Assembly: GCA_964647855.1 (NCBI GenBank)
Contig: CAZYJW010000002.1
Coordinates: 244,399-308,398, forward strand
Direction: 5' to 3'
Length of the DNA stretch: 64,000 bases
Source of the DNA: Candidatus Micrarchaeota archaeon
GTDB taxonomy: Archaea; Micrarchaeota; Micrarchaeia; Anstonellales; Bilamarchaeaceae
This document shows positions 1 through 64,000 of the stretch, piece by piece. Within the stretch, counting starts at the first letter, position 1; each line of letters opens with the position of its first letter. The notes below the pieces were generated by a model. That model was not told the origin of the DNA, searched no databases, and was given only the letters and a program-made list of their open reading frames with translations. Made by a program: the position numbers and the translations under genes.

Positions 1-1276
1 CCGGCGTGTCTCCGACCTTTATCCTCCTGAGGTCGCTCCTGATGATGTAGAGGGCCTTCGGGTATTCCTCCGACATGATGAGGCCCTTGCAGTATTCGAG
101 GTTCCATTCGGTCACGTGGAGGGGGATTGTCATCTCCTCCGCGATGAGCTTCGGCACGCCGACCTGGTCCAGGTCGAGCCGCGGGTCGGGCGAGACCACC
201 GTGCGGGCCGAGAAGTTGACGCGCTTGCCCGAGAGGTTGTACCTGAAGCGGCCCTCCTTCCCCTTGAGCCTCTGTGCGAGCGTCTTGAGCGGCCTGCCGC
301 TCCTGTGCCTTGCCGGAGGGATGTTTGCGGTCTCGTTGTCGAAGTAGGTCGTGACGTGGTACTGGAGGAGCTCCCAGAGGTCCTCGATGATGAGCTGCGG
401 CGCGCCGGCGTTGATGTTGGCGTCGAGCTTCTGGTTTATCCTTATGACGTCCACGAGCTTGTGCGTGAGGTCGTCCTCGCTCCTCTCGCCGGTCTCCAGG
501 GTTATCGACGGCCGGACGTTCACGGGCGGGACGGGAAGCGCTGTGATGACCATCCACTCCGGGCGCGAGAAGACCGGGTCGAAGCCCATCTCCCGCAGGT
601 CGGCGTCCGTAATTGCCGAGAGCCAGTCGCGGATGTCGGTCGGGAGCATCATGTCCTTGTCCCGGAAGATGGTCGTCGGCTTGAGCAACTTGATTTCCGG
701 GAGCTCGACGCCGCAGTGGCCGCATTTGCGCGAGCCCTTCTCCTTCTTTTTCTTCTTCGAGAGCGACTCGACCGCCTGGGCGGCCTCGGTGGACTCCTTG
801 CCCTTCGCCGGCAGCGCGTCGAGTATCGATGGCACGTCCGCGGCAGCCGGTGAGGCTGGGGCGGGCGCCGGCTTCTCGGGCTCGGCCTTTTCCTCCTCCA
901 CTACCTTTTCAACGGTCTTCTCCAGGTCCTCGAAGTTCTTTGAGGGCGGCTTTTTGCCTAGCACGTGGTGGCACGAAGGGCACGTGGATTTGAGCACGTA
1001 ATATATGTGCTTTGCGAACTCCACATGGATTATGGGGCGCACAAGGTCGATATGACCGAAGTGGCCGGGGCACTCCTTCACGGTGCCTCCGCAGGTCTTG
1101 CAGCGCAGGCCGGGGTCCACGACGCCCAGGCGCGTGTCCACTAGGCCGCCGTCTATCGGGTAGCCGTCGTCGTCGTAGGTGTCGGGGACCACGATTTTCG
1201 CGGCTGACATCTTCCTTATCATCTCCGGCGAGAACAGAGAGAACCTCAGCTTGTCCAAAACCTTCTGGATTTCCAT
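1..1276 (-). CDS. rpoA1: DNA-directed RNA polymerase subunit A' (N-terminal part; gene runs off the left edge)
   Basis: Hand translation of the minus strand from the ATG at 1276-1274 gives MEIQKVLDKLRFSLFSPEMIRKMSAAKIVVPDTYDDDGYPIDGGLVDTRLGVVDPGLRCKTCGGTVKECPGHFGHIDLVRPIIHVEFAKHIYY..., the conserved N-terminal Zn-binding clamp region of RpoA'/Rpb1. It sits immediately downstream of rpoB' as in the canonical archaeal rpoH-rpoB-rpoA operon. It is missing from the ORF track because no stop lies in the window. Confidence 0.9.
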   Translation of the reverse strand, partial: MEIQKVLDKLRFSLFSPEMIRKMSAAKIVVPDTYDDDGYPIDGGLVDTRLGVVDPGLRCKTCGGTVKECPGHFGHIDLVRPIIHVEFAKHIYYVLKSTCPSCHHVLGKKPPSKNFEDLEKTVEKVVEEEKAEPEKPAPAPASPAAADVPSILDALPAKGKESTEAAQAVESLSKKKKKEKGSRKCGHCGVELPEIKLLKPTTIFRDKDMMLPTDIRDWLSAITDADLREMGFDPVFSRPEWMVITALPVPPVNVRPSITLETGERSEDDLTHKLVDVIRINQKLDANINAGAPQLIIEDLWELLQYHVTTYFDNETANIPPARHRSGRPLKTLAQRLKGKEGRFRYNLSGKRVNFSARTVVSPDPRLDLDQVGVPKLIAEEMTIPLHVTEWNLEYCKGLIMSEEYPKALYIIRSDLRRIKVGDTP

Positions 1277-1297
1277 GTGATTACCTCGATGCCCCGT

Positions 1298-3148
1298 TCA
1301 GCCCTTGTCCTTGAGCAGTATCCTCGGGAAAATGTAAAGCGACTTTATCTCGTCGAGGAGCAGCTTGAACGCGTAGCTCATCTCGACGGGCTCCACGACC
1401 TCGGACTGGCATATCGGGCACAGGTCCCGGTTGCGCGCGTAGTCGTGGGTCGCTATCGAGCCGCACTCCGAGCACACGAGCTGCACGGTCTTGTCGCTCT
1501 CCTCGAGCAGCCTTTCCTTGATGAGCATGCTGGCGCCGTAGCCTATCAGGCAGTCGCGCTCCATCTCCCCGAACCTGAGGCCACCCTCGCGGGCGCGGCC
1601 CTCGGTCGGCTGGTGGGTGAGCAGCTGCACGGGGCCCCTCGAGCGCACGTGCATCTTGTTGGAAACGAGGTGGTGGAGCCGCTGGTAATAGACGACGCCC
1701 ATGAATATCCTGGCCTTAATCTGCTTCCCGGTCAGGCCGTCGTAGAGGATTTCCTCCCCGTGCTCCTCGAAGCCGTTCTTCTTGAGTATCGCCATGTATT
1801 CCTCTTCGGTGTTGCCGCCGAAGGCGGTGCCGTCCATAAGCATGCCGCCTATCGAGCCCGCGGTACCGCCGAGCGTCTCGAGCAGGTGCCCCGCGGTCAT
1901 GCGCGAGGGTATCGCGTGCGGGTTGACAATCAGGTCCGGCGTTATGCCGGAGCGCGTGAACGGCATGTCCTCCTGCGGGACGAGCAGGCCGATTACGCCC
2001 TTCTGCCCGTGCCTCGAGGCGAGCTTGTCCCCGATTTCCGGGGTCTTGACCGAGCGGACGCGGACCTTGACAAGGCGGTTGCCGCTCGGGCCCTCCGTGA
2101 CCATGACCGAGTCGACCTTCCCCTTCTCGCCGCTTTTTAGGGAGAGCGAACTCTCGCGCTTCTTCTCCTCCACGGCGCCGAACACTGATATCTCCTCGAG
2201 GAACCTCGGCGGCGACGTCTTGCCCACGAGGACGTCCTTGCTGCTCACGTCGCTCTCGGGCATCACGATGCCGTCTTCGGCGAGGTGCTTGTACGCGGCC
2301 TCGCCGCGGTATCCGACGACCTCGGGTGTGGGCAGCTCTATCTTGTCCTTCTGCCCGCCGGGGTACATCCTCTCCTCGGCCTCGTATGTCTTGAACATGG
2401 CGACGCGGTGGAGCCCGCGGTCGATGGCTGAGCGGTTCACGACTATGGCGTCCGCCATGTTGTATCCGTGATAGCTCAGGAGCGCGACGACGCAGTTCTG
2501 CCCGGCGGCCTTGTCCTTGAGGTTGAGCGCGCGGTAGAGGCTGGTCGATACGAGCGGCATCTGCGGGTAATACATCACATAGCCGCGGGTGTCATAGCGG
2601 GAATTGAAGTTCGTCGAATAGACGCCCAGCGACTGCTTCGCCATGGCGCAGGCCATCGTGATTCTCGGCGAAGAGTTGTGCTCCGAGTAGGGCAGGACGC
2701 CCGCGACGACCCCGAAGATGTTCGACGCGTCGACCTCGAGGTGGGTGTGGTCGGGGACGAGGTCCTTCTCGCTGAAAGCCACGTAGGCGTTCTCCTCCTC
2801 CTGGGCGTCGAGATATTCTATTATGCCCATCTTGACAAGGTGGTTCCAGTTGAGCTCGTTGTTCCTTATTCTCGCCGCGATTTCGGGCGTGAGCCTGGAC
2901 TTGCCGCCCTCCACGACGATGTACGGGCGCCTCACGCGCCCCTTGTCGGTGAGTATGTGGAGCTCGTTGAGCTTGGGATTGAAGTAAACGTTGACCTGGT
3001 TCGACAGCTCGTTCATCCTCCTGCGCTCGCGCAGCCTCTGAGCGAGGCTCTTCCCGTCGGGATGCGCCCCGACAATCCTGCCGTTCAGGAATATGCTCGT
3101 CCGCTCAGGAGCGGCCCTCCGTTTTCTGCGTCTGACCATGCATGCCAC
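1298..3148 (-). CDS. rpoB1: DNA-directed RNA polymerase subunit B' (C-terminal half of split subunit B)
   Basis: 616-aa ORF with RNAP beta-like motifs GDKLASRHGQKGVIG and PVQLLTHQPTEGRAREGGLRFGEMERD, plus a C-terminal Zn ribbon (CSECG...CPIC). Adjacent to rpoB'' and rpoA'. Confidence 0.95.
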   Translation of the reverse strand: MACMVRRRKRRAAPERTSIFLNGRIVGAHPDGKSLAQRLRERRRMNELSNQVNVYFNPKLNELHILTDKGRVRRPYIVVEGGKSRLTPEIAARIRNNELNWNHLVKMGIIEYLDAQEEENAYVAFSEKDLVPDHTHLEVDASNIFGVVAGVLPYSEHNSSPRITMACAMAKQSLGVYSTNFNSRYDTRGYVMYYPQMPLVSTSLYRALNLKDKAAGQNCVVALLSYHGYNMADAIVVNRSAIDRGLHRVAMFKTYEAEERMYPGGQKDKIELPTPEVVGYRGEAAYKHLAEDGIVMPESDVSSKDVLVGKTSPPRFLEEISVFGAVEEKKRESSLSLKSGEKGKVDSVMVTEGPSGNRLVKVRVRSVKTPEIGDKLASRHGQKGVIGLLVPQEDMPFTRSGITPDLIVNPHAIPSRMTAGHLLETLGGTAGSIGGMLMDGTAFGGNTEEEYMAILKKNGFEEHGEEILYDGLTGKQIKARIFMGVVYYQRLHHLVSNKMHVRSRGPVQLLTHQPTEGRAREGGLRFGEMERDCLIGYGASMLIKERLLEESDKTVQLVCSECGSIATHDYARNRDLCPICQSEVVEPVEMSYAFKLLLDEIKSLYIFPRILLKDKG

Positions 3149-3155
3149 CTTGCGA

Positions 3156-4619
3156 TTATTCCTTGACGTCGTACGCCCTCAGTATGCGCTCAATCTCCTC
3201 CTCTTCCACGCCGATTGAGACCTCGGCCATCACGGCGAGGTTCTTGACCAGCGAGCAGCTCGGCCCCTCCGGCGTCTCGTTGGGGCAGAGCTTCCCGATG
3301 TGCGTCCCGTGGAGGTCGCGGGCCTTGAAGTGCGGGTGCTTCTTTGACAGCGGTGAAATCACGCGCCGCAGGTGGGATATCGTCGAGAGATAGCTCACCC
3401 GGTCCAGGAGCTGCGAGACGCCGGTCTGCCCGGCTATCCAGTTGCCCGTGGCCATCGCGTACTTGATGCGGTCGCCCATCACGTCCTGCCTGATGAGCGT
3501 GTGCACCTGAAGCCTGCGGCCGCGCGCGTCCGCGCGCGACGCCTGGTAGACGAGGTCCTTGATGAGGAACTGGAACGCGTAGCGGAAAAGCTCCTCCATC
3601 ATGTCCCCCGCGAGCTTCACCCTCTTGTTCGCGTAGTGGTCCTTGTCGTCCGGGGCGATTTCCTTGTATGCGACGCGCGTCGCGCGCTCGGCCATCCTGA
3701 CCAGGTAGCGCGCCTTGTCTATGCGCGCGGCCTTCGTGACGCCGATGTGGGGGAGCAGGTAGTTGTCAATCAGGTTCTCCATCCTGTTGAGGCGGAATTC
3801 GGGCGGCTGGCCCGGGGAGAGCCGCCTGCTCAGCATGTCGATGGCCTCGTCCTTCGTGGTGGACTGCTCGCCCTCGAGGTTCAGTATCACGTCGTTCCGT
3901 ATGTGCTTTTCCTGGGTGAAGGTCGCGAGGATGTCGTCGTTCTTCTCGAGGCCGAGCACGCGGAGCATCTGGAGGAGCGGGATGCCGGAGGGCGTCGAGG
4001 GGAATTCCGCGGTATATACGCCGTCGTGGTTGCGCTCGACGACGCACCGGGCCCGAAAGCCGTAGTGCGTGGAGAAAATCTTGGAAACCACGCCGTTCCT
4101 CTCGTTCGTGACCATGAGCTTGTTGGGGACGAGGTCCTCTATCGAGGTGAGGACGCGCTCGCTGCCGTTGATGATGAAATACCCGCCCGGGTCTTCGGGG
4201 TCCTCGCCGTTCTCCACAAGCTCGTCCTTGCGCATGGTCGATAGGTAGCAGAGCTTGGATTTCAGCATGACCGGAAGCTCGCCGATGAACACGTCCGAAT
4301 ACACCGGGCGCTCGACGCCGTTGAACACCGGGATTATCTCGAGGAAGATGGGCGCGGAGTAGCTGAGGTTGCGGAGGCGGGCCTCGTTCGGTAGAATCTG
4401 CCGGTAGCCGCCCTTCACCTCGTAGTAGCGGGGCTGCTCTATCCTCACCTTTCCGAGCTTGAGCTCGAAGCCGTCCACGTTGGTCTGTATCTTCCCTATC
4501 CTGTCGACAACCTGCTGTATCCCCCCGTCGAGGAACTTGTTGTACGACAGCAGCTGCTGGTTGACCAGCGTGTTGACCCTGAAATAAGCCTCGGTAAGAC
4601 CCTCAACCATATAGAACAA
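3156..4619 (-). CDS. rpoB2: DNA-directed RNA polymerase subunit B'' (N-terminal half of split subunit B)
   Basis: 487-aa ORF whose N-terminal region resembles Rpb2/RpoB (for example YFIINGSERV and HPHFKARDLHGTHIGKLCPNETPEG). It lies 7 nt upstream of rpoB'. Split B is typical of many Euryarchaeota and DPANN-type archaea. Confidence 0.95.
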   Translation of the reverse strand: MFYMVEGLTEAYFRVNTLVNQQLLSYNKFLDGGIQQVVDRIGKIQTNVDGFELKLGKVRIEQPRYYEVKGGYRQILPNEARLRNLSYSAPIFLEIIPVFNGVERPVYSDVFIGELPVMLKSKLCYLSTMRKDELVENGEDPEDPGGYFIINGSERVLTSIEDLVPNKLMVTNERNGVVSKIFSTHYGFRARCVVERNHDGVYTAEFPSTPSGIPLLQMLRVLGLEKNDDILATFTQEKHIRNDVILNLEGEQSTTKDEAIDMLSRRLSPGQPPEFRLNRMENLIDNYLLPHIGVTKAARIDKARYLVRMAERATRVAYKEIAPDDKDHYANKRVKLAGDMMEELFRYAFQFLIKDLVYQASRADARGRRLQVHTLIRQDVMGDRIKYAMATGNWIAGQTGVSQLLDRVSYLSTISHLRRVISPLSKKHPHFKARDLHGTHIGKLCPNETPEGPSCSLVKNLAVMAEVSIGVEEEEIERILRAYDVKE

Positions 4620-4673
4620 CCTCTATCGGCCGGCGGAAAATGCCGGACTCATCGCCTGAAAACAAAGGAACGT

Positions 4674-4928
4674 TCATTCCACGACCACTCTGTAGGTCGT
4701 ATACCTGCCGGTGCCGTCGTCCCGGCTTATGCGGATGACGTCGCCCGGAACCGCCTTGAGCGCGGCCGCCTCCGGGTCGCGCTGGAGCATCCGGGGGAGC
4801 ATGCGCTCGTCGATTCCGAATTCCGAGAACAGTTTCTTCTTATCCGCCTCGCTGAGCACCTTCATCTCAGGAACGAGGAAATGGGACAGGACATCTGCTG
4901 TGGGGACTTCTCTCTTTTTCTTCTTCAA
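4674..4928 (-). CDS. rpoH: DNA-directed RNA polymerase subunit H (Rpb5 homologue)
   Basis: 84-aa ORF. The sequence HFLVPEMKVLSEADKKKL...LPRMLQRDPEAAALKAVPGDVIRISR matches the RpoH/Rpb5 C-terminal domain pattern. It is the first gene of the rpoH-B-A operon. Confidence 0.9.
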   Translation of the reverse strand: MKKKKREVPTADVLSHFLVPEMKVLSEADKKKLFSEFGIDERMLPRMLQRDPEAAALKAVPGDVIRISRDDGTGRYTTYRVVVE

Positions 4929-5092
4929 GCAGGACCACCTAGAGCGAGCCTATGGCTGGGCCAGCGATTACACTGGCCTTCCCGGTATGGGAAATTATGG
5001 TGGAAAGGTTTATAAGTATGCATGTCAGAAGCCGCGCCAGGGACTGCGAACAGCCCAAGCCGCCCGGAATCACACCGCAGGCCGCGAATGGC

Positions 5093-5100
5093 TTTAATAC
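5093..5100 (+). promoter_or_regulatory. Candidate TATA box (TTTAATAC) for guaAA, leaderless spacing
   Basis: AT-rich octamer whose 3' end lies 22 nt upstream of the ATG at 5122. Other genes in this window show a similar 20-24 nt spacing. Confidence 0.4.
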
Positions 5101-5121
5101 CTTGGATAAAATTATGGTGCC

Positions 5122-5712
5122 ATGACGCTCATCATAGACAACGGCTCGCAGTACACCCACCTGATAAAGAGGACCTGCCGCGAGCTCGGCTTCGAGGCCG
5201 AGATGCTTTATAGCAAGGCGGACTATTCGCAGGTCGAGGAGCACATGAGGAAGGGAATATCGCGCATCATCCTTTCGGGGGGGCCCAGCTCGGTCTATTC
5301 CGACCCGCCCAACCTCAGCTCCATGATTTGCGAACGCGTGCGGGACGGGGCGATACGGCTTCCAGTCCTCGGCGTCTGCTACGGCCACCAGATGATAGCT
5401 CACGTGTTCGGGGCGAAGGTCGCCAAGGGAAAGAGCGCCGAATACGGCCTCGGCGAGGTGGAAATCGACGAGGAGGACGCGCTTTTCAGGGGCGTCCCGA
5501 AAAAAATCCGGGCATGGGTGTCGCATTTCGACGAGGTCAAGGAGCTGCCGGGGGGGTTCGCCGGGCTCGCGCACTCCGAATCCTGCGCCATCGAGGCCAT
5601 GAGGCACATCGGGCGCCCCATCTTCAGCGTCCAGTTCCACCCGGAGGTGTGGCACACCGAGCACGGGGAGGACATCCTGAGGAACTTTTTGGAGCATTTG
5701 GTGCAGGAATGA
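5122..5712 (+). CDS. guaAA: GMP synthase (glutamine-hydrolysing) subunit A, class I glutamine amidotransferase
   Basis: 196-aa ORF with MTLIIDNGSQYTHLI..., the catalytic Cys context LGVCYGHQMIA and the His context FSVQFHPEV. Size and lack of an ATP-PPase domain fit the stand-alone archaeal subunit A. Confidence 0.85.
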   Translation: MTLIIDNGSQYTHLIKRTCRELGFEAEMLYSKADYSQVEEHMRKGISRIILSGGPSSVYSDPPNLSSMICERVRDGAIRLPVLGVCYGHQMIAHVFGAKVAKGKSAEYGLGEVEIDEEDALFRGVPKKIRAWVSHFDEVKELPGGFAGLAHSESCAIEAMRHIGRPIFSVQFHPEVWHTEHGEDILRNFLEHLVQE

Positions 5713-5741
5713 GCCGAAGCGAACGCGGATGTGGCTCCGGT

Positions 5742-6398
5742 TCATTTCTGCGCTTCAGGCGGTTTTGCGGCAGCCTCCGCATCGCGCGCTTGCTGCATTG
5801 ACTCCATGACGTCCTCCTCTGAAAGGAACGCGTAATCCGCTTTCAATAATTTTTCCGCGGACACCTTCCTCTTCCTGAAAGAGTACGAGGCTTGCAGTAT
5901 GTTCTCAAGCCCGGACCATGTGGAATACCAAATCAGCACGGAGTAGATGGTCAGCACCGGGACGGTCTCCAGCTCGGGCACGATGAACAGCGCCAGGGAC
6001 AGCAGGATGCCGACCGTGAGCCGGATTGCGCCGTTCCTGGCCTTTTCCTTCGCCTTCTGCTCGATTTCCCGCACACGCAGGCGGAAATGCTCCTTTAGCC
6101 TCTTCTTGATTAGCGCCTCGGTCTTTTCGGAGCGTGCCGCCCGGGGGAGGGTGAAGTTGACCGCGAATTCCCCTTTCCCGGTGGAGAGGCATCGCCGGCG
6201 CAGCTCGTAGAGGAAGTCCTCGGAAAGGAGCCGCTTGTTGTACGGGGACGGGTCGAAATCCGAGAAGATGTCGTCATAGTCGTCAAGCGCGATGTCGGCC
6301 CGCTGGAGGACGTCGGAGACCGTCTCCTTGGGGATTGCCGCTCCGCCCTTCTGCTGGGGCTCCTTCGGGGCGGGCTTCTGCTCCTCCTTCTCTGCCAT
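5742..6398 (-). CDS. Hypothetical membrane protein (acidic N-terminus, two predicted TM helices)
   Basis: 218-aa ORF. Hydrophobic segments GAIRLTVGILLSLALFIV and VPVLTIYSVLIWYSTW. No recognisable family. Confidence 0.55.
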   Translation of the reverse strand: MAEKEEQKPAPKEPQQKGGAAIPKETVSDVLQRADIALDDYDDIFSDFDPSPYNKRLLSEDFLYELRRRCLSTGKGEFAVNFTLPRAARSEKTEALIKKRLKEHFRLRVREIEQKAKEKARNGAIRLTVGILLSLALFIVPELETVPVLTIYSVLIWYSTWSGLENILQASYSFRKRKVSAEKLLKADYAFLSEEDVMESMQQARDAEAAAKPPEAQK

Positions 6399-6469
6399 GA
6401 TGGCTAACGCTCCCCGGATGTTTATAATTGTTGCCCGGTGGCGGGGGCCGCAGTGGGCTCGCCGCCGGT

Positions 6470-7540
6470 TCAGCGCGTGACGTCCTTTGCGCTTATCTGC
6501 TCCAGGTATTCGCTGTTTTTCGCGAAATACTCGCGGCTCGGGCGGAGCATGCCGATAAGCTCTCGGGCCACCGCGTTCTTGAGGTCCATCGGGTGGAGCT
6601 TTCCTTCCGCGTACAGGGTTTTGAGTTCGGATGCGTCCGCGATTTCGATGTCGCCGCCGAACTTCGCAGGACGCTCGATTCTCATCCCGCGCTCGCGCAG
6701 GAACAGGTATTCCGCGTATTCCACTATGGGGTTGCCCTCGACGGCCTTCTCGGGGCAGTGCGCCTTCTTGATTTTCGCGCGTATCTCCTCCTCGGAATCG
6801 TGGATGAAGATCGCGCTCCCCGGGATGCTCTTGCTCATCTTGGCTTCCAGCACCTGGTCCTCCTTGCTCATCCCGATGTCCATGCGCGCGCCGCCCTGCA
6901 GGCCGGGGAGCAGGTGGTGGTGGACGGCGACGAAGTCCTTCCTGTAGGAATGAGAAAGCTCCCGCGCGAGCATGTGCACCTTGCGCTGGTCCATGCCCGC
7001 ATGCGCGACCTGGACGTCGAGCATGAAGAGGTCCGCCGCCTGCATGGCGGGATAGAGTATCACGGCGGAGGATGTCGCGTCGCTCTCCTTCCTGCCCATT
7101 ATCGTTATGCAGCGGAGCATGCGCTTGATGGTGGTGTCCTTAGCAATCCTCAGGACCTCCTTCCAGTATTCGCCGCCGTAGAGGTCGCTCGCGAGCACGA
7201 AATCCACCTTCGACTCGTCTATTCCGAGCGAGATGAACGCGTGCTTGAAATAGCCGAGGCCCACGGAACGTATCTTTTCGAGGTCGCCCCCAAGCTTCCC
7301 GTTGATGTAGGAATGGTAGTCGGCGAGGAAGATGGTTGGCTTCATCCCCGCGGCAAGGAAGTCGTTGACCTTGAGCATCGTGCAGAGGCCGGTCCCGAGG
7401 TGGACCATGCCGGAAATCTCGAATCCTATATAATGCCTCGGATGCGCGTGGCTCTCGAAAATCCGCCTCAGGTCGTCGTCGGTGACGACCTCCTCGGTGG
7501 GCTTGCGCCGCACGAGGTCCACCTTTGTGAGCGTGTCCAT
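6470..7540 (-). CDS. tyrS: Tyrosine--tRNA ligase (archaeal type)
   Basis: 356-aa ORF with class I aaRS signatures (HLGTG, KMSKS). The blocks GMDQRKVHMLAREL, EEIRAKIKKAHCP..VEGNPIVEYA, RPAKFGGD and KLHPMDLKNAVARELI closely follow the archaeal TyrRS pattern as I recall it (for example Methanocaldococcus). Confidence 0.85.
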   Translation of the reverse strand: MDTLTKVDLVRRKPTEEVVTDDDLRRIFESHAHPRHYIGFEISGMVHLGTGLCTMLKVNDFLAAGMKPTIFLADYHSYINGKLGGDLEKIRSVGLGYFKHAFISLGIDESKVDFVLASDLYGGEYWKEVLRIAKDTTIKRMLRCITIMGRKESDATSSAVILYPAMQAADLFMLDVQVAHAGMDQRKVHMLARELSHSYRKDFVAVHHHLLPGLQGGARMDIGMSKEDQVLEAKMSKSIPGSAIFIHDSEEEIRAKIKKAHCPEKAVEGNPIVEYAEYLFLRERGMRIERPAKFGGDIEIADASELKTLYAEGKLHPMDLKNAVARELIGMLRPSREYFAKNSEYLEQISAKDVTR

Positions 7541-7602
7541 GAGTGAGCCTTCCGCGAAGGATTATTTAAAAGTTATTAACATAGAGGAATATCCTGCCAC
7601 GC

Positions 7603-7773
7603 GCCTCCGTAGCTCAGTGGTAGAGCGGCTCTCTTGTATCCAACTTTTAGGAAAAGTTGGATCAAAACAGTCTGTTTGCAAACCCTCGGAGGGTTTGCCG
7701 ACAAAAAGTTTTGGTCCCGCTTTTCCAAAAGCGGGAAAGGAGCAGGTCGGGGGTTCAATCCCCTCCGGAGGCT
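7603..7773 (+). tRNA. tRNA-Thr (anticodon TGT) with a 99-nt intron at the canonical 37/38 position
   Basis: Hand fold. Acceptor GCCTCCG/CGGAGGC, D arm GCTC-AGTGGTA-GAGC, anticodon stem GCTCT (7628-7632) paired with GGAGC (7739-7743), loop CTTGTA|A with anticodon TGT at 7635-7637, T arm GGGGG-TTCAATC-CCCTC, discriminator T. CCA is not encoded. A TATA-like TATTTAAAAG lies at 7563-7572 and a T-tract follows the gene. Confidence 0.85.
7639..7737 (+). other. tRNA-Thr intron (99 nt) containing three perfect hairpins
   Basis: Hairpins CCAACTTTT-AGG-AAAAGTTGG, CAAACCCTC-GG-AGGGTTTG and CCCGCTTTT-CC-AAAAGCGGG lie between the two anticodon-stem halves. No C/D box motifs seen. Confidence 0.75.
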
Positions 7774-7810
7774 TTGGCTTTTTCGCGGGCCTTGGCGCGA
7801 CGGGCGCCTT

Positions 7811-9145
7811 TCACGCATTGCCGTTGGATGCACCGGTCAGGCTTTTAAGGTTGATAACCAGTCTGAGCCGAACCTTTACAAGCTCTTCATGGAGGTATTT
7901 TAGCCTCTGGAGAAGCCGCTCCTTATAGGTTGTGATGCTTATCTTCCCCCATTCACAGCGGACCGTGTCGGTGTCTATTCCTATATTCGCCGCATCGAAT
8001 TTGGCCATCTTTTCAAGGAGTTCGTCTCGGCTGGCCTTCCCTTCGAAATAATCCTTTACGCACACGGTCAGGTAGAACTGGCCCGTCAGGCTGCCGAGAA
8101 CGCGGCGGTTCTTTTCAATGATGCCCTTTCGCTTCCTGTCGCCGCAGAGCGAGGCCGCCTTTTCGCCGTAGCCGGCCAGCCTGTCCTTCAAGCCGTCCTG
8201 GCGCAGGAGAGCCTTCAATTCCTCGGGAACGCAGGAAAAGGACCTGTCCGCGCTTACGCCATTGTCATCAATGAGGCGGAACGCCTCTTCCATCCCCGCA
8301 TCATTCCGGATTTCTTGCAGAAAATCGCGCAATGCCTGCCTGCGGCGTTCCTCATTCTCAGCCTGCAGCTCCTTTTTCCGATTTTCCGCCTTCCTGCGTT
8401 CCGCCGCATCAGCCACGGCAGAGACGAACTCGTCGACCGTGCCCCCGGATATCTCCTGCGACAGTCGAACGCATCTCGAGGGGGCGTTTGAGCCGGGTAT
8501 TCGCGCCCATTCGCCTCCGAGCATTTCAACAAATCTTTCAAGCTCTTGCGCCGATTCGAATGAGTTCAGATAGCGCATGAGCGTGCCTATTTTCGAGAAA
8601 TGGACGGGCGCCGAGCGGCAGAGCCCCTCTATATCGGATAGTGCGCCCTCATCCGAGGCTAAGGCCCCGTGCATCAGTTCAGGGCTGAACATTCGGCTCT
8701 CCGGAAACAGAGCCCCGAGCTTGCAGAGCTGCGCTTCCCCGTACCTTTCTGCGAAGGCCGCCAGCTCTTGCGCGAAGAGGGCGGCTTTTCTCTTGGGATA
8801 GTCTTCGAAAAATATCCTGATATAGCCGCTTTCGTCCATGCTCCTGCCAAGCATGAACCCCCGCTCCTCTTCATCCGCCAGGCGGTATGCGCCATCTTCA
8901 TACACTGTCCGCGCGTTCATTTCGTTTGATATGTGGACGCCCAGTTCCGCTCTGCTAAGGCCCTCGATTCTGGCGGTTTCGTGATAGTTCGCCACAATCC
9001 TCGCAAGAATCCGCGCCTTTTTGCCGCATGCCGCATCCGGGCCGGCCGCTTTCAGCCTTGATTCCATTCTCGAAGCTGTCCGCAGGAAGGTTTCCTTCCT
9101 GCATTCCGAAGGAGTATTCGCATTGGCAGATTTCATATGGGTCAC
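7811..9145 (-). CDS. Hypothetical protein (444 aa; central coiled-coil, possible N-terminal HTH)
   Basis: Longest ORF in the interval. The start is either GTG 9145 or ATG 9136. A TATA-like TTATATAA lies on the minus strand at 9174-9181. No family recognised. Confidence 0.6.
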   Translation of the reverse strand: MTHMKSANANTPSECRKETFLRTASRMESRLKAAGPDAACGKKARILARIVANYHETARIEGLSRAELGVHISNEMNARTVYEDGAYRLADEEERGFMLGRSMDESGYIRIFFEDYPKRKAALFAQELAAFAERYGEAQLCKLGALFPESRMFSPELMHGALASDEGALSDIEGLCRSAPVHFSKIGTLMRYLNSFESAQELERFVEMLGGEWARIPGSNAPSRCVRLSQEISGGTVDEFVSAVADAAERRKAENRKKELQAENEERRRQALRDFLQEIRNDAGMEEAFRLIDDNGVSADRSFSCVPEELKALLRQDGLKDRLAGYGEKAASLCGDRKRKGIIEKNRRVLGSLTGQFYLTVCVKDYFEGKASRDELLEKMAKFDAANIGIDTDTVRCEWGKISITTYKERLLQRLKYLHEELVKVRLRLVINLKSLTGASNGNA

Positions 9146-9286
9146 CGTGGCATTAATTACACAATATTACTCATTATATAACCAAAAAGAATAAAAACGC
9201 GCGCGATTGAATCGCTGCCCTGCCGGCACCCCCGCACAGCGTTCCGGAGGACGCGGGGCGGCGGATTGGGGGATTGTTTTCCGTTC

Positions 9287-9874
9287 TCATTGATCGTGCT
9301 CGCGGAAGCCGTGGAGTCGCCGCATAAGCATCCTGCGGCAGCCGAGCAGCCGCTCGCGCTGGGACTCGAGGTCCGCACTGATGATGGCCAGGTAGTCGGG
9401 CGAGCAGGCATCGTGCTTAACCCATGCGCTCAGGGTCGCGGCGGCGGCTATTATCACGCCCCCGACGGCCATCGCGATGGCATTGGGGAACTCCTGTGTT
9501 GCGAGACGTATCGTGAATGCGATGGCGGCGCCCATCGAGCCCAGAAGCAGCAGGCTTTTGCCGAAGAGCATGGCGACCGCGCCAACCGACTCCCCCTTCA
9601 GCTTTTCGCGCGACTCCATCATCTCCCTCATGCGCGCAGCGACGTCATTCCAGTTGCTGCAGTCCGGCTCCGCGACCGCCTCGCGCGAGCTGCGCTCGAG
9701 GCTTTTTAGGGACTCCTCCTTCTTCCGTATCCCCTCAAGTTCCTCGTCGACCTCCCGTATCGTTCCCACGAGGCGCCGGTACCTGCTCTCCCGGAGGGCT
9801 TCCATCAGCCTGAAGACGGGGCCGGGCCGCTTCGCTTTTTGCCCGCATGGGTCCTTCTGGCTGAGGCGTTTCAT
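9287..9874 (-). CDS. Hypothetical coiled-coil / two-TM membrane protein
   Basis: 195-aa ORF. Hydrophobic segments VGAVAMLFGKSLLLLGSMGAAIAF and AMAVGGVIIAAAATLSAWV. No family recognised. Confidence 0.5.
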   Translation of the reverse strand: MKRLSQKDPCGQKAKRPGPVFRLMEALRESRYRRLVGTIREVDEELEGIRKKEESLKSLERSSREAVAEPDCSNWNDVAARMREMMESREKLKGESVGAVAMLFGKSLLLLGSMGAAIAFTIRLATQEFPNAIAMAVGGVIIAAAATLSAWVKHDACSPDYLAIISADLESQRERLLGCRRMLMRRLHGFREHDQ

Positions 9875-9988
9875 GTGTAATAATATGTATATATATGTTT
9901 AAAAATGCAAGCAAAACGCGCCGGCGGAGCGGGAAAACCGTTTTAAAGGAGATTGAATCTAAGGTGGGATGCTAATGGTGATAGGGAA

Positions 9989-10273
9989 ATGAACATCAGC
10001 GAGTTGAAACCCGGGACCGGCAGCGTCAACATCGAGGCCGAGGTCGTGTCGATTGACAGCGAAAGGGAGATAAACAAGTACGGAAGGAAGCTGCGCGTCG
10101 CGAACGCCACAATCAAGGACGAAAGCGGCTCCATCACGCTCGTCCTCTGGAACGAGCAGATCGACACGGTGAAGGCTGGCGCCAAAATCAAGATAGAGAA
10201 CGGCTATGTCAACGAGTGGCAGGGCGCGCCCCAGCTCACACTGGGCAAGTTCGGCAAGCTCACCGTCCTCTGA
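9989..10273 (+). CDS. OB-fold single-stranded nucleic-acid-binding protein (short SSB/RPA-like)
   Basis: MNISELKPGTGSVNIEAEVVSIDSEREINKYGRKLRVANATIKDESGSITLVLWNEQID...GYVNEWQGAPQLTLGKFGKL follows the single-OB-fold SSB pattern. An SD-like GGTGAT lies 7 nt upstream of the ATG at 9989. The track ORF starts at 9953 (TTG). Confidence 0.7.
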   Translation: MNISELKPGTGSVNIEAEVVSIDSEREINKYGRKLRVANATIKDESGSITLVLWNEQIDTVKAGAKIKIENGYVNEWQGAPQLTLGKFGKLTVL

Positions 10274-10658
10274 TTATTACCTTTCCATCCTCGTTTTTCA
10301 CGTCCGCGATGCCGGTTATTCCTGATTCCGCCTCAATGGGGCACGGGCAGTAAAACGCCCCCCGCGAGCGGTTCGAAGCATCGGAGATGCGGAACACCGT
10401 GTCCGGCCCCTCGGGCTCCGATTCGATTGACATCGGATTCCTTGATGAAAGCAGGATTTCCCGGGAATTGCCCCCGCCCAGGGCGCAGGTCTCCCTGACG
10501 GTTGCTGCGAGAGATGCCGCATCCATCCCGAAAGCGGCCGATTCGATGCCTTCCTCAGCGCCCGCCCGGATGCGCGAGAGCGCTGCGAGCGATATGCCGA
10601 GCATCGCAAGTGACACCATGAACAGGAGGAGATATTCCGCGCTCGCCTGGCCCTTCAT
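10260..10658 (-). CDS. Archaeal type IV pilin-like protein (class III signal peptide)
   Basis: An internal ATG at 10658 of track ORF 10260..10976 gives MKGQASAEYLLLFMVSLAMLGISLAAL.... This is the KG/QAS-EYLLL prepilin-peptidase motif followed by a hydrophobic helix. The upstream part of the track ORF overlaps the PAC2 gene and looks like non-coding shadow. Confidence 0.7.
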   Translation of the reverse strand: MKGQASAEYLLLFMVSLAMLGISLAALSRIRAGAEEGIESAAFGMDAASLAATVRETCALGGGNSREILLSSRNPMSIESEPEGPDTVFRISDASNRSRGAFYCPCPIEAESGITGIADVKNEDGKVIIRGR

Positions 10659-10753
10659 TTGGAACGGACGCCATACGGACGATGCCCGGATAAAAGGATG
10701 CGCTTGCCGCCGCTGTGGCGATGCACATGGCGGCCCGGAACGCGGGCGCGGCC

Positions 10754-11518
10754 TCAGCGGATGTAGGAGACGTTCTTGCTCGCCTGCTCGAACTGAGCCT
10801 CCATCGTCTTCTGGACCTCCTCCTGCACCTGCTTGAGGACCTTCTGGCTCTCCTGCGCCTTCTCGTCCAGCCTCTTGAGGTCGACCTTGATGCCGAGGTA
10901 TTTCGACAGCATGATTACAATCTGCCTCGCGGACGCCGTGTCGATGTAGCTCCCGTGGGTCTCGCCCATGATGCACGAGCCCTCGAAGCCCTTCAGCTTG
11001 CCGAGGGCCGGAAGCAGGCCGGCCGCCCCGACAATCGAGCCCTTGGCCTCCCCGAATATTACGCCCTGCTTCTTAAGCCTCGCGCGCAGGGCGTCCGTGG
11101 TCGCCACGCCGAAAATCCTGCGCTCCTCGCTGATTTTGCCGGTGCTGTAGCCGCCGACCGTGAGTATCTCCTGGACGCCCGCCTTCTTGCAGTAGTCGAG
11201 GATCGCGTCCGCGACCTCGTACTGCCCGACTGAGCTCATCGCCTGGATGTCGCCCAGCAGTATCATGATGTCCCGCTTCTTCCCGCGGTGGATGTAGAAG
11301 CTGTTCTTGATGATGCGCATCCCGCCCTTTTTGGTCATGAACACCTGGTGCGGGAAATGCGGCGAGAGGAGGTTCGCGACCTTATCGGTCTTGAGCTCCT
11401 CCACGAGGTAGCGCCCGACGACCTGCCCTATCAGACCGATGCCGGGGAGGCCGGTCAGCAGCACGCCTTTCCTGAGCCTCTTGAACGCCTTCTTCTCGAT
11501 GATCGTGGTCTCCTTCAT
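10754..11518 (-). CDS. PAC2-family proteasome assembly chaperone
   Basis: MKETTIIEKK...GVLLTGLPGIGLIGQVVGRYLVEEL...GDIQA...GGYSTG... matches the archaeal PAC2 pattern. It occupies the usual position in the conserved L44e-S27e-aIF2a-Nop10 neighbourhood. Start chosen at ATG 11518; the track ORF extends to 11569. Confidence 0.75.
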   Translation of the reverse strand: MKETTIIEKKAFKRLRKGVLLTGLPGIGLIGQVVGRYLVEELKTDKVANLLSPHFPHQVFMTKKGGMRIIKNSFYIHRGKKRDIMILLGDIQAMSSVGQYEVADAILDYCKKAGVQEILTVGGYSTGKISEERRIFGVATTDALRARLKKQGVIFGEAKGSIVGAAGLLPALGKLKGFEGSCIMGETHGSYIDTASARQIVIMLSKYLGIKVDLKRLDEKAQESQKVLKQVQEEVQKTMEAQFEQASKNVSYIR

Positions 11519-11565
11519 AAGAATTCCCTGCAGGTAATGGATAGCCTTTGATAGGTATATAATCC

Positions 11566-11733
11566 TCACTGCCGCCCCGCCCGGGCCTCATTGCGCCGGC
11601 GGCGCAGTTCGCCGTACGGATCGGACGGGTTGAACCTGGCAGGGTGCGCGGACGCGGTCGCCGCCCCGCAGTGGGTTTCGGAAAGCGTGTATGAGCGGCA
11701 TGCGCCGCAGACCCTCATCCGTTTCATCTGCAT
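11566..11733 (-). CDS. nop10: H/ACA ribonucleoprotein complex subunit Nop10
   Basis: M(Q)MKRMRVCGACRSYTLSETHCGAATASAHPARFNPSDPYGELRRRR matches the Nop10 Zn-ribbon pattern (C..C..YTL...C...AHPARF.P.D.Y). The start is ATG 11733 or 11727. Confidence 0.85.
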   Translation of the reverse strand: MQMKRMRVCGACRSYTLSETHCGAATASAHPARFNPSDPYGELRRRRNEARAGRQ

Positions 11734-11771
11734 CCCGGACGCTTGTGATTCGCCCGGCGGCCAGCCCGCCG

Positions 11772-12470
11772 TCATTCCTCCCTTTCCGCGCTGAAATCGC
11801 AGCCGTTCTTCTGGGCGAACGCCCTCATCTTCTCTATCGCCGCGTCGAGCTTCTTCTCCGCGGTCTTGTAATCCGGGGCTGTAAGCGACATCTTGTACCT
11901 GGGCGCGCCGAGGTAATGCATCTCAACGCCGTCGCCCGCATCCAGCGCGCTTTTGAGGGTCTCGAGCCCCTTCGGGCCGTAGCAGACGAGGCGGACCGTG
12001 GCGCCCACCTCCACGACCGGCTTCTTGATGCTTTTTACGGCGAGCTCGAGCATCTTCGCCTTTATCCCCTTTGGGACGTCCAGCTTCCTGAGGGCGTCCT
12101 CGCCTTTGAGGCTCGCTTCCCTGAAGCAGGAATAAACGTCGTCGAAATGCTCCTCGATTTCCTTGCGGACGGCCGCTGCCTGGTCCTGCGCCTTCGCGGC
12201 CTCCAGGGCGAGCTCGAGGAGCTTGGCGCCCCGCTTCTCGTTCTGGACCATCTCCATCTTGCGCTTCTTCTCCTCCTCGTTCACGCGCTTTATGGAGATG
12301 TCCACCTGGTTCTTCGCGCGGTCGAGGTGGTGGACCTTGACGACATGGCGCTGGCCCTCCGATATGAATTCGTGGATGTTCTTTATCCAGCGCGGCGCCA
12401 CCTCTGACACGTGGAGGAATGCCTCGAGGTTTCCGTATTCCGGCAGGATGCAGAACGCGCCGTAGGGCAT
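11772..12470 (-). CDS. eif2a: Translation initiation factor aIF2 alpha subunit (coordinates from first ATG; true start probably upstream near 12524)
   Basis: S1 domain ...MPYGAFCILPEYGNLEAFLHVSEVAPRWIKNIHEFISEGQRHVVKVHHLDRAKNQVDISIKRV followed by the helical and alpha-beta domains. The in-frame upstream sequence encodes the missing conserved N-terminus (V)ELPEEGELVIAVIKKI but has no ATG, GTG or TTG (see findings). Confidence 0.85.
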   Translation of the reverse strand: MPYGAFCILPEYGNLEAFLHVSEVAPRWIKNIHEFISEGQRHVVKVHHLDRAKNQVDISIKRVNEEEKKRKMEMVQNEKRGAKLLELALEAAKAQDQAAAVRKEIEEHFDDVYSCFREASLKGEDALRKLDVPKGIKAKMLELAVKSIKKPVVEVGATVRLVCYGPKGLETLKSALDAGDGVEMHYLGAPRYKMSLTAPDYKTAEKKLDAAIEKMRAFAQKNGCDFSAEREE

Positions 12471-12528
12471 TATCTTCTTGATTACCGCGATTACCAGCTC
12501 GCCCTCTTCCGGAAGCTCGACTATCCAA

Positions 12529-12693
12529 TCACCCGAGCTCGGCGACGACCTTGCCGTGTATCACGGCCTCCCCGCCGCTCGGGTGGGCAAGCGGCTCCTT
12601 GCATCCGCCGCAGTTCACGACCGAAGTCGAATGGCTGAACACCACCTGCTCGTTGCCGCATTTGCATTGCACTCTGAAATATTTGCCGGCCAT
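12529..12693 (-). CDS. rps27e: 30S ribosomal protein S27e
   Basis: Not in the ORF track (54 aa). Hand translation gives MAGKYFRVQCKCGNEQVVFSHSTSVVNCGGCKEPLAHPSGGEAVIHGKVVAELG*, a Zn-ribbon S27e pattern in the conserved position between L44e and aIF2a. Confidence 0.85.
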   Translation of the reverse strand: MAGKYFRVQCKCGNEQVVFSHSTSVVNCGGCKEPLAHPSGGEAVIHGKVVAELG

Positions 12694-12704
12694 CAGTAAG
12701 CACC

Positions 12705-12986
12705 TCATGCCTTGAACTCAATCTTCTTCGTGGTCCTTCCGCCAACGATGCGCTCCTGCTTCTTCTTGCACGCGTTGCACTGCAGGACGATTTTCTGCCT
12801 CTTCCCCTGCTTCCTCACGGTCTTCTCGCCGGCCCTCTTGCTGCCGTGGCCGAGCAGGCTCCGGGCGTGCGCGCGGTTCCCCGCGGCCATCGTCCTGGGC
12901 CTCCCCTTGCTGGCGGCCTTGGCCTTGTGAAGCTCGTGCTTCTTGCAGTATGGGCAGTATGCGTTCACTTCCTTCGGGAATTTCAT
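12705..12986 (-). CDS. rpl44e: 50S ribosomal protein L44e
   Basis: 93-aa ORF MKFPKEVNAYCPYCKKHELHK...IVLQCNACKKK... has the typical L44e (eL42) Zn-ribbon arrangement. Confidence 0.9.
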   Translation of the reverse strand: MKFPKEVNAYCPYCKKHELHKAKAASKGRPRTMAAGNRAHARSLLGHGSKRAGEKTVRKQGKRQKIVLQCNACKKKQERIVGGRTTKKIEFKA

Positions 12987-12998
12987 GTTTGCACCTGT

Positions 12999-13541
12999 TC
13001 AGACAATCTCGGCCATTCCGGCCTTGAGCAGCCATTCGGCCTCAGGCCCGGGCAGAAGCTGCTCCGAACCCTCCTTGAACGGCCCGTACAGCGCGTTGTC
13101 GAGGCCGCGGTACTGGGAGACGTCCTTGAGGAGCTTTATCCTCCTGGAATCGGCCGGGGCGGCGTCCTCGCTCGCCCAGACGTTCTTGACAGTCTCCCTC
13201 GATTTCTTTATAATCGATGACAACTCTTTTAACAGTTCCTTTTCCTCGGCGGTGAGGCCAGCGCCCTCCCGCTCCCCGCGCACCGCCATCAGGACAATCT
13301 TCTCCTCCCGCTTCGCCTGGATTGCCATCACGACCTTCTTGGAGTTCTCGTGCTCCTTGATGGAGAGCAGGGACTTCGACTCCATGGCCTGCGCGGCGGT
13401 CCTCGATATCAGCGCCGAAACCGAAGAGTAGAAGTCATCCGGAAGGCTGACAATGGCGCTTGATTCCATTTCCCTCCGCTGGATGTCCCTGAGTCCTGAA
13501 TAGTCGAGCATGTCGCCCCCCCGCAGGATAGGAATTGTCAT
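12999..13541 (-). CDS. GINS complex subunit (Gins51 / Sld5-Psf1-like)
   Basis: The 180-aa ORF has an N-terminal helical domain (LRDIQRREMES..LPDDFY...). Its C-terminal part, RIKLLKDVSQYRGLDNALYGPFKEGSEQLLPGPEAEWLLKAGMAEI, resembles the archaeal GINS51 B-domain. An alternative start is ATG 13511. Confidence 0.6.
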   Translation of the reverse strand: MTIPILRGGDMLDYSGLRDIQRREMESSAIVSLPDDFYSSVSALISRTAAQAMESKSLLSIKEHENSKKVVMAIQAKREEKIVLMAVRGEREGAGLTAEEKELLKELSSIIKKSRETVKNVWASEDAAPADSRRIKLLKDVSQYRGLDNALYGPFKEGSEQLLPGPEAEWLLKAGMAEIV

Positions 13542-13550
13542 GAGGGATTT

Positions 13551-14354
13551 TTATTGTTTCTTCTTTTTCCCGCCGGCGCCGCCCTTCTCCGGGGAGGCTT
13601 TCCTGCCCGCTCCCGCCTTTTTCGGGACACGGCCGAGCCCCTGCCCGGCAAGTGAGTATTCCTCCTTCTTCGCCGACGCCCATTTCTCGCTCTGCGGGGC
13701 CGCCTTCGCGGCGGTCGGCTTGATTATCCCCTCCGCCTTGGGCCTGCGTTCGGCTTCGGAGGCCTCCGGCTTGGCGATCATCGGCTTCTCGGCCATGGGC
13801 CTGGCGCGTTCGATGGGCATGGAGCGCCTCTCGGCCGGGACTATGTCCCCCTCCTTGCGTTTCCTGAGGCCGAGAAGCTGCAGGGCGTCTCCTATCAGGG
13901 ACTCTATCAGGGACATCTTCTTCCTGCGCCGCTCTGGCTTGAGCGTGACACGGTAGGGCGCCGCCATGGGCCCCCCTCCGACCAAACCCCACTTATCCTG
14001 CTCGGCCTCCACGCACTTCCTGCAGAGCTTGCGCCCGTTCCAGAAATAGACGTGGTTCTCTAGGTCGCGGCCGCACCGGTCGCACTGCTCCGGTATCTGA
14101 TACGCCTCGAGGCGCGGCTTTTCCGCGACATATTCGGACTTCTTGCGGTCCTCGTCGCGCATGTCCTGCACGCAGTAGGGGCACATCCACTGGCCCCGGT
14201 ACTGCTGGAGCTCGGACGCCGGAAGATACATCCTGCAGCGCCAGCACTGCTTGTTCAGCCCGTAGAAGATGCAGGATGAGCAGTATGGAAGCCCGTCAGA
14301 GCCGTATTCGCAATGGGCCCGCTGGCCGCAACGCGAGCAGTTGGTGCTCGTCAT
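13551..14354 (-). CDS. Cys-rich zinc-ribbon protein with basic Lys/Ala/Gly C-terminal tail (function unknown)
   Basis: 267-aa ORF with several CxxC pairs (CSRCG..CSSC, CWRC..CPYC, CDRCG..CRKC). The tail is ...KKAGAGRKASPEKGGAGGKKKKQ. Confidence 0.6.
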   Translation of the reverse strand: MTSTNCSRCGQRAHCEYGSDGLPYCSSCIFYGLNKQCWRCRMYLPASELQQYRGQWMCPYCVQDMRDEDRKKSEYVAEKPRLEAYQIPEQCDRCGRDLENHVYFWNGRKLCRKCVEAEQDKWGLVGGGPMAAPYRVTLKPERRRKKMSLIESLIGDALQLLGLRKRKEGDIVPAERRSMPIERARPMAEKPMIAKPEASEAERRPKAEGIIKPTAAKAAPQSEKWASAKKEEYSLAGQGLGRVPKKAGAGRKASPEKGGAGGKKKKQ

Positions 14355-14425
14355 CGCGCTGATGTCTCAGGGAGGGTTAATAAGTCTTGACGCCGCCCCT
14401 GCGCGCCAGCCTCTCGGCCGGGCCG

Positions 14426-15328
14426 TCATTCGAGCGCCTGCCGGGTCCGCCTCAGGGCCATGCCGATGGCTGCCGGGAGGCCGCTCTGCTGGATGGTCCG
14501 GGCGTCGAACTCGAGATGCACGAGCGCAAGCGCGCAGGCCTGCTTGAGGTCGGTGGTGGTCCTCCCAATCGACTCGTCTGAAAGGTCGGAGCGGCGGATG
14601 AAAATCTTTATATGGGCGTCCAAATCGACGAGATGAATCGGAATCGCCACGGCATCCCTTCCGCTCGCGCGCCCCTCCCGGCCCTGCACTATGAGCGGGT
14701 CCTCGCGCGTTCCGTTGCCCTCGCCCGAAAACACGAACGATGCCTGCCTGGGCGCAGGCAGGGGCGCTTCATCCGAAGCGCCGGATTCCGCCGCCTCATG
14801 CGTTTCCTCAAGGGGCGGCGCTTCTTCCGCCCGGGGCATTCTGACAATGGAGATATCTTCTGCGGCCGGCGAGCCGGTCCTGCTCGGGATCGCCGCGGCT
14901 ATCGAAGGCTGGGCTTCCTGGGCGGGGGCCTCCTGCGGCGCCTGCCCCTGCGCCGGTGCCTGCGGGCGGGCGGCTATCTCGGTGCCGTCGGAGCGCACAG
15001 GGACGATGTCATACCTGAAGGAGCGGCTGCCCTCCTCGGTGACAAGATACTGTTCGAGCAGCGCCTCCTGGTTGCGCATCACCCATTCTTTGATGAACGG
15101 CTCGCGCTCCGGTTCCGGAAGCGCCAGGGCGCGGTCCATCAGGTCCTTCACCGCGGATTCCGGAAGCCTGACGACCAGGTACGTGTTCTGCTCGCTAAGA
15201 AGCGGGATTGTGAGCGTCACGCTGCGGACCGTGCCGCGGCGGAACTCCACCGGGTTCTCCATCGCCCTGGTGGCGTCCGATTCGCTCATCCTCCGGACTT
15301 CAGCGTCCGCACGCGCCGCCTGTGCCAT
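14426..15328 (-). CDS. Unknown-function protein, member 1 of a tandem paralogue trio
   Basis: 300 aa. The N-domain VEFRRGTVRSVTLTIPLLSEQNTYLVVRLPESAVKDLM...WVMRNQEALLEQ..FRYDIVPV is clearly homologous to the next gene. It is followed by a Pro/Ala/Gln-rich linker and a C-terminal domain. Confidence 0.7.
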   Translation of the reverse strand: MAQAARADAEVRRMSESDATRAMENPVEFRRGTVRSVTLTIPLLSEQNTYLVVRLPESAVKDLMDRALALPEPEREPFIKEWVMRNQEALLEQYLVTEEGSRSFRYDIVPVRSDGTEIAARPQAPAQGQAPQEAPAQEAQPSIAAAIPSRTGSPAAEDISIVRMPRAEEAPPLEETHEAAESGASDEAPLPAPRQASFVFSGEGNGTREDPLIVQGREGRASGRDAVAIPIHLVDLDAHIKIFIRRSDLSDESIGRTTTDLKQACALALVHLEFDARTIQQSGLPAAIGMALRRTRQALE

Positions 15329-15394
15329 GGATGGATTTCGCCGAATAGGATTAAAGGCGTTTCTAAGGGGCGGAGCGGCGGGTTTAGCGCGCGC

Positions 15395-16324
15395 TCATTC
15401 TTCCGAAGCCCGGTCGTACTGGGCCATCGCCTGGCCGAACGCCCGCGTGAACGCCCTCCGGGCGTCCCTCAGCGCGGTGTTGTCGAGCCGCGAGCCCGGC
15501 CGCTCCGCCGCGACGCGCCGGAGCGTCCCCTGGAAGACGGTCCAGAGCTCGTCCCTGGTGCCGTTGCGGTTTCCGGAGGATGCCTGTGATTCGGTGAGGA
15601 ACACGCGGAATGAAACGTCGCCGAAGGCCTCCACGGACAATGTGAGGGGCCAGTCGATTATCGTCTCCCTGCGGCTGCGCCTCTCGAAATCGGCCCGCGA
15701 CATGTAAACGCTGTAGGGAGCCGCGCGCGTCCCGCTCCCGCCGTATATCTGCTCGGGGAAGGGCGGAAGCTCAACGCGGGCCCTCGGCGCGACCGGGCGC
15801 TCCGTGGGCGCGGGCCCTGCCGGCGAAAGGTCCACGGTGCGCCGTGCCGCGGGCGCCGCGGGCTGCGGCTGCGCGGGCCTCGGGGCGGCGGGCTGTTCCT
15901 CGCGGCGCGGCACCGCGGCGGCGACCGGGGGCTGGGGCTGCTCCACCCTCCGCGGCGTCGCCTCCCCGACACGCGGGGCGGCGGCCTGGACGGGAACGAC
16001 ATTGTAGCGGAACTGCCTGGAGCGGCCCCCTCCCGTGCGGATGTGCTGCTCCAGCACGGCCTGCTGGTTCCTCATCACCCAGTCGCGGATGTAGCCGGCC
16101 CTCTGCTCGGGCGGCAGCGTGCGCGCCTGCCCCATCATCTCCCGGACCGCCCCCTCGGGCAGCCGAACGACGAGATAGCTGTTCCTGTCGCTAAGGAGCG
16201 GGATTGTGAGCGTGACGGACTGCACGTCGCCCCGGCGCATCTGCACCGGGGACTGCATCGCGGCGCGGGCCTGCGGAGGCTGTATTGTTCGGACCTGCAC
16301 ATCGGCTTGGAACGGCTGGGACAT
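15395..16324 (-). CDS. Unknown-function protein, member 2 of the tandem paralogue trio
   Basis: The N-domain VQMRRGDVQSVTLTIPLLSDRNSYLVVRLPEGAVREMM...WVMRNQQAVLEQ..FRYNVVPV is followed by a Pro/Ala linker containing RRTVDLS and then a C-terminal domain. Start chosen at ATG 16324 (MSQPFQ); the track ORF extends to 16357. Confidence 0.7.
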   Translation of the reverse strand: MSQPFQADVQVRTIQPPQARAAMQSPVQMRRGDVQSVTLTIPLLSDRNSYLVVRLPEGAVREMMGQARTLPPEQRAGYIRDWVMRNQQAVLEQHIRTGGGRSRQFRYNVVPVQAAAPRVGEATPRRVEQPQPPVAAAVPRREEQPAAPRPAQPQPAAPAARRTVDLSPAGPAPTERPVAPRARVELPPFPEQIYGGSGTRAAPYSVYMSRADFERRSRRETIIDWPLTLSVEAFGDVSFRVFLTESQASSGNRNGTRDELWTVFQGTLRRVAAERPGSRLDNTALRDARRAFTRAFGQAMAQYDRASEE

Positions 16325-16366
16325 GGATAAAACTTGCACGGAAAAGATTAAAAACAAGGAGAGGCT

Positions 16367-17356
16367 TCAGGAGCCGCCGGCATATGCCGCGACTTCCGGA
16401 TTCGCCTTGCCCGCCCGCTCTATCACGGAGCGGACGCTTCCGCCAATCGAGCCGGTGCTCACGTCGCTGGAACGGCCCTTCGCCCGGAGCTCATCCCGCA
16501 TGATGCCCGAAACGAGGGGGGTTATGGCGTTCGCAAGCGCCGTTTTAGTCGCAGAACCGGCCTTCCCGCTCGCAACGAAACGCAGGGCAAGATGCACCTT
16601 GACGGAAGGCCCCCCGTCCGAAGAGGCGGACGAGTATGAGAAGCCCTCGCGCGCAAGCTGTGTCCCGGCGTCCCTTTTGGAGGGCACCGGAACCTCTATG
16701 ACGTAGGGTTCGCTTTCGGTGCCCTTTCCGCCCCGCTTTGCCGGAGGTATGACCGCTTCCGCCTTCTGGGCGGCCGGCTCCGGGGATGAAAGGTCCACAG
16801 TCCTTCTGGGCGCCGACTGAGTCCGTGCCGGCGGCACGGCCGCAGGTGCCGCCTTGCCGGCAGGCACCGCAGCCGGGGCGGGCCCCTTCGAAGGCGCCTT
16901 CCCCGGGGAAGGGGCGGGCGCAGCCGCAGGCTGCGCGGGCACCGGGGCGCAGGTGAATGTCGCACGCTTTCCGTTGCCGAGCGCCTTGAGCCCGAGCGCG
17001 GCGTCGCTTTGCACGATGCCGCTGATGAAGGGCGCCCTTTCGGATTCGCCCCGGGCCTGCGCCGCGCGCCGGATTTCCTCGACATGCGGGGCTGGAAGCG
17101 TCAGCTTCAGGTAGCGGTTCTTCTCGAGCAGGGGCGTGCTCACGACCCACGCGGTGCCGCTCTTCTGCGTGAACGAGCTTATTTTCCCGCTTTCGACGCT
17201 GACCGCGCATTTTCCCGCCTGCTGTGCGTCGGTCGGGAGCGGGGCCCCCAGCGTGAATCCGAAGGCAATCGCGCCGGCAACCACCGGCAGGATGCGCGGC
17301 AGGCGGCGGCCTGCCTGTTCCTTTTCCTCCCTCTGGGCATGCGTGAGTTGTTTCAT
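16367..17356 (-). CDS. Unknown-function protein, member 3 of the trio (with N-terminal signal/TM segment)
   Basis: Start chosen at ATG 17356 (MKQLTHAQ...LPRILPVVAGAIAFGFTLGAP). Same architecture as the other two: a TPLLEKNRYLKLTLP N-domain, a Pro/Ala linker with RRTVDLS, and a C-domain EPYVIEVPV.... A TATA-like TTTATAAAA lies on the minus strand at 17387-17395. Confidence 0.65.
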   Translation of the reverse strand: MKQLTHAQREEKEQAGRRLPRILPVVAGAIAFGFTLGAPLPTDAQQAGKCAVSVESGKISSFTQKSGTAWVVSTPLLEKNRYLKLTLPAPHVEEIRRAAQARGESERAPFISGIVQSDAALGLKALGNGKRATFTCAPVPAQPAAAPAPSPGKAPSKGPAPAAVPAGKAAPAAVPPARTQSAPRRTVDLSSPEPAAQKAEAVIPPAKRGGKGTESEPYVIEVPVPSKRDAGTQLAREGFSYSSASSDGGPSVKVHLALRFVASGKAGSATKTALANAITPLVSGIMRDELRAKGRSSDVSTGSIGGSVRSVIERAGKANPEVAAYAGGS

Positions 17357-17456
17357 AATAATCCATATCTTGTAATAAATAAAAGATTTTATAAACATTG
17401 ACAGGATGCCGGCCCGTGCGGATGCCGTGGAAGGAATATAAGCGCTCCTTGGCAAA

Positions 17457-18668
17457 ATGGTTGGCATGGGAGAGGAAAGCGTTCGCAGGGTGTATGACGA
17501 GAATCCGTTTCCGCGGCGGGACCCTTCCGACGAGGCGAAAAGGCTCGTTAAGACGGACTACGGCAATCTCAGGATAGTGAACAGCATTTTCTGGGGGGGG
17601 AACCGGGCGCTCGAAGGGCTGCGCGTCCTCGACGCCGGATGCGGCACCGGCGACGCCGTCATATTCATGGCCGAACAGCTCAGGGGGACCGGCTCGGAAA
17701 TCATCGCATTCGACATCTCCCAGCGCAGCCTGGACATCGTCCGGGAAAGGGCGGATTCGCGAAAGCTAGGCGATATCCGGTACGTTTGCGGTTCCCTGAG
17801 CGGCATCGCCTCGATGAACCTCGGGGAATTCGACTATATCGTATGCACTTCGGTCCTTCCGCACCTGGAAGACCCCGAAGGGGGGCTTAAGGCCCTTGCG
17901 GGGATGCTTAAGCCGGACGGTGGGATGCTCATCAAGGTTTATGGCAGATACGGAAGGTTCGGCATCAACATCGTCCAGCAGATTGTCCGCATCATTAACG
18001 GAGGACAGGAAGATTTCCATAGGAAGCAGGAGCTTGCCCGGAGGATAGTGGAGTGCCTGCCCGCGGGGCATCCCTTCAGGGGCATGAAGGATTATGGCGA
18101 AGGCAAGTACGATTTCTCCATAGAGGGACATACAGCCAGGCAGTTCAGCGTCCCGGAACTGTATTCGTTCGCAAGGTCGGCGGGCCTGGAAATCGCGGCG
18201 TTCATGGACGGGCCGATATACGCGCCGGAAAGGTATTGCAGGGGGCGGCTCGGGGAACTGGATTCACTGTCCCCCGAGGACGGCCGGGCAGTCGCCGAGC
18301 TAATGAACGCCACGATGAACAGGCATGGGGTGTACCTATCAAGGAGGCCCCTTCCGCCCATGAGCCCCGTGGACGAGGATTCGGTGCCGCAGTTCAAGGA
18401 TTGCGAAGCGAAGCCGCCGCCGGCACCCGTGGGGGGCACGAAGGTTGTTTTCCAGGGAAGGAGATACAACAAGCCCGTCGAGATAGACGGGCCCAAGGCG
18501 GCGATATTCGGTCTGATAGACGGGAAACGGAGCCTGCGCGAAATCCTTGATGCCGCATCGGACACGGCCGGCAGGCCGCGCCAGGAGATGATGGCGGCAT
18601 GGCTTGAGATATACGCCGCAAGCGATGGCTCGCATTACATCCTGCTCAACCGGCCCAGGAAGGCATGA
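17457..18668 (+). CDS. Class I SAM-dependent methyltransferase with an extra C-terminal domain
   Basis: Motif I LRVLDAGCGTGDAVIFMAEQL and downstream Rossmann-fold motifs. A C-terminal extension of roughly 100 aa reads ...AAIFGLIDGKRSLREILDAA.... The second ATG at 17466 has the leaderless spacing of 24 nt from the TATA-like AATATAAG at 17435-17442. Confidence 0.75.
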   Translation: MVGMGEESVRRVYDENPFPRRDPSDEAKRLVKTDYGNLRIVNSIFWGGNRALEGLRVLDAGCGTGDAVIFMAEQLRGTGSEIIAFDISQRSLDIVRERADSRKLGDIRYVCGSLSGIASMNLGEFDYIVCTSVLPHLEDPEGGLKALAGMLKPDGGMLIKVYGRYGRFGINIVQQIVRIINGGQEDFHRKQELARRIVECLPAGHPFRGMKDYGEGKYDFSIEGHTARQFSVPELYSFARSAGLEIAAFMDGPIYAPERYCRGRLGELDSLSPEDGRAVAELMNATMNRHGVYLSRRPLPPMSPVDEDSVPQFKDCEAKPPPAPVGGTKVVFQGRRYNKPVEIDGPKAAIFGLIDGKRSLREILDAASDTAGRPRQEMMAAWLEIYAASDGSHYILLNRPRKA

Positions 18669-18781
18669 ATGGGGCCGGGGCTTTTTCTCATGAACAAGAA
18701 GGGCAATCCACGCCCTTGCAGCCGCCTGCAGAGCGCTGGCTCTGGGCTTTTGTGCCGGCAATGGGATTGGATTAGGGGATT

Positions 18782-18818
18782 GAAAAAAAGGAAAATGAAA
18801 AGAAAAAATTAAAGAAAG
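18782..18818 (-). terminator. Oligo-T terminator region downstream of the S-layer gene
   Basis: Just 3' of the stop at 18824-18826, the minus strand reads AAAGACTTTCTTTAATTTTTTCTTTTCATTTTCCTTTTTTTC. Multiple T-tracts are typical of archaeal termination. Confidence 0.5.
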
Positions 18819-18823
18819 TCTTT

Positions 18824-21800
18824 TCAGACCTTCTTGACCTGGGCGACGAAGTCCTTGGCCGCGTCGAGCGTGTCGGCCGCTTCCTTGCCGGCCACCACGA
18901 TCTTCGAGCCCTGGACGACCTCCCTGACCACCTTGGTCTCTGCAGTCCAGTCGACTGCGGAGCCCTGGAGCAGGTCGGCCGTCACGGTGTTGACCGCGTC
19001 ACCACCGACGGACACGAGCGTGTTCACGCCGACGGCGTCCGAGTCGAGAACGACCAGGTTGCCGTAGGTGCCCGTGTAGGGCATCGCGACCGTCACCGAC
19101 GGAGCGTTGTTCGGCATTATGACAGCCGATACGCCGCTCATGTCAGCCGTGCACGAGACCGAGCCGCCGGCAGCGCTGCACGCGCCGACATCCTCGGTTA
19201 TCTCGAGCACCTTCACGGTCACGCCGCTCACGGTCGTGGACTCGCCCTCGCCGAGGGTCACGATGGTCTTGCTCGCGTCGGCAGCCGATGTGGATGCCGG
19301 AGCAAGGAGCCACTGCGCCCTGCCGAGCTTGTGGGCCATGTCGAACTCCACGGTGTCGTCGTCGAGGCTCTTGAACTTCGAGCCGCGCTCGGAGATGTAG
19401 CCCTCTTCGACCATTTCTACTCCGCGGTTGACGGGTCCCGACAGGTCGACGCCGGTGCTCGTGAAGTCGTAGAACTCGTCGACACCAGGGCTGGTGTCGT
19501 CCGCGCCCTGCGGCACCGCGTGCCCGTAGAGGACCTCCTCGTCAGCCGAGGTAAGCGGCTGGTCGGTCGAACCGAAGTCCGAGTCGAAGTCGAAGGTCGC
19601 ATCACCTGCGTTCGTCGCGTCGAGGTCGTTCGCACCGAAGACCCAGTAGTTCACGTACTCGCTCGATGAGCCCTCGCCGGCCTTCTCCGCAATCGCGAAG
19701 AAGAAGTCGCCGTCGGAAAGCGCGCCCGCGCCGCCGTATGCGGCCTCGAGCATGTTCCCGATGCGGTCCTCGTTGACATCACCCGCGGTACCGGAAGCCA
19801 CGTCCACACCGCTCTCGATGAGGATTGCTCCACCCTCGGGTGACTCGAAGCCGGTGTCGCCGTCTCCCACGTCATCGTAGGAGATCTCGATGCCAGCCGG
19901 GTTGTCGCCGTTCGAGTATGTCCGAACGCCGTATTTGCCCGAGGTCGCCGAGACGGTCATGAAGACCGAGCCCGAGGCGTACGGAACATCCGCCATGGCG
20001 TCTCCGACAATGCCGTTGTCGTCATCGTCGCAGATGGCGCCAAAGAAGGTGGTGCCTATGTTGTTGTCATAGGTCTGCGGTGCCGCATCGTTGTCGTCAA
20101 CCACGTCGTCGCGGTCGGCGATGTTCAGGGCAACGAAGAACTCGTCTCCAGAGAGCTCCGCGGAGCCATCGTCGGTGACAGAGAACACCGAGCCGGATGC
20201 GCCGGAGGTGACCTCGAGGTACGGTGCGAAGATGAAGCACGCGTCCCTGTCGCCGTCGGTGTCGACATCAGGCCCGTCGTCCTCGTTGATCTTCTTCGTG
20301 GACGAGGTCTTGAGCTCGAACTTCAGGCTCTCCATGTCGTCGGATGTGAGGCTGAGGCCCTTGTAGCTGAGCTTCCAGACCTCCGGGTCCTGGACCAGTG
20401 ACAGGTAGTCGCCCTCTTCGAGCTCCTCCTCGCCGCTGCTCGAGACTTCCTCGACATCCTCTGAGTAAACGACTATCGTCCTCAACGTGTCGGGGTCGTC
20501 CGCGGGCGCAGCGTCTGCGTCCAGGTTCTTCCATCCGAGCGCCACCTTGTAGCCCTCGTTGTTGCCCTCCTCCTCGTTCAGCTCCTCGCCGTCGATGAGC
20601 TCGAGCTCCTTCGCGAAGATGGCCACGTCAGCCCACTTGGCTCCGAAGGTGTAACCAGGCGCAACCTTGTACACGTGGAACCTGTAGGTCTTGCCGCCTA
20701 CGGCCATCTCCTTGGTCTGTCCCGGGCCGACCTTGTCCTTCTTCAGGATGTTGCCGTTGGCGTCGAGCACCGAGATAATCGCGCTCGTCGTGTCGCCGTG
20801 GGCTTCAAGGTCGTCCAGCTGGAACTTCAGGCCGTCGACCGGGAGTGATTCGCCCTGGTTCAGGATGCCCGAAACGGCCTCCTTCGCCAGCTTCACCATG
20901 CCGCAGTTCTCGACCTCGCTCTCGGTGTCGAGGCTGTAGGCCTCGCAGTCGGAAGCGTCCATCTCGCTGACAATCCACTCCTCGCCGAGGAACCAGAGCT
21001 TTAGCCTGTGGGTCTCGGTCGCGTCGTCGATGGTTGTCTCGCCGACGTCATCCTTGCACTCCGCGTAGTCCTGGTCCTCGGAGCGGGTACAGACGGGGAT
21101 ACCCATCTCCTGCCCGCCGGGGCCGTCGAACTTCAGGGAGTAGGCGAGGAAGTCCACCTTGCCGACCACGTCGTTCGGGTCGTCGCTGAAGTGGTTGTCG
21201 CCGTGGATCCATAGGGCCTGCATCTCGACATAGGTGTTGCCCGAATCATCGTCGGTCAACGTCTTGTCCTGGAAGGTCGAGAGCTCCGTCCCGTCAATCC
21301 TGAACAGGAACGTCTGGGACGCGCCGATGTTTCCGCCAAGGCCGGTGCCGTCGGTGAAGGGGTTCGCGTTCTCAGAGGTGTCCGACGTCGTCATCGGGTA
21401 CTCAGAGTTCGTGTTGCCCACATCGTCGCGCTCGCGGTCGAGCAATTCCCTGTTCAGGTAGTCTCCGATCAGGTTCTCGCCCTGCCAGGTGCCTGCGGCA
21501 ATCGAGCCGGGCACGGTTATTTCGAGCTTCGCCTTCTCGTTCGTTATGCTGCATGTTCCTGCAGCTCCGCCGGAGTCGCCCGTGCAGGCAGCGGTGCCCG
21601 AGACCTGAGCCGTAAGCGTCTGGCTCTTGTACATCTCGCTCACCATCTTCCCCGCAATCAAGGCGCCCGCGACACCGTCGCTCGGCTGACTCTTGCCTCC
21701 TATGACGACCTTCGCCACGGGGGCGCCGTTGTCGTCGACCAGCGTCGTCGAGCCGAACATAAGGCCCGCGAACGCCGCAGAGCTGGCAAGAATCGTCGCA

Positions 21801-21841
21801 CCCGCGACAATCGCGCCAATCTTCTTCAGGTTCACTTTCAT
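18824..21841 (-). CDS. S-layer (surface layer) protein
   Basis: 1005 aa. Signal peptide MKVNLKKIGAIVAGATILASSAAFAG. The N-terminal block LVDDNGAPVAKVVIGGKSQPSDGVAGALIAGKM and the C-terminal block KIVVAGKEAADTLDAAKDFVAQV resemble the archaeal S_layer_N and S_layer_C domains. The body is very acidic and Thr/Asp/Gly-rich. It has a long AT-rich upstream region and a strong T-tract terminator. Confidence 0.75.
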   Translation of the reverse strand: MKVNLKKIGAIVAGATILASSAAFAGLMFGSTTLVDDNGAPVAKVVIGGKSQPSDGVAGALIAGKMVSEMYKSQTLTAQVSGTAACTGDSGGAAGTCSITNEKAKLEITVPGSIAAGTWQGENLIGDYLNRELLDRERDDVGNTNSEYPMTTSDTSENANPFTDGTGLGGNIGASQTFLFRIDGTELSTFQDKTLTDDDSGNTYVEMQALWIHGDNHFSDDPNDVVGKVDFLAYSLKFDGPGGQEMGIPVCTRSEDQDYAECKDDVGETTIDDATETHRLKLWFLGEEWIVSEMDASDCEAYSLDTESEVENCGMVKLAKEAVSGILNQGESLPVDGLKFQLDDLEAHGDTTSAIISVLDANGNILKKDKVGPGQTKEMAVGGKTYRFHVYKVAPGYTFGAKWADVAIFAKELELIDGEELNEEEGNNEGYKVALGWKNLDADAAPADDPDTLRTIVVYSEDVEEVSSSGEEELEEGDYLSLVQDPEVWKLSYKGLSLTSDDMESLKFELKTSSTKKINEDDGPDVDTDGDRDACFIFAPYLEVTSGASGSVFSVTDDGSAELSGDEFFVALNIADRDDVVDDNDAAPQTYDNNIGTTFFGAICDDDDNGIVGDAMADVPYASGSVFMTVSATSGKYGVRTYSNGDNPAGIEISYDDVGDGDTGFESPEGGAILIESGVDVASGTAGDVNEDRIGNMLEAAYGGAGALSDGDFFFAIAEKAGEGSSSEYVNYWVFGANDLDATNAGDATFDFDSDFGSTDQPLTSADEEVLYGHAVPQGADDTSPGVDEFYDFTSTGVDLSGPVNRGVEMVEEGYISERGSKFKSLDDDTVEFDMAHKLGRAQWLLAPASTSAADASKTIVTLGEGESTTVSGVTVKVLEITEDVGACSAAGGSVSCTADMSGVSAVIMPNNAPSVTVAMPYTGTYGNLVVLDSDAVGVNTLVSVGGDAVNTVTADLLQGSAVDWTAETKVVREVVQGSKIVVAGKEAADTLDAAKDFVAQVKKV

Positions 21842-22140
21842 TCTTTCACCTCTAGTTTTTTACACCGCCTTCTTCTCTCGACCGGGCCGTCTAAAACAAT
21901 TAACGGCGGTGCGGTTCTTCTCTACGGCCCAAAACGCCGGAGATAGTTTCCCCGGCTCCGATAGGGAATCCCCTATCGAGATTCTGAGAGCATGACTTAC
22001 AGAATATTTATAAAGATTTACCCTTGACATAAAGTCCAGTTTATAAATTCAAGTTTTAATTATGGCAATAAACGTAGTATCAGTTCGTTTCTAATCGAAT
22101 AAGTTGCCTCCTTCGCCGGAACGCATTTGCCCGCTCCTTA

Positions 22141-23004
22141 TTATATATCTATCGATTGGCCGTCTTCCGCGATTTCGGTGTTCGGGAAGACCGCACGCGC
22201 CTCCTCGAGGAGGGCCGAGGTGTCCGAATAGCGCGGGCTGATGTGTGTCAGGGCGAGGCGGTTTACGCCCGCCCGCCTTGCTATTTCCGCCGCGCCCTCG
22301 GCCGTGCTGTGCTGCCTTTCGGCGGCCTCCTCGGATTTGGACTTGTCGAAGGTGGCTTCGTGGATGAGTAGGTCGGCGCCCCTGGCGGCCTCGACGGTCC
22401 GCTCGTCCGGGGAGCAGTCCCCGGCGTATGCGATCTTCCTCCCGGGGCGCTTCCACGTGACGTCCTCGAGAAGGACCTCCTTCCCGTCGGGCGTCTTCAC
22501 CTTCCCATTCTGCTGGATTTCACGGAACATCCTCCCCGAGAGGCCGAGGCCGTGCGCCTTCTCCTCGTGGAACTTGACCTTGTCCTCCTCTCGGAACACG
22601 AACCCGTAGGAGCCGCGGCAGTGCCTCACTCCGAAAGCCTCGATTGAGAAGCCGCGCCCGCGCAGGATTTCGCCGCTCTTAATCTTCTCGACCGAGGCGA
22701 ACGGGTAGTCGCCGACCTCCATCCCGCCCGGGATGAATATCCGTATCTTCCGCGGGGCCGGCGAGGAGAGTTTGAGCGTCTCGAGAAGGCCGAAGAGGCC
22801 GAGGTAGTGGTCGAGGTGCGGGTGCGTGATGAAGACCGAGCCGATGCTGCCGTAGCCGACCTTGTAGCGCATCAGCTGGCGCTGCGTCCCCTCGCCGCAG
22901 TCCCAGAGCATGAGCTCGCCCTCGTGCTTGAGCGCTATTGCGGGCATGCCGCGCGCGACCGTGGGCGCGCTTCCGGACGTGCCGAGGAATGTGACCCTGA
23001 GCAT
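22141..23004 (-). CDS. rnz: Ribonuclease Z (tRNA 3' endonuclease, metallo-beta-lactamase fold)
   Basis: MLRVTFLGTSGSAPT..RGMPAIAL..GELMLWDCGEGTQRQL...ITHPHLDHYLGL (HxHxDH motif) ...ALTHISPRY. The 287-aa size is typical of short-form RNase Z. Confidence 0.9.
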   Translation of the reverse strand: MLRVTFLGTSGSAPTVARGMPAIALKHEGELMLWDCGEGTQRQLMRYKVGYGSIGSVFITHPHLDHYLGLFGLLETLKLSSPAPRKIRIFIPGGMEVGDYPFASVEKIKSGEILRGRGFSIEAFGVRHCRGSYGFVFREEDKVKFHEEKAHGLGLSGRMFREIQQNGKVKTPDGKEVLLEDVTWKRPGRKIAYAGDCSPDERTVEAARGADLLIHEATFDKSKSEEAAERQHSTAEGAAEIARRAGVNRLALTHISPRYSDTSALLEEARAVFPNTEIAEDGQSIDI

Positions 23005-23062
23005 GAGTGGGATAATGCGCAGATGGGTTTATTGCACTTCCCCCGCGGCGCGGGGGGTCAGG

Positions 23063-23070
23063 TTTATAAT
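23063..23070 (+). promoter_or_regulatory. Candidate TATA box (TTTATAAT), leaderless spacing to ATG 23093
   Basis: 23 nt separate the box end from the ATG of the NTPase gene. Confidence 0.45.
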
Positions 23071-23092
23071 GATTGTTTCTCCGGACCTATGC

Positions 23093-23857
23093 ATGCCACA
23101 GAATTATTTCATAACAGGACTGCCCAAGGCGGGCAAGACGGTGCTTCTGCGAAGGCTCATCAAGTCGGTCAAGGCAAGGGGGCTCCGCGTCGGCGGGCTG
23201 ATTTCGCCCGAGGAAAGGCACCACGGGACCAGGACGGGCTTCTATGTCAAGGACGTCTCGAGCGGGAGGATAGGGAGGCTCGCGGACGTCGATGCCGACG
23301 GCCCCAAGGTGAGCAAGTACCACGTGGACTTGAGGTCCTTCGAGAGCATCGCTCTGCCCGCGATGAAGGCGTGCAGGGAATGCGACGTCGTGTTCATAGA
23401 CGAGATAGGGCCGATGGAGCTCAAAAGCCTGAAGTTCTCCGACCTGCTCGATTCCATCCTAGAGTCCGGCACTCCGGTGATTGCGTCCCTGCACACGGAC
23501 CTCGCCCCGAAATACGGATTCTACGGCGAAGTGCTCCTGCTCGCGGAGAACAACCGCGAGGCTGTCTACACCGAGCTCATGAGGAAGCTCAATGCCCTCG
23601 GGAAAAGGCCGGCCATGAAAAAGGCGCAGGCGAAGAAGCCCGCGGCGGCGAAGGCGAAGGTGCCGAGGGTGAAGGCTCAGGCCCGGAAGAAGGCGGCTGC
23701 GCCCGCGGCGAAAGCGAAGCCGCTGAAGAAGGGCGGCAAGAAGGCGGAAAAGGCGCCGGGGAAGAAGGCGCCCGCCCAGCCCAAGGCCCCGAAGGAGGAG
23801 CCTCCGAAGAAGAGGGGCGGGCTGCTCCATAAGCTAAGGAGCTTGCTTCACGGATGA
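23093..23857 (+). CDS. THEP1-like nucleoside-triphosphatase (P-loop) with Lys/Ala/Pro-rich basic C-terminal tail
   Basis: MPQNYFITGLPKAGKTVLL (Walker A) ...VVFIDEIGPMEL (Walker B) matches the MJ1559/THEP1 NTPase pattern. The last ~75 aa are KKAQAKKPAAAKAKVPRVKAQARKKAAAPAAKAKPLKKGGKK.... Start chosen at ATG 23093 because the track ORF start at 22910 overlaps rnz. Confidence 0.7.
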   Translation: MPQNYFITGLPKAGKTVLLRRLIKSVKARGLRVGGLISPEERHHGTRTGFYVKDVSSGRIGRLADVDADGPKVSKYHVDLRSFESIALPAMKACRECDVVFIDEIGPMELKSLKFSDLLDSILESGTPVIASLHTDLAPKYGFYGEVLLLAENNREAVYTELMRKLNALGKRPAMKKAQAKKPAAAKAKVPRVKAQARKKAAAPAAKAKPLKKGGKKAEKAPGKKAPAQPKAPKEEPPKKRGGLLHKLRSLLHG

Positions 23858-24433
23858 GCGCCGGCCGCGCGGGTTGCGCTTCCCCCATTCGACTATGAGC
23901 GCGTGGTACTCCTTGTAGAGCGCCGCGTCGCGGGGAAGCGAGGACTCGAAGAACATCCGGTACTCGTCGTATTCCTTCCCCTCGAACAGGCGCTGATGCG
24001 AGCAGAAGCGCCGCGTGTAGGAGTCTATCACGAAGAACGGCAGGCCGAAGGCATAGAGCAGTATTGAGTCCGCGGTCTCCTTTCCGACGCCCTTGACCGA
24101 AAGGAGTTCCTCCCTCGAAGGCGGGCCTCCGCGGCTGCGGATCTCCAGGTATTTCCCGCTGAGCGCCTTCAGGCGGGCCGCCTTCTGGCGGTAGAAGCCG
24201 CTCGGGCGGATTAGGGTTTCGAGTTCTGGGTTTTGGGTTCCGAGGATTGCCCGCGGGGACAGTTTCCCCGCGGCCCTGAGGTTCGCTATCGCCGCCTCGG
24301 CGTTCCTCCAGTTCGTGTTCTGGGTCAGCAGGGCGCCGGCGACGACCTCGAACTGCGACTCGGCAGGCCACCAGCCCTGCGGGCCGTATTCCTCGAGAAG
24401 CAGGAGGTAGAGCGCGTGCGCCTTGCTGGCCAT
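23834..24433 (-). CDS. Endonuclease III-related HhH-GPD DNA glycosylase family protein
   Basis: GPQGWWPAES.FEVVAGALLTQNTNWRNAE.AI..L..., the HhH motif LLSVKGVGKETADSILLYA, and a catalytic Asp context FFVIDSYTRR. Start chosen at ATG 24433 (MASKAHALY). Confidence 0.75.
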   Translation of the reverse strand: MASKAHALYLLLLEEYGPQGWWPAESQFEVVAGALLTQNTNWRNAEAAIANLRAAGKLSPRAILGTQNPELETLIRPSGFYRQKAARLKALSGKYLEIRSRGGPPSREELLSVKGVGKETADSILLYAFGLPFFVIDSYTRRFCSHQRLFEGKEYDEYRMFFESSLPRDAALYKEYHALIVEWGKRNPRGRRSSVKQAP

Positions 24434-24461
24434 AAGGATTGTCGATTGCGGGCAGCGGCTT

Positions 24462-25733
24462 TTAATGGAGGGCTTCGGGCGTGAGGTCCTTCCTTGCGAG
24501 GACGTATTCTGTTCTGAGGCGTTCAAGCACGGCCTCGAAGCCGTCTGAAGGGAGCCCCGCCGCGGAGACGAAGTCGCGCAGCTCGTGGAGGTGCTCGCGC
24601 GAATCGGGCGAGAAAGGGAGCGGGATCAGGGGGAGCGGGCTTCTCGCAGAAAGTGCGCCCACATCCGCGCCTTCGATGCCGAGGATGCCCTTCGCCGAAT
24701 CCAGGACCGGGCGGATTTCGCGCCCGTCCGATACCGGGTCGAGCTCGCGCTTCATGCGGCGGATGAGGATGATGCGGCCTCCGGCCGTCCCGGGCAGGGC
24801 TGAGAAACCGAAGCCGCGGCCCAGCAGGATGATTAGCGCGGCCATGTCGACGCTCATCGGGCGGGCCGCGAACGAGAACAGGACGAACCCGGGCTCGTGC
24901 CCGCTGAGTGCAGCCGAATAGAGCAGGATGTGGGTCTCGCGCCTGTGACTTCCCGATGCGCACGAGCGGTGGATGACCAGCGTGCCTCCGAGAAAGTGGC
25001 CGTCCATCGCGCCGATGATGCCGTTGTCCCGCCCCTTTGCGCAGACCATGAAATATCCGGGCGTGTCGGTGGGCGGCGGCTTGCCGCATTTTTCCAGGGC
25101 GAGCGTCGTGGCGATGAAGTCCTTTGAGCTCCTTGAGACCGAATAGAACCTGAGCCCGTCCTCGAAGATTACCCTTCGCAGGCGCAGGCGGTCCTCCCAT
25201 CCCGGAAGCATCTCCAGCGCGGGCTGGATTTCCACCGCGAGCGGGCCCTCGCGATGCTCGCTCGCGTCGATGTGGGGCGGGGAGGCCTTCGGCTCCGCAA
25301 CCGGCATCTGCCCGGCTGCGGGCGGCGGAAGGAGGGCAGGCGCGGGGGCGGATTTCGGAAGCTGCGGCGCGGCCGGAACGGCCGGCACGGCGGGCTGGGC
25401 AAAAACCCGCGGCGGCTGCTTCCGTGGAAGCGGCTTCTTTGCAGCGTGGCGGGGCGCCGCGCGCGGAGACTCCTTCGCATGCTTGCGCGCCGGCGGCTTC
25501 GCCGCGGATGCCTTGCGCCGGGCCGGCGCATGCCTTTTGGCCGGCCTGACGCGCGCCATCGCCCTTCGGGCGGCCTTCGTGCGGGGCTTTCCTGCGGATG
25601 CGCGGGCCTTCCTTTCGGGCTGCCGCCTAATCATGGGGCGTGCGGCTTTCTTCCGCGCAGCCTTGGGCCTGCGTGCAGGCCTGCCGCCGCGCTTCGCCTT
25701 CGCCAATGCCTTCCCCTTGCGGGATTTCGCCAT
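24462..25733 (-). CDS. Hypothetical protein with about 115-aa Arg/Lys/Ala/Pro-rich basic N-terminal region and an unknown globular C-terminal domain
   Basis: Start chosen at ATG 25733 (MAKSRKGKALAKAKRGGRPARRPKAARKKAARP...). The C-terminal ~250 aa are non-repetitive. The upstream part of the track ORF (to 25940) looks like shadow sequence. Confidence 0.55.
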   Translation of the reverse strand: MAKSRKGKALAKAKRGGRPARRPKAARKKAARPMIRRQPERKARASAGKPRTKAARRAMARVRPAKRHAPARRKASAAKPPARKHAKESPRAAPRHAAKKPLPRKQPPRVFAQPAVPAVPAAPQLPKSAPAPALLPPPAAGQMPVAEPKASPPHIDASEHREGPLAVEIQPALEMLPGWEDRLRLRRVIFEDGLRFYSVSRSSKDFIATTLALEKCGKPPPTDTPGYFMVCAKGRDNGIIGAMDGHFLGGTLVIHRSCASGSHRRETHILLYSAALSGHEPGFVLFSFAARPMSVDMAALIILLGRGFGFSALPGTAGGRIILIRRMKRELDPVSDGREIRPVLDSAKGILGIEGADVGALSARSPLPLIPLPFSPDSREHLHELRDFVSAAGLPSDGFEAVLERLRTEYVLARKDLTPEALH

Positions 25734-25767
25734 GATTCTGAAACACCGGCAAGGAATTAAAACCCCA

Positions 25768-26304
25768 CTAGCGGCGGCGGCTCTCCAGGATTTGCGCGGC
25801 GTGGAAGAGGAGGCGGTAATCGTCAGGCGGAGAGGGATCGAGGCGGTCCACGAGCCCGGAATCCGCCGCGTCCTGGATGCGCTCGGCGACGGAGAAGTCG
25901 AAGGCGCAGAGGATAACGGCGGAACCCGGATTCGCGGCACGGAAATCGGAGAGGGACTGGCGCAGCTCCTTGAGGTGCGACTCGAAAATGCGCGAGCTCC
26001 TGAGGACGAGCGCGTCCGCGCTGAAGCCGGGCGACGCGTAGAACTCCGAGTATTTCATCACCGAGCTTTCCGGGTGCGCTCCCGAGGATTCGAAGACGCT
26101 CATGCGCAGGATGAGGGACTCGGCGCGGAAATCGCGGTCGTCCACCACGAAGACCACCTTCCTGCCGCGCATGGAGCCGCCAAGGAGCGCGCGGCTTTCG
26201 ATGATGTCGGCGAATGGCTCCTTCGTGCGGGAGGCGGAGGGCCGCTGCCCTGCTGCCGGGCCTGCGGATGCCGGCTTTCCCGATTCGGCGTCGCTCCTCC
26301 TCAT
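25768..26304 (-). CDS. Hypothetical protein (possible CheY-like/flavodoxin-like fold)
   Basis: 178-aa ORF. KVVFVVDDRDFRAESLILRM resembles the first strand and helix of receiver-like domains. This is a weak call. Confidence 0.4.
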   Translation of the reverse strand: MRRSDAESGKPASAGPAAGQRPSASRTKEPFADIIESRALLGGSMRGRKVVFVVDDRDFRAESLILRMSVFESSGAHPESSVMKYSEFYASPGFSADALVLRSSRIFESHLKELRQSLSDFRAANPGSAVILCAFDFSVAERIQDAADSGLVDRLDPSPPDDYRLLFHAAQILESRRR

Positions 26305-26381
26305 GCAATCACTTTGTAGAAGTTGGTAAGAAATGTTTATAACGAATCCGTTTATAATGTGTTGCCGGCAAGGCGTTTTCC

Positions 26382-26945
26382 ATGTCGCAGGCCCGGGTCG
26401 TGCAGGACGACAACGTGACTATAGTCTACACCAGAATCCCCGAGGGGAAATACACCGAGGCGAGGACGCGCGACCCTCCGCAGGAGTTCGTCCAGGTCAG
26501 GCTTTCCGAGCAGGCGCGCCAGTTCCTGAGGCGCCAGGGATTCAGCGAAAAGTTCATCTCGAGCCTGCACATGATGCTCCAGGAGGCCACCAACGTGGTC
26601 CACAACACAATCGTGCGGGGGCAGAGGACGAGCAGGGAGGGATACGACTTCTCTGTCCCGCTCCAGCCCCAGAGAAGGGAGATGCCCTCGGACATCAGGA
26701 ACTGCTGGACCGAGATGGGGGAGGAGGGCGGCCGCTCGATAAAGATTCCGGACATCTCTTCGTACTTCCCGACGCTCCCCGGCTATGCGAGCACCTACCA
26801 TGCGTTCGCGTCCGCCGAAGGCCAGCGCTTCATGAACAGATACTACGTAACGGGATGGCTGCGGCAGGACCCGGCCACAAGCGAATGGATTGTCGCGCCT
26901 CCCGCGCCCCTTTCGCAGATAACGCCCTCGCGGACGCCCAGGTAA
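26382..26945 (+). CDS. Hypothetical protein
   Basis: 187-aa ORF with non-repetitive composition. A TATA-like TTTATAAT lies at 26351-26358, about 24 nt upstream of the ATG. Confidence 0.55.
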   Translation: MSQARVVQDDNVTIVYTRIPEGKYTEARTRDPPQEFVQVRLSEQARQFLRRQGFSEKFISSLHMMLQEATNVVHNTIVRGQRTSREGYDFSVPLQPQRREMPSDIRNCWTEMGEEGGRSIKIPDISSYFPTLPGYASTYHAFASAEGQRFMNRYYVTGWLRQDPATSEWIVAPPAPLSQITPSRTPR

Positions 26946-26971
26946 ATAAAGCTTGCGCGGGTTTCCCCTGC

Positions 26972-27637
26972 ATGGCATCGCTCTCATACGGCGCCGCGTT
27001 CCTGGCCGGCCTTGCGGGATTCGCGTCGCCCTGCGTGCTTCCCCTCGTCCCCACATACCTCTCCTACCTGAGCGGCGTCGCCTCGAAGGATGCCGAAGGC
27101 GCAGGGAGCCGCATCCTCGCAAACACCATCGCGTTCGTGCTCGGCCTGGCGTTGGCGCTCAGCGCGCTCGGATTCCTGCTCGGGGCTCTGCTTGATGCGG
27201 TGAGCGGGGAGATGCTCCTGCTCGCGAGCAGGATGAGCGGCGCCGTCATCGTCCTGTTCGGCCTCTATATACTCGGGTTCGTCAGGCTCGGCTTTTTCGA
27301 GGGGAGGAGGGGGCTGCGGCTTCCCGCGCACGCGTCGCTCGCGGCTTCCTTCGGAATAGGCGCCGCCTTCGCGGTCGTGTGGACGCCCGTCATGGGCGCC
27401 TTCCTCGCATTCGTGATAGCCCTGGCGATATCGTCGCCGTCAGATGCCCCGCTCCTGCTCTTCTCATACGCATGCGGGCTCGGCCTTCCGTTCCTAATCG
27501 TGGGGGCGTCCGCCTCGCAGGCCGCGGCATTCATAAAAAGGCACGCCCATGCGATGGCGGTCTTCGACAGGGCCATGGGGCTTATGGTCGTGATTATCGG
27601 GCTGCTCCTGATACTTGGCGGCGTCCCGTTCGCATGA
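26972..27637 (+). CDS. ccdA: CcdA/DsbD-family thiol:disulfide transporter membrane protein (cytochrome c biogenesis protein CcdA-like)
   Basis: MASLSYGAAFLAGLAGFASPCVLPLVPTYLSYLSG... carries the signature SPCvLPLvP motif. It has about six hydrophobic helices and a second Pro-containing half (VWTPVMG). The track ORF 26333..27637 is an artefactual upstream extension in the same frame. Confidence 0.8.
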   Translation: MASLSYGAAFLAGLAGFASPCVLPLVPTYLSYLSGVASKDAEGAGSRILANTIAFVLGLALALSALGFLLGALLDAVSGEMLLLASRMSGAVIVLFGLYILGFVRLGFFEGRRGLRLPAHASLAASFGIGAAFAVVWTPVMGAFLAFVIALAISSPSDAPLLLFSYACGLGLPFLIVGASASQAAAFIKRHAHAMAVFDRAMGLMVVIIGLLLILGGVPFA

Positions 27638-27698
27638 AGTAATGGATGCGCAAACTGGATAATAGGGTTAATTAGTTTTGTTTCCGGATACGCCAGGC

Positions 27699-28325
27699 AT
27701 GGCAGGCGCATTCAAGGAGTTCGTATCCGCGTTATTCAGGGCTATTGCAAGCGAGGATAAAACGTTCCTCAAGGCGGCATATCTCGACTGGTTCGAATCA
27801 TCAGGCCTGATGAAGGGCGCGAAATTCGAGGATTTCTTGGACGCGGCGATGCCGGAGCTTAAGGCGCTGGCCGGCTGCAGGCTAGTGCGCGAGGAATGCT
27901 TCGATAATTTCTGCATCGCGCACCTGAAGAACGCGGACGGCCCGGAGTTCGAATACACCTTCAGGAAGAAAGGTGATTCGTACGCATATTTCAATGAGAG
28001 GTCAGGATTCGCCCGGTTCAGGAAGGTTTATGCCCTGGGCTACTTTGTCGAGGGAGGGAGGCTGCGCGTCCTTTTCAACGGGAAGCGTTTCCCGGTGGTT
28101 TATGAAATCGGGTCCTCAGGCGCCGTGTCGCTTATCAACTCCGCGCTGAAAGTCGGCGCGAACGAGATTACGCTGGAGCCGGCGCAGGCCGGAACGAAGG
28201 TCAGGGCGTCAATCCGGATCAGCAGCGACGTGGAGGGCGGCATCATCAACAGCGCGCAGGGAGACGTGCTTGCCTATGACGGGGAGGTGTCCGGGCCAGT
28301 CACCCTGAAATTCGAGGCGTCGTGA
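27699..28325 (+). CDS. Hypothetical protein
   Basis: MAGAFKEFVSALFRAIASEDKTFLK.... ATG 27699 lies 24 nt downstream of the AT-rich TTAATTAG at 27668-27675. The track ORF starts at TTG 27678. Confidence 0.55.
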   Translation: MAGAFKEFVSALFRAIASEDKTFLKAAYLDWFESSGLMKGAKFEDFLDAAMPELKALAGCRLVREECFDNFCIAHLKNADGPEFEYTFRKKGDSYAYFNERSGFARFRKVYALGYFVEGGRLRVLFNGKRFPVVYEIGSSGAVSLINSALKVGANEITLEPAQAGTKVRASIRISSDVEGGIINSAQGDVLAYDGEVSGPVTLKFEAS

Positions 28326-28329
28326 GGCT

Positions 28330-29475
28330 TCATTCGAGCGGAGTTATCGGGACCCGCCTCGTGGTGAACGTGGTTCCGAAGCCGTCCGGGCGGGGCGGGC
28401 CCGGGGTTATTTCATAATCCGGGAACATCGCCTGCAATCTCGGGAATTCGGTTTCCTCGTAACCGGCATGGACGACTCCGCCCTCGATGAACAACGAGTC
28501 CCCGTCCCGCCGGAGGAAGCCGCCGCTGTGGACATGGCTCCGGAATTCATCGCTCACGGGGCCAAAGCTCTCGGGCGGGTTATATGGATCGATATTCAGG
28601 TATTCGTCATAATAGGCGACGATGTTTTCCCTGGTCTGGATTAGCAGCTCCGTGGGGACCAGGTTGGACAGGCATACGCCGTCCCCGTGGACATACCTGT
28701 CGATTTCCGGGATGTGCATGATTCCGTGCCCATCCTCCCCGGCGCCAATCGATTCGGAGCGGACATAATCCGCCCGGATGCCTATCGAGCGGAGCATCGT
28801 GACGAGCGTGAATACCGCGAGGTGGCAGCCCACGACGCGCTCCTGGAAAACGTCCCGTATGGAGACCTCCGTGGGGTCGGCCGAACTTTCACCGGCATGG
28901 CCCGCATCATAGACCGAAGGCGAGTAGTCCCCGTGGTAATGGGGAAGGTTCGCCTGCCCCCAGGCGACTATCCTCCGAACGCGGCCTTCGACTGTGGTTT
29001 CGCCCCGCACAAGCTCTTCGGTGAATTCCCTGACCAGTCCGGTCTCCCCTTCCATCACCGAACCCTCATACGTCCAGTCCGAGGCGCATCCGGCCGTCCG
29101 CGGCACGAGGGCGAGCGGCCCGAGGATGCGGGATGCGACGGCCCCCGCTATCCTTTCCGATAGCCGGGGCTCCGCAGTTTCCTGCCGCCTCGCCTCGGCC
29201 GGCCCGGGTGCCCGGGGCACGTTTGCCCCGCGCAAACCCGAAACCATCCGCTCGAGCTCCTGGCGCAAAGGGGCGTCGCGTTCCGCCAAAAGGCGGGCGT
29301 TTAGCGCATTCGCCGCCAGCGCCCTCTCGCGCGAATCCGGCGGGCTCCCGAGCGCGATTTCGTCCAGCCTTCTCGCGGCCCGGATGCGCGCGGGCAGGTC
29401 CGGGCCGTTCAGCTGGATTTCAAGATGCCGGATTTCCTCGCGGGGGGATTGCGCCCGCATCGATGCCTGCGACAT
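28330..29475 (-). CDS. Transglutaminase-like cysteine peptidase-fold protein with N-terminal HEAT-like repeats
   Basis: Start chosen at ATG 29475 (MSQASMRAQSPREEIRHLEIQLNGPDLPARIRAARRLDEI...). The core RVVGCHLAVFTLVTMLRSIGIRADYVRS...GHGIMHI...D fits the Cys-His-Asp transglutaminase-like pattern. The upstream 138 codons of the track ORF run through a structured repeat region and were rejected. Confidence 0.6.
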   Translation of the reverse strand: MSQASMRAQSPREEIRHLEIQLNGPDLPARIRAARRLDEIALGSPPDSRERALAANALNARLLAERDAPLRQELERMVSGLRGANVPRAPGPAEARRQETAEPRLSERIAGAVASRILGPLALVPRTAGCASDWTYEGSVMEGETGLVREFTEELVRGETTVEGRVRRIVAWGQANLPHYHGDYSPSVYDAGHAGESSADPTEVSIRDVFQERVVGCHLAVFTLVTMLRSIGIRADYVRSESIGAGEDGHGIMHIPEIDRYVHGDGVCLSNLVPTELLIQTRENIVAYYDEYLNIDPYNPPESFGPVSDEFRSHVHSGGFLRRDGDSLFIEGGVVHAGYEETEFPRLQAMFPDYEITPGPPRPDGFGTTFTTRRVPITPLE

Positions 29476-29520
29476 GCCAATCGGATTTGTTTGGCAGCGC
29501 AGAGTTTTAACATTGATGCC

Positions 29521-29810
29521 GGGAACCCGAAACAGGAAACCGAAAAGAGGAATTGGGCAGTTGTGAAATCTCCGACGAGATTTCACTTCCCGCACTTGTT
29601 CGCCGTTGCGAACAAGGCGCACCAAGTTCGCCGAGCGAACTTGATTGTCCCAATTTTCCGTTAGGCAAAACGGAAGACCGGGAACTGGGAACCAAGGGAA
29701 AATTGGGCTGTCGTGAAATCCCTGCGGGGCTTTCACTTCTTCCCAAAATCCCAGCCGGCAAAACGGAAGACCGGAAACTGGGAACCAAGGGGATTTTGGG
29801 CCCGCGCGGG
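29521..29810. repeat. Hairpin-rich block of degenerate direct repeats resembling the element's attachment-site arm (probable integration scars)
   Basis: 45-nt direct repeats lie at 29664-29708 and 29757-29801 (GGCAAAACGGAAGACCGGRAACTGGGAACCAAGG..TTGGGC). AATTGGGC-GT.GTGAAATC modules lie at 29551 and 29701. Perfect 9-bp hairpins lie at 29563-29586, 29595-29616 and 29623-29643. The segment 29530-29558 resembles 36770-36798, next to attR. Confidence 0.7.
29796..29810. repeat. attL core: 15-bp direct repeat TTGGGCCCGCGCGGG (copy of tRNA-Val 3' end)
   Basis: Identical to 36793-36807, which is the discriminator, acceptor and start of the T-stem of tRNA-Val. Confidence 0.7.
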
Positions 29811-30004
29811 TCAGATGTTTCCTGTTTGGTGTTTTGTGTTCTGGGTGCAGCGTCGTGAGTTCTGCGGTTCCCGCATGTCGTTCCGACATGGGGCGCAGAG
29901 AACGAAGTTCTCTGCCGTTCCGTTCCGAGTCCAGCAGGTTTCGGCTGCTGCTTTCCGAACTGTTTTCCGTCAGATCTCATACGGTTCACCTTTATTGGCA
30001 TTAA

Positions 30005-30994
30005 CTAATCTTCGAGTACCAATCCCCAAATCCGTTTCAAAGGTAATTCGGCTTTCAATTCATCATCAAATTTATCGTAATACTTGAAAATCTGTCCGAG
30101 TAAATTCCCGAGGTCCCATAAGCGCATGGAAAAGAATGCATCCTTGGCTTCTGATGTAGCTTGAGAGGTAAATCCACCCGCAGAAACCAATATCCCTTGT
30201 TCAGCTTGGTACTTTGACATGACTCCCCTCAGTTCCCGGACAACCTTCACATCTAAAGAAGAAGATGACGATTTTACCTGCACGCATACTCTGGGTTTTT
30301 CAAATCCTAATGGTCCTGCTGCCGCAAGGATATCGACCCCACCGTCAGGACCAGGAGGAGATAATTTTGTAACGTATCCTTGAGCCTGAAGGATTGCATC
30401 TACCAATCGGGCTAGATTATGCCCCTTAAATTTCGAATTGATATGTTTTACGATTTGATCCTTTGCATTCTCTTCTATATCGACGAGTTCTTCTTCAGTT
30501 ACGGTTTCAGTTCCTTGTGTTGAGATTCCCCCTTCTTGCAGCAGCTTCTTGATACGATTTTCGGCGTCATTTCTTTCAATTTTACCTACGGTTAAAAATG
30601 CCCCCAAGGAGTAGAGAATATCTTGGTCGAAAGCGGAGCGTGGAAGAGTCTTTATCCATTTAACTCGTCGAATATGTTTTATATTATTGGCGAGTTCTTT
30701 GTATTCATATTCTCCCTCAACTTTACCCAAGACAATGGATGATTGCGTCTTGAGTGGAAGCGCCACCAAGTCGCCCACTTTTATCTCATGAATAAATCTC
30801 CAAATCTGGCCTACCTGATTAGCAGCCTTCATTTTCTTTGAATCCGGGTATGTTTTTGAATAGAGTTCAGCAAGTTCTTGTCTAGACTTAATTTTTGATA
30901 AATCGGGCAGCTCCTCCCAACCAATTACAACTACTTTATTCTCTAATGCTCCCGTTTCTCGTTCACCGTAGCTACCAGCTCGAACAAGCCAAAT
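30005..30994 (-). CDS. mrr: Mrr-family (type IV) restriction endonuclease with N-terminal EVE/Mrr_N-like domain; start codon uncertain (first ATG at 30832)
   Basis: The catalytic domain GPDGGVDILAAAG...RVCVQVKSSSS..V.ELRGVM......GILVSAGGFTSQA shows the D...QxK Mrr_cat pattern. In-frame upstream of the first ATG, hand translation gives (I)WLVRAGSYGERETGALENKVVVIGWEELPDLSKIKSRQELAELYSKTYPDSKK, the normal N-terminus of this family. That stretch has no ATG, GTG or TTG; an ATT lies at 30994-30992. Confidence 0.7.
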   Translation of the reverse strand: MWLVRAGSYGERETGALENKVVVIGWEELPDLSKIKSRQELAELYSKTYPDSKKMKAANQVGQIWRFIHEIKVGDLVALPLKTQSSIVLGKVEGEYEYKELANNIKHIRRVKWIKTLPRSAFDQDILYSLGAFLTVGKIERNDAENRIKKLLQEGGISTQGTETVTEEELVDIEENAKDQIVKHINSKFKGHNLARLVDAILQAQGYVTKLSPPGPDGGVDILAAAGPLGFEKPRVCVQVKSSSSSLDVKVVRELRGVMSKYQAEQGILVSAGGFTSQATSEAKDAFFSMRLWDLGNLLGQIFKYYDKFDDELKAELPLKRIWGLVLED

Positions 30995-31155
30995 ACTCAG
31001 AGAATCACCATCCTTTGATTCGTATTATTACTGCATTTCTTTATACCTTTTCGCTTACGCTATCGAGATTGGCATACTATTCTGCGGCACACATCTGACC
31101 AGAAAACCATGCATTGTGGATTTCTAGCCTTCAGTTTATCCTTCGTCCAAGACGG

Positions 31156-31518
31156 TTACGTATCACCACGTTCGTTCATCGTCTTCCTCAGATTGAATAG
31201 CATTGACCGGATTTTCACCAACCGGCCCATGAAATCCAAATGCTCGCGCTGAGGCAGAACTTTGAGTTCCTTCATCATGTCCATCCAGAATTCGCATTCG
31301 TTGGCCTCGCCTATGCAGGTAATTACCTTCTGTTTCATGGCGGCCTTCGATTCGAAAGCGGCCATCTCCGCCAGGTTCGCGCAGATTGATGAGGCAGAAG
31401 CCAGCAATTGCTCCTTCGCCCGATATGAAGTCTGTTTGGTTTCGAAGAAAACGTACAAATCTTTAGATAACCTAAATGCGTCATCGTAGACGACTAGGTT
31501 CTTGAAATTCTGCGTCAT
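31156..31518 (-). CDS. Four-helix-bundle protein (23S rRNA intervening-sequence protein family)
   Basis: MTQNFKNLVVYDDAFRLSKDLYVFF......SASSICANLAE....S.... fits the family pattern. A strong SD GGAGGTG lies 5 nt upstream of ATG 31518. Confidence 0.65.
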   Translation of the reverse strand: MTQNFKNLVVYDDAFRLSKDLYVFFETKQTSYRAKEQLLASASSICANLAEMAAFESKAAMKQKVITCIGEANECEFWMDMMKELKVLPQREHLDFMGRLVKIRSMLFNLRKTMNERGDT

Positions 31519-31984
31519 TGTCCCACCTCCGAATAATACCAATTTCGATAACATTCCCCTTCCCAGAGCCCATTGAACTGACATATCATTTCCATTTCCT
31601 CACCTTTTATTGGCCATGCGGGTTCATTTCCGCACAGACCCCTGCCCGGCTTCCTTAAGTCCGGAATTTCCGGCGAGCTTCACTTCGAAGCCCGGCTCTG
31701 GGAGTTAAGGGCTGAAGAAGTGAAGCGAAGAAATAGCGTTTCGAGTTCTGGGGTTTGGGTCCGAGGGAGCGAGTTCGGTGCGATTTTTATTGCCTTTAGC
31801 GATAGCGACCCGAAGCGATGCCGGAAAGGGCATTATTGGTTTCGGTCGCTAGGCCGAACCGCGAAGTGGCTTTACCATTAAGGCTTTTCCCGGCTGAGCG
31901 AGGGGAAAGGAATAAAATGAGCACGCCGGAAGGCGAGAACGAGCGACCGCGCAAGAAAGGAAGGATTTAAAGTTTACTTTCCTG

Positions 31985-33841
31985 TTGGATAGCATGCGTA
32001 TCTGCCCTAAGTGTGGCCACAAAGCAAGACGTGCAGAGTTTTGTGAAAAATGTGGTGCACATTTAGCACAAATGAAAAAAAAGAGCGAGGGGCCGACTAG
32101 TCCAAAAGCATCTTCAATTTCTCCAGTATTGCTTGCGATTTTTTTAGTTATTATATTAGGTGGCATAGCGCTCGTCATTAGCATTGCAGGGGGATTGGCA
32201 GTGTATGTGGGAGCATTACAATCACCCACGACACTTTCAACGAATATCAAAACAGGAGCAGATGGTTGTGCAGGTACAATCGATTATATTGTCGACCTAA
32301 AGGACGCAAATGCCGAGGGACTGGCTGGTCAAAAAGTCACAATATTTGCAGATGGTGACGAAGTAGAAAAACTGGGAACGGATCAAAATGGCCATCTCGC
32401 AGCCACTAAGGAGATACCGATAGAATGGTGCGGGAAAACAGTTAATTTTACAATTAATTACGGCGGGGATATTTTTCATAAAAATGTTTCCGAATCAACA
32501 ATAGTCACACTAAAAATACCGACAAAGTTGCAACTTTCGGCGCCAAGCCAAGCCGTAAATAACACAGAGACGATAGTCAATTGCACATTAATCAATCTGG
32601 TTGATAATAATCCAATAGCAAACAAAAGCATCGTAGTGCCCAATAGCGTTTCAATTCAGACAAAAACAGATGCGCAAGGAGTTGCTCAGATACGAGTAGT
32701 ATTCAATGAAACAGGGATCAAAAAGATAAAGGCAACTTTCAATGGGGACGATTCATACCTCAGCTCCGAAAGTTCGCTCAACGATGTGCTTGTTGTTCCA
32801 GAAACTTGTAGCGATGGCACGATTGTGGGGGAATGTTCGGATAAAAACCAGGGGCAGTATTGCCTCAAACTTCCAAAAAACGTTTCTACAACACTAGAAG
32901 TTAGTACTGCATTGATTCCGAATTGTGAAGTATGTGCGTGCGCAACTGGCCTCGTATGTTATAGGGATGCATGCATAGCCGAAGAACAAAGAACCACACA
33001 ACTTATCGAAGAACTACAGGATAGTATCGTGTACGTAGAGCACTCTTATGCAACTGGTTCTGGCGTTATTCTCTCACAGAGTGATGGGGAAACCATTATC
33101 TTAACGAATAAGCATGTGGTGGAAGGAGCCAGCAGTATAGGTGATGTTGAGATAACCACCTATGGCCAAAAGACAACTTATGCAAAAAACATACTTGTTG
33201 CGCCAAATGAGATGGACTTGGCTATAATCTACGTTTCAGGGACGTATGGTACGCCTGCTAAGATAAATTACTCTGAGCAGCACTCAAAAGGTCAAGCAGT
33301 TATAGCATTGGGCTCCCCACTGGGGATTCAGGGGAGTGTATCTGATGGAATAATTTCTAATTTTATTTATGATATCCCCTCAGATGTGTATTCTTACGAT
33401 GTAATACAAACTGATGCAGCAATTAATCCAGGTAACAGTGGGGGAGGCCTATTTTTGAAAAGCACGGGTAGCTTGATAGGCATCAACACACTTGTATTAC
33501 CGTCGGAATATGGGCAAGAAGGACTTGGATTCGCTATCGATATTAAGGAATTGCAAGCTCTACCGTCTTATTCAAGTTGGGAAACCTTTACACCAACCCC
33601 GAGGTGTTTCGATGGAACTCCCTATGGTTCTTGTTCTATCTTTTTCATAGGTAAAATGTGCTTGGGTGGATACCTTGAGGATAAATGCGAATTTTGCGGT
33701 TGCCTATCGGGCCAGTACTGCCCATCCAATGGAAAGTGCTTCTCCTGCCCAGCCGGATACACACCTTATGAGGATTATGGTGGAGAGCCGTTCTGCTGTC
33801 CGCCAGGGACAATCGGGTATGTCGGGGGATACTGTTACTAG
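31985..33841 (+). CDS. Membrane-anchored trypsin-like (S1C/HtrA-type) serine protease with N-terminal zinc ribbon and Cys-rich extracellular regions
   Basis: Zn ribbon CPKCGHKARRAEFCEKCG. TM helix ISPVLLAIFLVIILGGIALVISIAG. Ig-like repeats. Protease triad contexts TNKHVV (His), DLAIIYV (Asp) and INPGNSGGGLF (Ser). The C-terminus is Cys-rich. The start is TTG 31985 or ATG 31994. Confidence 0.75.
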   Translation: MDSMRICPKCGHKARRAEFCEKCGAHLAQMKKKSEGPTSPKASSISPVLLAIFLVIILGGIALVISIAGGLAVYVGALQSPTTLSTNIKTGADGCAGTIDYIVDLKDANAEGLAGQKVTIFADGDEVEKLGTDQNGHLAATKEIPIEWCGKTVNFTINYGGDIFHKNVSESTIVTLKIPTKLQLSAPSQAVNNTETIVNCTLINLVDNNPIANKSIVVPNSVSIQTKTDAQGVAQIRVVFNETGIKKIKATFNGDDSYLSSESSLNDVLVVPETCSDGTIVGECSDKNQGQYCLKLPKNVSTTLEVSTALIPNCEVCACATGLVCYRDACIAEEQRTTQLIEELQDSIVYVEHSYATGSGVILSQSDGETIILTNKHVVEGASSIGDVEITTYGQKTTYAKNILVAPNEMDLAIIYVSGTYGTPAKINYSEQHSKGQAVIALGSPLGIQGSVSDGIISNFIYDIPSDVYSYDVIQTDAAINPGNSGGGLFLKSTGSLIGINTLVLPSEYGQEGLGFAIDIKELQALPSYSSWETFTPTPRCFDGTPYGSCSIFFIGKMCLGGYLEDKCEFCGCLSGQYCPSNGKCFSCPAGYTPYEDYGGEPFCCPPGTIGYVGGYCY

Positions 33842-33922
33842 GATTAAGCAGATTGTGCAAAGATAAATGAGTATGAGTAAAGCGAGAGAATGAATGAGTT
33901 CATACTTTTGCACCATAAAAAA

Positions 33923-34738
33923 CTAGATTTTAGTTGAATTGCTCCAACGATGTTCGAAAATAGCTTTTAAGTTCGGCAAGAATCCATGAACAAAATCTTT
34001 TGGGAGAAATATTACGAATGATTCCTTATTGCCTAAGTCCTTGATACCATGGCCGATTACGACAAGTGCATTTTTTGCGATAATGTATCGGTCATGCAAT
34101 TCATAACCATTAGAGTAGCGACGCAGTTCTATATTCTTGAATTCAGATTTGAAGCGTTGTAGATTTTTATTAAATTTTTCTGCATTTCTCTGCTCTTCTC
34201 CACCCAACTCGGAAGATAAAAATCGTATTTTTCTATCATTACCAAACAGAGATAATACATGAAATGTCCCGTTTCCATAATATCGATCAACAATGCATAG
34301 TTCACCCTCTAAGCGTTCAATAATTTTTGGGAATTCTTTATTGAGATCAGACCAAGACTGTTCACCTGAGTAAAAGTGAACGCCCATGGAAGAGGTGAGA
34401 AAACTGTTCGCTTGTAAGAATTTCCTGCCAAGAACCGTAATCTCGTAATATACCTTTCCCGCTTCCTTATGAGCTTTGACCTTTTTACCCGCGCGTGCAA
34501 ATGCCCGGAGGATTGTTTTTTCGTCCAGTGGAATTTCCCTAAGTTGAAATAGAAGGTAACTGATGGCTTTTGCAGTTAGCCTATTGACGACTCCACTGTC
34601 CTTTGTGATCTCTAAAATCCATAATGCCTGCGCTAGCGGTTTCAAATCGGTTGGATTTGGGAATTTGGATAAATCCTTTTTTTTCAATGCCCGGCAGATC
34701 TCTTCCTCGGAGGCGTAACCCATCATATCACCAAACAT
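33923..34738 (-). CDS. Hypothetical protein: N-terminal winged-helix-like region plus C-terminal PLD-fold MIT_C-like domain (HDRY motif)
   Basis: The C-terminal half LCIVDRYYGNGTFHVLSLF..RKIRFLSS.....LQRFKSEF..IELRRYS..ELHDRYIIAKNALVVIGHGIKDLG follows the MIT_C PLD-like pattern as I recall it (DPYI...LT...HDR.I...G.GLD). It overlaps the upstream gene by 11 nt. Confidence 0.5.
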   Translation of the reverse strand: MFGDMMGYASEEEICRALKKKDLSKFPNPTDLKPLAQALWILEITKDSGVVNRLTAKAISYLLFQLREIPLDEKTILRAFARAGKKVKAHKEAGKVYYEITVLGRKFLQANSFLTSSMGVHFYSGEQSWSDLNKEFPKIIERLEGELCIVDRYYGNGTFHVLSLFGNDRKIRFLSSELGGEEQRNAEKFNKNLQRFKSEFKNIELRRYSNGYELHDRYIIAKNALVVIGHGIKDLGNKESFVIFLPKDFVHGFLPNLKAIFEHRWSNSTKI

Positions 34739-35057
34739 ATGCCTTGTATTTCTTTTCTGCCGTTGATTTTGTGGCTTTCCGAAGGAGTTTTCTATTTGCT
34801 AAACGAAGCAACGCAACTGTGACTCGGTCTGATTCACAATGGTACGTTCCTTGGAGTTTTTTATGTACTTCATCAGCGGTTTTTGGGCTTGAGAAAAAGC
34901 CATTATCACGAAGAGCAAGGATGTGGTCGGGGAGTCTGAGATTTCCTTTTGCTGCGTGGTGGGAATTTTTTTTTGCAGGCTTACCTTCAAGTAAGGCCAA
35001 CCTCTCTTCATGATTTTTTAATAACCGCTCAACTTCATCAAACTTAGTTATCGTCAT
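34728..35057 (-). CDS. Hypothetical small protein (coiled-coil plus winged-helix-like C-terminus), middle gene of a 3-gene operon
   Basis: Start chosen at ATG 35057 (MTITKFDEVERLL...). An SD GGGGTGG lies inside the end of the upstream gene, with a 4-nt gap to that gene's stop. Confidence 0.55.
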   Translation of the reverse strand: MTITKFDEVERLLKNHEERLALLEGKPAKKNSHHAAKGNLRLPDHILALRDNGFFSSPKTADEVHKKLQGTYHCESDRVTVALLRLANRKLLRKATKSTAEKKYKAYVW

Positions 35058-35061
35058 ATTG

Positions 35062-35646
35062 TCAACCACCCCTAAGAGTCGAATTCTTCCTAAGCTCTTG
35101 GAGGGCACGAACGCCTGCGTCAGATATCTGAAAGCGCCCTCTACCAGCCCGATCAAACCAGAATTTATATCGAACCATGTCCTGAGCCAACGTCCGATAA
35201 TTCTTTATTAGTGGGAGTTTGCTTGCACCACCCCTCACTAAGGCGCGATATACTTTTTCGAGGTCAATAGTTGAAAATGTCGATTGACCCTTCCGGTCAT
35301 AGAGCTCAGCTATAAGTAGGAGAGCCTCCGGTGATTTAATTTTCTCCGTGTCCTGAATCTCACTTTTAAGAGCCGCCAGATCGCTAGAGGAGATATCAGT
35401 TGCCTCTTCTGGGGTATTGCCTTTGAGCAATCCGGGGGTTTTTCTTTTCGAAGGCGGGAGGACAGGATTGTCAGCCTTTCTCAGCGCACCTGGATTAGAG
35501 AGAAGATGCGTGAGGATTGTCTCGAAGGCCTTAGTTTTTATATCGCCTTCGGGCATTTCACTTATGGCTTCTTCCGCCTTTTTCCTTGCTGCAATAATTT
35601 TTTCAACGTCGTCCATATACTCACCCACATAACCTCCATCTTGCAT
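35062..35646 (-). CDS. Hypothetical protein (helical N-terminus, disordered linker, winged-helix-like C-terminus), first gene of a 3-gene operon
   Basis: 194-aa ORF in the AT-rich element. The C-terminus reads FSTIDLEKVYRALVRGGASKLPLIKNYRTLAQDMVRYKFWFDRAGRGRFQISDAGVRALQEL. Confidence 0.55.
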   Translation of the reverse strand: MQDGGYVGEYMDDVEKIIAARKKAEEAISEMPEGDIKTKAFETILTHLLSNPGALRKADNPVLPPSKRKTPGLLKGNTPEEATDISSSDLAALKSEIQDTEKIKSPEALLLIAELYDRKGQSTFSTIDLEKVYRALVRGGASKLPLIKNYRTLAQDMVRYKFWFDRAGRGRFQISDAGVRALQELRKNSTLRGG

Positions 35647-35780
35647 TATTTAGGATAACAGTTTAAATACATATGTTTCCACGACATAAAATTTCATTTA
35701 ACTCACAAAATGTGAAGAGTAAAATGGTTGGATATAGGAAAAAATTCTGTAGTGTATATTGTCTATGCCGACGATATATA

Positions 35781-36668
35781 TCATGAGCTCTCTTGCATTC
35801 GTTTAATTTTCACTAAAAATCCATCTTCCTGGGCCATGGCAATGCTTCTGTAAAGCTCCTCCTTGCCAGTATGGATATACGTCATCGTCGTTTCCACGCG
35901 GTGGTGGCGTGCAAACTTGCTCGTCAGAACCACGTTGCCGTTGTTTTTCTTTGAAAAATTCGTTATGGCGTAGTGGCGGAGGCTATGGGTGGTGAGGCGG
36001 TGGAGCTGCTTGGGTATGCTGCCATCGGCTAAGCCATAGGTTTCATCCAGCTTCAGCTTCCGAATCGTCTGCCGGAAGACGTTGCGAACGTAGTTCTTGT
36101 CAAGGTAAGGACAGGGGTTTCGGTCGGGGAAGGTTTCGGCCCAGAAAAGATGGCCTTTCGCCTTGGCTATCGCATCCTCGTAGTCGCTGATATACTTCAG
36201 CATCTGCTCAAAGAGTTGAGGGGGGATGGGGAGGCTGTCGGCACGGCTGCCTTTCTGGTTGTCTATCTTGAGGTCTCGGGTTTCGAGGTTTAGGTCCTTC
36301 ACATGGAGCTTGACGGCTTCCCCTATCCTGAGCCCTAAAACAGCCTGGAAAGTGAAAAGCAAGGCCATCCTTGGGTCTTCCACGGCATTCAGGAAGCGGA
36401 TAAGCTCCTGCTCCGTGAAGCCTTTGTTCATCGTCCCGTATTTCGGTATCCGCCTGCGCAGGAAACGCCGCTTTCGGGCTTCTGACAGGATTTCTATGGC
36501 CCGGACGAGCCTTTGTTTGGGGAGGTAGCGTCCAAGCCATTCTAAGGTCTCCTTGGCTTCTGGCCAGAGCTGCTTGGTTTCGTGTCTAGAGGGTTTTGAG
36601 TTCTGATTGCACGGGGCCCAGAGGCTGGTTTTGGGTTCTGTGTCGTGGGTTCTGTTCGCTTTCGGCAA
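35781..36668 (-). CDS. Tyrosine recombinase / integrase (start uncertain; track ORF runs to 36872 through the tRNA)
   Basis: Catalytic-domain signatures LGLRIGEAVKLHVKDL (Arg), HSLRHYAIT (H-x-x-R) and ARHHRVETTMTYIH (His...Tyr). Directly adjacent to tRNA-Val. TTG 36668 is the first plausible start outside the tRNA; the next ATG is far downstream (MNKGF). Confidence 0.8.
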   Translation of the reverse strand: MPKANRTHDTEPKTSLWAPCNQNSKPSRHETKQLWPEAKETLEWLGRYLPKQRLVRAIEILSEARKRRFLRRRIPKYGTMNKGFTEQELIRFLNAVEDPRMALLFTFQAVLGLRIGEAVKLHVKDLNLETRDLKIDNQKGSRADSLPIPPQLFEQMLKYISDYEDAIAKAKGHLFWAETFPDRNPCPYLDKNYVRNVFRQTIRKLKLDETYGLADGSIPKQLHRLTTHSLRHYAITNFSKKNNGNVVLTSKFARHHRVETTMTYIHTGKEELYRSIAMAQEDGFLVKIKRMQESS

Positions 36669-36792
36669 GGCCCGAACTGGCGGGAGAGCGAACAGAGCCG
36701 TTTCTTGGCCCCAATCGGGCAGAAGTTGTGGCAGAATCTCCGACGTAAAAAGGCAAAACTCAGAACTCAAAACAGAAAACCGAAAACAAGAA

Positions 36793-36807
36793 TTGGGCCC
36801 GCGCGGG
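36793..36807. repeat. attR core: TTGGGCCCGCGCGGG within the tRNA-Val 3' end
   Basis: Identical 15-mer to 29796-29810. Confidence 0.7.
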
Positions 36808-36941
36808 ATCGAACCGCGAATCTCCCGCGTGTGAGGCGGACGTCTTAACCAGAATCGAAGCCGGAGGCGCACCTCAGGCCTTTTTCCAGGGTTTTTGGCA
36901 TAAGATAGACCTAAGCCAAAAAGCCTTTCGACTACGGGCCC
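36794..36941 (-). tRNA. tRNA-Val (anticodon CAC) with a roughly 70-nt non-canonical intron in the D-arm
   Basis: The reverse complement reads GGGCCCG-TA-GTC[...insert...]TTCTGGTTAAGAC-G-TCCGC-CTCACAC-GCGGG-AGATT-CGCGG-TTCGATC-CCGCG-CGGGCCC-A. The acceptor, anticodon and T arms fold perfectly. The D-arm halves GTC and GAC are separated by about 70 nt containing the TTTTTGGC/GCCAAAAA and GAGG/CCTC helices. The exact splice points are not resolved. Confidence 0.8.
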
Positions 36942-36976
36942 AACAAATGGACGAGAACTAATCGTCCGGAAGGATT

Positions 36977-36985
36977 TTTATATTA
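36977..36985. promoter_or_regulatory. Shared AT-rich TATA element (TTTATATTA) between divergent tRNA-Val and tRNA-Gln
   Basis: It lies about 35 nt from the 5' end of each tRNA gene (36941 and 37019). Confidence 0.5.
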
Positions 36986-37018
36986 TTCCGAGGCTTTCTC
37001 ATCGGTTGATTGTCGCAC

Positions 37019-37131
37019 AGCCCCGTCGTCTAGTTCCGCCTTTTAGTAAAAGGCGGCCTAAAACGAGGGACATTGGTCAAGGATAGTGGACTTTGGATCC
37101 ATTGACGGCAGTTCGAATCTGCCCGGGGCTA
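37019..37131 (+). tRNA. tRNA-Gln (anticodon TTG) with a roughly 39-nt non-canonical intron in the D-loop
   Basis: AGCCCCG-TC-GTCT-AGT[TCCGCCTTTTAGTAAAAGGCGGCCTAAAACGAGGGACAT]TGGTCAA-GGAT-A-GTGGA-CTTTGGA-TCCAT-TGAC-GGCAG-TTCGAAT-CTGCC-CGGGGCT-A. The insert contains a 9-bp hairpin (CCGCCTTTT/AAAAGGCGG). Boundaries are approximate. Confidence 0.8.
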
Positions 37132-37173
37132 TTCTTGTTCCCGGTTCCGGGTTTCCGGTTTTGAATTCCTGGT

Positions 37174-37554
37174 TCAGCCGGAATATTCGCCCTTGAGGAT
37201 GCCCTCGCTTTTGAGCATCCCCACCTTGGACAGCCCGTGCTCGCCCTCGAAGGCGTCCTTGAAGGAGCCGTCTGTTTTTCCGCAGGAGGGGACTATCAGG
37301 TCTTCCGGGCGCGGGTGGCTGGGAAGATAGGAGGTTATGTCATACACCTTCCCGTCGTACAGGACCCAGCAGTCGGCCGCCGTGGAATGGGTGGAAAGCT
37401 CTGCGGCGCTGACCTGCGCGGAGGCTTCCGCGGGCGGGCTGCCGCTTTCTGCGGGCTGCCCGGAATCGGCGCCGCTGCCGGCGCCCCCGGCCTGGGACGC
37501 GCATCCCGCGAGGATGAGCGCCGCAATCAATACGAATGCCTGCATGTATCCCAT
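37174..37554 (-). CDS. Lipoprotein with cytochrome b5-like heme/steroid-binding domain
   Basis: Lipobox-like signal MGYMQAFVLIAALILAGCAS. The domain ELSTHSTAADCWVLYDGKVYDITSYLPSHP fits the cyt-b5-like pattern (H..DCW....G.VYD.T.....HP). Confidence 0.6.
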   Translation of the reverse strand: MGYMQAFVLIAALILAGCASQAGGAGSGADSGQPAESGSPPAEASAQVSAAELSTHSTAADCWVLYDGKVYDITSYLPSHPRPEDLIVPSCGKTDGSFKDAFEGEHGLSKVGMLKSEGILKGEYSG

Positions 37555-37566
37555 GGTTCCACCTTT

Positions 37567-39006
37567 TCAGTATTGCTTCGCTGCGTAAAGGAATATCTTC
37601 GCATCGGCGCCGCATGCGACGCACTTCTTCCCGCCAGGCTTCTCGTCCGAGCCGAAAAGCGAGCCGCGGATGTTGGCCTGGTGCTTGTCCTTCACGACGT
37701 CCGCGCAGTTCCTGGATTCGATGGCGTCCGAGCAGAAGGGGACCCGCACAAAGCCGTGCCCCTTTTCCAGCGCCGCGCCCAGCTCGTCCATCGTATCCGC
37801 ATGGGACACCTTGTCCGAGAACCATTTGTCCGCGCGCTCCCTGAGGTTTTTGTCAATAGCCTGCGCCAGTTCGTCCAGCTTCGCATCGACTTCCTTCGTC
37901 GGCACCTTGATTTTCTCGCCCGTGTCCCTGCGCACGACGATCACTACGTCCGCCTCGACATCCCGCATGCCGATTTCGATGCGCAGGGGCACGCCCTTCA
38001 TCTCCCACTCGTTGAACTTGAAGCCGGGCGTGCGGTCCGAGTCGTCGATTTTCACCACAAAGCAGCATTCGATTGATTTCTTCACTTCCGCGCAGCGCGC
38101 AAGCACCTTCTCGCGCGTGTCCTCCTTGACAATGGGCACAATAACGACCTGGACGGGCGCGAGGCGCACCGGAAACACGAGGCCCCTGTCGTCTCCATGG
38201 GTCGCGATGACTGCCGCGTAAATCCTCGAGATGCACGGGCCGTAGCACGTCTGCCAGACATATTCGTCCTTTCCCTTGTCGTCGGTATACTTGATACCGA
38301 ACGCCTTCGAGAAATGCTGCCCCAGCATATGCGTCGAGGGGAGCTGCAATGCCCGCCCGTCTGGCATGAGCGTGTCCGCGGCGAACGTGTTCTCCGCGCC
38401 CGCGAACTTGTCCCACTGCGGCCTCCGGAAGAACAGGAACGGAACGCCGAACTGCATGTGAATGACCTGCTCGGCCATCTCCATGTCCTCGCGCACCTGG
38501 CCCATGGCCTCCTCGCGCGTGGCGAAGCAGTCGTGGGCCTCTATCCAGTGGAACTCGCGCGAGCGGATGAACGGCTTCGTGGCCTTGGTCTCGTGGCGCC
38601 ACACCTGGCAGCGCTGGTAGAGCTTGAGCGGCAAATCGCGCGTGCCGTGTATCCAGAGCGAGTACATCGAGTACATCGCGGTCTCGCTTGTGGGCCTCAT
38701 CGCGTAGCGCTCCTCGAGCTTCGCGTTACCCGCCTCGGTCACCCAGAAGACCTCCGGCACGAAGCCCTTCACATGGTCGCTCTCGCGCGTGAAGTAGCTT
38801 TCGGGTATGAGCGCCGGGAACAGCGCCGGCACGTGGCCGCGGGACTCGACCATTTCCTCGTACATGGCGTACATGCGGTTCATGGTCATGACCGCCCAGG
38901 GCATGAAGACCACGAAGCCCTTTATGCCGTAGCGGAGGTCGCAGAGCTGCGCCTCCTTCGTTATCGTGTTGTACCATTCCGAGAAGTCGGACTTGTCGAG
39001 CTTCAT
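37567..39006 (-). CDS. proS: Proline--tRNA ligase (archaeal/eukaryotic type)
   Basis: Start chosen at ATG 39006 (MKLDKSDFSEWYNTITKEAQLCDLRYGIKGFVVFMPWA...). Class II motifs are present (RPTSET, FRRP...AG, GCISR-like), with an anticodon-binding domain and a C-terminal Zn-binding domain ending in the typical ...AKQY. The upstream 177 codons of the track ORF overlap the DUF350 gene in another frame. Confidence 0.9.
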   Translation of the reverse strand: MKLDKSDFSEWYNTITKEAQLCDLRYGIKGFVVFMPWAVMTMNRMYAMYEEMVESRGHVPALFPALIPESYFTRESDHVKGFVPEVFWVTEAGNAKLEERYAMRPTSETAMYSMYSLWIHGTRDLPLKLYQRCQVWRHETKATKPFIRSREFHWIEAHDCFATREEAMGQVREDMEMAEQVIHMQFGVPFLFFRRPQWDKFAGAENTFAADTLMPDGRALQLPSTHMLGQHFSKAFGIKYTDDKGKDEYVWQTCYGPCISRIYAAVIATHGDDRGLVFPVRLAPVQVVIVPIVKEDTREKVLARCAEVKKSIECCFVVKIDDSDRTPGFKFNEWEMKGVPLRIEIGMRDVEADVVIVVRRDTGEKIKVPTKEVDAKLDELAQAIDKNLRERADKWFSDKVSHADTMDELGAALEKGHGFVRVPFCSDAIESRNCADVVKDKHQANIRGSLFGSDEKPGGKKCVACGADAKIFLYAAKQY

Positions 39007-39524
39007 AGGAGACCAGACTCCAGCGATATCAGCATGTCGAACGCGGACTCGAAGGGCCCGCGGACAGCGAGCGAGATGAAAAGCAGCGCCGCCCCCAGCA
39101 CGAGCGCCACCGCGACGTTTCCCTTCTTGAGCTCCGCGAACTCCTCTATGTCGGGCGTGAGCCTGTCCGCAAGGTTTATCGCGAGGAACACGAGCACGAT
39201 GGATGCGAGTAGGCCCGCGAGGTAGTTCAGCAGCGTGAATGCGATGACCAGCGCGAGGGTCTGCGCGGGCAGGTCGGCGCGGATGGAATACACCGCGGCC
39301 ACAATCAGCGGCTCCATCAGGAGGATGAAGGACGCCATGACCGAGAGCACGAGTATCCCCATCGCCGCGTTGCCCTTCTTGAGCTCCTTCCACTCGTCTA
39401 TGCCGCTTGTCAGCCGGTCGAGGAGCGCAATGCCCGAATACAGCGCGCCGGCCGAGAGCGCCATCGCAGCCACGATCCTGAGGGCCGTTATCCCAAGCCC
39501 TATAAATAGTTCCTGCACCATCAA
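39003..39524 (-). CDS. DUF350-family membrane protein (duplicated)
   Basis: Two repeats of the hydrophobic-helix pair with D..E.KELKKGNAAMGI and D.EEFAELKKGNVAVAL motifs. Its stop overlaps the proS start in an ATGA arrangement. Confidence 0.65.
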   Translation of the reverse strand: MMVQELFIGLGITALRIVAAMALSAGALYSGIALLDRLTSGIDEWKELKKGNAAMGILVLSVMASFILLMEPLIVAAVYSIRADLPAQTLALVIAFTLLNYLAGLLASIVLVFLAINLADRLTPDIEEFAELKKGNVAVALVLGAALLFISLAVRGPFESAFDMLISLESGLL

Positions 39525-39545
39525 GCGTGAATTGCATGAAATCGG

Positions 39546-39553
39546 TTATAAAG
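39546..39553 (+). promoter_or_regulatory. Candidate TATA box (TTATAAAG) upstream of the RecJ-like gene / giant ORF 1 unit
   Basis: 20 nt separate the box end from ATG 39573. Confidence 0.4.
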
Positions 39554-39572
39554 GTTATCAGGTGCGGGCGGG

Positions 39573-40928
39573 ATGGCTGAGGACCGGGAGGGGTTCCTCG
39601 CGCACTGCGGCGAGATGCGCCGCCTGGCGCTCTCGTTCAAAGAGCCCCTGGTTGTGCACCATTACGACGCGGACGGGCTCAGCTCCGGCGCGATTGTGTC
39701 GGGGGCCCTCCGGGACGAGGGCAGGCCCTTCAGGCGCTCCTGCATAAAAAAGCTGGACGATTACGCCATCGAATCGCTCCGGCACGAGAAGGAGATAATA
39801 TTCGTGGATTTGGGCGGCGGGAACCGCAGGGTGGACGAGCTTGCGGACGTGCTCATAATAGACCACCACCAGACCGAGGGGATAGGGAAGCCGCAGGCCA
39901 ACCCGCTAATGTTCGGAATCGACGGCGGACGCGAGCTCTCGGCATCGGGCACGGCGTACTGCGTCTTCAGGAGATTCCCCGACCTCGCGGTGGTCGGGGC
40001 GGTCGGCGACATGATGCGCCCGCTTTCGGGCATGAACCGCTGGGTCATGGAGCAGGGCGTCGCCTCGGGCGAAATCCGTGTCGAGGAGGATTTGCGCTTC
40101 TACGGCCGCCACTGCAGGCCCCTCGTGCAGTTCCTCGCCTACAGCGACGACCCGTACATCCCGGGCATATCCTACCGCGAGGACCGCGCCGCAGCGCTGC
40201 TTTCCGACCTAGGGATTCCGCTGGAGTCTCCGGCTTCTGCAGGCGGCGCGCCCGATTCACGCGCCGGGCGGCGCGTCTATGCGGACCTTTCGGATGGCGA
40301 GAGGAAGGCGCTTGTGAGCGCGCTCGCGAAAATCCTCATATCCTCCAACAGGCTCCGGAGCCCGGACGAGCTCATCGGCGAAAGCTTCGTGTTCCCCCGC
40401 CGGCCGAAGGACGAGGCCTTCGAGGCGGACGAGTTCAGCACCCTCCTGAACGCCTGCGGAAGGCATTCGCAGCCGGACATAGGGGTGAGGGTCTGCCTGG
40501 GCGACGAATCTGCCCGTGCCGAAGCGCGGAATCTCCTCGCCTTGCACCGCAGGATGCTGCGGGGCGGGATTTCCTACGCTTCGGGGAGGACGCAGGATTT
40601 CGGGGCGTTCTTCCTGCTGGACGGGCGCGGGAAAATAGATGAGGGGATAATAGGCGTGGTCTGCGGCATGGGCCTGCAGCAGGGGTGGGGCAAGCCGATA
40701 ATCGGGCTTGCGCTGGGCGAGAATGATACCGTGAAGGTCTCCGGGCGCGCCCCGAGGGCGCTCGTCGCATCCGGCCTGAACCTCGGCGCCCTTATGAAGG
40801 AGGCGGCCGCCGCATGCGGCGGAATCGGCGGGGGGCACAGGATTGCCGCCGGCGCGTCGATACCTATGGATAAGGTGAATGATTTCCTGCTTTCCGCAGG
40901 AAGGCATCTGAACAACGATCAACAGTGA
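39573..40928 (+). CDS. DHH/DHHA1 phosphoesterase, archaeal RecJ/GAN (Cdc45-like) family
   Basis: Motifs VVHHYDADGLSSG (DxD), IFVDLGGG, LIIDHHQ (DHH), and GGGHRIAAGASI (DHHA1 GGGH) near the C-terminus. 451 aa. Confidence 0.75.
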   Translation: MAEDREGFLAHCGEMRRLALSFKEPLVVHHYDADGLSSGAIVSGALRDEGRPFRRSCIKKLDDYAIESLRHEKEIIFVDLGGGNRRVDELADVLIIDHHQTEGIGKPQANPLMFGIDGGRELSASGTAYCVFRRFPDLAVVGAVGDMMRPLSGMNRWVMEQGVASGEIRVEEDLRFYGRHCRPLVQFLAYSDDPYIPGISYREDRAAALLSDLGIPLESPASAGGAPDSRAGRRVYADLSDGERKALVSALAKILISSNRLRSPDELIGESFVFPRRPKDEAFEADEFSTLLNACGRHSQPDIGVRVCLGDESARAEARNLLALHRRMLRGGISYASGRTQDFGAFFLLDGRGKIDEGIIGVVCGMGLQQGWGKPIIGLALGENDTVKVSGRAPRALVASGLNLGALMKEAAAACGGIGGGHRIAAGASIPMDKVNDFLLSAGRHLNNDQQ

Positions 40929-43900
40929 GTGATGGGCATGACCGGATTCAAGATGAGGGGGGAGTCAGGGGCCCAGGGCGCTGCTCCGGCCATATCCGAC
41001 CGAACAGGAGGCGCCCTGGCAAATCAGACTCTGGCGGATTTCAACGCGGTCTGGCAAAGGCACTTCGGGGGCACCGCCATAGCGGCGATAGCCGAGGTCT
41101 CTTCAAGGCACGTGTCGCTGATTGCCGGCAGCATCGACCGCAGGCTCGGGATAAGCGATTTTCTCGGCTCCACCTCAGGGCGGCCACAGGCGGCAATCAT
41201 CTCCAACCTGTCGAACCAGGCCCTCATAGCCGCCCAGCAGGACCAGATGCAGCGGGCGATAGCCCTGATTAAGGAGGCGGACGAGAAACTGCAGGCGGCC
41301 GTATCGGTGGACAGGCGCGGCAAGGACCTGGACGAGGCGGAGGCAAAGGAGAAGGCGAAGGATGAGAGCGCAGTATCCGAGGCGAAGGAGGCCCTCACCG
41401 CCTCGATTTCCGACGCGGGAACCGCCAGCGCGGGCAGGATGCAGATGATAGGCGAGGCGGTCGGATTTTATGCAAGGAACCGGGCCGTCCTAGGCCTTCC
41501 GGGGATGGAGGAACAGAAACGCGCGCTTCTCAATTTCATCACGGCCCTCGGGCGCGAGGCGAAGGAAGGCGGCTTGTTCGAGAAGGAGGCGAAAGCGGGG
41601 GAATTCGCTGCAATCCGGGGGCGCATTGAGCCTGTGGCGATGGAAAGGACCGGCTTCGCGCTTGCGGCGGCCACCAGCGCGATGGAAAGCGCAAGCCGCG
41701 CATTGGGGCTCGGCGGCGTTTCCGCGGAGTTCAGGAAGGCCGCCATGCGCATCCGGGATAATGCGGAAAGAATCCGCAATGCCATGCGGGAGGGCGGGCA
41801 GGCCCCGGAGGAGCAGACGCGCGGGCTGATGGCGGCCGCAACCCTCGCGAAACAGGCGAACGAGGCGCTGTCCGCCATGGGCGGGCGGCTGCGGGAGCAG
41901 GTGAGCACGATATTCGCGCGCATGCTGGATGCGGGACAAGCCGGGGACATGAAAACCGCCGGGGTCCAGGCATTCATCGCAAGGGAGTGCGCGCTTGCGA
42001 AAGCGCCGGCGAGGGAGGCCCTGGGCGCGATAAGCGCGTCGCTCGAATCCGGCAAAATCAGGCTGTCGGAGGCTATTGACGGCGCTGCGAAATACATATC
42101 GGGAATCCTGAAAGGGAAGGCGAAGGGCATAGTGCATGAGGGCGCCCTCAATCCGCTAAGGAAACTGATTGACAGGCTCGATGGGGGCAAGGCGACGGTC
42201 AACGACCTGGAATCCGCAAGGATCGCAGCCGGGCTTGCGGAGAGCTACAAGAAGGACATTCCGGCGCTTTCGAAGAACGCAAAGGCGCAGGAAGGCGCGA
42301 AGGCGATTTATTCGAGGGCGTTCTCGGCGGCTGCCGGAGGGCTTGTGCGGTTCGCCTCGCTCCAGGGCCGCATCGCCGGGCTTTTCGGGAAGAAGAGGAT
42401 GTCCAAGGTCAGGGATGGCCTTGAGGGGATTTCCAACAGGGCTGAGAGGGCCGCGAAGCTGACCATCCTGCACCAGCTTGTCAGGGAGGGGATGAAGCCG
42501 GATGAGGCGGCATTGCTTTGCGCGGAGGGTGACGAAAGCATCCTGAACTCCTACAAGGCGATGGCCGACCCGGATGCAACGCTTGAGGCGGAAGGGAAGA
42601 TGCTGGAGATGTCGGTTTTCGCAGCTGAGCTGAGAAGCGTGCTTGCCAAGAAGGCCCTTGGGGACGAGAGCGGGATATACAAGGCGGCGGTGGAATGGCT
42701 CGACGAACGGATTATATCGGCGATAGCCGGCGGCGGCCAGCCGCACGCGCAGGACAACCGGGCGCTTTTCGCCCTCGCGGCAATCCACAGTGGCGACTCG
42801 CGCGCGATGGCGCAGTTCCTCCTTGAAGAGCCGGAGCTGCTGGGCCTGATGGACGGCGTCGGCGGCATCGAAACGGCCCTTGAGGGGGTCCACGGGGATG
42901 AGAAGGCGGACGTCCAGGACATCCTCTGGAGCGCGCAGGAGGCCGTCTTCGGGGGGAGATTCGCCGAGGCGGCGGGGCATATGGTTGCCGCGAGCGCCGC
43001 CGCCAGGCTGGGGGGGAAGGACGGGAAGATGCTCGAGGAGCGCAGCTATGGCGCGGCATGCGAGGGCACCGTGAGCGCCCGGACGCTGCTGTTCACCGCG
43101 AGGGCCCAGCTCGACAGGGCGCTGCACGCCGGCAGGGGCGACACTGAGTCGGACGCATACTTTGATGCCGCCATAATCGCGTACGAATCCGGCGACTTCA
43201 ACGGGGCGCAGGCCGCGCTTTCGCTCGCGAACCTTTTCGCGAGGGCTAAATCCGCCGGGCTCTCCGACCCGCGGGGGCAGGAGGCGGCTGCCATGGCGAG
43301 GGAAATCCTCGGCGATTACCGGGGCGCTTCCGGCAGGCCGCTTTTCGGCGGATGCGGCCTTCGCGGCATGATTGGCGGGGATGGCACGCTGCTGGAGCGG
43401 CTGGAGGGCGCGGCTGCGGATGCGGGCCCCATGGCGGGATGGCTTGCCGGATTCTCCGGCGAAAAGAAGCTGGCGGCCCTGGCGCTTCGCGTGAGGAAGG
43501 CCGAGATCGGGCTCGGCCGGGCGGAGATGGGCGCGGCCCTTCTTGCGGTCACGGACGGCAGATATGACGATGTCTATGCGGGGCGGGAGGACAGATACGC
43601 AGACAAGGCGGCATCGGCGCAGAAAAAAGGCGATGCCGTGAATGCTGAGCGCTGGAGGAAGGAGGCGGAACGCGTATCGAATGCGCGCGGTCTCGCGAAG
43701 GGGGCCGCGCTGGCCTACGAGGAGGGCGCGCAGATGCAGGAGCAGGAGTTGGACGGGATGCTCGATGAGCTCGCCCGGGGCGGCGCGCCGTCCGAAAGCG
43801 GCGCACTGAAGGACGGGGCTCTGGCGGCAGGCCTCTCGATAAGGGCGATGGAGGCGGCCTCGGTGCTCCATGACAGCATAGTGAACGTGCGCACGGACGA

Positions 43901-46900
43901 TAAGGAGGATGGCCGGGAGGAGCTGGAGCGCGCCGCGGAGGGATTCCTTAAGGCGGCGACCGCGTTGGAAAAGGGCGCCGGGGCGGATGCGGCCCTTGTT
44001 TCATATGCGGAGTCCGACCTTGCATCAGGTATGGTGGCGGTCGGGAAGCAGAAGCGGATACAGCGCGAGGAGAAAAGGATAGAGAAGAAGCTGCTCGAGA
44101 TGATTGCCGGATGCCGCAGCAGGAACGAGGAAAACAAGAGGGAGTTCATCGATTCCGGGCTGGACGCGCCGCTCACTGACATCTATACCGACCATGGCAC
44201 GGTGCGTGCCGGGGAGGCCGGCCGCCTCGTTAATTATGAGGAGAGGGCGAGGGAGCTCGACGATGCCGAGGAGGATGCGCTGGGCCGCAGATTCCGGGAT
44301 TCGTTCCGCCATATCAGAGCCGCGGAAATCGGCATGGAAATCGACAGGTACAGGGCGGGCGTCGAGGTCGAGTACAGGCGCCTCTATCCCAAGCTTGAGA
44401 CCGCCTGGAGCGAGGAGGGCCTCCAAGCCGTCGAAGTAATGAGGCAGATGGGCCGCGAGGACATGCAGAAGGACCTGTTTTCTGCGGACGCCGCACTCAG
44501 GCGGGGGGATATGGAGGAGGCCGCCGAAGCCATAGCGGGGTTCGGCACAAGATTCCGGGTGGGCGTCGCAATCCAGGAAATCGCACTCCAGGAATGGACG
44601 CTCGGCCGCATATCCTCGGGCCTGGGCGGAATGGCGGAAGCCGCGGCCGGATTCGGATTCGATGAAAAAGTCGTGAAGGAATCCGGCGTGGATTTCACCA
44701 AGGACGCGGGATACGCCATAGAGAAGCTGGGCGAGCACATAAAGCTCAAGAAGGCGACGAACCCGTTTTTCGGATTCGGCGCGCACGATGAGAGCGTTCG
44801 GGCCGTGAGAGCCATCTCCGGGGCAAAGAGCATGGCCATGAAGGCGGCGGAGCTGAAAAAGGCAGCGGACGATACCGCCTCGGCCCTTCGCTCCGAGCGC
44901 ATGGAGCTTCGGGAGCGCCAGGAGGCCGGGGACGGAGACCGTGCCCTTGAGGAAGGGAGCGGAAGGATAGGGAAGCACTTCGAGTCCGCCTCCGAAATAT
45001 CCGGGCGCTATTCGCGAATCGGAGATGGATTCCAGCTTTGGTCCTCGTGCGCGGGGCAGATGCTAAACCTGCTGGACGGGGCCGATTCCATAGAGAAGGC
45101 CCGCGGAAGCGGGGGCTCGCAGGGCGTGCAATACCGCCAGATACGGGAGGATGCGGGCGTTCTGGGGCAGCTTGCGGGCATGGTGGCGTCCGACCCTGAA
45201 GGCGCGGTTGCTTTGGTCCTTTCCGGCCAGTCGGTCGCATACCGGATGGGCACGGGGGATTTCAAGCTGCGCGAAGAGCATGGCGGGTACGCCGAATCGT
45301 CCATACCCCTCCAGAGCCGCAGCGGCAGCTTCGCGGAGCTCTTCGCGCAAGCCAACGAGCGCTCCCTGCATGTCGCCGAGGCTCTTTCGGGAGGACTGTT
45401 CGGAAAGAGGGGGCGCTCCCTCCCAATCGCCAAGGATTACACCGGCCTGGTTCTCCTGAACGCGGGCATCGCGCAATCCGGGGGGGCGCTGAAACAGGTG
45501 GCGCTCGGGCAGAGGGAAAGGGGCGTGGTTTCGCGTGCGCTGAACGGAAGCGGGGGGGCCAACCAGATGATGGGCATGTTCTTCTCCGCCCCGGCGACCC
45601 TGACCAGCTTCTTCTCTACGGACGAAGGCGAGGCGGCGCTCGACTCCATAGTCGGCGGCCTGGAGGCGGGCTCTTCGGCATCCGAAGAAATAAGCAAATG
45701 GGCGCTCCGGGGGGAGCGCATGGATGCTGAGGCTCTCGGACGCCTCTCCGCCCGGATTGACGAGGGCAATAAGAGCGCGAAAAAAGCGTATGACCGGGCA
45801 ATCAAGGAGGGCCTGAGCGACGAGAGCACCGCGAGGGGCGTGCGCGCGCTCTTCGATATGGGCCTTTCAATAGGGCTCACGGCGAGCGGGTTCGGCTCGG
45901 TGGCCGGAATATACGGCGGCACCATGGCCCTGCAGGAGCTCGCTTTCCAGAGCGACAGGGCGGGGGGTTTCGACAACCTTTCCACTTTCGACCAGGTGAT
46001 GGGAGTGGTGAACGTCGGGACCGGATTCGCCGACGGGGCGACGTCATTCCTCGGCGAAATCGGGAAGGCGGGTGGCGCGCTGCACAGCATGCGCATGATT
46101 GACGCGGGGTTCTCATCGTCGGGCCGGGCCGGCAGGATGGCGCTCAGTTTCATGCCGGGTGGGGCCGGCTCCACATGGGCCGGCCGCATCCTCGGCTCGA
46201 CTTCGCTAATTTCCGGCGCGGCCGGCATCCCGATGATGGTTGCCGGATACGCCGAAGGGAAGATGAACTGGTTCGAGTTCGGCGTGGGATTGGCCGGTTC
46301 CCTCCAGCCGGTCGTCGACCACGGCACCGCCTCGCTCGGCTATCGCGGAATGAAAAAACTCGTTCCGGAGGAAGGGGGAGGAGGGCGCGGCGCAAGGGCG
46401 AAGGCCGCAATCCGCGGCTTCGTGTTCGGTTTCACGGGCAACTCTATAATTGGCGACACGGAGGCATACTCGTCCGTACACGCCATAGAAGAGCATGGGA
46501 GGGCGCTATCGAAGCTCAAGGAATCCGAAAGGTCGGATTACTTCAAGGCCGAGGCCATGGCGGAGAGGGGGCTCGGCAGGCCCCTTGAGCCGGAGGAGGG
46601 GGCGTACCTCGCATCGATAATCGGCGGAGGTTCTGCGGGAAAGGACGCCGTTGTGGAGATGCTCGCGAAGCCGAGGATGGATGCCGATTTCCGGATGTAC
46701 CTCATGCGGAAGGCGGGCGAGGAAATCGACCTTTCCCAATTCAACGCGGATGAGAGGCGGTTTCTGGAAGGGCTGCTGCCCCTTGACAAGGATGCCGCAT
46801 GGAACGCGATTGCGGGCAGGGAATACCGCGAAGCGGAGCGCATTCTCGTCGGCGAAGGCATCGAGGCTCCGGGCTTCCACCCGTTTGCAAGAAGGGTTGG

Positions 46901-49346
46901 CGAGCTCCGGGAGGCGTTTGGGCTTCTGAAGGAGGGCCGGCTGACGGATTCCGCCAGGAAGCGTCTCGCTATTGGCGATTCGGAGATGAAAGTGTTCGCC
47001 GGAATGAGCGGCGAAGCCGTTGGCGATGCGGTCGGGTTGGTGGGTGGTTCTGAATTGCCGGATTTGCTGAAGCCCGGCCAGGCCAGCCTCATTGTGGATT
47101 CTTCGCACGAAAAGGCCGGCGCTTCTAAGGAGCATGTCGAGGCGGCGATCAGCTGGCTTGCCGGAAGGCACTCCGACCCGGTGCGGGAAATCGAAAGCGA
47201 GTTTGGGTATGTGCCCGGCTCTTCCGGCCTCGAAGCCGAGCTGATGTCAAGGCGCGGGAGCGTTTCGGCGGCCACGGGCAGTAAACCCGCGGAAGCCGGA
47301 GTGATCAGAACGGCCCGGACCCTCGAGAGGATGATTTCCCAGAGGGATGAGACGGGCCGGATGCCCCGGGAACTGCTTGACGGCCTCTGCGCCGCATATC
47401 CCGAGTACGGGGGGGCGCTGCGCGATCTTGACGCCGCGCACGCGGACGAGCTGCCGCATCTGGTGCGCCAGGAGGCCGAGGCCATCGCGTATTCCAGGCG
47501 CTCGGGAGAAATCGAGGCGGCAATCCTTGAATCAGGGCTGGACAAAGAGACCGCGAATGTCGCACGGATAATCCATAAATCCCTGCATGGGGAGCGCACG
47601 GATGCGGGGATAGCGCATCTTGACGATGCGGTCATCGAAGACGTGACAAGGCTGGTCGCCGGCGGGATGGAGGAGGCCGATGCGGTCGTGGAGGCGGCGC
47701 TTGGCGTGTCGAAGAGGGCCGAAGAAGCGCGCGCCCAGAATCTCGCGCGTGACGGACTGCTCGATGCGGGGCGGGCCGGAAGTGCTGTCGAATCGCTGGG
47801 CATGTCGAAGGAAAGGCCCCAGGAGCGCGCAGAGGTCATCAGCCTGGCCGAAAGGAGAATGGGCAGGGACGGCGGGCCTCCGGACGGGCCGGCGCCTCCG
47901 GATTCGGCCAGGGCTAAGGAAGCGGAGCTCGCGCGGACCGGGACCGACGGCCGTGTCGAAGCGGTCGGAACCATGGCGGAAGACGGCGATGGCATTGCGG
48001 AGGGCACGATAGTCAGCGGGCCCGGCAGCTGGTTTCGGAGATGGAAGGAGAAGTCGAAGGCCGGAAAGTCGGGCCGGGGGGACGGAGCGGCACAGGATGC
48101 CCCGGCGGGCGCCAGAATCCGGACAGGGGACGCTCCCGTCAAGAAGGCGGCGGAAGTAGTCCTTCCCGAAACTCTCAGGGACCCTCGCGCCGAACCGTTC
48201 AAGGACCGGTACGAATTCGTTTCACCGGATGGGAGGAAGCTCAAGGTCAGGGACTCGCCGCAGGCCACGCTCGGCGGGAGAATCGGCTCGGGCGCCGGTT
48301 GCGAGGTTTTTTCCGGGAGGATGATGGTTGATGGCCGCGAGAAGGAAGTCGCAATAAAGGTCCTCTCCGTATCCAAGGAGCAGGGCGAGGACAATATCGG
48401 GTGGGAGGAGAGGATGGACAAGGCGGTCGGCGAGCTCGAGCGCCTCGGGGTGGGAAGCAGGCTCGGGGTCGGCCCGGCGCCCCTCGGATTCGTGGAGGTG
48501 GGCGGGAATCCCGCAATCGCGATGGAGCTTGTAAGGGGAAAGCCGCTGGAGGAGATGGATGCCGGCGAAATCCGGGAATTCGTATCGGAAAAGACCATAT
48601 CAAGCCTGGGTGATTCATACTGGAAGATGCGGAACGGCGGGTATATGCAGGATGACTTCCAGTATCTCGTGCTGACAGAGGACCAGACGATCGGGGGCAT
48701 ATCGCGGAGCAAGGGCGAGGTGGTATTCATAGACATGGAATCGCTGAAACCAGTGGGGGAGTCCGGCAGGATAGAGATGTTCGGGGATACGACACTGGAA
48801 ACCGAAGCAAAGGCCATCCGCAGCCATTGCGCCTTCGCATTCTTCAGCGAATACTACTCTGCGCTCTCAGCAGCAAAGGACCGGGCGCCCAAGGCGGAAC
48901 TTGACATGGCGATGTCGGGCGTGTTCGGATGGAAGGCGGCCAATCCGATAAATATCGCCTCGGCCGTGAAAATGGATTCCCGAAAAAGGGTGGATGCGGT
49001 CGAAGCCGCCCTCAGAAAGATGGAGGCGGAAAGTCCGGCGCAAGCGGAAAAAACGAGGGAGGCGCTCAGGAGGGCTGGGGCGGAATCCAAGGTGGTTTTC
49101 GTAGCAGACGACGTTTCGCTCGCATGGTACGCCCGTGAGGTCGTGCTGGATAGGGGCGGCGCGGGCTTCGCGCTCGATTCCCTGGGCCAGCGTGAGGCCA
49201 GATTCGTGAGAATGCTCGCGGAAGACGATAAGTTCCGCCTCAACGCTTCCGGAAGCGAGAAATCATTCAAGCGTTTCATCAGCAACGCAAGGTCCGGAGC
49301 CGCCCTGCTCGGGCAAGCCCGCCGCAGGTCGGAAACGCCGGAATAG
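40929..49346 (+). CDS. Giant protein 1 (2,805 aa), unknown family; central Gly/Ala-rich hydrophobic block and C-terminal protein-kinase-like domain
   Basis: One uninterrupted ORF in the track. It starts at GTG 40929 or ATG 40932, directly abutting the stop of the RecJ-like gene. Composition is Ala/Glu/Gly/Arg-rich and non-repetitive. All long ORFs on other frames or the opposite strand inside it look like GC-rich shadows. Confidence 0.85.
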   Translation: MMGMTGFKMRGESGAQGAAPAISDRTGGALANQTLADFNAVWQRHFGGTAIAAIAEVSSRHVSLIAGSIDRRLGISDFLGSTSGRPQAAIISNLSNQALIAAQQDQMQRAIALIKEADEKLQAAVSVDRRGKDLDEAEAKEKAKDESAVSEAKEALTASISDAGTASAGRMQMIGEAVGFYARNRAVLGLPGMEEQKRALLNFITALGREAKEGGLFEKEAKAGEFAAIRGRIEPVAMERTGFALAAATSAMESASRALGLGGVSAEFRKAAMRIRDNAERIRNAMREGGQAPEEQTRGLMAAATLAKQANEALSAMGGRLREQVSTIFARMLDAGQAGDMKTAGVQAFIARECALAKAPAREALGAISASLESGKIRLSEAIDGAAKYISGILKGKAKGIVHEGALNPLRKLIDRLDGGKATVNDLESARIAAGLAESYKKDIPALSKNAKAQEGAKAIYSRAFSAAAGGLVRFASLQGRIAGLFGKKRMSKVRDGLEGISNRAERAAKLTILHQLVREGMKPDEAALLCAEGDESILNSYKAMADPDATLEAEGKMLEMSVFAAELRSVLAKKALGDESGIYKAAVEWLDERIISAIAGGGQPHAQDNRALFALAAIHSGDSRAMAQFLLEEPELLGLMDGVGGIETALEGVHGDEKADVQDILWSAQEAVFGGRFAEAAGHMVAASAAARLGGKDGKMLEERSYGAACEGTVSARTLLFTARAQLDRALHAGRGDTESDAYFDAAIIAYESGDFNGAQAALSLANLFARAKSAGLSDPRGQEAAAMAREILGDYRGASGRPLFGGCGLRGMIGGDGTLLERLEGAAADAGPMAGWLAGFSGEKKLAALALRVRKAEIGLGRAEMGAALLAVTDGRYDDVYAGREDRYADKAASAQKKGDAVNAERWRKEAERVSNARGLAKGAALAYEEGAQMQEQELDGMLDELARGGAPSESGALKDGALAAGLSIRAMEAASVLHDSIVNVRTDDKEDGREELERAAEGFLKAATALEKGAGADAALVSYAESDLASGMVAVGKQKRIQREEKRIEKKLLEMIAGCRSRNEENKREFIDSGLDAPLTDIYTDHGTVRAGEAGRLVNYEERARELDDAEEDALGRRFRDSFRHIRAAEIGMEIDRYRAGVEVEYRRLYPKLETAWSEEGLQAVEVMRQMGREDMQKDLFSADAALRRGDMEEAAEAIAGFGTRFRVGVAIQEIALQEWTLGRISSGLGGMAEAAAGFGFDEKVVKESGVDFTKDAGYAIEKLGEHIKLKKATNPFFGFGAHDESVRAVRAISGAKSMAMKAAELKKAADDTASALRSERMELRERQEAGDGDRALEEGSGRIGKHFESASEISGRYSRIGDGFQLWSSCAGQMLNLLDGADSIEKARGSGGSQGVQYRQIREDAGVLGQLAGMVASDPEGAVALVLSGQSVAYRMGTGDFKLREEHGGYAESSIPLQSRSGSFAELFAQANERSLHVAEALSGGLFGKRGRSLPIAKDYTGLVLLNAGIAQSGGALKQVALGQRERGVVSRALNGSGGANQMMGMFFSAPATLTSFFSTDEGEAALDSIVGGLEAGSSASEEISKWALRGERMDAEALGRLSARIDEGNKSAKKAYDRAIKEGLSDESTARGVRALFDMGLSIGLTASGFGSVAGIYGGTMALQELAFQSDRAGGFDNLSTFDQVMGVVNVGTGFADGATSFLGEIGKAGGALHSMRMIDAGFSSSGRAGRMALSFMPGGAGSTWAGRILGSTSLISGAAGIPMMVAGYAEGKMNWFEFGVGLAGSLQPVVDHGTASLGYRGMKKLVPEEGGGGRGARAKAAIRGFVFGFTGNSIIGDTEAYSSVHAIEEHGRALSKLKESERSDYFKAEAMAERGLGRPLEPEEGAYLASIIGGGSAGKDAVVEMLAKPRMDADFRMYLMRKAGEEIDLSQFNADERRFLEGLLPLDKDAAWNAIAGREYREAERILVGEGIEAPGFHPFARRVGELREAFGLLKEGRLTDSARKRLAIGDSEMKVFAGMSGEAVGDAVGLVGGSELPDLLKPGQASLIVDSSHEKAGASKEHVEAAISWLAGRHSDPVREIESEFGYVPGSSGLEAELMSRRGSVSAATGSKPAEAGVIRTARTLERMISQRDETGRMPRELLDGLCAAYPEYGGALRDLDAAHADELPHLVRQEAEAIAYSRRSGEIEAAILESGLDKETANVARIIHKSLHGERTDAGIAHLDDAVIEDVTRLVAGGMEEADAVVEAALGVSKRAEEARAQNLARDGLLDAGRAGSAVESLGMSKERPQERAEVISLAERRMGRDGGPPDGPAPPDSARAKEAELARTGTDGRVEAVGTMAEDGDGIAEGTIVSGPGSWFRRWKEKSKAGKSGRGDGAAQDAPAGARIRTGDAPVKKAAEVVLPETLRDPRAEPFKDRYEFVSPDGRKLKVRDSPQATLGGRIGSGAGCEVFSGRMMVDGREKEVAIKVLSVSKEQGEDNIGWEERMDKAVGELERLGVGSRLGVGPAPLGFVEVGGNPAIAMELVRGKPLEEMDAGEIREFVSEKTISSLGDSYWKMRNGGYMQDDFQYLVLTEDQTIGGISRSKGEVVFIDMESLKPVGESGRIEMFGDTTLETEAKAIRSHCAFAFFSEYYSALSAAKDRAPKAELDMAMSGVFGWKAANPINIASAVKMDSRKRVDAVEAALRKMEAESPAQAEKTREALRRAGAESKVVFVADDVSLAWYAREVVLDRGGAGFALDSLGQREARFVRMLAEDDKFRLNASGSEKSFKRFISNARSGAALLGQARRRSETPE

Positions 49347-49413
49347 GCGATTTCGACAATAACCGGTGGCCGCCCGGCAAGCTTTATAAATCTCTGCGAT
49401 TCTCAGGGATTCG

Positions 49414-50562
49414 ATGAGAGACCCCACCCATAGGACTAGCGCTCATCGCAGGCCTTGCGCCCCGGGACGGACGGAAGCGCCCGGGCCCAGGCTTAGGGAG
49501 ATTGTGAAGCCCCCGTCGGTCTACATCTCGAGCAGGTCCTCCCTTCGCGGGTTCTGGTACAACAAGGGCATATTGGCGAAATGGAACAGGGCCGACCAGG
49601 TCCTGCACGGCATGAGGTGGGACTACTACAGAACGTTCGGCATCAGGCTGGCGGACATTTCGCTAATCGAGAGCCATTTCATGCGCAGGCACGCCCAGCT
49701 CGCGGCTGAAGAATCCGTGGAAAGGATGCGCCCGCCCGATTTGCGCCCATCGTGCGCCGAGATGTTCCACAGCCAGGAGGCGCATCATGCGGCATGGGCG
49801 GCCCCCCCGCGCGGCGCCGGGCGTGGCCGGGCATGCGCATCCGGGCAGGACCCGTATCAGGATACCCTGAACTTGCGCGCCTTGCAGGAAACCCCGCGCC
49901 AAAACCCGGCAGCGGCGGGCGGCTACGCAGCGCAGACTGATGATGCGCGGGAGGTGGCGGGGATTCCTTCGCGAAGGATGGCCGCGGAACCCGCCCCGCA
50001 TCCGGCCGTTGCCGCATATCCCGAATTCCGTGCGAAAGCCGCTCCGGCGGCATATTCCCCAATGGAGGAATCCGTGCAATCCGGAACCGTCGTCACCCCA
50101 TACGGAAATCCGCTACAGGCCCCCGCGCTTCCATCAGAATGGATGCGGAGCGGTGCGGGGGGCAAGGAAGCGGACGAAGCCCCCGTGGCGCGTCCGTGCG
50201 CCCCGCCCGTGCGTGATGTGCGGGGCTTCGGGTGCCCGCGCAATCATCATAAGGCCCGGAGCATGATTCAGGTTGCGCGGCCGCCGGCTCCCAGTGCATC
50301 GCAGGCAGAGATGGAAGCGGACGGAGCGCCCCAGGTCATCCGTGGGATGGATTCGGGCGGCCGGCATCGCGAAACACTCCGGGTTCATGCATGCCGGTTC
50401 GAGGCGTTCGCGCCGCAGGGCGATGGAATCAGCAGGGGGCTGACGCCCCCCGCAGAAAGCGGCCCGGGGGCCGTGGAACGGAAGGGAACGGAAATTCCGC
50501 CCATAAGGAGAAAATCCTTGCGCCTGAGGCATGCGAGCGCGGATGCGATGCCGCCGCAATGA
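49414..50562 (+). CDS. Hypothetical Pro/Ala/Arg-rich protein
   Basis: 382-aa ORF. A consensus TATA TTTATAAA lies at 49383-49390, 24 nt upstream of the ATG (leaderless spacing). The N-terminal ~110 aa look globular and the rest is low-complexity. Coding status is uncertain in GC-rich DNA. Confidence 0.45.
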   Translation: MRDPTHRTSAHRRPCAPGRTEAPGPRLREIVKPPSVYISSRSSLRGFWYNKGILAKWNRADQVLHGMRWDYYRTFGIRLADISLIESHFMRRHAQLAAEESVERMRPPDLRPSCAEMFHSQEAHHAAWAAPPRGAGRGRACASGQDPYQDTLNLRALQETPRQNPAAAGGYAAQTDDAREVAGIPSRRMAAEPAPHPAVAAYPEFRAKAAPAAYSPMEESVQSGTVVTPYGNPLQAPALPSEWMRSGAGGKEADEAPVARPCAPPVRDVRGFGCPRNHHKARSMIQVARPPAPSASQAEMEADGAPQVIRGMDSGGRHRETLRVHACRFEAFAPQGDGISRGLTPPAESGPGAVERKGTEIPPIRRKSLRLRHASADAMPPQ

Positions 50563-51132
50563 TCACTTGTCGAACCGCGACATGTCGTCCGCGACGCGCG
50601 GCTGGTATTCCGCTATGATTTCCTGCGGGGACGGCACCGCGAGGCCGTGCAGGCTCGAGCAGGCCGAGAGAAGGGGCTCGTTGTCGAGCCACCGCCCTAT
50701 CATCTCATCCTGCGTGGAGAAGTAGAATCTGGCGGAGAAGTCCGAGCCGAGCCGCTCGCGCATCGTCGCATAGAGAGAGAAGCTGCCCAGCGTCCCCCTC
50801 TTGTGGACGATTTCACGGAGCTTCCTGAGCCGCTCCACCATGAAGCGCCCGATGCAGAGGCGCGCGACCGCCAGGCCCGCCTCCTCCGGCTTCAGCGACT
50901 GTATCCTTCCGGAAAGGGATTCGAGCGCTTCGTTGTACGCCTTCTCGGCCATCGCGATAGAGACCGAAGAATCGTCCTCGTCCCGCAGTGCCTTGGGCAC
51001 CGGCCCCCGGTCCGCGTCCGCAAGGCCCTCGTAGAAGCGGATGAGCTCGATGCGGTTCCTCTCATGAATGCGCATGGCCGCCGTGTCGGCCCGCTTCTCG
51101 AAAATGTTTTCCTCGGATTCGGAGCCTTCCAT
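50563..51132 (-). CDS. Hypothetical protein, paralogue A of a tandem pair located between the two giant ORFs
   Basis: 189 aa. It shares blocks with 51175..51792: AGLAVARLCIGRFMVERL vs AGLALRVARISFALYMLDKM, RFYFSTQDEMIGRWLDNEPLLSACSS vs RYFMKSRDEILDGYLDAEPALAAISA, and EIIAEYQPRVADDM vs EAIGKYQPKVASMM. Confidence 0.65.
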   Translation of the reverse strand: MEGSESEENIFEKRADTAAMRIHERNRIELIRFYEGLADADRGPVPKALRDEDDSSVSIAMAEKAYNEALESLSGRIQSLKPEEAGLAVARLCIGRFMVERLRKLREIVHKRGTLGSFSLYATMRERLGSDFSARFYFSTQDEMIGRWLDNEPLLSACSSLHGLAVPSPQEIIAEYQPRVADDMSRFDK

Positions 51133-51174
51133 GGGTTGGATTGGGACGGACAGGATTAAAATTCTGCTTGATTG

Positions 51175-51792
51175 TCACCTGGAGGCGGCAACGCCCGCCG
51201 GAAGCGGCTCGATGGGCCCTTCGGGCATCATGGATGCGACCTTGGGCTGGTATTTCCCGATGGCCTCGTGCATCTCAAGGAGCCGGACCCGGCACACCGC
51301 GGATATCGCGGCCAGCGCCGGCTCGGCGTCGAGGTAGCCGTCGAGTATTTCGTCGCGGCTTTTCATGAAATAGCGCTCGTCGAGAAGGCGCCCCACGCCC
51401 GCCCTTGCCGTTGAAAAGAGGGCCGTCATCTTGAAGCCCTTGTCCGACTGCACCGCGCGCGATATCTCGTCCATCTTGTCGAGCATGTAGAGCGCGAACG
51501 AAATCCTTGCGACGCGCAGGGCCAGCCCGGCATCCCCCCGGGGCGGGTTCTCGCGGTCGATGTATTCGGCCATTTCGCGAATCGCGGCCGGGATTTTCTC
51601 GCGTATGCGGGAAAAATGCCACATGCCGGTGAACGCCTCCTCGCGGAGGGACTGCGGCGCCTTGGACTTGTCGGATTCAATCGAATCCTTGAACGTCTTC
51701 ACGAGGGACGCGATGTTCTCCCCCCGCCTCTGGAGCGCGCGCATCTCCATAGGGGAAAGTTGCCTCCCTGCCATGGCACTATTTTGCACCAA
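51175..51792 (-). CDS. Hypothetical protein, paralogue B of the tandem pair
   Basis: 205 aa, homologous to 50563..51132 (see the blocks listed for that gene). An AT-rich promoter region lies upstream at 51800-51860. Confidence 0.65.
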   Translation of the reverse strand: MVQNSAMAGRQLSPMEMRALQRRGENIASLVKTFKDSIESDKSKAPQSLREEAFTGMWHFSRIREKIPAAIREMAEYIDRENPPRGDAGLALRVARISFALYMLDKMDEISRAVQSDKGFKMTALFSTARAGVGRLLDERYFMKSRDEILDGYLDAEPALAAISAVCRVRLLEMHEAIGKYQPKVASMMPEGPIEPLPAGVAASR

Positions 51793-51964
51793 AAAGGTTA
51801 AATATCGGCGTGGGTTCGCGCTGATAATACATCAAAATATATTAATTATAACATAAATCGGCGGCGCGACCGGTGGGCCTCCGCAACGGCCCGTTTTCCG
51901 CCGTGAGGAGGCACGCATACCGATATTATAATAAGGGGCGGACAAATATCTGGAAAGGGGTGTC

Positions 51965-52291
51965 ATGATGGCAAAGGGGAACAGTCAGAAGGCGTCCGCT
52001 CCGCAGGCCGGCAGCCAGCACCGGCTGGAGGATGTCGAGCGGATGGAGGCCCTCGCGCTCGAGAAGGCGAACCAGTGGATATCCGCAATCGAGAACGCGA
52101 TGGCGGTCTGGGAGCTCTCCCAGGAGAAGCCGTCCGAGTTCGAGGAGAGGGCGGGCAAGCTCAAGTTCATCCATGAGGAGCTCTCGGGCTGGGAGAGGGA
52201 GATGCTGCTCCACAAGGGCAAGGACGAGCCAGTGCAGGAAAGAATCGCCCGGCTCAAGGAGTTCACGGAAATCTGCTACAAATACACGTGA
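51965..52291 (+). CDS. Small helical protein (108 aa) immediately upstream of giant ORF 2
   Basis: The track ORF is preceded by the AT-rich ATATTATAATAA at 51923-51934. Its stop codon lies within the SD-like GTGAGG that precedes the giant ORF ATG at 52297. Confidence 0.6.
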   Translation: MMAKGNSQKASAPQAGSQHRLEDVERMEALALEKANQWISAIENAMAVWELSQEKPSEFEERAGKLKFIHEELSGWEREMLLHKGKDEPVQERIARLKEFTEICYKYT

Positions 52292-52296
52292 GGCTT

Positions 52297-55200
52297 ATGA
52301 CACAGCAGCAAAGAAGGCAGGCGGCGCCGCCCCAGGCGGAGCAGCCGATAGCGGAACGTGTCATCCACGACATGTCGAGGACGCCCGCCATGATGGCGGG
52401 CCGAGAGACCGCGGCAAGGGCGTTCCTGCAGGAGCAGCAGGCCGCGCTCGAGGCCCGAAGGGCGAGCGAGCGCCTTGCGGCCACGCTCGGCATCACCCCG
52501 ACGCGCACCGCCGAGGCCGCCCGTGCCGACTTCGACCAGGCAGCGGGAGCCATGCGCGCGAGGCTGGCCGCGCTGCGCGAGCACAACGTCGGCGTGGAAA
52601 GCCTGGACAGGAGGAACCAGCAGATCGTCCAGATTCTCGAAAGGCAGCTCGGCAGGATTGAGGAGAGGGCGCGCAGCGGGGACACAGAGGGCGCCGGACA
52701 GGCGATGAGGGCCTTCTCTACGGTCATGAACGGCGTTGCGAGGACCGCCAGCATCGTCGCTAACATGGTGCGCGAGGGCGCACCGCCCCAGCTCGCCGAG
52801 CGCGTGGACCAGGCGTCCGCGTTCGATGTCGGCGGCGCGTCGCTCCGCGCGAGGGCGCTGCGCAGGGTCGGCGAGGTTTTCACGGCCCGCGCCGCAGTGT
52901 TCCGCGCGCGCGAGGGCGAGGGCGTGACGCGAGACCTTGCGCAGGAGGCGCTGCGGCTCACTTCGGTCGAAAGCAACCAGACCGACCTGACAAGGGAGCA
53001 GTACGACGCTTCGATGAGGACGCTCGAGACAATCAGCACGACCGCCACCTCCATCGGCAACGAGCTCAACCGGCTCTATCAGAGCACGCTCACATATTAT
53101 CTCCAGACGCTCGCGGAGGTCCTCACCCGCGACGTATCGGACCAGGTGAAGCAGAGGATTCGCAGGCTCATACAGGACGTCACCGAGACGAGGGACCGCT
53201 ACGGCAGGGAGGGGGAGACGCCCCCGACCGAGGCGGAGCTGGGCTCCATCGCATCGAGGATACGCACCGCGCAGGAGGCTGCCGATGCGCTAAGCGACAA
53301 GACAACGCTGACAGCCGAGGCGCGCAGGCACCTTGAGACGGTCTACGTCGGGGCGCTGGACGCCCTCGCAGCCGGAAGGACGCAGGCGGGCGAAACGCTT
53401 TCCGCCGCTGCAGACGAAATCAGGCGCCTCGGGCGCGCGGCAGGATTCGGCAGGCTCGGGCGCGACGCCAGGCGGGCTGTGAGCGAGTATCTCTCGTCGC
53501 TCGCCCGCGCAGCGGGCGCGATAGCCTCTGCGGAAACGCCGGAGGCCCGCGCCGAGGCCGAAGGGACCATGCGCGCGACCATCGCGAGGCGACTCGCGGG
53601 CGAATTGCAGGGGGCCGCAAGGACGCTCGGGGGGGAGAGCGAGAGGCTGCTGAACGGAATCATCGGCCAGCTCGGCGAGCATCCGGAAAGGGCGACCATG
53701 GACAATCTCAGGGCCCTTGCTGGCGCGCTTTCCGCATGCCAGAAGATGCTCGGCTTCGCGAACGTGAGGATGCCTGAGGAGCAGCGCCAGGCTCTCACGG
53801 GAATCTTCAACCGAGGCCTGCAGGCGATTGCGGGCGGCGACCTCCGCTCGGCGGGCATGCAGTTCAGGCTGATGGACCTTTATGCCTCGAGGGACGCGAC
53901 GGCAACGCAGCGCAGCGAGCTGAACCAGCTGTCCCAGATGCTCGCCACGCAGGGCGCAGCGGCGCTCGACGTCATAGACAGGTACATGAGGGTGAACGAC
54001 CGCATAACGAACCTGCGGACGCAGGCTGCAAGGGGCAGCCTCGGGCGCAGCGAGCGCGCCGAGTTCGACCGCCTGATAAGCGAAATGGAGAGGATGAGGG
54101 CGAACCTCGCGGCGAGCGGCAGCATGGTATCCGACGAGGAGGCCGCCGCACACGTGACTGCCCTTCGCGCGAGGATGCGCGAGAACCGGGAGTTCAGGGA
54201 CACGATAGCGAACCTCGTGCGGGTCAACCGCAGGGAGGGCGAGACCGAGGAGCAGGCCGAGGCGAGAATCCTCGACTATGTCGCCCGCGGGGAGCTCGAG
54301 GAGGCCGCCCAGCGGAGATTCGATGAGATGGGCAGGCTCGCCGACTCGTTCCTCAGCTCGCTGGGGGCGCGGCAGGGCAGGGAAAGGACGAACGTGGTCA
54401 CGATTTTCAGGAACGCCATAAGCGCCCTTCTTGGCGGGAACATGGAGGACGCCCGGAGATTCAGGAGCGCCGGCGAGGCGTACGCCAGCCTCCGGGACCC
54501 GAGGGACAGGCGCACGCTCATGGACATACTCGCCGGAACGGAGGGCAGGCCCGCCCCGCGGGCAGGCCAGAGCGTGTTCACAGAGCGCGAGCTGAGGATG
54601 CTGGATGTTCTCGGCCAGTGGTCCAGGTTCGACGAAACGGTGAGAGGGACCGGGGAATCGAGGAACGCCAGGGCATATTTCGACCTTGCGATGTGGGTCG
54701 CGAGGCAGGGCACGCGCGAGGAGTTCCAGCTTGTCATGGACATGGCATCCGCATACGGCGCGATAGCGTCCGTGGACCCGCGCACGCTGCCGTCCGAGAT
54801 GCGCGAGCAGCGGTCCGCCGAGATGAGGAGGATACAGGGCGCACTCGGCGACTTCTCGCGGGAGGCCCGGCGCCTTTCCGACATAGGTGCGGACAGGGCG
54901 CGTGGAGGATGGAGGCCGCGCGAGGGCCAGCTGACGCCGCTTGCGGGGGCGATAGTGCTCGAAGGCTCGTTCACGCGAAGGCTCGGCGAGGGAGACGCTT
55001 CGCTCGCCCCAGGGCTCTCCGGGGATGCGCTCGCGGAGGCGCAGACCGAGGCGGGCGCAAGAAGGCTCGTCGAGCTCCAGGGCCAGGCCGACGCCGCGGG
55101 AAGGCTCGCCCAGAGCCTCGGCTTCGAGGTCAGGTGCCGGCAGGCCGAGGGCCCGGCATCGGCGGAGCGCGCCACCGAGCGCAGGTACCAGCGCGTCGCA

Positions 55201-58200
55201 GCCGACCTCCGGGAAAGTTCGGAAGAGGCGAGGGCCGCGGGCGATTTGCAGGTCGCGGACTTCTACTCACAGGAGGCCGCGCGCGTGGACCGAGGATTCG
55301 TGCGCACGTCTGTCGGGGCTGCGCGCAGCGCCTTCGCGCGCGGGCAGGACGCCCTCGAAGAGGCGAGGGGGCTCGTCCGCGAGGCGGATGATGCGGCGAC
55401 GAAGAGCGCCGACCAGATGCGCACGCGCATCGGGGAGCTTAGGGCGGCGCTTCCGCCTGCGCGGCAGGCCGAGGTCGACCAGATGCTCCGGCAGGCCGGA
55501 ACCGACGAGGCCCAGGTAAGGGTCGTGTACACCGGGCTGCTCCGCCTGCGCGCGCAGGAGCGGAGCCGCGAGGGGACCACGCTGGTCGAGGACGCGGGCC
55601 TTATGCTCGACGGCATCAGCTCCTACGACCGGAGTGTCAGGTCTGTCACAACCATACATTCATACAGCGGAAGGCGCGAGCTGCAGATAGGCGTCCTGAC
55701 GCTCGCCGCGGTATCCGAAGGCTACGATGTGGACCTTCTCGGCCAGCCGGTCATGGTGAGGGAGGCGCCTGCGGCGGCCGGCGCGCAACCGCAGGAGGTC
55801 CGGGCGAGGGCGAGCGTGGAGAGGCTCGCCGCGCTCCGCGGGAACGGGCGCGGGCAGGTTGCGGTCGGCCTGCGCTCGGTCGAGGGGCAGGAACGCATCA
55901 TGCGGGCGAGGTGGAGCACGGTCACTAGGGCGCAGCGCGAGGTGCGCGACGCGAACGAAACGCGCATCCGCGGAATCATCGACAACATGCTCCAGGACGG
56001 CGGCCCGGGCAACCCCCCGCTCATTGCTGATGCCGGCGCCAGGGAGAGGTTCAGGGCGAGGCTCGCCGCGATAGGCGGGGTGACCGACCGCGAGCAGAGG
56101 GCGCGGCAGTACCAGCAGCTTTACCTGGAGGTCGGACGCGCGGCCGGCGTCCGGACCGAATCGCGGGGGGCTCCCGAATGGCTCACCGCGGGCGGACGCG
56201 GCGTTCGGGGCGAGACGCTCTACGACGCGGAGGCGCATTATCGGAGGTACCGGACGGCCGTGGGCCTCGCCTACCGCGAAAGGTTCGACGCCGCGAGCAC
56301 GCACATACGAAGCTCATCGATCGAGATACGCGAGTCGGGGGCGCTCGCGACGAACCGCGTGAACGAGCGCAGGCTCACCCTTGCACGAGACGAGGCGCGC
56401 GGGAACTCGTTCGGGCTGGCCCATCTTGCAGACCTGAGGCGCTGGGGGATGGTCAGCGAGGGCGTGGGCATCTGGGGCAACACCTACGACACAATGTTCG
56501 AGCATGTGATGAGGACCCCGGCCGTGGCGATGGAGCAGGTCGGGGCGATGATAGAGCACCTCCCGCCGGCCGAGAGGGAGAGCTACCGCGCCCGGCTCGA
56601 TAGCGCCCTGCGGAGGGGCGTCGAACGGCGGAGTTCCGCTGTCCTCGACATATGGATGGAGCTCGCCTCGAGGCATGTCAATCCGCCGCAGACCGAAGAG
56701 CCGGGAAGAATGGGCCGGAGGAGCACTACGCTGCTCGATGCCGTGGTGGGCCAGGACCTTTTCTACTACGACGCGGACGGCCTCGAGAGGAGGATTCTGC
56801 GCGCGAGGGGCATGCGGAGGGAGGGCAACTCCACCGGCGCGGAGAGCGAGATGGACGGCGCGCTCAGCGACATGGCGGTCCTTGAAACCGCCGAGCGCAG
56901 GGGCATCGAGCGGACGAGGGACGAGCGCACGTTCTGGGCCCGCTACCATGAGAGGCACCCGAGCAGAAGGCGGGGCTTTGGAGAAGCCGGGCGGACCGCC
57001 CGCGAGAGGCTCACGCGCGAGATTCCCCGGAGGCCCGATGGCGAGGAGGTGGATGAGCGCACGAGGGGCGCCATAGAGGACAACAACGCCGCAAGGGAGC
57101 CGGAGATACGGGGGATTGAGGCGAGCGCGGACCGCTCTATCGGCTACATGAGGTCTTCGGTCCGGGCGAGCAGCGCCGCGATAGACGAGCTGCTCATGCA
57201 CAGGGAGCCGGTGGACATCGCATCCCCGGAAATCGCGCAGGAGCTTTATTTCGCGCTTCCGGAGGAGGCGCAGCGCAGATACCGCCAGTACATCGACCGC
57301 CTCCCGTCCAACGGCGAGAGCACGGAAACCGCGGAGGCGCGCAGGGCCGCGCTCGAGTTCTACAACGCGCTGCGCGGGAACAGCGCTGACTTCGGGGCCG
57401 CCGTAGGCCGCATGAGGCGCGAGTCCGGGCCGGGCGGGACGTTCTCGAACATGGTCGGCGTGCTAGCCCAGCTCGAGGCCGACCAGGCCACGCTGCAGTA
57501 CCGCACATGGGACTACAACGAGGCATACGCGAGGCAGACTGCGGAATTCCTGGTCCAGTATGCGGGCACCGAGCTCGACCGCATGGAGAACGCGGAAAAC
57601 CGCAGATACCTGACAAGCAGCCAGGAGCACCATGATTTTGCGCGCACCAACAGGTATGGATGGGCGCCTCATGGCGGCGAGTACCGCGCATCCTACCAGC
57701 ACAGGGAGAGGGCGACGCGCGCCCTCGAGTTCGCATCCGCGCTGCTGGAGGAGGGCAACGCGCGCAGGGCGGCTGACATAATCCAGAACAACGAGGTGCT
57801 CACCGCGAGGGGGATGTACCGCGAAACACGCACGCCCCGTGAATGGCATGACGATCACGGCCTGCGGCTTGGGCTCGCGCACAGGCAGGGCAACGAGTAC
57901 GGGTTCCGCGCCACGGACCAGCTTTGCGGCCTTATTTACAGGGGGAGGATGGAGGTCCTCTCGTACTACGACGAGGACGCGATGGCCGCTGCAAGGCCGC
58001 GCATGCAGCAGATGGCCGAGATGGAGATAGAGCACACGCTGCGGAGCCTCGGCATCCAGCGCACGGTCGGGGCCGATGACGAAATTTATTACGAACGCTG
58101 GCAGCCGCCCTCCGAGGAGGCGGCGCAGGCATTCGCGGATTCGGGCAGGCGTCTGATGAACCAGCTCGGCGAGCACGACTCGTTCATACTCGGCCAGTCG

Positions 58201-61200
58201 GACGCGTCGCTGCTGCTCGGCTCCTGGATAGGCTCTGAGGAGATAAGGTACAACGAGGCGACATTCGCGATAGCCGACCGCTCCTGGAGGGCCGCAATGA
58301 GGGCCTCGCGCGGCGAAGTCGACGGAAGCAGGACGCTGCTTGCGAGGGTGGACGAGCTGACGCCGGAGCTTTCCACCGCGCGTGGCCAGGTGCAGGACTG
58401 GGCCAGCTACCAGAGGGCGGCGGGTCTTGGCATCGACATCGTTGCGATTGCCGGCACGGCGATATTCGCGCCGGAGTTCCTGCCCGCGACATTCATGATG
58501 ATGGGCGCCCGCGGCGTGGGCGAGGGTCTCGAGATGCGCAGGCAGGCCGGCGAGTGGACCGGAGAGGCCATATTCGCGACTTCGATGGGCGCGGCGGGCA
58601 TGGTGCTCGTGCCGCTTTCCGAGGCGGCATCTCTGATGAGGGCCGCCCAGATAACCCGCGGCCTCGCCAGGGGCGCGCAGTGGGCCGAGAGGGCGGTGGC
58701 CGCAGAGGAGGCCATGGCCGTCGGGTTCCGCGGCTCGAGGCTCACATCCCTCATGAGTGCTGGGCAGGCCGAGCGCACCGCGCTCATGGAGGCCGCGCAG
58801 GCGCTCGGGGAGGGACGGACAGTGCTTACTACCGGCGGGCAGATGCTTCGCGCGGGCACGCCCGAGGCCGCCGCATTCCTCGGGCAGGACGCCGGATTCC
58901 TCGTGAGGGCGGGCCAGTACGTTCGCGGAGGCGCGGAGCTGACAGCGTTCCAGAGGGCCGTCCACATAGCGGGCCTTGGAATGATGGGTGCCGGCGGAGG
59001 GCAGTTCCTATACCACCTGCCCCAGCAACTTGACGCGCTCGGAAGCGGGCAGACCACGCTGCTGGAAGTCGGGCTCGGCGCATGGCTCTCGGTCGGCCAG
59101 GCGGTCGGCCAGGGAGCGTATGCCATCCGCGCCGCAGGCTCGGCAGGCCCCACGAGCGGATACATACCGAGGCCGATGCAGTACCTGGCGGCGGCCGCAT
59201 TCGGCATACCTCTCACCCCGAGGCCTGCGCACGTCATGGCGAGGGACAGCGCGCTTGCGGCGCGCGAGCTCGCGCGCATGCCCGCGCAGGAGCGCACGTC
59301 CTACGAGGCTTACAGGGACAGGAACCGCATCACGCTCGACCCGTCCGAGGAGAGGGCGATTGTTCGCGACTACAACGAGGCGAGGACGCGCGCGGAATCA
59401 AGGGGCGAGACGCTCACGTTCGATTCGTACATGCAGAGGCCGACCGCCGAGGGCGCAAGGAGGCTTTCTGCGGCGGCCTTGGAATCCGGGTACCAGTTGT
59501 ACAGGGCGGGGCAGATGCCCGCGTCGGACCTCACGCCCGCCCTGCGCGCATATTCCGAATCTCGGGCCGGGGGAGCGGAGCCGCTCGATGCGGCGGCCGC
59601 GGCGCTAAGGGCGCCGGCGCAGCCCCAGCCGGCGGAGGCTCCGGCAGGGCCCTCGCGCGCGGCGAGCATGGCGGCGCGCAGGGAGCGCGCTGGCGCGGCT
59701 GCCCGCCTCGAGACGGAGCGCAGGCAGTATGGGCAGGACATCGCGCCCCACATAGACAGGGTCGCAACTGATTCCGGCGCAACGATACCCCCCGCGCTTC
59801 GCGCTTCCGCGGCCGACCTCGCGTTCCATGCGGAAAGGCTCGCAACCGCGCCACCCGGGCAGAGGGCCGAGGTGCGCGCATCGATACCCGAGAGGCTGCG
59901 CACCTCCGCGGAGGTGCTCTCGCGGGAGCCCGAGTTCAGGGACGCGATTATCGGGCGGGACGGCGCGCGGCTTGAAACCCCGGACCGTTCGGCTCAGATG
60001 AGGGCCGCCCTGGAGGAGGCCGCGACGATGCCGGCCCATTCCGGAATGCCGGAGACGTCGCGGATGAGGCTCGCGCTGAACACGGAACGCATCATAGGCA
60101 TGAGGGACCTCACGGCCGAGGACCTCTCGGGCCATGCGGAGAGATACGAAAGGCGGGCGGGAAGCCTGCGCGAGGAGGGCAGGACCGCAGAGGCCGACGC
60201 ATGGGCCCGTAGCGCGGGCAGGCTCAGGGCGGAGGCCGCCCGGCGCGCGCCTGCGGCTCCGGGCGAGGAGGCCCGCGCAGCTCCGGCTCCTAGGCCGCGC
60301 GCGGCTCCCGCCGAAGAACATGTTCCCGCCGCGCCGCGCGCAAGGCCGCCGGAGACTGCGGCCGCAAGGAGCAGGAGGGATGCGGTCGCCGATGCTCCGG
60401 CCCAGGACCAGTTCAGCCCGGACGCCGTCGCAAGAAGGATTTTCGAGCGCTCGCGCCAGGAGGGAAGGGAAGCGTGGACAACCGGCGGCCCGCTGCTCGA
60501 AACCGGCACCATACTCCGCAGCGTGGAGGATTACGTCCTGCGCCTCGCCCGGGCCGGGGAGGAGCGCGACGTGGTGGTTCTCACCGGGGACAAGACGCTG
60601 CTGAATGCAATCAACGAGTTCCTCGGAAGGGAATGGGGCGACATCGGCCTCGACGCATACCAGGCGATTCTCCAGCGCGCCATCAGCAGGGTCATAAGGT
60701 CCGGCGGGGGCACAAGGCCCGGCGAGGACGTCGCGCTTGTCAGGCCCTCGGCACGGAGCGACGAGACGGTTTCCGTGCTCGTGCTCCGCCGCGGCAGGGG
60801 CGAGCAGGTCCGCGCGAACCTGCAGAGGGAGATAGAGGCCGCGACAAGGTGGGTTATGGAATCGCCTGAGTCGCCATTCCGCGCCCAGTTCGCGAGAATC
60901 CGCGGGCTGGTAAGGGACCCGGCCGGCCTAGCGGCCGCGAGCACCGAGCGCAGCAGGGTCATCAGGATACGCAGGGACGAAAGGGGGCGCGTAACCGCCA
61001 CATATGCGGGCGGGGAGAACGCGTTCATACGGAGGCCGGAAGGGAGGACCGAGTTCCTCACGGCCGCGGTGACGAGGACCGACGACCCGCATTTTGCGGG
61101 AGGGCTGCGCAGGGAGGTGCACCTGAGGGAGGACCCGAACGTCAGGCCCGCGCTCGAGCCCTATGAGCAGGGCCGCGTCCAGGACGCATGGCAGCGCAGG

Positions 61201-64000
61201 GAGGCGCCCAGAAGCGACGCCGAGAGGGCGATGGTGGCAAGGATGGAGGCCGTGCTCAGGGAGAGCGGCGCCGAGCCGTCCCGCGCCAGCGCCGAGCAGG
61301 TCGAGGCCGCGATAATGAGGGTCGCGTGGGAGAGGGCGAATCTCCCCGAAAGAGGGGTGGTCGGCGCTGAGGGCGTGGCGCTCGAAATAAGGCTGAGCGT
61401 GACCGACCCCGCGACGCTCGCGAGGCTTAGGGGCTTGCTTCCGGAGACCGGAAAGGGCCTTGCGGAGGTCCTCGCGAACCGCTTCGGCATCAGGGGATTC
61501 AACACGTTCTTCGGGCATGACGGCGCCAACGCCGCAATCAACCTTGTCGAAGCCGCAGTCGCATCGTACGCCACGAGGCACAATCTCACCATAAGGAGGA
61601 TGGGGACGCTCAAGTACGTGATAGAGGGGGGCACTCCGGAGCTCGCGCGCGGCCTCCAGGATTTCATTTCGGAGCACCTCCAGACCAGCGGCACCGCGCT
61701 CGGGGTCGCGAGGGACATCCCGGTCATCCCTGTCGGCGCTGATACTTCGGTGGCCACAGCGCTCGCGCACGTTGCAAACGGCCACATGGTTGTGGAGCGC
61801 AGGAGCCTCGAGCGCAGATTCCCGCATCTTGCCGGGATGACGGACGCCGAAATCCGGGCCACCGACTGGGACGGGGAAATCCAGAGGTACGCGGACGCGA
61901 ACGCACTCATCAACGCGATGGGGAACCGCATGGCAAGCGATGCGCTCCTGCGGACGCTCCTCGGCGACAGCTATGACGCCATGGCCCCCATAATCCAGCT
62001 TGTCAGGGGACGCAGGGACATCAGGAATTTCGAGGACCTCGTGCTCGCGCTGAGGGACCCGCAGATAGGCGGTGCGCAGGGGCGCGTTCTCGAAGGCGCG
62101 TTCCGCAGATTCGTCGTGGAGGAGGGCCGCGCGTTCAGGCTGAGGGTGGAGGCCATACCACGGCCCATGAGGCCCGCCGAAAGCGAAGCGCAGGCGGTGC
62201 GCCTGCGGCTCGTTGCAGGTGGCGAAGCCGAGGCCGCCGCGGGGGGAAGGGCCAGGCGCGAGGAGGCGCCAAGGCCCGCGCTTCCTTTCAGAGAGAGGGA
62301 GGTCCACAGGATGGAGCGCGAGGTAGGCGCGATTCCGCAGCCGCGCGCCGACGCGGTGTTTTCCAGAGGCCCGCCCGAACTTCTGGCGATAGCCCGCGTC
62401 CTTGATTCCATGGTCCCCGGAAGCACCGTGCTTTCGGAAGGCGGGCTTCGGAACCTGATGCGCAGGTATCCCGAGTATGCCGAAGCCCTGCGGGCGATGA
62501 ATGAGATTGAGCCTGTCGGCCGCGACCTTGTGATAGAGGCTCACGCGCCGAGAATCCTTTTCGAGCGCGCGAGCCTCCGGCTCGAGCACGCGATAGCCGG
62601 CGCGGGGGATTCTCCAGCGGTCGCCGAGACCGCAAGGCTGATGCTGCGCGGGAAGCACGGGCTGGTGCAGTCTTTCTCCGAGATGGGCTCGCTTGACCTG
62701 AACGTATTCACAAGGGTGCAGGAGAGGATGGCGCTCGGCATGGGCGAAGCCGATGCCATCCTGTCCGTGGCGCGGGAAATTAACGGGGGCGGGTCTTCGC
62801 CGCCCCCCTCGCCGAGTCCGATCCCGACAGGGCCCAGGGGCGGCGGCGGGCCCGGAAGGGGAAGGAGGCCCAGGGGGGGCGAACGGCCGGTTCTCAGAGT
62901 AGTGAGGCCGGATGAAACAGCCGCCAGGGCGCCGGCAGCTCCGCCCGCACGCACGGATGCGAGGGCACCCGCGCCTGTCCCGGAGGCGTTAGTGCCAGGC
63001 GGGTTCAGGGACGCCGCAAGGAGGGCAGCGGGGGCAGCCGCAGAAAGGCGCACCGGACCGGCGGACCTTGCGGCAAGAAGGGAAGCAATGCTTCTCGAGC
63101 AGGCACAAGCACGCGAGCGTACGCTCGTTTCGCCGCGAGATTTGGCGGAATTCGCGAGGATGGTCGCAAACGGCGAGCAGGTGCAGGCGGGACGCGTGCG
63201 CCTCAGCGCCCGCGACCTTTTGAGCAGGATGGACGTGCGCGTGCAGGGCGAGGTCCTTGCGCTCGCAAACGATGCGGCTTTCGCGCAGGCCGCGCGCAGG
63301 CCGGCCGCAGGCGGCGACGACGTGTTCCGGCACCACCTCCAGGGCAGGAGGGCCGAGGTGGAGGCGAGGGCGGGGCGCATCAGGGGCGCCGCCCCGGCGG
63401 AGCGCGAGGCCGCAGCCAGGACCGGAACCGACGATGCAGCTGCAGCGCCGCCTTCAGCGGTAGGCAGGTTGGCTGAAGCGGGCCCGATAGCGCCCGGCAG
63501 CATAGTGGCTATGAGCGGGCCCCATGTTTCGCCGTCGCGCTACAATCATCTGCTCGGCGCGTACCAGCACATGGAGGCCGGAAGGCCGAGCGGTGCGGGC
63601 CCGCGGACAGAGCGGCTCGCCAGGCAGGCTTACGAGCAGGTCAGGCGCGGGGTTCCGCGCGAGCAGGCGGTTGCGAACATACTCGATGCCAATCCCCCGA
63701 GAGGGAGGGACGACCTCGGCTCCGTTGCCATGGAGCTCTTCGATGTCGCGGAGGCGATGGTGTCCGGCAATCCGGAGAGGGTTGCGGCTGCAAGAAGGCA
63801 TTTCGAAACGCTTGGTGCTATGCAGCGGGACGCGCTCCTTTTCCTAATAAGCGAGGGAAGCGGATTCTCGCAGGGCGATGCCGCCCATAGGGCGGTGATG
63901 GCGGAGCGCCTCGCAAGGAGCATAGAACTCGAGCAGGGCGGGCTTGTCGAGCCCCTTTCAAGGGACAGGGTTGTCGCGCTTGCACGCGCCGCAGACCGGC
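52297..64000 (+). CDS. Giant protein 2 (more than 3,900 aa, partial; runs off the right edge), unknown family; central hydrophobic block and two GGDEF/palm-like domains
   Basis: Hand translation from ATG 52297 (MTQQQRRQAAPPQAEQPIAERVIHDMSRTPAMMAGRETAARAF...) stays open to the end of the window. The ORF track lists no plus-strand ORF in this frame after 52297, as expected for one ORF lacking a stop in the window. Frames were spot-checked at 60541-60600 and 61441-61560. Confidence 0.8.
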   Translation, partial: MTQQQRRQAAPPQAEQPIAERVIHDMSRTPAMMAGRETAARAFLQEQQAALEARRASERLAATLGITPTRTAEAARADFDQAAGAMRARLAALREHNVGVESLDRRNQQIVQILERQLGRIEERARSGDTEGAGQAMRAFSTVMNGVARTASIVANMVREGAPPQLAERVDQASAFDVGGASLRARALRRVGEVFTARAAVFRAREGEGVTRDLAQEALRLTSVESNQTDLTREQYDASMRTLETISTTATSIGNELNRLYQSTLTYYLQTLAEVLTRDVSDQVKQRIRRLIQDVTETRDRYGREGETPPTEAELGSIASRIRTAQEAADALSDKTTLTAEARRHLETVYVGALDALAAGRTQAGETLSAAADEIRRLGRAAGFGRLGRDARRAVSEYLSSLARAAGAIASAETPEARAEAEGTMRATIARRLAGELQGAARTLGGESERLLNGIIGQLGEHPERATMDNLRALAGALSACQKMLGFANVRMPEEQRQALTGIFNRGLQAIAGGDLRSAGMQFRLMDLYASRDATATQRSELNQLSQMLATQGAAALDVIDRYMRVNDRITNLRTQAARGSLGRSERAEFDRLISEMERMRANLAASGSMVSDEEAAAHVTALRARMRENREFRDTIANLVRVNRREGETEEQAEARILDYVARGELEEAAQRRFDEMGRLADSFLSSLGARQGRERTNVVTIFRNAISALLGGNMEDARRFRSAGEAYASLRDPRDRRTLMDILAGTEGRPAPRAGQSVFTERELRMLDVLGQWSRFDETVRGTGESRNARAYFDLAMWVARQGTREEFQLVMDMASAYGAIASVDPRTLPSEMREQRSAEMRRIQGALGDFSREARRLSDIGADRARGGWRPREGQLTPLAGAIVLEGSFTRRLGEGDASLAPGLSGDALAEAQTEAGARRLVELQGQADAAGRLAQSLGFEVRCRQAEGPASAERATERRYQRVAADLRESSEEARAAGDLQVADFYSQEAARVDRGFVRTSVGAARSAFARGQDALEEARGLVREADDAATKSADQMRTRIGELRAALPPARQAEVDQMLRQAGTDEAQVRVVYTGLLRLRAQERSREGTTLVEDAGLMLDGISSYDRSVRSVTTIHSYSGRRELQIGVLTLAAVSEGYDVDLLGQPVMVREAPAAAGAQPQEVRARASVERLAALRGNGRGQVAVGLRSVEGQERIMRARWSTVTRAQREVRDANETRIRGIIDNMLQDGGPGNPPLIADAGARERFRARLAAIGGVTDREQRARQYQQLYLEVGRAAGVRTESRGAPEWLTAGGRGVRGETLYDAEAHYRRYRTAVGLAYRERFDAASTHIRSSSIEIRESGALATNRVNERRLTLARDEARGNSFGLAHLADLRRWGMVSEGVGIWGNTYDTMFEHVMRTPAVAMEQVGAMIEHLPPAERESYRARLDSALRRGVERRSSAVLDIWMELASRHVNPPQTEEPGRMGRRSTTLLDAVVGQDLFYYDADGLERRILRARGMRREGNSTGAESEMDGALSDMAVLETAERRGIERTRDERTFWARYHERHPSRRRGFGEAGRTARERLTREIPRRPDGEEVDERTRGAIEDNNAAREPEIRGIEASADRSIGYMRSSVRASSAAIDELLMHREPVDIASPEIAQELYFALPEEAQRRYRQYIDRLPSNGESTETAEARRAALEFYNALRGNSADFGAAVGRMRRESGPGGTFSNMVGVLAQLEADQATLQYRTWDYNEAYARQTAEFLVQYAGTELDRMENAENRRYLTSSQEHHDFARTNRYGWAPHGGEYRASYQHRERATRALEFASALLEEGNARRAADIIQNNEVLTARGMYRETRTPREWHDDHGLRLGLAHRQGNEYGFRATDQLCGLIYRGRMEVLSYYDEDAMAAARPRMQQMAEMEIEHTLRSLGIQRTVGADDEIYYERWQPPSEEAAQAFADSGRRLMNQLGEHDSFILGQSDASLLLGSWIGSEEIRYNEATFAIADRSWRAAMRASRGEVDGSRTLLARVDELTPELSTARGQVQDWASYQRAAGLGIDIVAIAGTAIFAPEFLPATFMMMGARGVGEGLEMRRQAGEWTGEAIFATSMGAAGMVLVPLSEAASLMRAAQITRGLARGAQWAERAVAAEEAMAVGFRGSRLTSLMSAGQAERTALMEAAQALGEGRTVLTTGGQMLRAGTPEAAAFLGQDAGFLVRAGQYVRGGAELTAFQRAVHIAGLGMMGAGGGQFLYHLPQQLDALGSGQTTLLEVGLGAWLSVGQAVGQGAYAIRAAGSAGPTSGYIPRPMQYLAAAAFGIPLTPRPAHVMARDSALAARELARMPAQERTSYEAYRDRNRITLDPSEERAIVRDYNEARTRAESRGETLTFDSYMQRPTAEGARRLSAAALESGYQLYRAGQMPASDLTPALRAYSESRAGGAEPLDAAAAALRAPAQPQPAEAPAGPSRAASMAARRERAGAAARLETERRQYGQDIAPHIDRVATDSGATIPPALRASAADLAFHAERLATAPPGQRAEVRASIPERLRTSAEVLSREPEFRDAIIGRDGARLETPDRSAQMRAALEEAATMPAHSGMPETSRMRLALNTERIIGMRDLTAEDLSGHAERYERRAGSLREEGRTAEADAWARSAGRLRAEAARRAPAAPGEEARAAPAPRPRAAPAEEHVPAAPRARPPETAAARSRRDAVADAPAQDQFSPDAVARRIFERSRQEGREAWTTGGPLLETGTILRSVEDYVLRLARAGEERDVVVLTGDKTLLNAINEFLGREWGDIGLDAYQAILQRAISRVIRSGGGTRPGEDVALVRPSARSDETVSVLVLRRGRGEQVRANLQREIEAATRWVMESPESPFRAQFARIRGLVRDPAGLAAASTERSRVIRIRRDERGRVTATYAGGENAFIRRPEGRTEFLTAAVTRTDDPHFAGGLRREVHLREDPNVRPALEPYEQGRVQDAWQRREAPRSDAERAMVARMEAVLRESGAEPSRASAEQVEAAIMRVAWERANLPERGVVGAEGVALEIRLSVTDPATLARLRGLLPETGKGLAEVLANRFGIRGFNTFFGHDGANAAINLVEAAVASYATRHNLTIRRMGTLKYVIEGGTPELARGLQDFISEHLQTSGTALGVARDIPVIPVGADTSVATALAHVANGHMVVERRSLERRFPHLAGMTDAEIRATDWDGEIQRYADANALINAMGNRMASDALLRTLLGDSYDAMAPIIQLVRGRRDIRNFEDLVLALRDPQIGGAQGRVLEGAFRRFVVEEGRAFRLRVEAIPRPMRPAESEAQAVRLRLVAGGEAEAAAGGRARREEAPRPALPFREREVHRMEREVGAIPQPRADAVFSRGPPELLAIARVLDSMVPGSTVLSEGGLRNLMRRYPEYAEALRAMNEIEPVGRDLVIEAHAPRILFERASLRLEHAIAGAGDSPAVAETARLMLRGKHGLVQSFSEMGSLDLNVFTRVQERMALGMGEADAILSVAREINGGGSSPPPSPSPIPTGPRGGGGPGRGRRPRGGERPVLRVVRPDETAARAPAAPPARTDARAPAPVPEALVPGGFRDAARRAAGAAAERRTGPADLAARREAMLLEQAQARERTLVSPRDLAEFARMVANGEQVQAGRVRLSARDLLSRMDVRVQGEVLALANDAAFAQAARRPAAGGDDVFRHHLQGRRAEVEARAGRIRGAAPAEREAAARTGTDDAAAAPPSAVGRLAEAGPIAPGSIVAMSGPHVSPSRYNHLLGAYQHMEAGRPSGAGPRTERLARQAYEQVRRGVPREQAVANILDANPPRGRDDLGSVAMELFDVAEAMVSGNPERVAAARRHFETLGAMQRDALLFLISEGSGFSQGDAAHRAVMAERLARSIELEQGGLVEPLSRDRVVALARAADR

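Follow-up and report, generated by a model that had tools for sequence, protein, structure and literature searches.

The question that this locus raises is what kind of DNA interrupts the chromosome of a Candidatus Micrarchaeota archaeon (DPANN) beside a tRNA-Val gene, and what became of its integrase gene upon insertion. The window, i.e., the whole stretch of 64,000 nucleotides that was analysed, contains an AT-rich island that the original prediction had described as a small, defence-flavoured integrative island, or as the remnant of a larger provirus or plasmid. The analysis confirms a 7.0-kb element integrated at 29796-36807. The explanation that we regard as probable in its entirety is that of a tRNA-Val element having a self-split integrase, a core built around a four-helix-bundle (4HB) gene and a structured RNA, and exchangeable cargo.

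Insertion at a tRNA-Val(CAC) gene

The ends of the element and the sequences that adjoin them are as follows:

29523-29795, minus strand: host flank outside attL, three degenerate copies of GCCCAAT plus T-rich trailer (plus GTGAAA..TTTCAC hairpin); repeat families D1-D3
29796-29810, no strand: attL core, 15-nt direct repeat, reading CCCGCGCGGGCCCAA on the tRNA sense (minus) strand; exact repeat, L015 switch point
36793-36807, no strand: attR core, same 15 nt, functional 3' end of the tRNA; exact repeat, L015 alignment
36941-36794, minus strand: tRNA-Val(CAC), the integration target; ARAGORN with introns (-i), in-silico splicing

The bounding repeat, TTGGGCCCGCGCGGG, has exactly two occurrences in the window, 29796-29810 and 36793-36807, and its exact sequence was absent from all 100 dinucleotide shuffles. 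Its second copy takes in the 3' strands of both the T stem and the acceptor stem, the discriminator A, and one further nucleotide. The predicted position at the 3' end of tRNA-Val holds, as ARAGORN with introns allowed (-i) locates the tRNA at c[36793,36942] and calls every form spliced in silico tRNA-Val cac. The D arm contains an intron of ~73 nt (about 36857-36929), and for this reason the gene is missed by default ARAGORN and by Rfam; neither the intron nor the minus-strand orientation appeared in the original prediction. The T-rich trailer of the tRNA, at 36752-36792, is newly supplied by the element.

The composition of the island is foreign. Its GC content is 0.448, compared with 0.637 ± 0.028 in 173 other 7-kb windows (z = -6.9), and its tetranucleotide distance is 0.643, with a maximum of 0.227 elsewhere. 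The predicted shift in codon usage is also present, GC3 being 0.35-0.44 in the cargo genes and 0.76-0.87 in those of the host, whereas the core genes have higher values than the cargo (0.68 for the integrase and 0.64 for the 4HB gene).

The closest related genome, L015, whose ProRS is 91% identical, has an unoccupied tRNA-Val site, and in a three-way alignment the core is the exact point where its attB homology passes from attR to attL. This alignment refutes the view that the region is ancestral, merely AT-rich, and flanked by a coincidental repeat. At least two matches to the repeat do occur in 22 of 100 shuffles when two mismatches are allowed; however, the exact repeat in no shuffle, the deviating composition, and the recurrence of the same architecture at tRNA genes in many genomes leave this view a negligible probability. 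Repeat, tRNA, composition, and empty site all agree with the integrated element that had been proposed.

Repeats of 14-19 nt from the tRNA 3' end delimit seven further elements, and a flexible repeat search delimited seven more; the delimited family comprises 15 elements of 4.4-9.6 kb. The relatives have in common a core made of the integrase, the structured RNA, a micro-ORF, and the 4HB gene, and the element of the window is a member of this compact family, not what is left of a larger element. Decay from a provirus or plasmid that lost its structural, replication, or conjugation genes is very improbable. It would account for the lack of such genes, which was noted from the start and agrees with the negative results of Pfam and PHROGs searches of the element's ORFs for capsid, replication, and conjugation families, and for the degenerate att-like copies that adjoin attL. 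However, the 15 relatives were delimited independently and are all small, the repeats are exact and all ORFs intact in the window's element, and no relatives of the integrase family are present in IMG/VR. As for the flank copies at 29523-29795, they are att/trailer relics outside the element; the same units are found in L018 and at the L015 empty site, and their presence at the latter makes them older than the element.

The integrase reading frame at the att core

Two stretches at opposite ends of the element are relevant to the integrase:

35781-36792, minus strand: int(C), Xer-like tyrosine recombinase body plus ~40-codon linker up to the attR core; PF00589, 1.9e-15
29811-29993, minus strand: int(N), SD (GGTG, within 29981-29993), ATG at 29980, 57 codons into the attL core; conserved in 6 aligned elements

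The integrase was predicted to lie immediately inside attR, and an ORF matching Phage_integrase (PF00589) is indeed found there, with the motif residues HSLRH ... Y, 503 homologues that are nearly all from Micrarchaeota, and XerA 4a8e and 5hxy as best solved relatives. The prediction needs amendment in that the Xer-like ORF appears to span attP, so that integration left the gene in two parts, int(N) at attL and int(C) at attR. A GGTG-N-ATG start is conserved 122-170 nt before the attL core in eight elements. When the attP junctions of eight elements were rebuilt, int(N) was in frame with the integrase without a single stop in all eight, whereas 28 and 46 stops interrupt the other two frames, and the probability of an open junction in shuffles was 0.003-0.015 for each. 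Six of the seven junctions from further elements are likewise in frame, different cores included; overall, the frame of int(N) continues across the core and into the integrase in 14 of the 15 elements, the exception, L105, being out of frame. In addition, the contig L182 bears a naturally fused integrase gene of 366 aa (P0103), together with a second int(N) copy after its 4HB gene. The start of int(N) has the same SD type as those of the micro-ORF and the 4HB gene.

It is unlikely that integration left the integrase whole, as in a classical (lambda/pNOB8-like) island. The protein, of ~295 aa, would then start from TTG 36668, the conserved stretch at attL would be either a separate small gene or a non-coding P arm bearing arm-type binding sites, and the continuity of the frame would be functionless. 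In favour of this reading, conservation among the database homologues begins only ~40 codons inside attR, at VRALPKAN..KQLWPEAKE (from about 36668 in int(C)), the NCBI annotation is a 295-aa protein, and the Xer-like catalytic domain has a canonical HxxR box. Moreover, int(N) and the linker are of low complexity in the window, and their codon-position GC (.56,.60,.54 and.57,.48,.45, respectively) is without the pattern of the integrase body (.54,.38,.68), while third-position variability is raised only modestly (207 vs 163 and 154). Direct CAGAACnCA repeats occur on both arms; 29811-29993 is also the conserved ~190-nt element end (P arm) that bears them, and these DNA-level repeats could constrain the int(N) region for non-coding reasons. 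However, a functionless frame does not readily explain why 14 of 15 junctions, divergent and of variable length, are free of stops in the integrase frame and have dozens in the others, why an SD and ATG are conserved at a fixed distance before the core, why a changed target sequence still leaves the core within the ORF, or why an in-frame fusion exists in L182. Nor do the relatives share a conserved internal start codon. In some of them an ATG does precede the conserved domain by a short distance, and a truncated active integrase made from int(C) is therefore conceivable.

If the gene is self-split, as we prefer to read it, the circular form would have a 398-codon integrase gene with the 15-bp attP core within its 5' part. 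The Xer-like tyrosine integrase would recombine this core with the identical tRNA-Val(CAC) 3' end, restoring the tRNA with a new T-rich trailer and leaving int(N), 57 codons, at attL and int(C), the catalytic body, at attR. Once split, the gene would be expected to keep the element locked in its site, except where an intact integrase is provided in trans or arises anew at a tandem junction. IMG/VR yielded no excised circle or attP junction, and the contigs examined contained no unsplit single-copy episomal integrase gene.

Core module and cargo

The remaining features of the element, beginning with those of the core, are:

31156-31518, minus strand: 4HB protein, 23S_rRNA_IVP / Avd family, 120 aa; PF05635 2e-16, TIGR02436 8e-18
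31515-31595, minus strand: micro-ORF, 26 aa, MEMICQFNGLWEGECYRNWYYSEVGQ and stop, own SD; conserved in 8/8 elements
31639-31745, minus strand: structured RNA, ~106-nt extended hairpin upstream of micro-ORF and 4HB gene; covariance model R1, 78 bits, E = 1.5e-16
31746-31921, minus strand: 5' leader, TATA-like CTCATTTTATTCC box (31909-31921) and two small hairpins (31841-31870); conserved in 8 elements
30005-30832, minus strand: cargo, Mrr-type (type IV-like) restriction nuclease with N-terminal DUF8426 domain (from Pfam); Mrr_cat 8.2e-27
31994-33841, plus strand: cargo, membrane-anchored Zn-ribbon / Ig-like / trypsin-like protease with Cys-rich segments; Zn_ribbon_3 2.4e-6, Big_1/Big_3_5, Trypsin_2 1e-21
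33923-34738, minus strand: cargo, o271, winged helix plus phospholipase-D-like fold, third cassette gene; PADLOC PDC-S05 2.6e-10
34728-35057, minus strand: o109, small protein, second cassette gene; homologue of its 113-aa L180 partner (E = 2e-9)
35062-35628, minus strand: o188, first cassette gene; weakly similar to its 190-aa L180 partner (37 aa, E = 1e-5), same size and position

The four-helix-bundle identity of the 4HB protein stood, but its listing as cargo did not: the gene is found, at 58-87% identity, in 27 of the 29 loci that continue for 6 kb or more downstream of the integrase, and is a conserved core gene of the family. It is under purifying selection (pN 0.09-0.30, pS 0.66-0.98), and the closest solved structure is 2RLD. 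The stop of the micro-ORF overlaps the 4HB start codon (ATGA) in 8/8 elements. The covariance model R1 detects the structured RNA once per locus in 33 loci and not at all in control loci, and no Rfam family was found for it. Its covariation is strong: 96% of cells are paired and double changes occur in 12 of 24 pairs, with 61 cells compared with 10.9 ± 2.7 in shuffles (reached in 0/500). The two leader hairpins also appear to covary, to judge from stems read from the alignments (TTCGG/CCGAA, TTCAGC/GCTGAA, and TTTGCTC/GAGCAAA), and we infer that the TATA-like box is the promoter.

Some sister elements carry genuine DGRs, with an RT next to the integrase and TR/VR pairs in L107, L138, L146, L137, and others, and with 17/18, 11/11, and 11/11 mismatches at TR adenines. 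With the 4HB protein belonging to the Avd family PF05635, it might be supposed that the window's element is a degenerate DGR cassette, in which the 4HB (Avd) gene and leader RNA are left over, other genes having taken the place of the lost RT, TR, and VR. We consider this improbable: the window's element has none of the three, and most members are RT-less, yet the 4HB gene, micro-ORF, and RNA are strongly constrained in them, which argues for an RT-independent or in-trans role rather than decay.

Regarding the cargo, the predicted Mrr-type nuclease was recovered by Mrr_cat and, near full length, by the PADLOC candidate PDC-S02 (8.1e-113); L098 has a 71%-identical copy in the same position. The protease, too, has the predicted architecture, its hydrophobic segment and H/D/S motifs being read from the sequence; its catalytic domain is of HtrA type (degP_htrA 3e-39, under the curated cutoff), and no PDZ domain was matched. 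The three genes that had been called an orphan operon have no Pfam family, but the orphan label does not fit, as they form a conserved cassette that is also found in defence neighbourhoods elsewhere. The o271 protein (AlphaFold pLDDT 90; 141 homologues) resembles TrmBL2 (4e-9) in Foldseek and, in its C-terminal domain, MITD1, Nuc, NucT, and Zucchini; o109, whose sequence suggests a winged helix, has the same place in the gene order as its L180 partner and overlaps the third gene in the same way. Genes for Shedu, Schlafen/AlbA_2, and MmeI-type RM are found in relatives, in keeping with the predicted defence flavour. The cargo may thus be called defence-like, on HMM or fold similarity to candidate families.

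In the circular form, the core would constitute one co-directional module, with the promoter first, then a structured leader RNA of ~285 nt, the 26-aa micro-ORF, the 120-aa Avd-family 4HB gene, in this case the Mrr-type nuclease, and the integrase gene. The two core ends enclose exchangeable, low-GC cargo, here the Mrr/PDC-S02 nuclease, the wHTH/PLD-like cassette, and the trypsin-like protease.

Relation to known systems

Thaumarchaeal cryptic integrated elements belong to the classical kind of tRNA-integrated archaeal island. PYG1 of Pyrococcus yayanosii (PMC5126054) is another example. Such islands resemble the present element in their tyrosine recombinase, tRNA 3'-end direct repeat, foreign composition, and variable cargo that includes defence genes, without replication or structural genes. 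However, their integrase gene remains intact on integration, and in no case has a second core component made up of a conserved Avd-family protein, micro-ORF, and structured RNA been described.

The 23S rRNA intervening-sequence proteins (PF05635 / TIGR02436), which are encoded next to or within structured RNA, are of the same family and size as the 4HB protein, whose gene lies instead outside rRNA in an integrative element, would be translationally coupled to a micro-ORF, and has its own hairpin RNA ahead. DGRs of DPANN/CPR organisms (PMC5758913, citing Paul et al. 2017) share the Avd-family 4HB protein, and several sister elements have their RT and adenine-mutagenised TR/VR pairs; they differ in that the Avd-like gene is here integrase-linked and kept RT-less in most members, the window's included, and in that the 4HB protein is closest to 2RLD, not to Bordetella Avd.

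The nearest parallel to a split gene is offered by suicidal (SSV-type, type I) integrase elements, such as SSV1/SSV2, pTN3, and pT26-2 (PMC8371274, PMC7253208), in which the integrase ORF likewise contains the attP core, insertion into a tRNA gene yields int(N) and int(C), the full gene can be recreated at tandem junctions, and integrated copies are small and integrase-only. The integrase of the window is of another sequence family (PF00589, HxxR box, XerA as nearest solved structure) and matched neither PF16795 nor SSV integrase structures; the host is a DPANN archaeon and not a member of Sulfolobales, Thermococcales, Archaeoglobales, or Methanosarcinales, and the link to a 4HB/RNA module is unreported for SSV-type families. 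Self-splitting by insertion, which appears to have occurred in these Micrarchaeota elements, had until now been known only in other archaea, from a group of integrases unrelated to this one.

Insertion at the 3′ end of a tRNA-Val gene

As originally predicted, the island is bounded by a 15-bp direct repeat: the 15-mer TTGGGCCCGCGCGGG has exactly two copies in the window, 29796-29810 (attL core) and 36793-36807 (attR core), and not even one exact copy appears in dinucleotide-preserving shuffles. The repeat consists of the last 14 nt of tRNA-Val(CAC) plus one further base. Default ARAGORN and Rfam report no tRNA anywhere in the window, because an insert of ∼73 nt interrupts the tRNA-Val gene after the start of the D-arm. 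It was identified by permitting introns in ARAGORN and by splicing in silico; every spliced version was called tRNA-Val(CAC), and the second repeat copy is thus the 3′ end of this gene.

Target gene and junction sequences
36941..36794, minus strand: tRNA-Val(CAC); reported by ARAGORN with introns allowed as c[36793,36942]
attP (junction of the circular form): GGAAACATCTGA-CCCGCGCGGGCCCAA-TTCTTGTTTTCGG
attB (junction of the empty target): GGTTCGAT-CCCGCGCGGGCCCAA-AATCCCCTTGG

The interior had been described as AT-rich, and the computed composition agrees: its GC content is 0.448, against 0.637 ± 0.028 in all other 7-kb windows (z = −6.9), and it reaches a tetranucleotide distance of 0.64, a measure that does not exceed 0.23 elsewhere in the window. 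The predicted gene content was also recovered, namely an Mrr_cat nuclease, a 23S_rRNA_IVP four-helix-bundle protein (4HB), a protease with Zn-ribbon, Ig-like and trypsin domains, three ORFs lacking a Pfam family, and a Phage_integrase ORF inside attR.

The ProRS gene next to the element assigns the window to Candidatus Micrarchaeota (DPANN), with the closest public genomes carrying ProRS copies 86-91% identical. In the closest relative, L015, the tRNA-Val 3′ end is contiguous with a homologue of the outer flank of attL (84% over 136 nt), and in a three-way alignment this locus matches attR on the tRNA side and attL on the other, the switch falling exactly at the 15-nt core. The comparison proposed with the original prediction, namely a search for an empty tRNA-Val site in a related genome, has therefore uncovered an uninterrupted site and shows that the island is an insertion. 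The identical island in an identical context is present in at least 10 SRA-derived assemblies, and exact-protein look-ups of the flanking genes returned only island-bearing contigs, with no empty site from the same population. The attP junction had no match in IMG/VR and the exact attL/attB junction none in JGI metagenome contigs; neither result is informative, the source samples being SRA/Logan assemblies.

The DNA that follows tRNA-Val is a hotspot of variability. In one relative (L016), 1.2 kb separates the tRNA from the next shared gene; in another (L018), the position has no integrase and is occupied by a 471-aa gene and by one for a secreted protein of 770 aa, caspase-like judging from its sequence motifs; and in a third (L031) an integrase homologue follows. 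The 376-aa gene adjoining attL (28330-29460, minus strand), which is GC-rich, host-like and has a weak Transglut_core match, is missing from L015, where a p208 homologue lies at most 350 nt after tRNA-Val. Directly outside attL are three degenerate tandem units (29523-29795), made of a partial core, GCCCAAT, and a T-rich trailer ending in GTTTTGCC; two also have a GTGAAA..TTTCAC hairpin, and one shares 86% identity with the right end of the element itself. Since such units are also present at the L015 empty site and in L018, they predate the insertion, and they may be scars of earlier integrations.

Other interrupted tRNA genes were observed as well. A tRNA-Gln(UUG) gene at 37019-37131 (plus strand), divergent from tRNA-Val, has an insert in its D region and for this reason also escapes default ARAGORN and Rfam; 157 in silico splice variants were called tRNA-Gln ttg, and its T-rich trailer (37131-37167) resembles those beside the att sites. 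The L015 tRNA-Val carries an extra AT-rich insert of ∼52 nt near the anticodon arm (13340-13391) that the window gene lacks, so the intron content of the same tRNA differs among close relatives. With introns allowed, ARAGORN also predicts a tRNA-Ser tga with a 99-nt insert at 7603-7773 (plus strand), within the only stretch of lowered GC besides the island (0.55 at 7000-8500); a sharper dip in the window, to 0.496, is found at 21750-22249.

An integrase gene that probably spans the recombination core

The integrase ORF matches PF00589 (1.9e-15) and contains, as read from its sequence, the motifs HSLRH ... TYIH. The original prediction placed the gene immediately inside attR; the ORF is indeed there, and the gene probably extends across the core, with its N-terminal part, int(N), at attL and its catalytic body, int(C), at attR.

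Parts of the integrase gene
29980->29811, minus strand: int(N), preceded by a Shine-Dalgarno-type GGTG (SD) within 29981-29993
36792->35781, minus strand: int(C), directly inside attR
L182, 5600-15000 (also in L183): tandem array with three int(N) copies at about 6134, 8004 and 14139

The evidence comes from related elements. There are 503 detectable integrase homologues, nearly all annotated as Micrarchaeota, and at least 163 relatives in JGI metagenomes; none was found in IMG/VR. Where flanks were long enough, seven elements besides that of the window were delimited by a 14-19-nt repeat of the 3′ end of an upstream tRNA, and seven others emerged from a more flexible search. Aligned at their attL ends, six elements share a conserved block of ∼190 nt that starts with GGTG-N5-7-ATG. 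For the eight repeat-delimited elements, including that of the window, the circular junction was rebuilt as left end, core and right end; the distance from ATG to core is 123 nt in six of them, 122 nt in L098 and 170 nt in the window, and in 8/8 the ATG is in frame with the integrase. This frame has no stops in any of the eight junctions (240-309 nt each), against 28 and 46 in the other two frames, and composition-matched shuffles are open with a probability of 0.003-0.015 per element. Among the further elements, 6/7 are open and in frame, including some whose cores differ in sequence (TTGACGTGCGGTCTGACA or GATGGGCCCATGGAGA). The only broken junction is that of L105, hence 14 of the 15 are open and in frame from the conserved SD-ATG.

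In addition, a 332-kb contig (L182) holds a naturally fused 366-aa gene, P0103, in which an N-terminus of the int(N) type is joined in frame to an integrase body. Another int(N) copy, with 83% identity across 166 nt, follows the 4HB gene 6.1 kb downstream and ends just beyond the core, and a third remnant is found upstream; together with the fused gene, these copies form the pattern expected from tandem integrations. The older segment of this array also contains a PIN/RHH toxin-antitoxin pair and a radical-SAM gene.

Other observations bear on whether int(N) is coding. Both int(N) and the linker are of low complexity and show no codon-position GC signal, hence no support for coding from this source, and their third-position excess is only modest. 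No database homologue matches the attL-encoded part, which is a flawed test because those proteins all derive from integrated copies. No episomal copy of an unsplit gene was found in the integrase loci examined or in IMG/VR; the fused P0103 comes from L182. Direct CAGAACnCA repeats flank the core, with three copies towards attR (36605-36654) and two towards attL (29843-29864) in the minus-strand sense, and similar purine-rich repeats flank the integrase and 4HB genes of L107; they are candidate arm-type integrase-binding sites that overlap the proposed coding sequence. Overall, the rebuilt junctions and the fused gene, both computational evidence, place the core within the integrase ORF and point to a probable self-splitting integrase of a non-SSV family in DPANN archaea.

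Self-splitting integrases (also called suicidal, or SSV-type) have been described for the SSV, pTN3 and pT26-2 families, are characterized by PF16795 and attributed to a single origin, and are reported with no mention of DPANN (PMC8371274, PMC7253208); they are tied mainly to hyperthermophiles and to one evolutionary event in the PF16795 clade (PMC8371274). The island resembles them in that the recombination core, on the computational evidence, lies within the integrase ORF, and in the probable split into int(N) and int(C). In contrast, their Phage_integr_3 (PF16795) domain is not matched by the window integrase, which hits PF00589 only, even at E ≤ 10, and their signature R...KxxR...Y differs from its HSLRH box (HxxR), invariant in the alignment of homologues. 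The pNOB8-type (type II) signature, R...YxxR...Y, differs as well, HxxR standing in place of YxxR. Type II genes remain intact after integration; here the catalytic body is intact at attR and the SD-ATG with the first 57 codons of the proposed long ORF lies at attL, 7 kb away. The nearest solved structures are those of archaeal XerA (4a8e, 5hxy), and a PDB profile search also returned IntI4, HP1 and XerD, with no SSV-type integrase at E ≤ 10. Given an arrangement of the suicidal kind in a protein that fails the sequence criteria of that group, convergent evolution would be the most economical reading.

A conserved module and its relation to diversity-generating retroelements

The 4HB gene, which the original prediction listed as cargo, is present as described (23S_rRNA_IVP) and belongs instead to the conserved core, since it occurs in 27 of the 29 loci that extend 6 kb or more beyond the integrase on its downstream side. 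Its products are 58-87% identical to the window copy, whereas the integrases are merely 50-70% identical, and pN is 0.09-0.30 with synonymous sites saturated. The gene mostly lies on the integrase strand close to the attL end, so that in the circular form it would be directly upstream of attP and the integrase; in the window and L098, the Mrr gene is inserted between the two. GC3 values of 0.68 for the integrase and 0.64 for 4HB, close to the 0.76-0.87 of the host, and of 0.35-0.44 in all five cargo genes fit a resident core with recently acquired cargo. The strand opposite 4HB keeps a long open frame (31262-31489, plus strand, 75 aa; also in L113, L125 and L165), probably a by-product of strong sequence conservation.

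Upstream of 4HB, all eight aligned elements share a TATA-like box, a leader of ∼285 nt and a micro-ORF of 26-41 codons, the stop of which shares an ATGA with the 4HB start. The main leader hairpin was captured in a covariance model, which finds exactly one copy per locus in 33 loci, on the 4HB strand in every case; control loci have no copy. Across the 33 sequences 96% of the cells are paired, and 12/24 pairs still pair after changes on both sides, which involves 61 cells, against 10.9 ± 2.7 in shuffles (0/500 attain as many) and no more than 7 when the register is slid as a control, figures from an alignment that was fitted to the covariance model and thereby favours the hairpin structure. 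No Rfam family matches the hairpin at the gathering threshold, and the stretch 31100-32100 gives chance-level hits only (E ≥ 3).

The 4HB family (PF05635, 2e-16 in the window) is that of the Avd accessory proteins of diversity-generating retroelements (DGRs), and several sister elements, L107, L138 and L146 among them, carry complete DGRs, with an RVT_1 reverse transcriptase (RT) beside the integrase and pairs of template and variable repeats (TR/VR).

TR/VR pairs of the sister elements, with mismatches at template adenines
L107: 8274-8371 and 8843-8940; 17/18
L138: 2368-2455 and 2866-2953; 11/11
L146: 3183-3241 and 2609-2667; 11/11

The target proteins of these DGRs have no Pfam family. Their presence in sister elements means that Micrarchaeota DGRs ride on these integrative elements. 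Of the DGR features, the window has the Avd-family protein; it has no similarity to an RT (best E = 0.98) and no TR/VR pair, the island lacks long repeats, the PHROG family "Avd protein of DGR" is matched at only 0.0096, and the closest solved relative of 4HB is 2RLD, not Bordetella Avd. It is conceivable, if rather unlikely, that these are a new class of minimal archaeal element with conserved machinery in two parts, an integrase whose self-splitting evolved independently of the SSV/pTN3/pT26-2 clade and a leader RNA/micro-ORF/4HB module that serves the element's own life cycle and is no leftover of a DGR; on that reading, the module could control excision and directionality, prime replication, or recruit a host or DGR RT in trans. 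Literature searches turned up no specific report of integrases in connection with the IVP/4HB family, or of integrated elements in Micrarchaeota.

Cargo and significance of the elements

The Mrr-like protein matches the PADLOC candidate PDC-S02 (8e-113) over nearly its full length and keeps the D...QxK motif. In the protease, an N-terminal Zn ribbon and a single hydrophobic segment are combined with Ig-like domains, Cys-rich segments and a catalytic domain of the HtrA type that carries H/D/S motifs, and secreted proteases recur at the hotspot in relatives. The three genes o188, o109 and o271, predicted to be an orphan operon, do lack Pfam families, yet they recur as a cassette in L180 (3549-5268) and L181, where genes of 190, 113 and 273 aa have the identical overlap and adjoin two N6_N4 methyltransferases, a PvuII-like nuclease, a UvrD-PDDEXK protein and GmrSD. 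The cassette was rejected as part of the element backbone, being missing from all related elements. Its third gene, o271, matches PDC-S05 (2.6e-10), and the structural model (pLDDT 90) predicts a winged helix and a PLD-like domain, with TrmBL2 matching best over the whole chain and the C-terminal domain matched by Nuc, NucT, Zucchini and MITD1. H215, D216, R217, Y218 and K233 show little or no variation; from the model, o271 may be either a nuclease or a DNA binder only. Homologues also exist in CPR bacteria and Nanoarchaeota bins, a spread that, with the defence neighbourhood, points to a widely exchanged candidate defence system.

Related elements carry an MmeI-type RM system, Mrr and an S8 protease (L098), a UvrD helicase (L097), a Shedu SduA_C nuclease (L165), a Schlafen/AlbA_2 ATPase and an ankyrin protein (L125), a radical-SAM protein and an HTH regulator (L119), or a CBS protein and an FkbM methyltransferase (L113). 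All fifteen delimited elements measure 4.4-9.6 kb, in fetched flanks of at most 10 kb from which larger family members could escape detection. This uniformly small size and the shared core argue against the alternative offered in the original prediction, a remnant of a larger provirus or plasmid, and neither Pfam nor PHROG matches a capsid, portal, terminase or other virion gene in the window. The reading as a small integrative island is upheld, and so is its defence flavour, the latter through the candidate-family matches PDC-S02 and PDC-S05 and the cassette context in L180. What is new is the probable self-splitting, non-SSV integrase, the module of RNA, micro-ORF and Avd-like protein, and the carriage of DGRs by sister elements; our picture of long-ORF expression, of recombination and of what the 4HB/RNA module does is drawn from sequence.

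The family marks a DPANN hotspot for the exchange of defence genes and surface proteases, and the carriage of DGRs by integrative elements suggests a route for their horizontal spread. In these elements, moreover, site-specific integration goes together with an Avd-type protein, a micro-ORF and a structured RNA not described before, which gives a testable handle on the function of the widespread 23S-rRNA-IVP protein family. If the Xer-like PF00589 integrases of these DPANN archaea do split themselves, this arrangement would have arisen at least twice, and would be a general way of locking an element into a tRNA gene rather than a curiosity.

Follow-up and report, generated by a model that had tools for sequence, protein, structure and literature searches.

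A winged-helix gene cassette with a PLD-like protein on an archaeal integrative island: a candidate defence or maintenance module

Three co-directional genes, here called gA, gB and gC, lie on an integrative island in the window, the whole 64,000-nucleotide stretch of contig CAZYJW010000002.1 of a Candidatus Micrarchaeota archaeon that was analysed. The features to which we refer are the following, with positions in the window.

29796..36807, no strand: integrative island of about 7 kb that carries the cassette (GC drop and 15-nt direct repeat)
30005..30832, minus: Mrr-type restriction endonuclease, cargo (Pfam Mrr_cat 8e-27; PADLOC PDC-S02 8e-113)
31156..31584, minus: four-helix-bundle 23S rRNA-IVS family protein, cargo (Pfam 23S_rRNA_IVP 2e-16; TIGR02436 8e-18)
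31985..33841, plus: zinc ribbon + Ig-like + trypsin-like protease protein, cargo, converging on gC (Pfam Trypsin_2 1e-21, Zn_ribbon_3)
33917..33922, minus: T6 run directly after the gC stop, candidate archaeal oligo-T terminator
33923..34738, minus: gC, 271 aa, or 267 aa from ATG 34726; predicted effector
33926..34387, minus: PLD-fold C-domain of gC, residues 118-271 approximately (Foldseek and PADLOC matches)
34088..34096, minus: codons of H215-D216-R217 (CAT GAC CGA), the 'HDR' motif (sequence and 65-sequence alignment)
34286..34288, minus: codon of D151, motif VD(P/R)(Y/F)YG, after strand 2 of the PLD-like domain
34400..34711, minus: winged-helix N-domain of gC, residues 10-113 approximately (AF2 model and Foldseek)
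34728..35057, minus: gB, 109 aa (ORF and sequence)
35062..35646, minus: gA, 194 aa from ATG 35646 or, more likely, 188 aa from GTG 35628
35066..35072, minus: GGGGTGG, SD-like sequence of gB, 8 nt 5′ of ATG 35057 and within the end of gA
35662..35669, minus: TATTTAAA, candidate archaeal TATA box of the operon
35781..36431, minus: tyrosine recombinase (integrase) (Pfam Phage_integrase 1.9e-15, residues 153-337 of a 363-aa ORF)

An earlier sequence-only reading had placed the genes on a mobile island, and a drop in GC content, a direct repeat and a tyrosine integrase gene, all in an archaeal chromosome, bear this out. GC content is 0.41-0.48 across 30001-36000, 0.54 at 36001-37000 and about 0.61 in the immediate flanks. 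The 15-nt repeat TTGGGCCCGCGCGGG bounds the island at 29796-29810 and 36793-36807, its right-hand copy being the 3′ end of a tRNA-like gene, and similarity extends to the left of both copies. The two interrupted tRNA-like genes were rejected by default ARAGORN and by Rfam at the gathering threshold, and the intron models that ARAGORN could be forced to give for them were unconvincing; the integrase start is uncertain because the listed ORF continues into the tRNA-like region. In the protease-containing cargo protein, the Pfam matches to Big_1 / Big_3_5 were below threshold. The Mrr gene, which had been described as lying next to the operon, is on the same island but about 3 kb from gC and not adjacent to it. 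Outside CRISPR and restriction-modification, the immune systems of archaea have been poorly explored (PMC12988326), and here a compact cassette shares a tRNA-integrated island with an Mrr enzyme.

All three ORFs were recovered from the ORF list and the sequence at the coordinates first assigned to them, as was the 4-nt gap between the gA stop (35062) and the gB ATG (35057). The 11-nt overlap of gB and gC holds if gC starts at ATG 34738, but not if it starts at M5 (ATG 34726), 1 nt past the gB stop, which is the start used in the database copy P0001 (267 aa) and in the aligned homologues; whichever start applies, gB and gC are tightly coupled as judged from the sequence. The proposal of internal SD sequences reading GGGGTGG stands for gB, where the motif lies inside the 3′ end of gA, but not for gC, which has at most GGTGAT abutting its start. 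GTG 35628 is the likelier gA start, being preceded by GGAGG at 35633-35637 (188 aa, P0125). The candidate TATA box TATTTAAA would then lie about 34-41 nt 5′ of this GTG, in a 134-nt AT-rich spacer after the integrase gene. A bacterial-type scan for promoters and terminators around the operon gave nothing above chance and no hairpin terminator, and repeat searches of the same region likewise gave nothing above chance and no repeat arrays. A palindrome spotted by eye 5′ of gA, TCACAttttGTGA, is too short to count.

The two partner proteins differ in their N-terminal modules. In gB, an amphipathic N-terminal helix is followed by a winged-helix-like C-terminal domain; the best PDB match of its profile (A3) is the BlaI repressor 1p6r (E = 0.016), and hhalign relates its C-terminal domain to the N-domain of gC with 77% probability. 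In gA, an N-terminal helical hairpin with the motif KxKAFETILTHLLS leads, by way of a low-complexity linker, into a C-terminal helical domain, a putative winged helix (hhalign 40%). The stretch K-x-K-A-F-E-T-I-L-x-H-L-L-S is invariant among the gA homologues (P0125-P0133; alignments A2 and A4), and the AF2 model of gA (pLDDT 56) is confident at residues 1-45 only. Searches of Pfam, NCBIfam and PADLOC gave nothing meaningful for gA or gB. The idea that all three proteins carry winged helices is thus well founded for the N-terminus of gC (AF2, Foldseek) and weakly supported for the C-terminus of gB (1p6r, hhalign), and a C-terminal winged helix in gA is putative.

The AF2 model of gC (pLDDT 92.3) has two domains joined by a linker helix. 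The N-domain, with the secondary structure H-H-H-H-E-E-H, varies between subfamilies; Pfam MCM4_WHD matches 17 of 65 family members, and in many homologues the similarity to gC is confined to its C-terminal 55-60%. The C-domain has the PLD alpha/beta fold in the AF2 model and in Foldseek, where it matches FAM83/BJ-TSA-9 (4urj), Zucchini (4gem), NucT (6ehi), Nuc (1byr), PLD3/4 and MITD1 (2ymb/4a5z) with E-values of 5e-6 to 4e-4; viral PLD and NucT-like proteins match as well. The motifs singled out by the sequence-only reading proved to coincide with the best-conserved positions when 65 family sequences were aligned: VDRYYG (D151, Y154, G155), RFLSS, ELHDRY (H215, D216, R217, Y218) and GHGIKDLG (G229, G231, K233, D234). 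D151, D216 and R217 are invariant, H215 is conserved in at least 90%, and K233, D234, K238 and S240 are nearly invariant. Each chain has one HxR-type motif, a G-x-G-I-K-D ... K-E-S cluster and an invariant Asp, with strands placed around them by the AF2 model (E147-150 ... E218-220). The canonical HxK(x)4D(x)6GSxN is absent from gC, with Lys replaced by Arg and GSxN by G-x-G-I-K-D, so that the stretch reads H215-D-R217-Y-I-I-A-K222-N...G229-H-G-I-K233-D234; position 222, Lys in gC, is Asp in many homologues. The published signature of PB-PLD1/MIT_C domains is an Asp/Glu after beta-2 and an HDR motif before strand 5 (PMC12065111), and gC carries both, as D151 and as H215, D216 and R217. Pfam MIT_C (PF16565) weakly matches 21 of the 65 family members (best 2.4e-4) and does not match gC itself at E <= 1, and PDB sequence searches with gC alone and with the A1 profile gave nothing relevant; a match to the LytTR domain of AgrA (E = 0.04) in these searches was judged spurious. 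The original assignment of gC as a PLD/MIT_C-like (HDRY) protein is upheld, since Foldseek, the PADLOC matches to NsnC and DrmC, and the Asp plus HDR signature agree. As modelled, gC carries a winged helix ahead of a MIT_C / PB-PLD1 type of PLD-superfamily domain.

The best two-domain matches of gC in Foldseek are TrmBL2 (5bpd, 3.8e-9) and TrmB (3qph, 3.7e-6), which share with it the order of winged helix, helix and C-domain over the full length, the C-domain being grouped by Foldseek with the PLD-fold matches. This raises the alternative of a TrmB-like role for gC, as a ligand-responsive transcription factor or chromatin protein whose PLD-like domain binds a small molecule instead of cutting nucleic acid, with gA and gB as co-regulators of the island; all three proteins are of DNA-binding type, and the MIT_C domain of MITD1 has no known catalytic activity. 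However, the TM-scores to TrmBL2 are only about 0.35, Pfam TrmB and Regulator_TrmB match neither gC nor any of the 65 homologues, and the polar cluster of D151, HDR, KD and KES resembles an active site. Moreover, in related cassettes the position of this domain is taken by TIR or Hypoth_Ymh, which are effector and not sensor domains, and the family jumps across phyla and domains of life. We therefore regard a regulatory role of this kind as improbable.

The proteins are not the orphans they had seemed to be: the gC family comprises 1,456 clusters at 50% identity, patchily distributed over many archaeal and bacterial phyla, 141 homologues of gC were returned by sequence search, and the best homologues have E-values of 7e-118 (gC), 2e-37 (gB) and 1e-47 (gA). 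Searches with gC by tblastn gave no match in PLSDB (72,556 plasmids) or among the INPHARED phages, and a scan of IMG/VR found no relative, so that a phage or plasmid origin is without support. These searches also bear on the view that the operon is the segregation or maintenance apparatus of the element, with AspA- or ParB-like centromere-binding winged helices and gC as an accessory. The gB profile touches the archaeal plasmid partition protein AspA, but at a non-significant E = 0.33, and PB-PLD1 owes its name to an association with ParB in Menshen (PMC12065111). Against this, the element is integrated and without replication genes, a Pfam scan of the main ORFs of the island found no ParA/Walker NTPase and no ParB, no centromere-like repeat array lies near the operon, and there are no homologues among the plasmids. 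A partition function thus seems very unlikely.

The closest link to a catalogued system is to the PADLOC candidate PDC-S05, whose models PDLC04869 and PDLC04879 match all 65 aligned members of the gC family (best 4.5e-15) and gC itself at 2.6e-10 and 5.3e-9, respectively. The match is limited to model positions 184-282 or so of 306, corresponding to gC residues 133-240. The initial reading, which did not recognise the operon as any named system, must accordingly be qualified, as gC does match these candidate models, but only over their C-terminal third. Among other PADLOC models, NsnC matches 32 and DrmC 19 of the 65 members (gC itself at 4e-4 and 0.02). The immediate neighbours of 55 gC genome loci are mostly housekeeping genes, with DNA methylases, Mrr, Fic and ResIII in few loci. 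There are also neighbourhoods with abundant R-M, GmrSD, UvrD-PDDEXK, toxin-antitoxin or recombinase genes, and in L005 and L006 the gB-gC pair adjoins a gene of the 23S rRNA-IVS protein family, like the cargo gene of the island. The question of whether homologues sit in defence islands was thus answered by a modest enrichment only.

In 48 of 55 non-redundant loci, gC has a same-strand gB-like gene at most 1.6 kb upstream. Of the gB-like matches, 67 of 68 fall in this upstream interval, which comprises 7.4% of the ORFs; almost always, gC is preceded by one to four small winged-helix paralogues of gB type, on the same strand and often overlapping. Only about 4 of 56 loci combine gC with a partner of gA type, an iterated gA profile run on the gC loci stalled at 4 matches, and the closest relative of gC (68% identity) is without gA. 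The three genes do co-occur elsewhere, as had been supposed, but the conserved unit is gB and gC with a variable number of small winged-helix genes; gA is an occasional third partner, and the exact trio is not the conserved unit.

Relatives of the partner genes also precede other proteins. A metagenome scan with the gA motif gave 12 loci, mostly on short contigs. In L068, a gB-like gene and a gA-like gene (52% identity) are followed by a protein with a gC-like winged helix and Hypoth_Ymh, which in this effector position matches Pfam Hypoth_Ymh at 1e-33, PADLOC PD-Lambda-3_B at 5e-19 and Aga_HEPN at 2e-15. L069 and L070 have in order a 153-aa protein, a chimera of the gA N-terminal motif and a gB-type winged helix, a TIR protein of CAP12/PycTIR type (6e-23; PADLOC PDC-S35) and a protein of an 'X' family that has no detectable kinship with gA. 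In L083, L085 and the soil loci L072-L081 the same types of partner precede a third, unclassified family, 'E3'. By hhalign, 'E3' could be related neither to Hypoth_Ymh nor to the weakly DUF4145-like protein of L067, so that its HEPN-like R-N-x5-H motif is a mere impression. An ESCRT-II-like reading, suggested by several winged helices together with a MIT_C domain, was set aside because it is TIR and HEPN-type domains that occur as alternatives at this effector site in the cassette. Of the defence or maintenance module proposed at the outset, we retain as best reading a role in conflict or maintenance, given that TIR and Hypoth_Ymh proteins occur together with relatives of the partner genes. 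Since the PLD domain is swapped for other immune effector domains in relatives, the cassette is most likely a so far undescribed form of a modular system for anti-virus defence or addiction. Literature searched on PDC-S05, NsnC, MIT_C, PB-PLD1, Hypoth_Ymh and guilt-by-embedding yielded no account of the winged-helix partner set.

The same arrangement would also suit an addiction module that stabilises the island, with gC as toxin, gA and gB as DNA-binding antitoxins or autorepressors, and no dedicated role against viruses. Small genes of DNA-binding type come first and a larger, enzyme-like gC last, tightly coupled, on an integrative element of 7 kb; PemK/RHH and HicB modules adjoin the cassette in L003, HEPN and TIR are also classic toxin domains, and many copies of the cassette stand alone amid housekeeping genes. 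On the other hand, two to five partner genes are unusual for a type II system, the effector gC itself bears a winged helix, and the related candidate PDC-S05 has been reported to be antiviral. We consider a pure addiction role unlikely, and the line between it and defence by abortive infection is partly semantic.

Taken together, these observations tip us towards regarding gA-gB-gC as a mobile conflict cassette, which would defend against viruses or plasmids by abortive infection or restriction and is built like a toxin-antitoxin module. The fold and motifs of gC, the matches to defence models, the synteny, the swapping of effectors, and the mobility and patchy spread of the family speak for this interpretation. 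It is weakened by the loss of the canonical HxK motif, by a top structural match to TrmB and TrmBL2, which are regulators or chromatin proteins and not nucleases, by the partial nature of the PDC-S05 match, by the mostly housekeeping neighbours of gC, and by the fact that the roles of gA and gB are inferred. In such a cassette, an archaeal promoter upstream of gA would drive the operon, with coupled translation. gB would probably dimerise through its N-terminal helix and gA would supply its helical hairpin module, and together they could bind gC, DNA or both, keeping gC inactive or setting its recognition, and possibly repressing the operon. A cue from infection could then release gC, or concentrate it on DNA through its winged helix. 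Finally, the PLD-like domains of two gC molecules could jointly make up a single active site, in the manner of Nuc, Zucchini and BfiI, and this site would hydrolyse phosphodiester bonds of nucleic acids and so destroy the invader or arrest the cell.

More tentatively, and as a possibility that we rate short of probable, the conflict cassette could be a member of a widespread and undescribed class of immune cassettes in archaea and bacteria, in which a constant winged-helix set is combined with a variable, winged-helix-tagged effector. The constant set would consist of small paralogous proteins that draw on a few interchangeable modules for their N-termini: the KAFETILTHLL helical hairpin, an amphipathic helix, or a short module of beta-strand and helix. 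The variable part would be a PLD of MIT_C type, a TIR of CAP12/PycTIR type, Hypoth_Ymh or 'E3'. The part of sensor or adaptor would fall to the winged-helix proteins, without an NTPase or cyclase. If this is true, the cassettes would provide the first clear effector context for the HDR-type MIT_C domain, which is common to human MITD1 and some BrxL proteins. If winged-helix proteins alone act as sensor or adaptor with swappable PLD, TIR and HEPN-type effectors, this would amount to a new design principle in defence and offer a fresh way of tracing further effectors, the unclassified 'E3' family being an example. With about 270 residues, two domains and more than 1,000 relatives, gC is a convenient test object for the HDR-type MIT_C/PB-PLD1 domain, and a result on its activity would bear on a possible enzyme ancestry of the PLD-like domain of MITD1.

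To our knowledge, an activity has yet to be reported for a domain of the MIT_C/HDR type. PB-PLD1 is the predicted effector domain at the C-terminus of some Menshen NsnC proteins, and its signature is also found in some BrxL C-termini (PMC12065111). An effector role has been predicted for the domain in both Menshen and BrxL. The domain of gC has the same fold, the acidic residue after strand 2 and H-D-R in place of HxK before strand 5, and Foldseek gives target TM-scores of about 0.55-0.58 against PLD-domain chains of MITD1, a domain that binds membranes according to the title of reference 87 in PMC12065111. The fusions differ: a winged helix in gC, an inactive PIN in NsnC, AAA+/Lon in BrxL and a MIT domain in MITD1. 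The partners differ as well, since gC is accompanied by small winged-helix proteins instead of NsnA/NsnB or BREX components. Menshen was rejected as an identification, given that gA and gB have no PADLOC matches to NsnA/NsnB, that the N-domain of gC is a winged helix and not an inactive PIN, and that only positions 137-229 of 242 of the NsnC model match gC (E = 4e-4). DISARM was rejected likewise, with a DrmC match of only 0.02 and no helicase, DUF1998 or methylase found on the island.

In E. coli, a representative of PDC-S05 that was described with a Virulence_RhuM domain is reported to lower T7 and T5 plating by a factor of about 1000 (preprint 10.1101/2024.09.26.614923). Virulence_RhuM does not match gC, and that representative may be only distantly related to gC, which matches the C-terminal domain of the models while their N-terminal two thirds differ. 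Unlike PDC-S05, gC is not a single-gene unit, because gB-type partners accompany it. From TrmB and TrmBL2 it is set apart by its catalytic-looking cluster, its mobile cassette and its swappable effector domains.

In single-motif PLD nucleases such as Nuc, Zucchini and BfiI, two PLD domains pair into one active site, and in BfiI the PLD nuclease domain is linked to a distinct domain that binds DNA. Like these single-HKD enzymes (Nuc, NucT, Zucchini/PLD6, BfiI), gC has a compact PLD domain, some 150 residues long and with a single motif per chain, so that assembling a site would take a dimer; they have HxK(x)4D(x)6GSxN, whereas gC has H-D-R...G-x-G-I-K-D. In combining constant partners with interchangeable effectors, here PLD-like, TIR (CAP12/PycTIR type), Hypoth_Ymh (with HEPN-type PADLOC matches) and one unclassified family, the cassette resembles CBASS, Pycsar, Thoeris, Menshen and Avs. 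Unlike those systems, it has no cyclase, NTPase, STAND, SMC or recognisable sensor or signal enzyme, and its constant part is made up of small winged-helix proteins only. In gene order it is compatible with type II toxin-antitoxin modules, in which small DNA-binding proteins are encoded upstream of, and coupled to, a toxic enzyme.

All three ORFs of the sequence-only reading are present, on the minus strand, exactly as listed, and the 4-nt gap it had claimed between the stop of gA and the ATG of gB stands as well.

35062-35646, minus strand: gA, ORF of 194 aa
34728-35057, minus strand: gB, ORF of 109 aa
33923-34738, minus strand: gC, ORF of 271 aa, the predicted effector
35066-35072, minus strand: GGGGTGG, within the 3' end of gA, 8 nt ahead of the gB start
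35662-35669, minus strand: TATTTAAA box, in the 134-nt AT-rich spacer upstream of gA
directly after the gC stop, minus strand: T6 run, read from sequence

The 11-nt overlap of gB and gC, also claimed, is possible from the upstream ATG but is only one of two possible couplings, because in the database gC (P0001, 267 aa) is started at codon five, ATG 34726, which lies 1 nt past the gB stop, and the aligned homologues have this start too. The start of gA is more probably GTG 35628, which is preceded by GGAGG (database copy P0125, 188 aa). With best homologues at E-values of 7e-118 (gC), 2e-37 (gB) and 1e-47 (gA), the three are real genes and not chance ORFs. The TATTTAAA box and the T6 run appear compatible with archaeal promoter and terminator habits, and a scan for bacterial-type promoters and terminators at the operon gave nothing above chance. 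The spacer upstream of gA also holds a perfect small palindrome, TCACAttttGTGA (35705-35717, minus strand), which could be an operator for winged-helix proteins and is by itself too short for significance.

The host is an archaeon; in the window the RNA polymerase B'/B'' is split (1298-3148 and 3156-4619) and the RecJ gene (39573-40928) is archaeal, the latter followed directly, in the high-GC host flank, by an ORF of 2,805 aa (40929-49346, plus strand). The cassette itself lies on an island of about 7 kb (29796-36807), with a GC content of 0.41-0.48 over 30001-36000 and 0.54 at 36001-37000, versus about 0.61 in the immediate flanks.

29796-29810 and 36793-36807: 15-nt direct repeat TTGGGCCCGCGCGGG, at the island ends
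36793-36942 (minus strand) and 37019-37131 (plus strand): tRNA-like genes with good acceptor and T arms and interrupted bodies
30005-30832, minus strand: Mrr-type endonuclease (Pfam Mrr_cat 8e-27; full-length match to PADLOC PDC-S02, a candidate model, 8e-113)
31156-31584, minus strand: four-helix-bundle "23S rRNA intervening-sequence protein", island cargo
31985-33841, plus strand: 618-aa protein with an N-terminal zinc ribbon, Ig-like repeats, a trypsin-like protease domain and a Cys-rich C-terminus

The right-hand copy of TTGGGCCCGCGCGGG forms the 3' end of the first of the two tRNA-like genes (36793-36942), which supplies the attachment site of the island. Both tRNA-like genes score 26 bits in Rfam against a gathering score of 29 and are detected by ARAGORN solely with its intron option, with models that do not convince; both may be archaeal tRNAs that contain introns. 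The similarity of the two ends (regions 29490-29813 and 36725-36810) extends past the repeat, in that about 55 nt to the left of each TTGGGCCCGCGCGGG copy are some 60% alike. Two more degenerate copies of this "element-end" unit follow one another at 29490-29575 and 29635-29720, and 29648-29708 is repeated over 61 nt at 29741-29801; such repeats may have been left by previous integrations at this site. The gene order is Mrr, 23S rRNA intervening-sequence protein, zinc-ribbon/Ig/protease protein, gC, gB, gA, tyrosine integrase. No replication or virion functions were found among the island ORFs, and the island looks like a small integrative element with a cargo largely of conflict-type genes. 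The 618-aa protease-type protein, in which a hydrophobic segment was judged by eye, is an unusual cargo for such an island. The 23S rRNA intervening-sequence family adjoins a gB-gC pair also at an unrelated metagenome locus (L005 1561-1950, L006 1562-1951), accompanied there by an ORF6N-domain gene, and may be a recurrent associate.

The AlphaFold2 model of gC, built from an alignment of 65 homologues (mean pLDDT 92.3), has a winged helix at about residues 10-113 that a flexible hinge connects to an alpha/beta domain at 118-271. In Foldseek searches of the PDB this C-domain matched the PLD superfamily (FAM83/BJ-TSA-9, Zucchini, NucT, Nuc, PLD3/4 and MITD1), and a viral structure library returned PLD phosphodiesterases, one NucT-like nuclease and small winged-helix proteins. 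By sequence no Pfam family was found for gC itself; among the 65 homologues, 21 gave sub-threshold matches to MIT_C and 17 matched MCM4_WHD, and in PADLOC two PDC-S05 models matched all 65 (best 4.5e-15), NsnC 32 and DrmC 19. Invariant or nearly so in the family are D151 in VD(P/R)YYG, H215-D216-R217-Y218, G229-x-G231-I-K233-D234 and K238-E239-S240, and the motifs that the sequence-only reading had quoted are exactly these alignment columns. The canonical HKD motif is not kept in gC (Lys is changed to Arg and GSxN is replaced), so the catalytic competence of the PLD-type domain can be put forward only as a hypothesis. Across both gC domains the PDB matches were the archaeal proteins TrmBL2 (3.8e-9) and TrmB, in which a winged helix is followed by a C-terminal domain that Foldseek groups with the PLD-fold matches. 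This ranking, and the fact that HDR-type domains are not known to have any activity, leave some room for a rival reading of gC as a TrmB-like, ligand-responsive regulator.

When 1.84 billion cluster representatives were searched exhaustively with a profile of the gC family, 1,456 proteins matched at E <= 1e-3, of which 529 reached E <= 1e-10 and 192 E <= 1e-30. The 150 best are nearly all 250-280 residues long, which indicates that the two-domain architecture is stable, and since many homologues match only the C-terminal 55-60% of gC, at 60-68% identity, the winged helix is its variable part. In GTDB genomes, carriers are found among archaea (Methanosarcinales, Bathyarchaeia, Heimdall- and Freyarchaeota, Nitrosopumilaceae, Micrarchaeota, Woesearchaeota) and bacteria (Chloroflexota, Planctomycetota, Verrucomicrobiota, Acidobacteriota, Patescibacteria and others), a patchy spread typical of horizontally moving genes; PLSDB plasmids, INPHARED phages and IMG/VR yielded no relatives.

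A near-obligate companion of gC is gB. Among 57 non-redundant gC loci, 55 had enough upstream DNA to judge, and in 48 of these the 1.6 kb upstream of gC holds one or more gB-like genes in the same orientation (two or more in 14 of the 55). The gB profile was built in iterations over the complete ORF set of the fetched loci, and 67 of its 68 matches fall inside the 1.6-kb upstream stretch, which contains only 7.4% of all ORFs. Although the profile was trained on these very ORFs, their position played no part in it, which leaves the positional result informative. Proteins of the gB type begin with either a helix or a short beta-strand/helix module, followed by a winged-helix-like domain (GFF..PK....I...L......Y.......L..L.....L.R......W.Y) that resembles the gC N-domain (hhalign, 77% probability); the best PDB match of the profile is the BlaI repressor (E = 0.016). 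In the more distant clade a small family, "X" (about 140 aa), stands alongside gB, at 23 loci. By contrast, gA is marked by a helical hairpin at its N-terminus, in which K-x-K-A-F-E-T-I-L-x-H-L-L-S is invariant, and gA-type proteins accompany gC in four cases only: the window, L001/L002 (190, 113 and 273 aa, in the same order as in the window), L015 and, as a chimera, L053. The locus with the closest gC relative (L086, 68% identity) has three gB-like genes and no gA. Thus the exact trio, proposed as a unit from the window alone, does recur elsewhere but is a minority form, and the conserved unit is gB plus gC.

At other loci, close relatives of gA and gB stand ahead of different proteins in the place of gC, the most telling observation on the cassette. 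At L068, a gB-like protein (123 aa) and a gA-like protein (176 aa, 52% identity) precede a 227-aa protein and a restriction-modification-like gene; the N-terminus of the 227-aa protein resembles the gC winged helix (hhalign, 79%) and its C-terminus is Hypoth_Ymh (Pfam 1e-33; PADLOC PD-Lambda-3_B 5e-19 and Aga_HEPN 2e-15). At L069/L070, a 153-aa protein and a 147-aa chimera of the gA N-motif and a gB-type winged helix are followed by a 307-aa protein with a TIR domain of CAP12/PycTIR type (Pfam 6e-23; PADLOC PDC-S35) and an X-like protein. The same two partners stand at soil loci (L072-L081) ahead of a family, "E3" (229-286 aa), which has no Pfam or PADLOC match, bears the motif IPRAxRxVY(D/E)x(R/S)NxRxxxH..G.(V/I)DPN..DA and a C-terminal winged-helix-like segment, and also lies downstream of the closest relatives of the window gB (L083/L085; e.g., L085 1081-1848); at the effector position behind gA/gB-type partners, it is a candidate new effector domain. 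The 153-156-aa family (L069 1220-1681 and its homologues at L072-L081), the first gene of the soil cassettes, joins an N-module, (I/V)KFEGPKEFVEEMVAKY, to a C-terminal winged-helix-like domain, and some gB-like proteins (L003, L068, L083, L086) begin with a similar strand-helix module (..T I....G..I.IEG...EV..I). At L067, a gA-like gene and a fused double gB-like protein are followed by a protein with a weak DUF4145 match. Constant partners with alternative PLD-like, TIR or HEPN-type domains is, by analogy, the pattern of known immune and toxin systems. Such a swappable position speaks for the gC C-domain as an effector and against a ligand sensor, and we consider the TrmB-like regulator improbable.

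Some relatives of gC do sit in classic defence or mobile contexts, with two DNA methylases, a PvuII-like gene, UvrD-PDDEXK and GmrSD at L001, a methylase, PDDEXK, an integrase, PemK/RHH and HicB at L003, and a relaxase-like protein, a reverse transcriptase, recombinases and a ResIII/SWI2-SNF2 plus methylase pair at L009. Across the 55 genome loci the enrichment in defence islands is modest: the nearest 140 large neighbours include five N6_N4 methylases, while D12 methylase, Mrr, Fic and ResIII are each seen twice. The remainder are mostly housekeeping enzymes, so the cassette behaves as a small self-contained insert.

Domain composition, a conserved polar cluster, tight coupling, a near-obligate gB, a swappable effector and a mobile context were all observed, and we lean towards reading gA-gB-gC as a conflict cassette in which gC would act on nucleic acid. 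Under this reading gB, dimeric through its N-helix, and gA would bind gC and/or DNA and would keep gC inactive or set its target, with repression of the operon as a possible further role. A trigger from an invading element would then let gC assemble on DNA via its winged helix. Single-motif PLD nucleases complete their active site by pairing two domains, and two gC C-domains could likewise pair into a complete PLD-type site, which would cut nucleic acid so that the invader is restricted or the cell stopped. The nearest rival, a pure addiction module, overlaps mechanistically with the conflict cassette and seems to us rather unlikely; a partition role, for which there is essentially no support, is very improbable.

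Tests of gC as a component of Menshen, DISARM, TrmB or partition systems failed to place it in any of them. The PB-PLD1 effector domain of Menshen, whose enzymatic activity is itself a prediction, is defined by an acidic residue after strand 2 and HDR before strand 5, and has relatives in the MIT_C domain of MITD1 and at the C-terminus of certain BrxL proteins (2025, PMC12065111). Both defining features are common to gC (D151; H215-D216-R217), and because its conserved residues match this definition, alongside the Foldseek matches to PLD proteins and MITD1, the PLD/MIT_C-like (HDRY) assignment made from sequence was right. The predicted effector domain of gC belongs to an already described class, MIT_C/PB-PLD1, of predicted activity. 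The PDC-S05 candidate models match the gC family over the C-domain only; in a preprint (10.1101/2024.09.26.614923), E. coli was protected by a single representative of PDC-S05, which is described as carrying a RhuM domain. For the set of winged-helix partners and its link to alternative effectors we found no description in the searchable literature, the coverage of which is limited. A bolder reading, which we consider less likely than not, is that the cassettes form a new class whose constant sensor or adaptor would be the small winged-helix proteins.

Follow-up and report, generated by a model that had tools for sequence, protein, structure and literature searches.

The closest described system is that of Candidatus Micrarchaeum acidiphilum ARMAN-2 (PMC3239211, PMC3488258, PMC12397907; 4FZ2, 9W2K), which resembles the organism studied here in EndA architecture, key EndA residues and phylum. 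[quoted passage not shown] 2011, PMC3239211), and its epsilon2 EndA cleaves both strict and relaxed motifs in vitro (PMC3239211). The complex of the ARMAN-2 enzyme with RNA has a 4-bp central helix and two 3-nt bulges, and the enzyme cuts between the second and third bulge nucleotides (PMC12397907). Since disrupted tRNA genes with an epsilon2 endonuclease are thus already known, D-loop introns are to be expected of Micrarchaeota. The ARMAN-2 substrates tested in these papers are interrupted at 37/38 and 59/60, whereas the introns described below lie at 15/16. Relaxed motifs at many tRNA positions are also cleaved by the (alpha-beta)2 EndA of crenarchaea and nanoarchaea, and the same is predicted here, although from a fused three-unit enzyme. 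Another parallel comes from the Thermoproteales, for which PMC4090602, relaying Fujishima et al. [quoted passage not shown] The Thermoproteales differ from the present case in belonging to another phylum and in using an (alpha-beta)2 rather than an epsilon2 endonuclease.

The locus lies in a 64-kb window (the whole stretch of DNA analysed) from a Candidatus Micrarchaeota genome of 1.36 Mb in 4 contigs, 81% complete, which represents a different genus from ARMAN-2 with a higher GC content (61%). The window contains a divergent pair of genes, tRNA-Val(CAC) and tRNA-Gln(UUG), separated by a spacer of 77 nt (Table 1). With high confidence we regard both as functional single-copy genes, the precursors of which carry an endonuclease-type intron between nucleotides 15 and 16 and would be spliced in vivo.

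Table 1. Positions of the tRNA genes and associated elements, counted from the first nucleotide of the window.
Feature	Position	Strand	Details
tRNA-Val(CAC) gene	36794-36941	-	148 nt, without encoded CCA; spliced length 73 nt
Val 5' exon	36927-36941	-	nt 1-15, GGGCCCGTAGTCGAA; junction from intron-less orthologues reading GTCGAATGGTTAAGAC
Val intron	36852-36926	-	75 nt, in the D-loop between nt 15 and 16
Val 3' exon	36794-36851	-	58 nt
Val central helix, 5' strand	36929-36932	-	nt 10-13, GTCG, D-stem 5' strand
Val central helix, 3' strand	36854-36857	-	CGAT, intron nt -6 to -3; pairs 4/4 with GTCG
Inverted repeat	36949-36967	.	GGACGA-N7-TCGTCC, between the AT tract and the Val 5' end; read from the sequence
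AT tract, candidate shared TATA element(s)	36974-36987	.	ATTTTTATATTATT, 14 bp
tRNA-Gln(UUG) gene	37019-37131	+	113 nt, without encoded CCA; spliced length 73 nt
Gln 5' exon	37019-37033	+	nt 1-15
Gln intron	37034-37073	+	40 nt, in the D-loop between nt 15 and 16
Gln 3' exon	37074-37131	+	58 nt
Gln central helix, 5' strand	37028-37031	+	nt 10-13, GTCT
Gln central helix, 3' strand	37068-37071	+	GGAC, intron nt -6 to -3; pairs 4/4 with GTCT
Gln intron module	37036-37064	+	9-bp hairpin CCGCCTTTT-AGT-AAAAGGCGG plus tail CCTAAAAC
tRNA-Thr(UGU), third tRNA gene of the window	7603-7773	+	99-nt intron at 7639-7737, canonical 37/38

Neither ARAGORN at default settings nor Rfam at the gathering threshold found a tRNA anywhere in the 64-kb window. 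At an E-value threshold, the Rfam tRNA model gave two partial matches of 26 bits each, covering the 3' parts of the Val and Gln genes. In a genome-wide run of our intron-tolerant cloverleaf scorer both genes reached a score of 47, within the range of clearly genuine tRNAs (44-49) and above a background of about 40 or less. On the minus strand (36941 to 36794) the Val gene reads GGGCCCG UA GUCG AA, the 75-nt insert, and then UGGUUA AGAC G UCCGC CUCACAC GCGGG AGAUU CGCGG UUCGAUC CCGCG CGGGCCC A; on the plus strand the Gln gene reads AGCCCCG UC GUCU AG, the 40-nt insert, and then UGGUCAA GGAU A GUGGA CUUUGGA UCCAU UGAC GGCAG UUCGAAU CUGCC CGGGGCU A. Once the two introns of Table 1 were removed, ARAGORN recognised tRNA-Val(cac) and tRNA-Gln(ttg) of 73 nt each with complete cloverleaves. 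The predicted spliced junctions, with a slash marking the join, are GUAGUCGAA/UGGUUAAGAC (GUCGAA/UGGUUA) for Val and GUCGUCUAG/UGGUCAAGGAU (GUCUAG/UGGUCA) for Gln.

Sequence comparison thus confirms that each of the two genes is interrupted by one D-loop intron at 15/16. A sequence-only reading of the same DNA had given both gene ends exactly as in Table 1, and had recognised the D-arm introns, which are real, though its lengths of about 70 nt (Val) and 39 nt (Gln) fall slightly short of the actual 75 and 40 nt. The 9-bp hairpin that it placed in the Gln intron is likewise real (CCGCCTTTT/AAAAGGCGG, 37036-37056), as is its statement that all three tRNA genes of the window contain introns, two of them at non-canonical positions: Thr(UGU) is interrupted at 37/38, Val and Gln at 15/16.

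Several automated calls at these loci were discarded. When anticodon-loop introns were allowed, ARAGORN wrongly reported Val as 'Asp(atc)', proposed a 586-nt 'Arg(tct)' spanning both the Val and the Gln gene, and mis-spliced the Thr(UGU) gene as 'Ser(tga)'. Rfam matches to MAT2A_A, ceN67 and the L31 leader inside introns scored far under their gathering thresholds and were taken as chance. An integrase gene adjoins tRNA-Val, and an att repeat lies in the same frame in both flanking ORFs; a split integrase of the SSV type was considered, but the N-terminal parts are of low complexity and the recognisable integrase starts at an internal Met, so that no partition is claimed.

Comparison of the locus by BLAST with 40 related genomes retrieved orthologous loci. 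In G005 both genes are present in the same divergent arrangement and free of inserts, with Rfam tRNA scores of 67.2 bits (Val) and 57.5 bits (Gln). An intron-less Val gene also occurs in G010, and intron-less Gln orthologues occur in G004, G005, G007 and G013. The intron-less sequences are GUCGAAUGGUUAAGAC for Val and GUCUAGCGG(U/C)CAAGGAU for Gln, and in each gene only one cut, after nt 15 and resuming at UGG, reproduces the D-loops of the orthologues. Because intron-less orthologues in sister genomes define them, the junctions are known independently of any splice motif. The Val exons are identical to those of the G023 orthologue at 73 of 73 positions and differ from the intron-less G010 gene only by a C5 to U change in the acceptor stem. 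The G023 Val intron, at 78 nt, differs from the intron described here by about a dozen substitutions and a 3-nt indel (counted manually from alignments); identical exons around a diverged intron are the pattern expected of a functional gene with a less constrained intron.

With the junctions fixed by orthology, we compared exon nucleotides -6 to -3 of the 5' cut with intron nucleotides -6 to -3 of the 3' cut. [quoted passage not shown] Both have the same geometry, with the cut 2 nt to the 3' side of the helix on opposite strands and within 3-nt bulges (AA/A and UC/U in Val, AG/U and AU/U in Gln). By our own calculation, which allows G-U pairs, complete pairing at a fixed junction would arise by chance in about 2% of cases each. 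Because the exon strand of the helix is the 5' strand of the D-stem, the end of the intron mimics the 3' strand of the D-stem. Among the Val introns found at 15/16 in seven species, which range from 19 to 119 nt, the helix pairs at 4/4 positions in five and at 3/4 in two, while the 3' tetramer itself varies over the seven orthologues (CGAU, CGUC, UGAU, CGAC and CGGU). Pairing is poorer, at only 3/4 and 2/4 positions, in two Gln orthologues interrupted at 15/16.

Beyond the 3' bulge, neither junction has an outer helix between exons, and the strict hBHBh' form is not reached. On the intron side a local hairpin or stem starts 0-1 nt past the 5' bulge, in the place of a long-range h'. Since the 3' site has no outer helix, both motifs are classed as relaxed (HBh'/BHL-like) rather than strict hBHBh'. 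The unconstrained minimum free energy fold of pre-tRNA-Val includes the central helix and is 1.8 kcal/mol better than the fold with a forced D-stem. For pre-tRNA-Gln, the conformer with the helix is 0.6 kcal/mol better than that with the D-stem and lies 2.1-2.2 kcal/mol above the best competing folds, constrained and unconstrained. Runs of U4-U5 are also present within the introns, and might terminate some transcripts.

The genome encodes an enzyme suited to such motifs. A 392-aa EndA ORF aligns over residues 4-392 with residues 5-387 of 4FZ2 chain A (E 9.9e-129), at an identity to the ARMAN-2 enzyme of roughly 60% as estimated from the alignment. Pfam identifies tRNA_int_endo in two stretches together with tRNA_int_endo_N, and the single polypeptide comprises three endonuclease-like units (alphaN, alpha and betaC). 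Relative to 4FZ2, the catalytic Tyr236/His251/Lys282, Tyr160-Lys161 of the ARMAN-specific loop, Arg275, Trp384 and the L10-pocket dimerisation pair Lys224/Asp357 are conserved, the roles of these residues being taken from PMC12397907 and PMC3239211. By architecture and residues the protein qualifies as an epsilon2-type EndA, for which a homodimer with relaxed-motif cleavage is predicted. The relaxed-specificity endonuclease anticipated by the sequence-only reading is thus encoded in its three-unit epsilon2 form with all key residues, and the lineage that reading deduced is correct, since among public genomes it is Candidatus Micrarchaeota MAGs that carry the closest EndA genes. A separate pair of catalytic alpha and structural beta subunits, as in the (alpha-beta)2 type, was not found in this genome, which also contains one small EndA paralogue without the catalytic Tyr and His. 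The ligase RtcB is encoded as well.

Interrupted tRNA genes are widespread in this genome. ARAGORN without introns reported 10 tRNA genes genome-wide and about 36 with anticodon-loop introns allowed, and the Rfam tRNA model gave no more than 21 matches above its threshold, of which many span 100-190 nt. Our intron-tolerant cloverleaf scan, which requires intact acceptor and T arms and therefore misses genes with introns there, recovered about 35-40 credible tRNA genes. Left out of this count were scorer rows in which an intron hairpin had been taken for the anticodon arm (for example 'Arg(CCT)' and 'Gln(TTG)' at C1:518184) and rows in which upstream duplicates of the 5' acceptor strand had been read as exon 1 (Asn, Gly(UCC) and one C3 gene). 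About 10 of some 40 recognisable tRNA genes are intron-free and about three quarters are interrupted, a fraction that appears higher than the 56% disrupted in ARMAN-2 (PMC3239211). Further 15/16 introns occur in Thr(CGU), Val(UAC), Arg(UCU) and Trp(CCA), all with the central helix at nt 10-13, and other D-region introns in Arg(UCG), two Ser genes, Lys(UUU) and Leu(CAA). Because most tRNA genes are interrupted and the 15/16 position is recurrent, the Val/Gln pair is typical of this genome and not exceptional in it. The sequence-only reading had noted that intact intron-less copies elsewhere would suggest decayed duplicates; a search of the 81%-complete genome found no second Val(CAC) or Gln(UUG) gene, intron-less or otherwise.

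Two other accounts of the interrupted genes have to be weighed. The genes could be functional with junctions elsewhere: at 16/17 in Gln, after nt 22 in Val, or by a two-step removal of nested introns from the 75-nt Val intron. Taken by itself, the Gln sequence does leave a one-nucleotide ambiguity between AG/U and AGU/ (AGU/.../GG), and its unconstrained fold has a second, nearly symmetric bulged structure surrounding the hairpin; the cloverleaf scorer, for its part, placed the intron of Val after nt 22 in its top solution. That solution was rejected because it does not reproduce the orthologues' D-loop: only a cut at 15/16 gives the Val D-loop AAUGGUUA of the intron-less orthologues. The same holds for Gln, where only 15/16 yields a loop of 9 nt, AG-N-GG-Y-CAA, that agrees with AGCGGYCAA in 7-8 of its 9 positions. 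Alternative junctions leave D-loops that are over-long or lack A21, and a 4/4 central helix with the correct spacing is obtained only at 15/16, which also settles the Gln ambiguity. We therefore consider other junctions very unlikely. More improbable still, to the point of being barely tenable, is that both loci are decaying pseudogenes, or were inactivated by insertion of a small repeat, and that other tRNAs decode in their place. Standard tRNA finders do miss the two genes, their inserts belong to repeated sequence families, and Val(UAC) could in principle read GUG by wobble. Such decay is nevertheless hard to reconcile with exons that are intact and identical to those of orthologues while the introns diverge, or with intron-containing 15/16 sites that keep a pairing helix in several species. 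Gln(UUG) is moreover the only candidate reader of CAA found in the genome, and interruptions of this kind affect most of its tRNA genes, with a matching EndA present.

The spacer between the genes raises a comparable choice for their promoter. Its only strong AT-rich element is the 14-bp tract of Table 1, which includes a TTTATATTA element at 36977-36985 and stops 32 nt short of the Val 5' end and 31 nt short of that of Gln. Spacers of 63-74 nt in G005, G007 and G010 each have a similar central AT tract. Elsewhere in the genome, the 8-mer richest in A and T before a tRNA gene has its centre mostly 30-44 nt from the mature 5' end; ATTTTTAT and AATATAAA are among these 8-mers, and the tract contains both, ATTTTTAT on the plus and AATATAAA on the minus strand, at distances of 41 and about 40 nt. 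Next to the tract, the Gln-side flank is rich in purines (GGAAGGA), and the one facing Val is less clear. At the place of the inverted repeat on the Val side, G005 and G010 have a hairpin of different sequence. In Pyrococcus furiosus one TATA box initiates in both directions, with starts 49-50 bp apart (Gruenberger et al. 2019, PMC6640164), and the BRE-TATA-BRE promoters of that species likewise place a single near-symmetric TATA element midway between outward transcription units; their second transcript is mostly non-functional antisense RNA, whereas here both products of the candidate promoter would be essential tRNAs. Both genes are probably transcribed outward from the one AT tract, readable as a TATA box on either strand. 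The sequence-only reading had derived both transcripts from a single shared element: one central TATA-like tract at a typical distance, conserved in three sister genomes, is indeed present, while its shared use is no more than plausible, on account of this distance and conservation and of the bidirectional initiation known in P. furiosus. The tract could instead comprise two distinct TATA boxes that overlap in part (ATTTTTAT for the plus strand, AATATAAA for the minus strand), each with its own factor contacts, or serve one gene only. It is long enough for two offset 8-mers overlapping by 5 bp, both of which resemble elements upstream of other tRNA genes; against this, the spacer lacks a second AT-rich element, TBP binding is symmetric, and a P. 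furiosus TATA box with a BRE on both sides suffices for divergent starts. One box and two overlapping boxes are not separable by sequence alone, and we judge this alternative somewhat unlikely while giving it real weight.

For functional genes spliced at 15/16, the reading that we prefer, the course of events would be as follows. Before splicing, nt 10-13, which form the 5' strand of the D-stem in the mature tRNA, would pair with the 4-nt mimic of the D-stem 3' strand near the 3' end of the intron instead of their mature partner. Each strand of the resulting 4-bp helix would then have a splice site 2 nt beyond its 3' end, and the self-contained intron hairpin 0-1 nt past the 5' bulge would substitute for the outer helix. 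Homodimeric epsilon2 EndA would then cut both sites and RtcB would join the exons, after which the D-stem could form and CCA be added.

The hairpin of the Gln intron is one copy of a module consisting of a 4-5 bp stem, UUUU, a 2-4 nt loop, AAAA, the complementary stem and a tail CCMAAAAC. About 20 copies are present in the genome, as against none in shuffled sequence, and every copy lies in or beside a tRNA gene. Across the copies, five of nine pairs of the outer stem have changed on both sides, with 98.8% of cells paired and a covariation score of 0.52 compared with 0.17 in shuffles; this covariation is not circular, because a scan without the requirement for paired flanks returned the identical set of copies. 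A class-wide search for the module pattern gave, in AT-rich genomes, controls as high as matches. In the sense orientation the hairpin begins 0-2 nt past the 5' cut, at both 15/16 and 37/38 introns. Some introns have an inverted copy at their 3' end; the Thr(UGU) intron combines one module at its 5' end with an inverted one at its 3' end. A pseudoknot or switch could arise within the module by pairing of the loop and U-run with the tail; loop and tail co-vary in some copies and not in others. A C/D-box guide RNA was considered for the Val-type intron family, in which CUGA can be seen by eye, and rejected for want of a box C.

Both introns belong to families that extend beyond their own genes. 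The Gln intron segment 37034-37065 has numerous copies of 94-97% identity distributed over many sister genomes, and a portion of the Val intron is likewise recurrent (BLAST, 40 related genomes). Over its first 32 nt, the Gln intron shares 88-91% identity with the Arg(UCU) 15/16 and Asp(GUC) 37/38 introns of the same genome, compared with only 52-74% for the Gln 15/16 introns of G010, G018 and G024. The Gln intron of G010, in turn, is 94% identical to the Val(UAC) intron of the present genome, and the Val(CAC) intron can be aligned over its first ~55 nt with the 37/38 introns found in the organism's own tRNA-Asn(GUU) and tRNA-Ser(UGA). Similarity among these introns is thus higher across non-orthologous tRNAs or positions than at orthologous sites of related species. 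A full-text literature search found no account of families like these in Micrarchaeota. In comparison with the Thermoproteales introns, as far as PMC4090602 relays them, the shared part is here a defined hairpin module, with an invariant U4/A4 core and a CCMAAAAC tail, beside the splice site.

A tentative explanation, which we consider possible but short of established, is that the introns of this Micrarchaeota genus are exchangeable cassettes rather than unrelated insertions. Such a cassette of about 40 nt would comprise a self-folding hairpin with an invariant U4/A4 core beside the 5' cut, an A-rich linker (CCMAAAAC), a 4-nt 'guide' complementary to the exon tetramer located 3-6 nt upstream of the insertion site, and two further nucleotides. 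With only four exon bases matched, it would be spliceable by epsilon2 EndA at any landing site. This would explain why one module occurs at 15/16, 37/38 and other positions, why intron presence differs between species, and why intron similarity ignores tRNA orthology.

None of these results overturns current understanding. The locus provides a clean, comparatively documented example of 15/16 introns, with intron-containing and intron-less alleles in sister species, a D-stem strand that doubles as the splice-site helix, and a cognate epsilon2 enzyme encoded in the same genome. Because default finders recover none of the three tRNA genes of the window and about ten genome-wide, such MAGs give the impression of being poor in tRNA genes as long as non-canonical introns are left out of the model. 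Of most interest among the by-products are the shared intron modules: as they occur in many species that differ in intron presence, they form a tractable data set on the gain of endonuclease-type introns. If the cassette explanation is true, they would represent a second, independent case of large-scale spread of BHB introns, in DPANN archaea, and the sequence rule that makes a new intron spliceable would be an unusually explicit one.

Judged from its sequence context, tRNA-Val(CAC) doubles as an integration target, since the low-GC element of about 7 kb beside it is bounded by a repeat of the tRNA-Val 3' end. The GC content of this element is 42-45%, as against ~62% in the surrounding DNA, and a perfect 15-bp direct repeat, TTGGGCCCGCGCGGG, is found at both flanks (29796-29810 and 36793-36807); the repeat is identical to the 3' end of tRNA-Val(CAC). 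The cargo includes a tyrosine recombinase, whose start is probably close to 36431, together with a restriction endonuclease of the Mrr type, a member of the 23S-rRNA-IVP family, and a trypsin-like protease of 618 aa that bears Ig-like domains. The two tandem repeats next to the element each close with TTGGGC and resemble the T-rich trailers found behind tRNA genes, and they may be leftovers of earlier integrations at the same tRNA-Val.

Features at the tRNA genes and the integrated element, with related loci elsewhere in the source genome (G000; C1-C3, contigs)
Feature	Position	Strand	Details
Two tandem 61-nt repeats	29648-29801		82% identical; immediately outside the left att copy
Integrated element, ~7 kb	29811-36792		Delimited by low GC and the flanking 15-bp direct repeat
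Tyrosine recombinase ORF	35781-36872	minus	Phage_integrase domain; cargo of the integrated element
Val trailer	36740-36793	minus	Begins TTCTTGTT
Inverted repeat	36949-36967		GGACGA-N7-TCGTCC; separates the AT tract from the 5' end of Val
Gln trailer	37132-37165	plus	Begins TTCTTGTT
Loci with acceptor-strand duplicates	C1:507979-508187, C1:281644-281823, C3:102392-102659		Outside the window
Second EndA-like protein, 165 aa	L002:1456-1950 = C2:370319-370810		Outside the window; PF01974, 38.5 bits

The spacer between tRNA-Val and the divergent tRNA-Gln(UUG) carries an inverted repeat beside the AT tract, the candidate shared TATA element, and by its position this repeat should lie about where Val transcription would begin. 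At the same place, the sister genomes G005 (GCGGAT...ATCTGC) and G010 (CAGAT...ATCTG) also have hairpins, with different sequences. The trailers of the two genes are alike, the shared opening being followed by periodic GGTTT(T)C and T-runs, and both are probably terminators. Further along the plus strand, a 2805-aa open reading frame occupies 40929-49346.

Several tRNA genes of the source genome are preceded, 55-133 nt upstream, by one to three duplicates of the 5' acceptor strand, such as GCCTCGGTA, GCGGCTGT, and GCTGGGG, which in two of the genes also include nucleotides 8-9. Our intron-tolerant cloverleaf scan mistakenly called these copies exon 1.

The intron of the third tRNA gene, tRNA-Thr(UGU), at 7639-7737, contains the recurrent hairpin module in sense orientation at its 5' end and inverted at its 3' end, and the tails of the two copies are complementary (CAAAAC versus GTTTTG). 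The predicted central-splice-helix tetramer, CGGG, overlaps the 3' hairpin, and the central splice helix and this hairpin are therefore mutually exclusive.

Among the splicing proteins, the match to the exon ligase RtcB (C1:515740-517053, outside the window) sits within a 619-aa open frame, which exceeds the length of the 426-position Pfam RtcB model; either an extension or an insertion may account for the difference. The second EndA-like protein carries His where the catalytic Tyr would be, and it is missing the catalytic His, with the Lys retained. It is present in 23 of the 24 searched genomes of the genus (40-74% identity) and is widespread among Micrarchaeota MAGs, its annotation there often being just "tRNA splicing endonuclease"; we know of no description of this protein. 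It could act, without catalytic activity of its own, as a partner to the epsilon2 enzyme, the 392-aa three-unit EndA of this archaeon.
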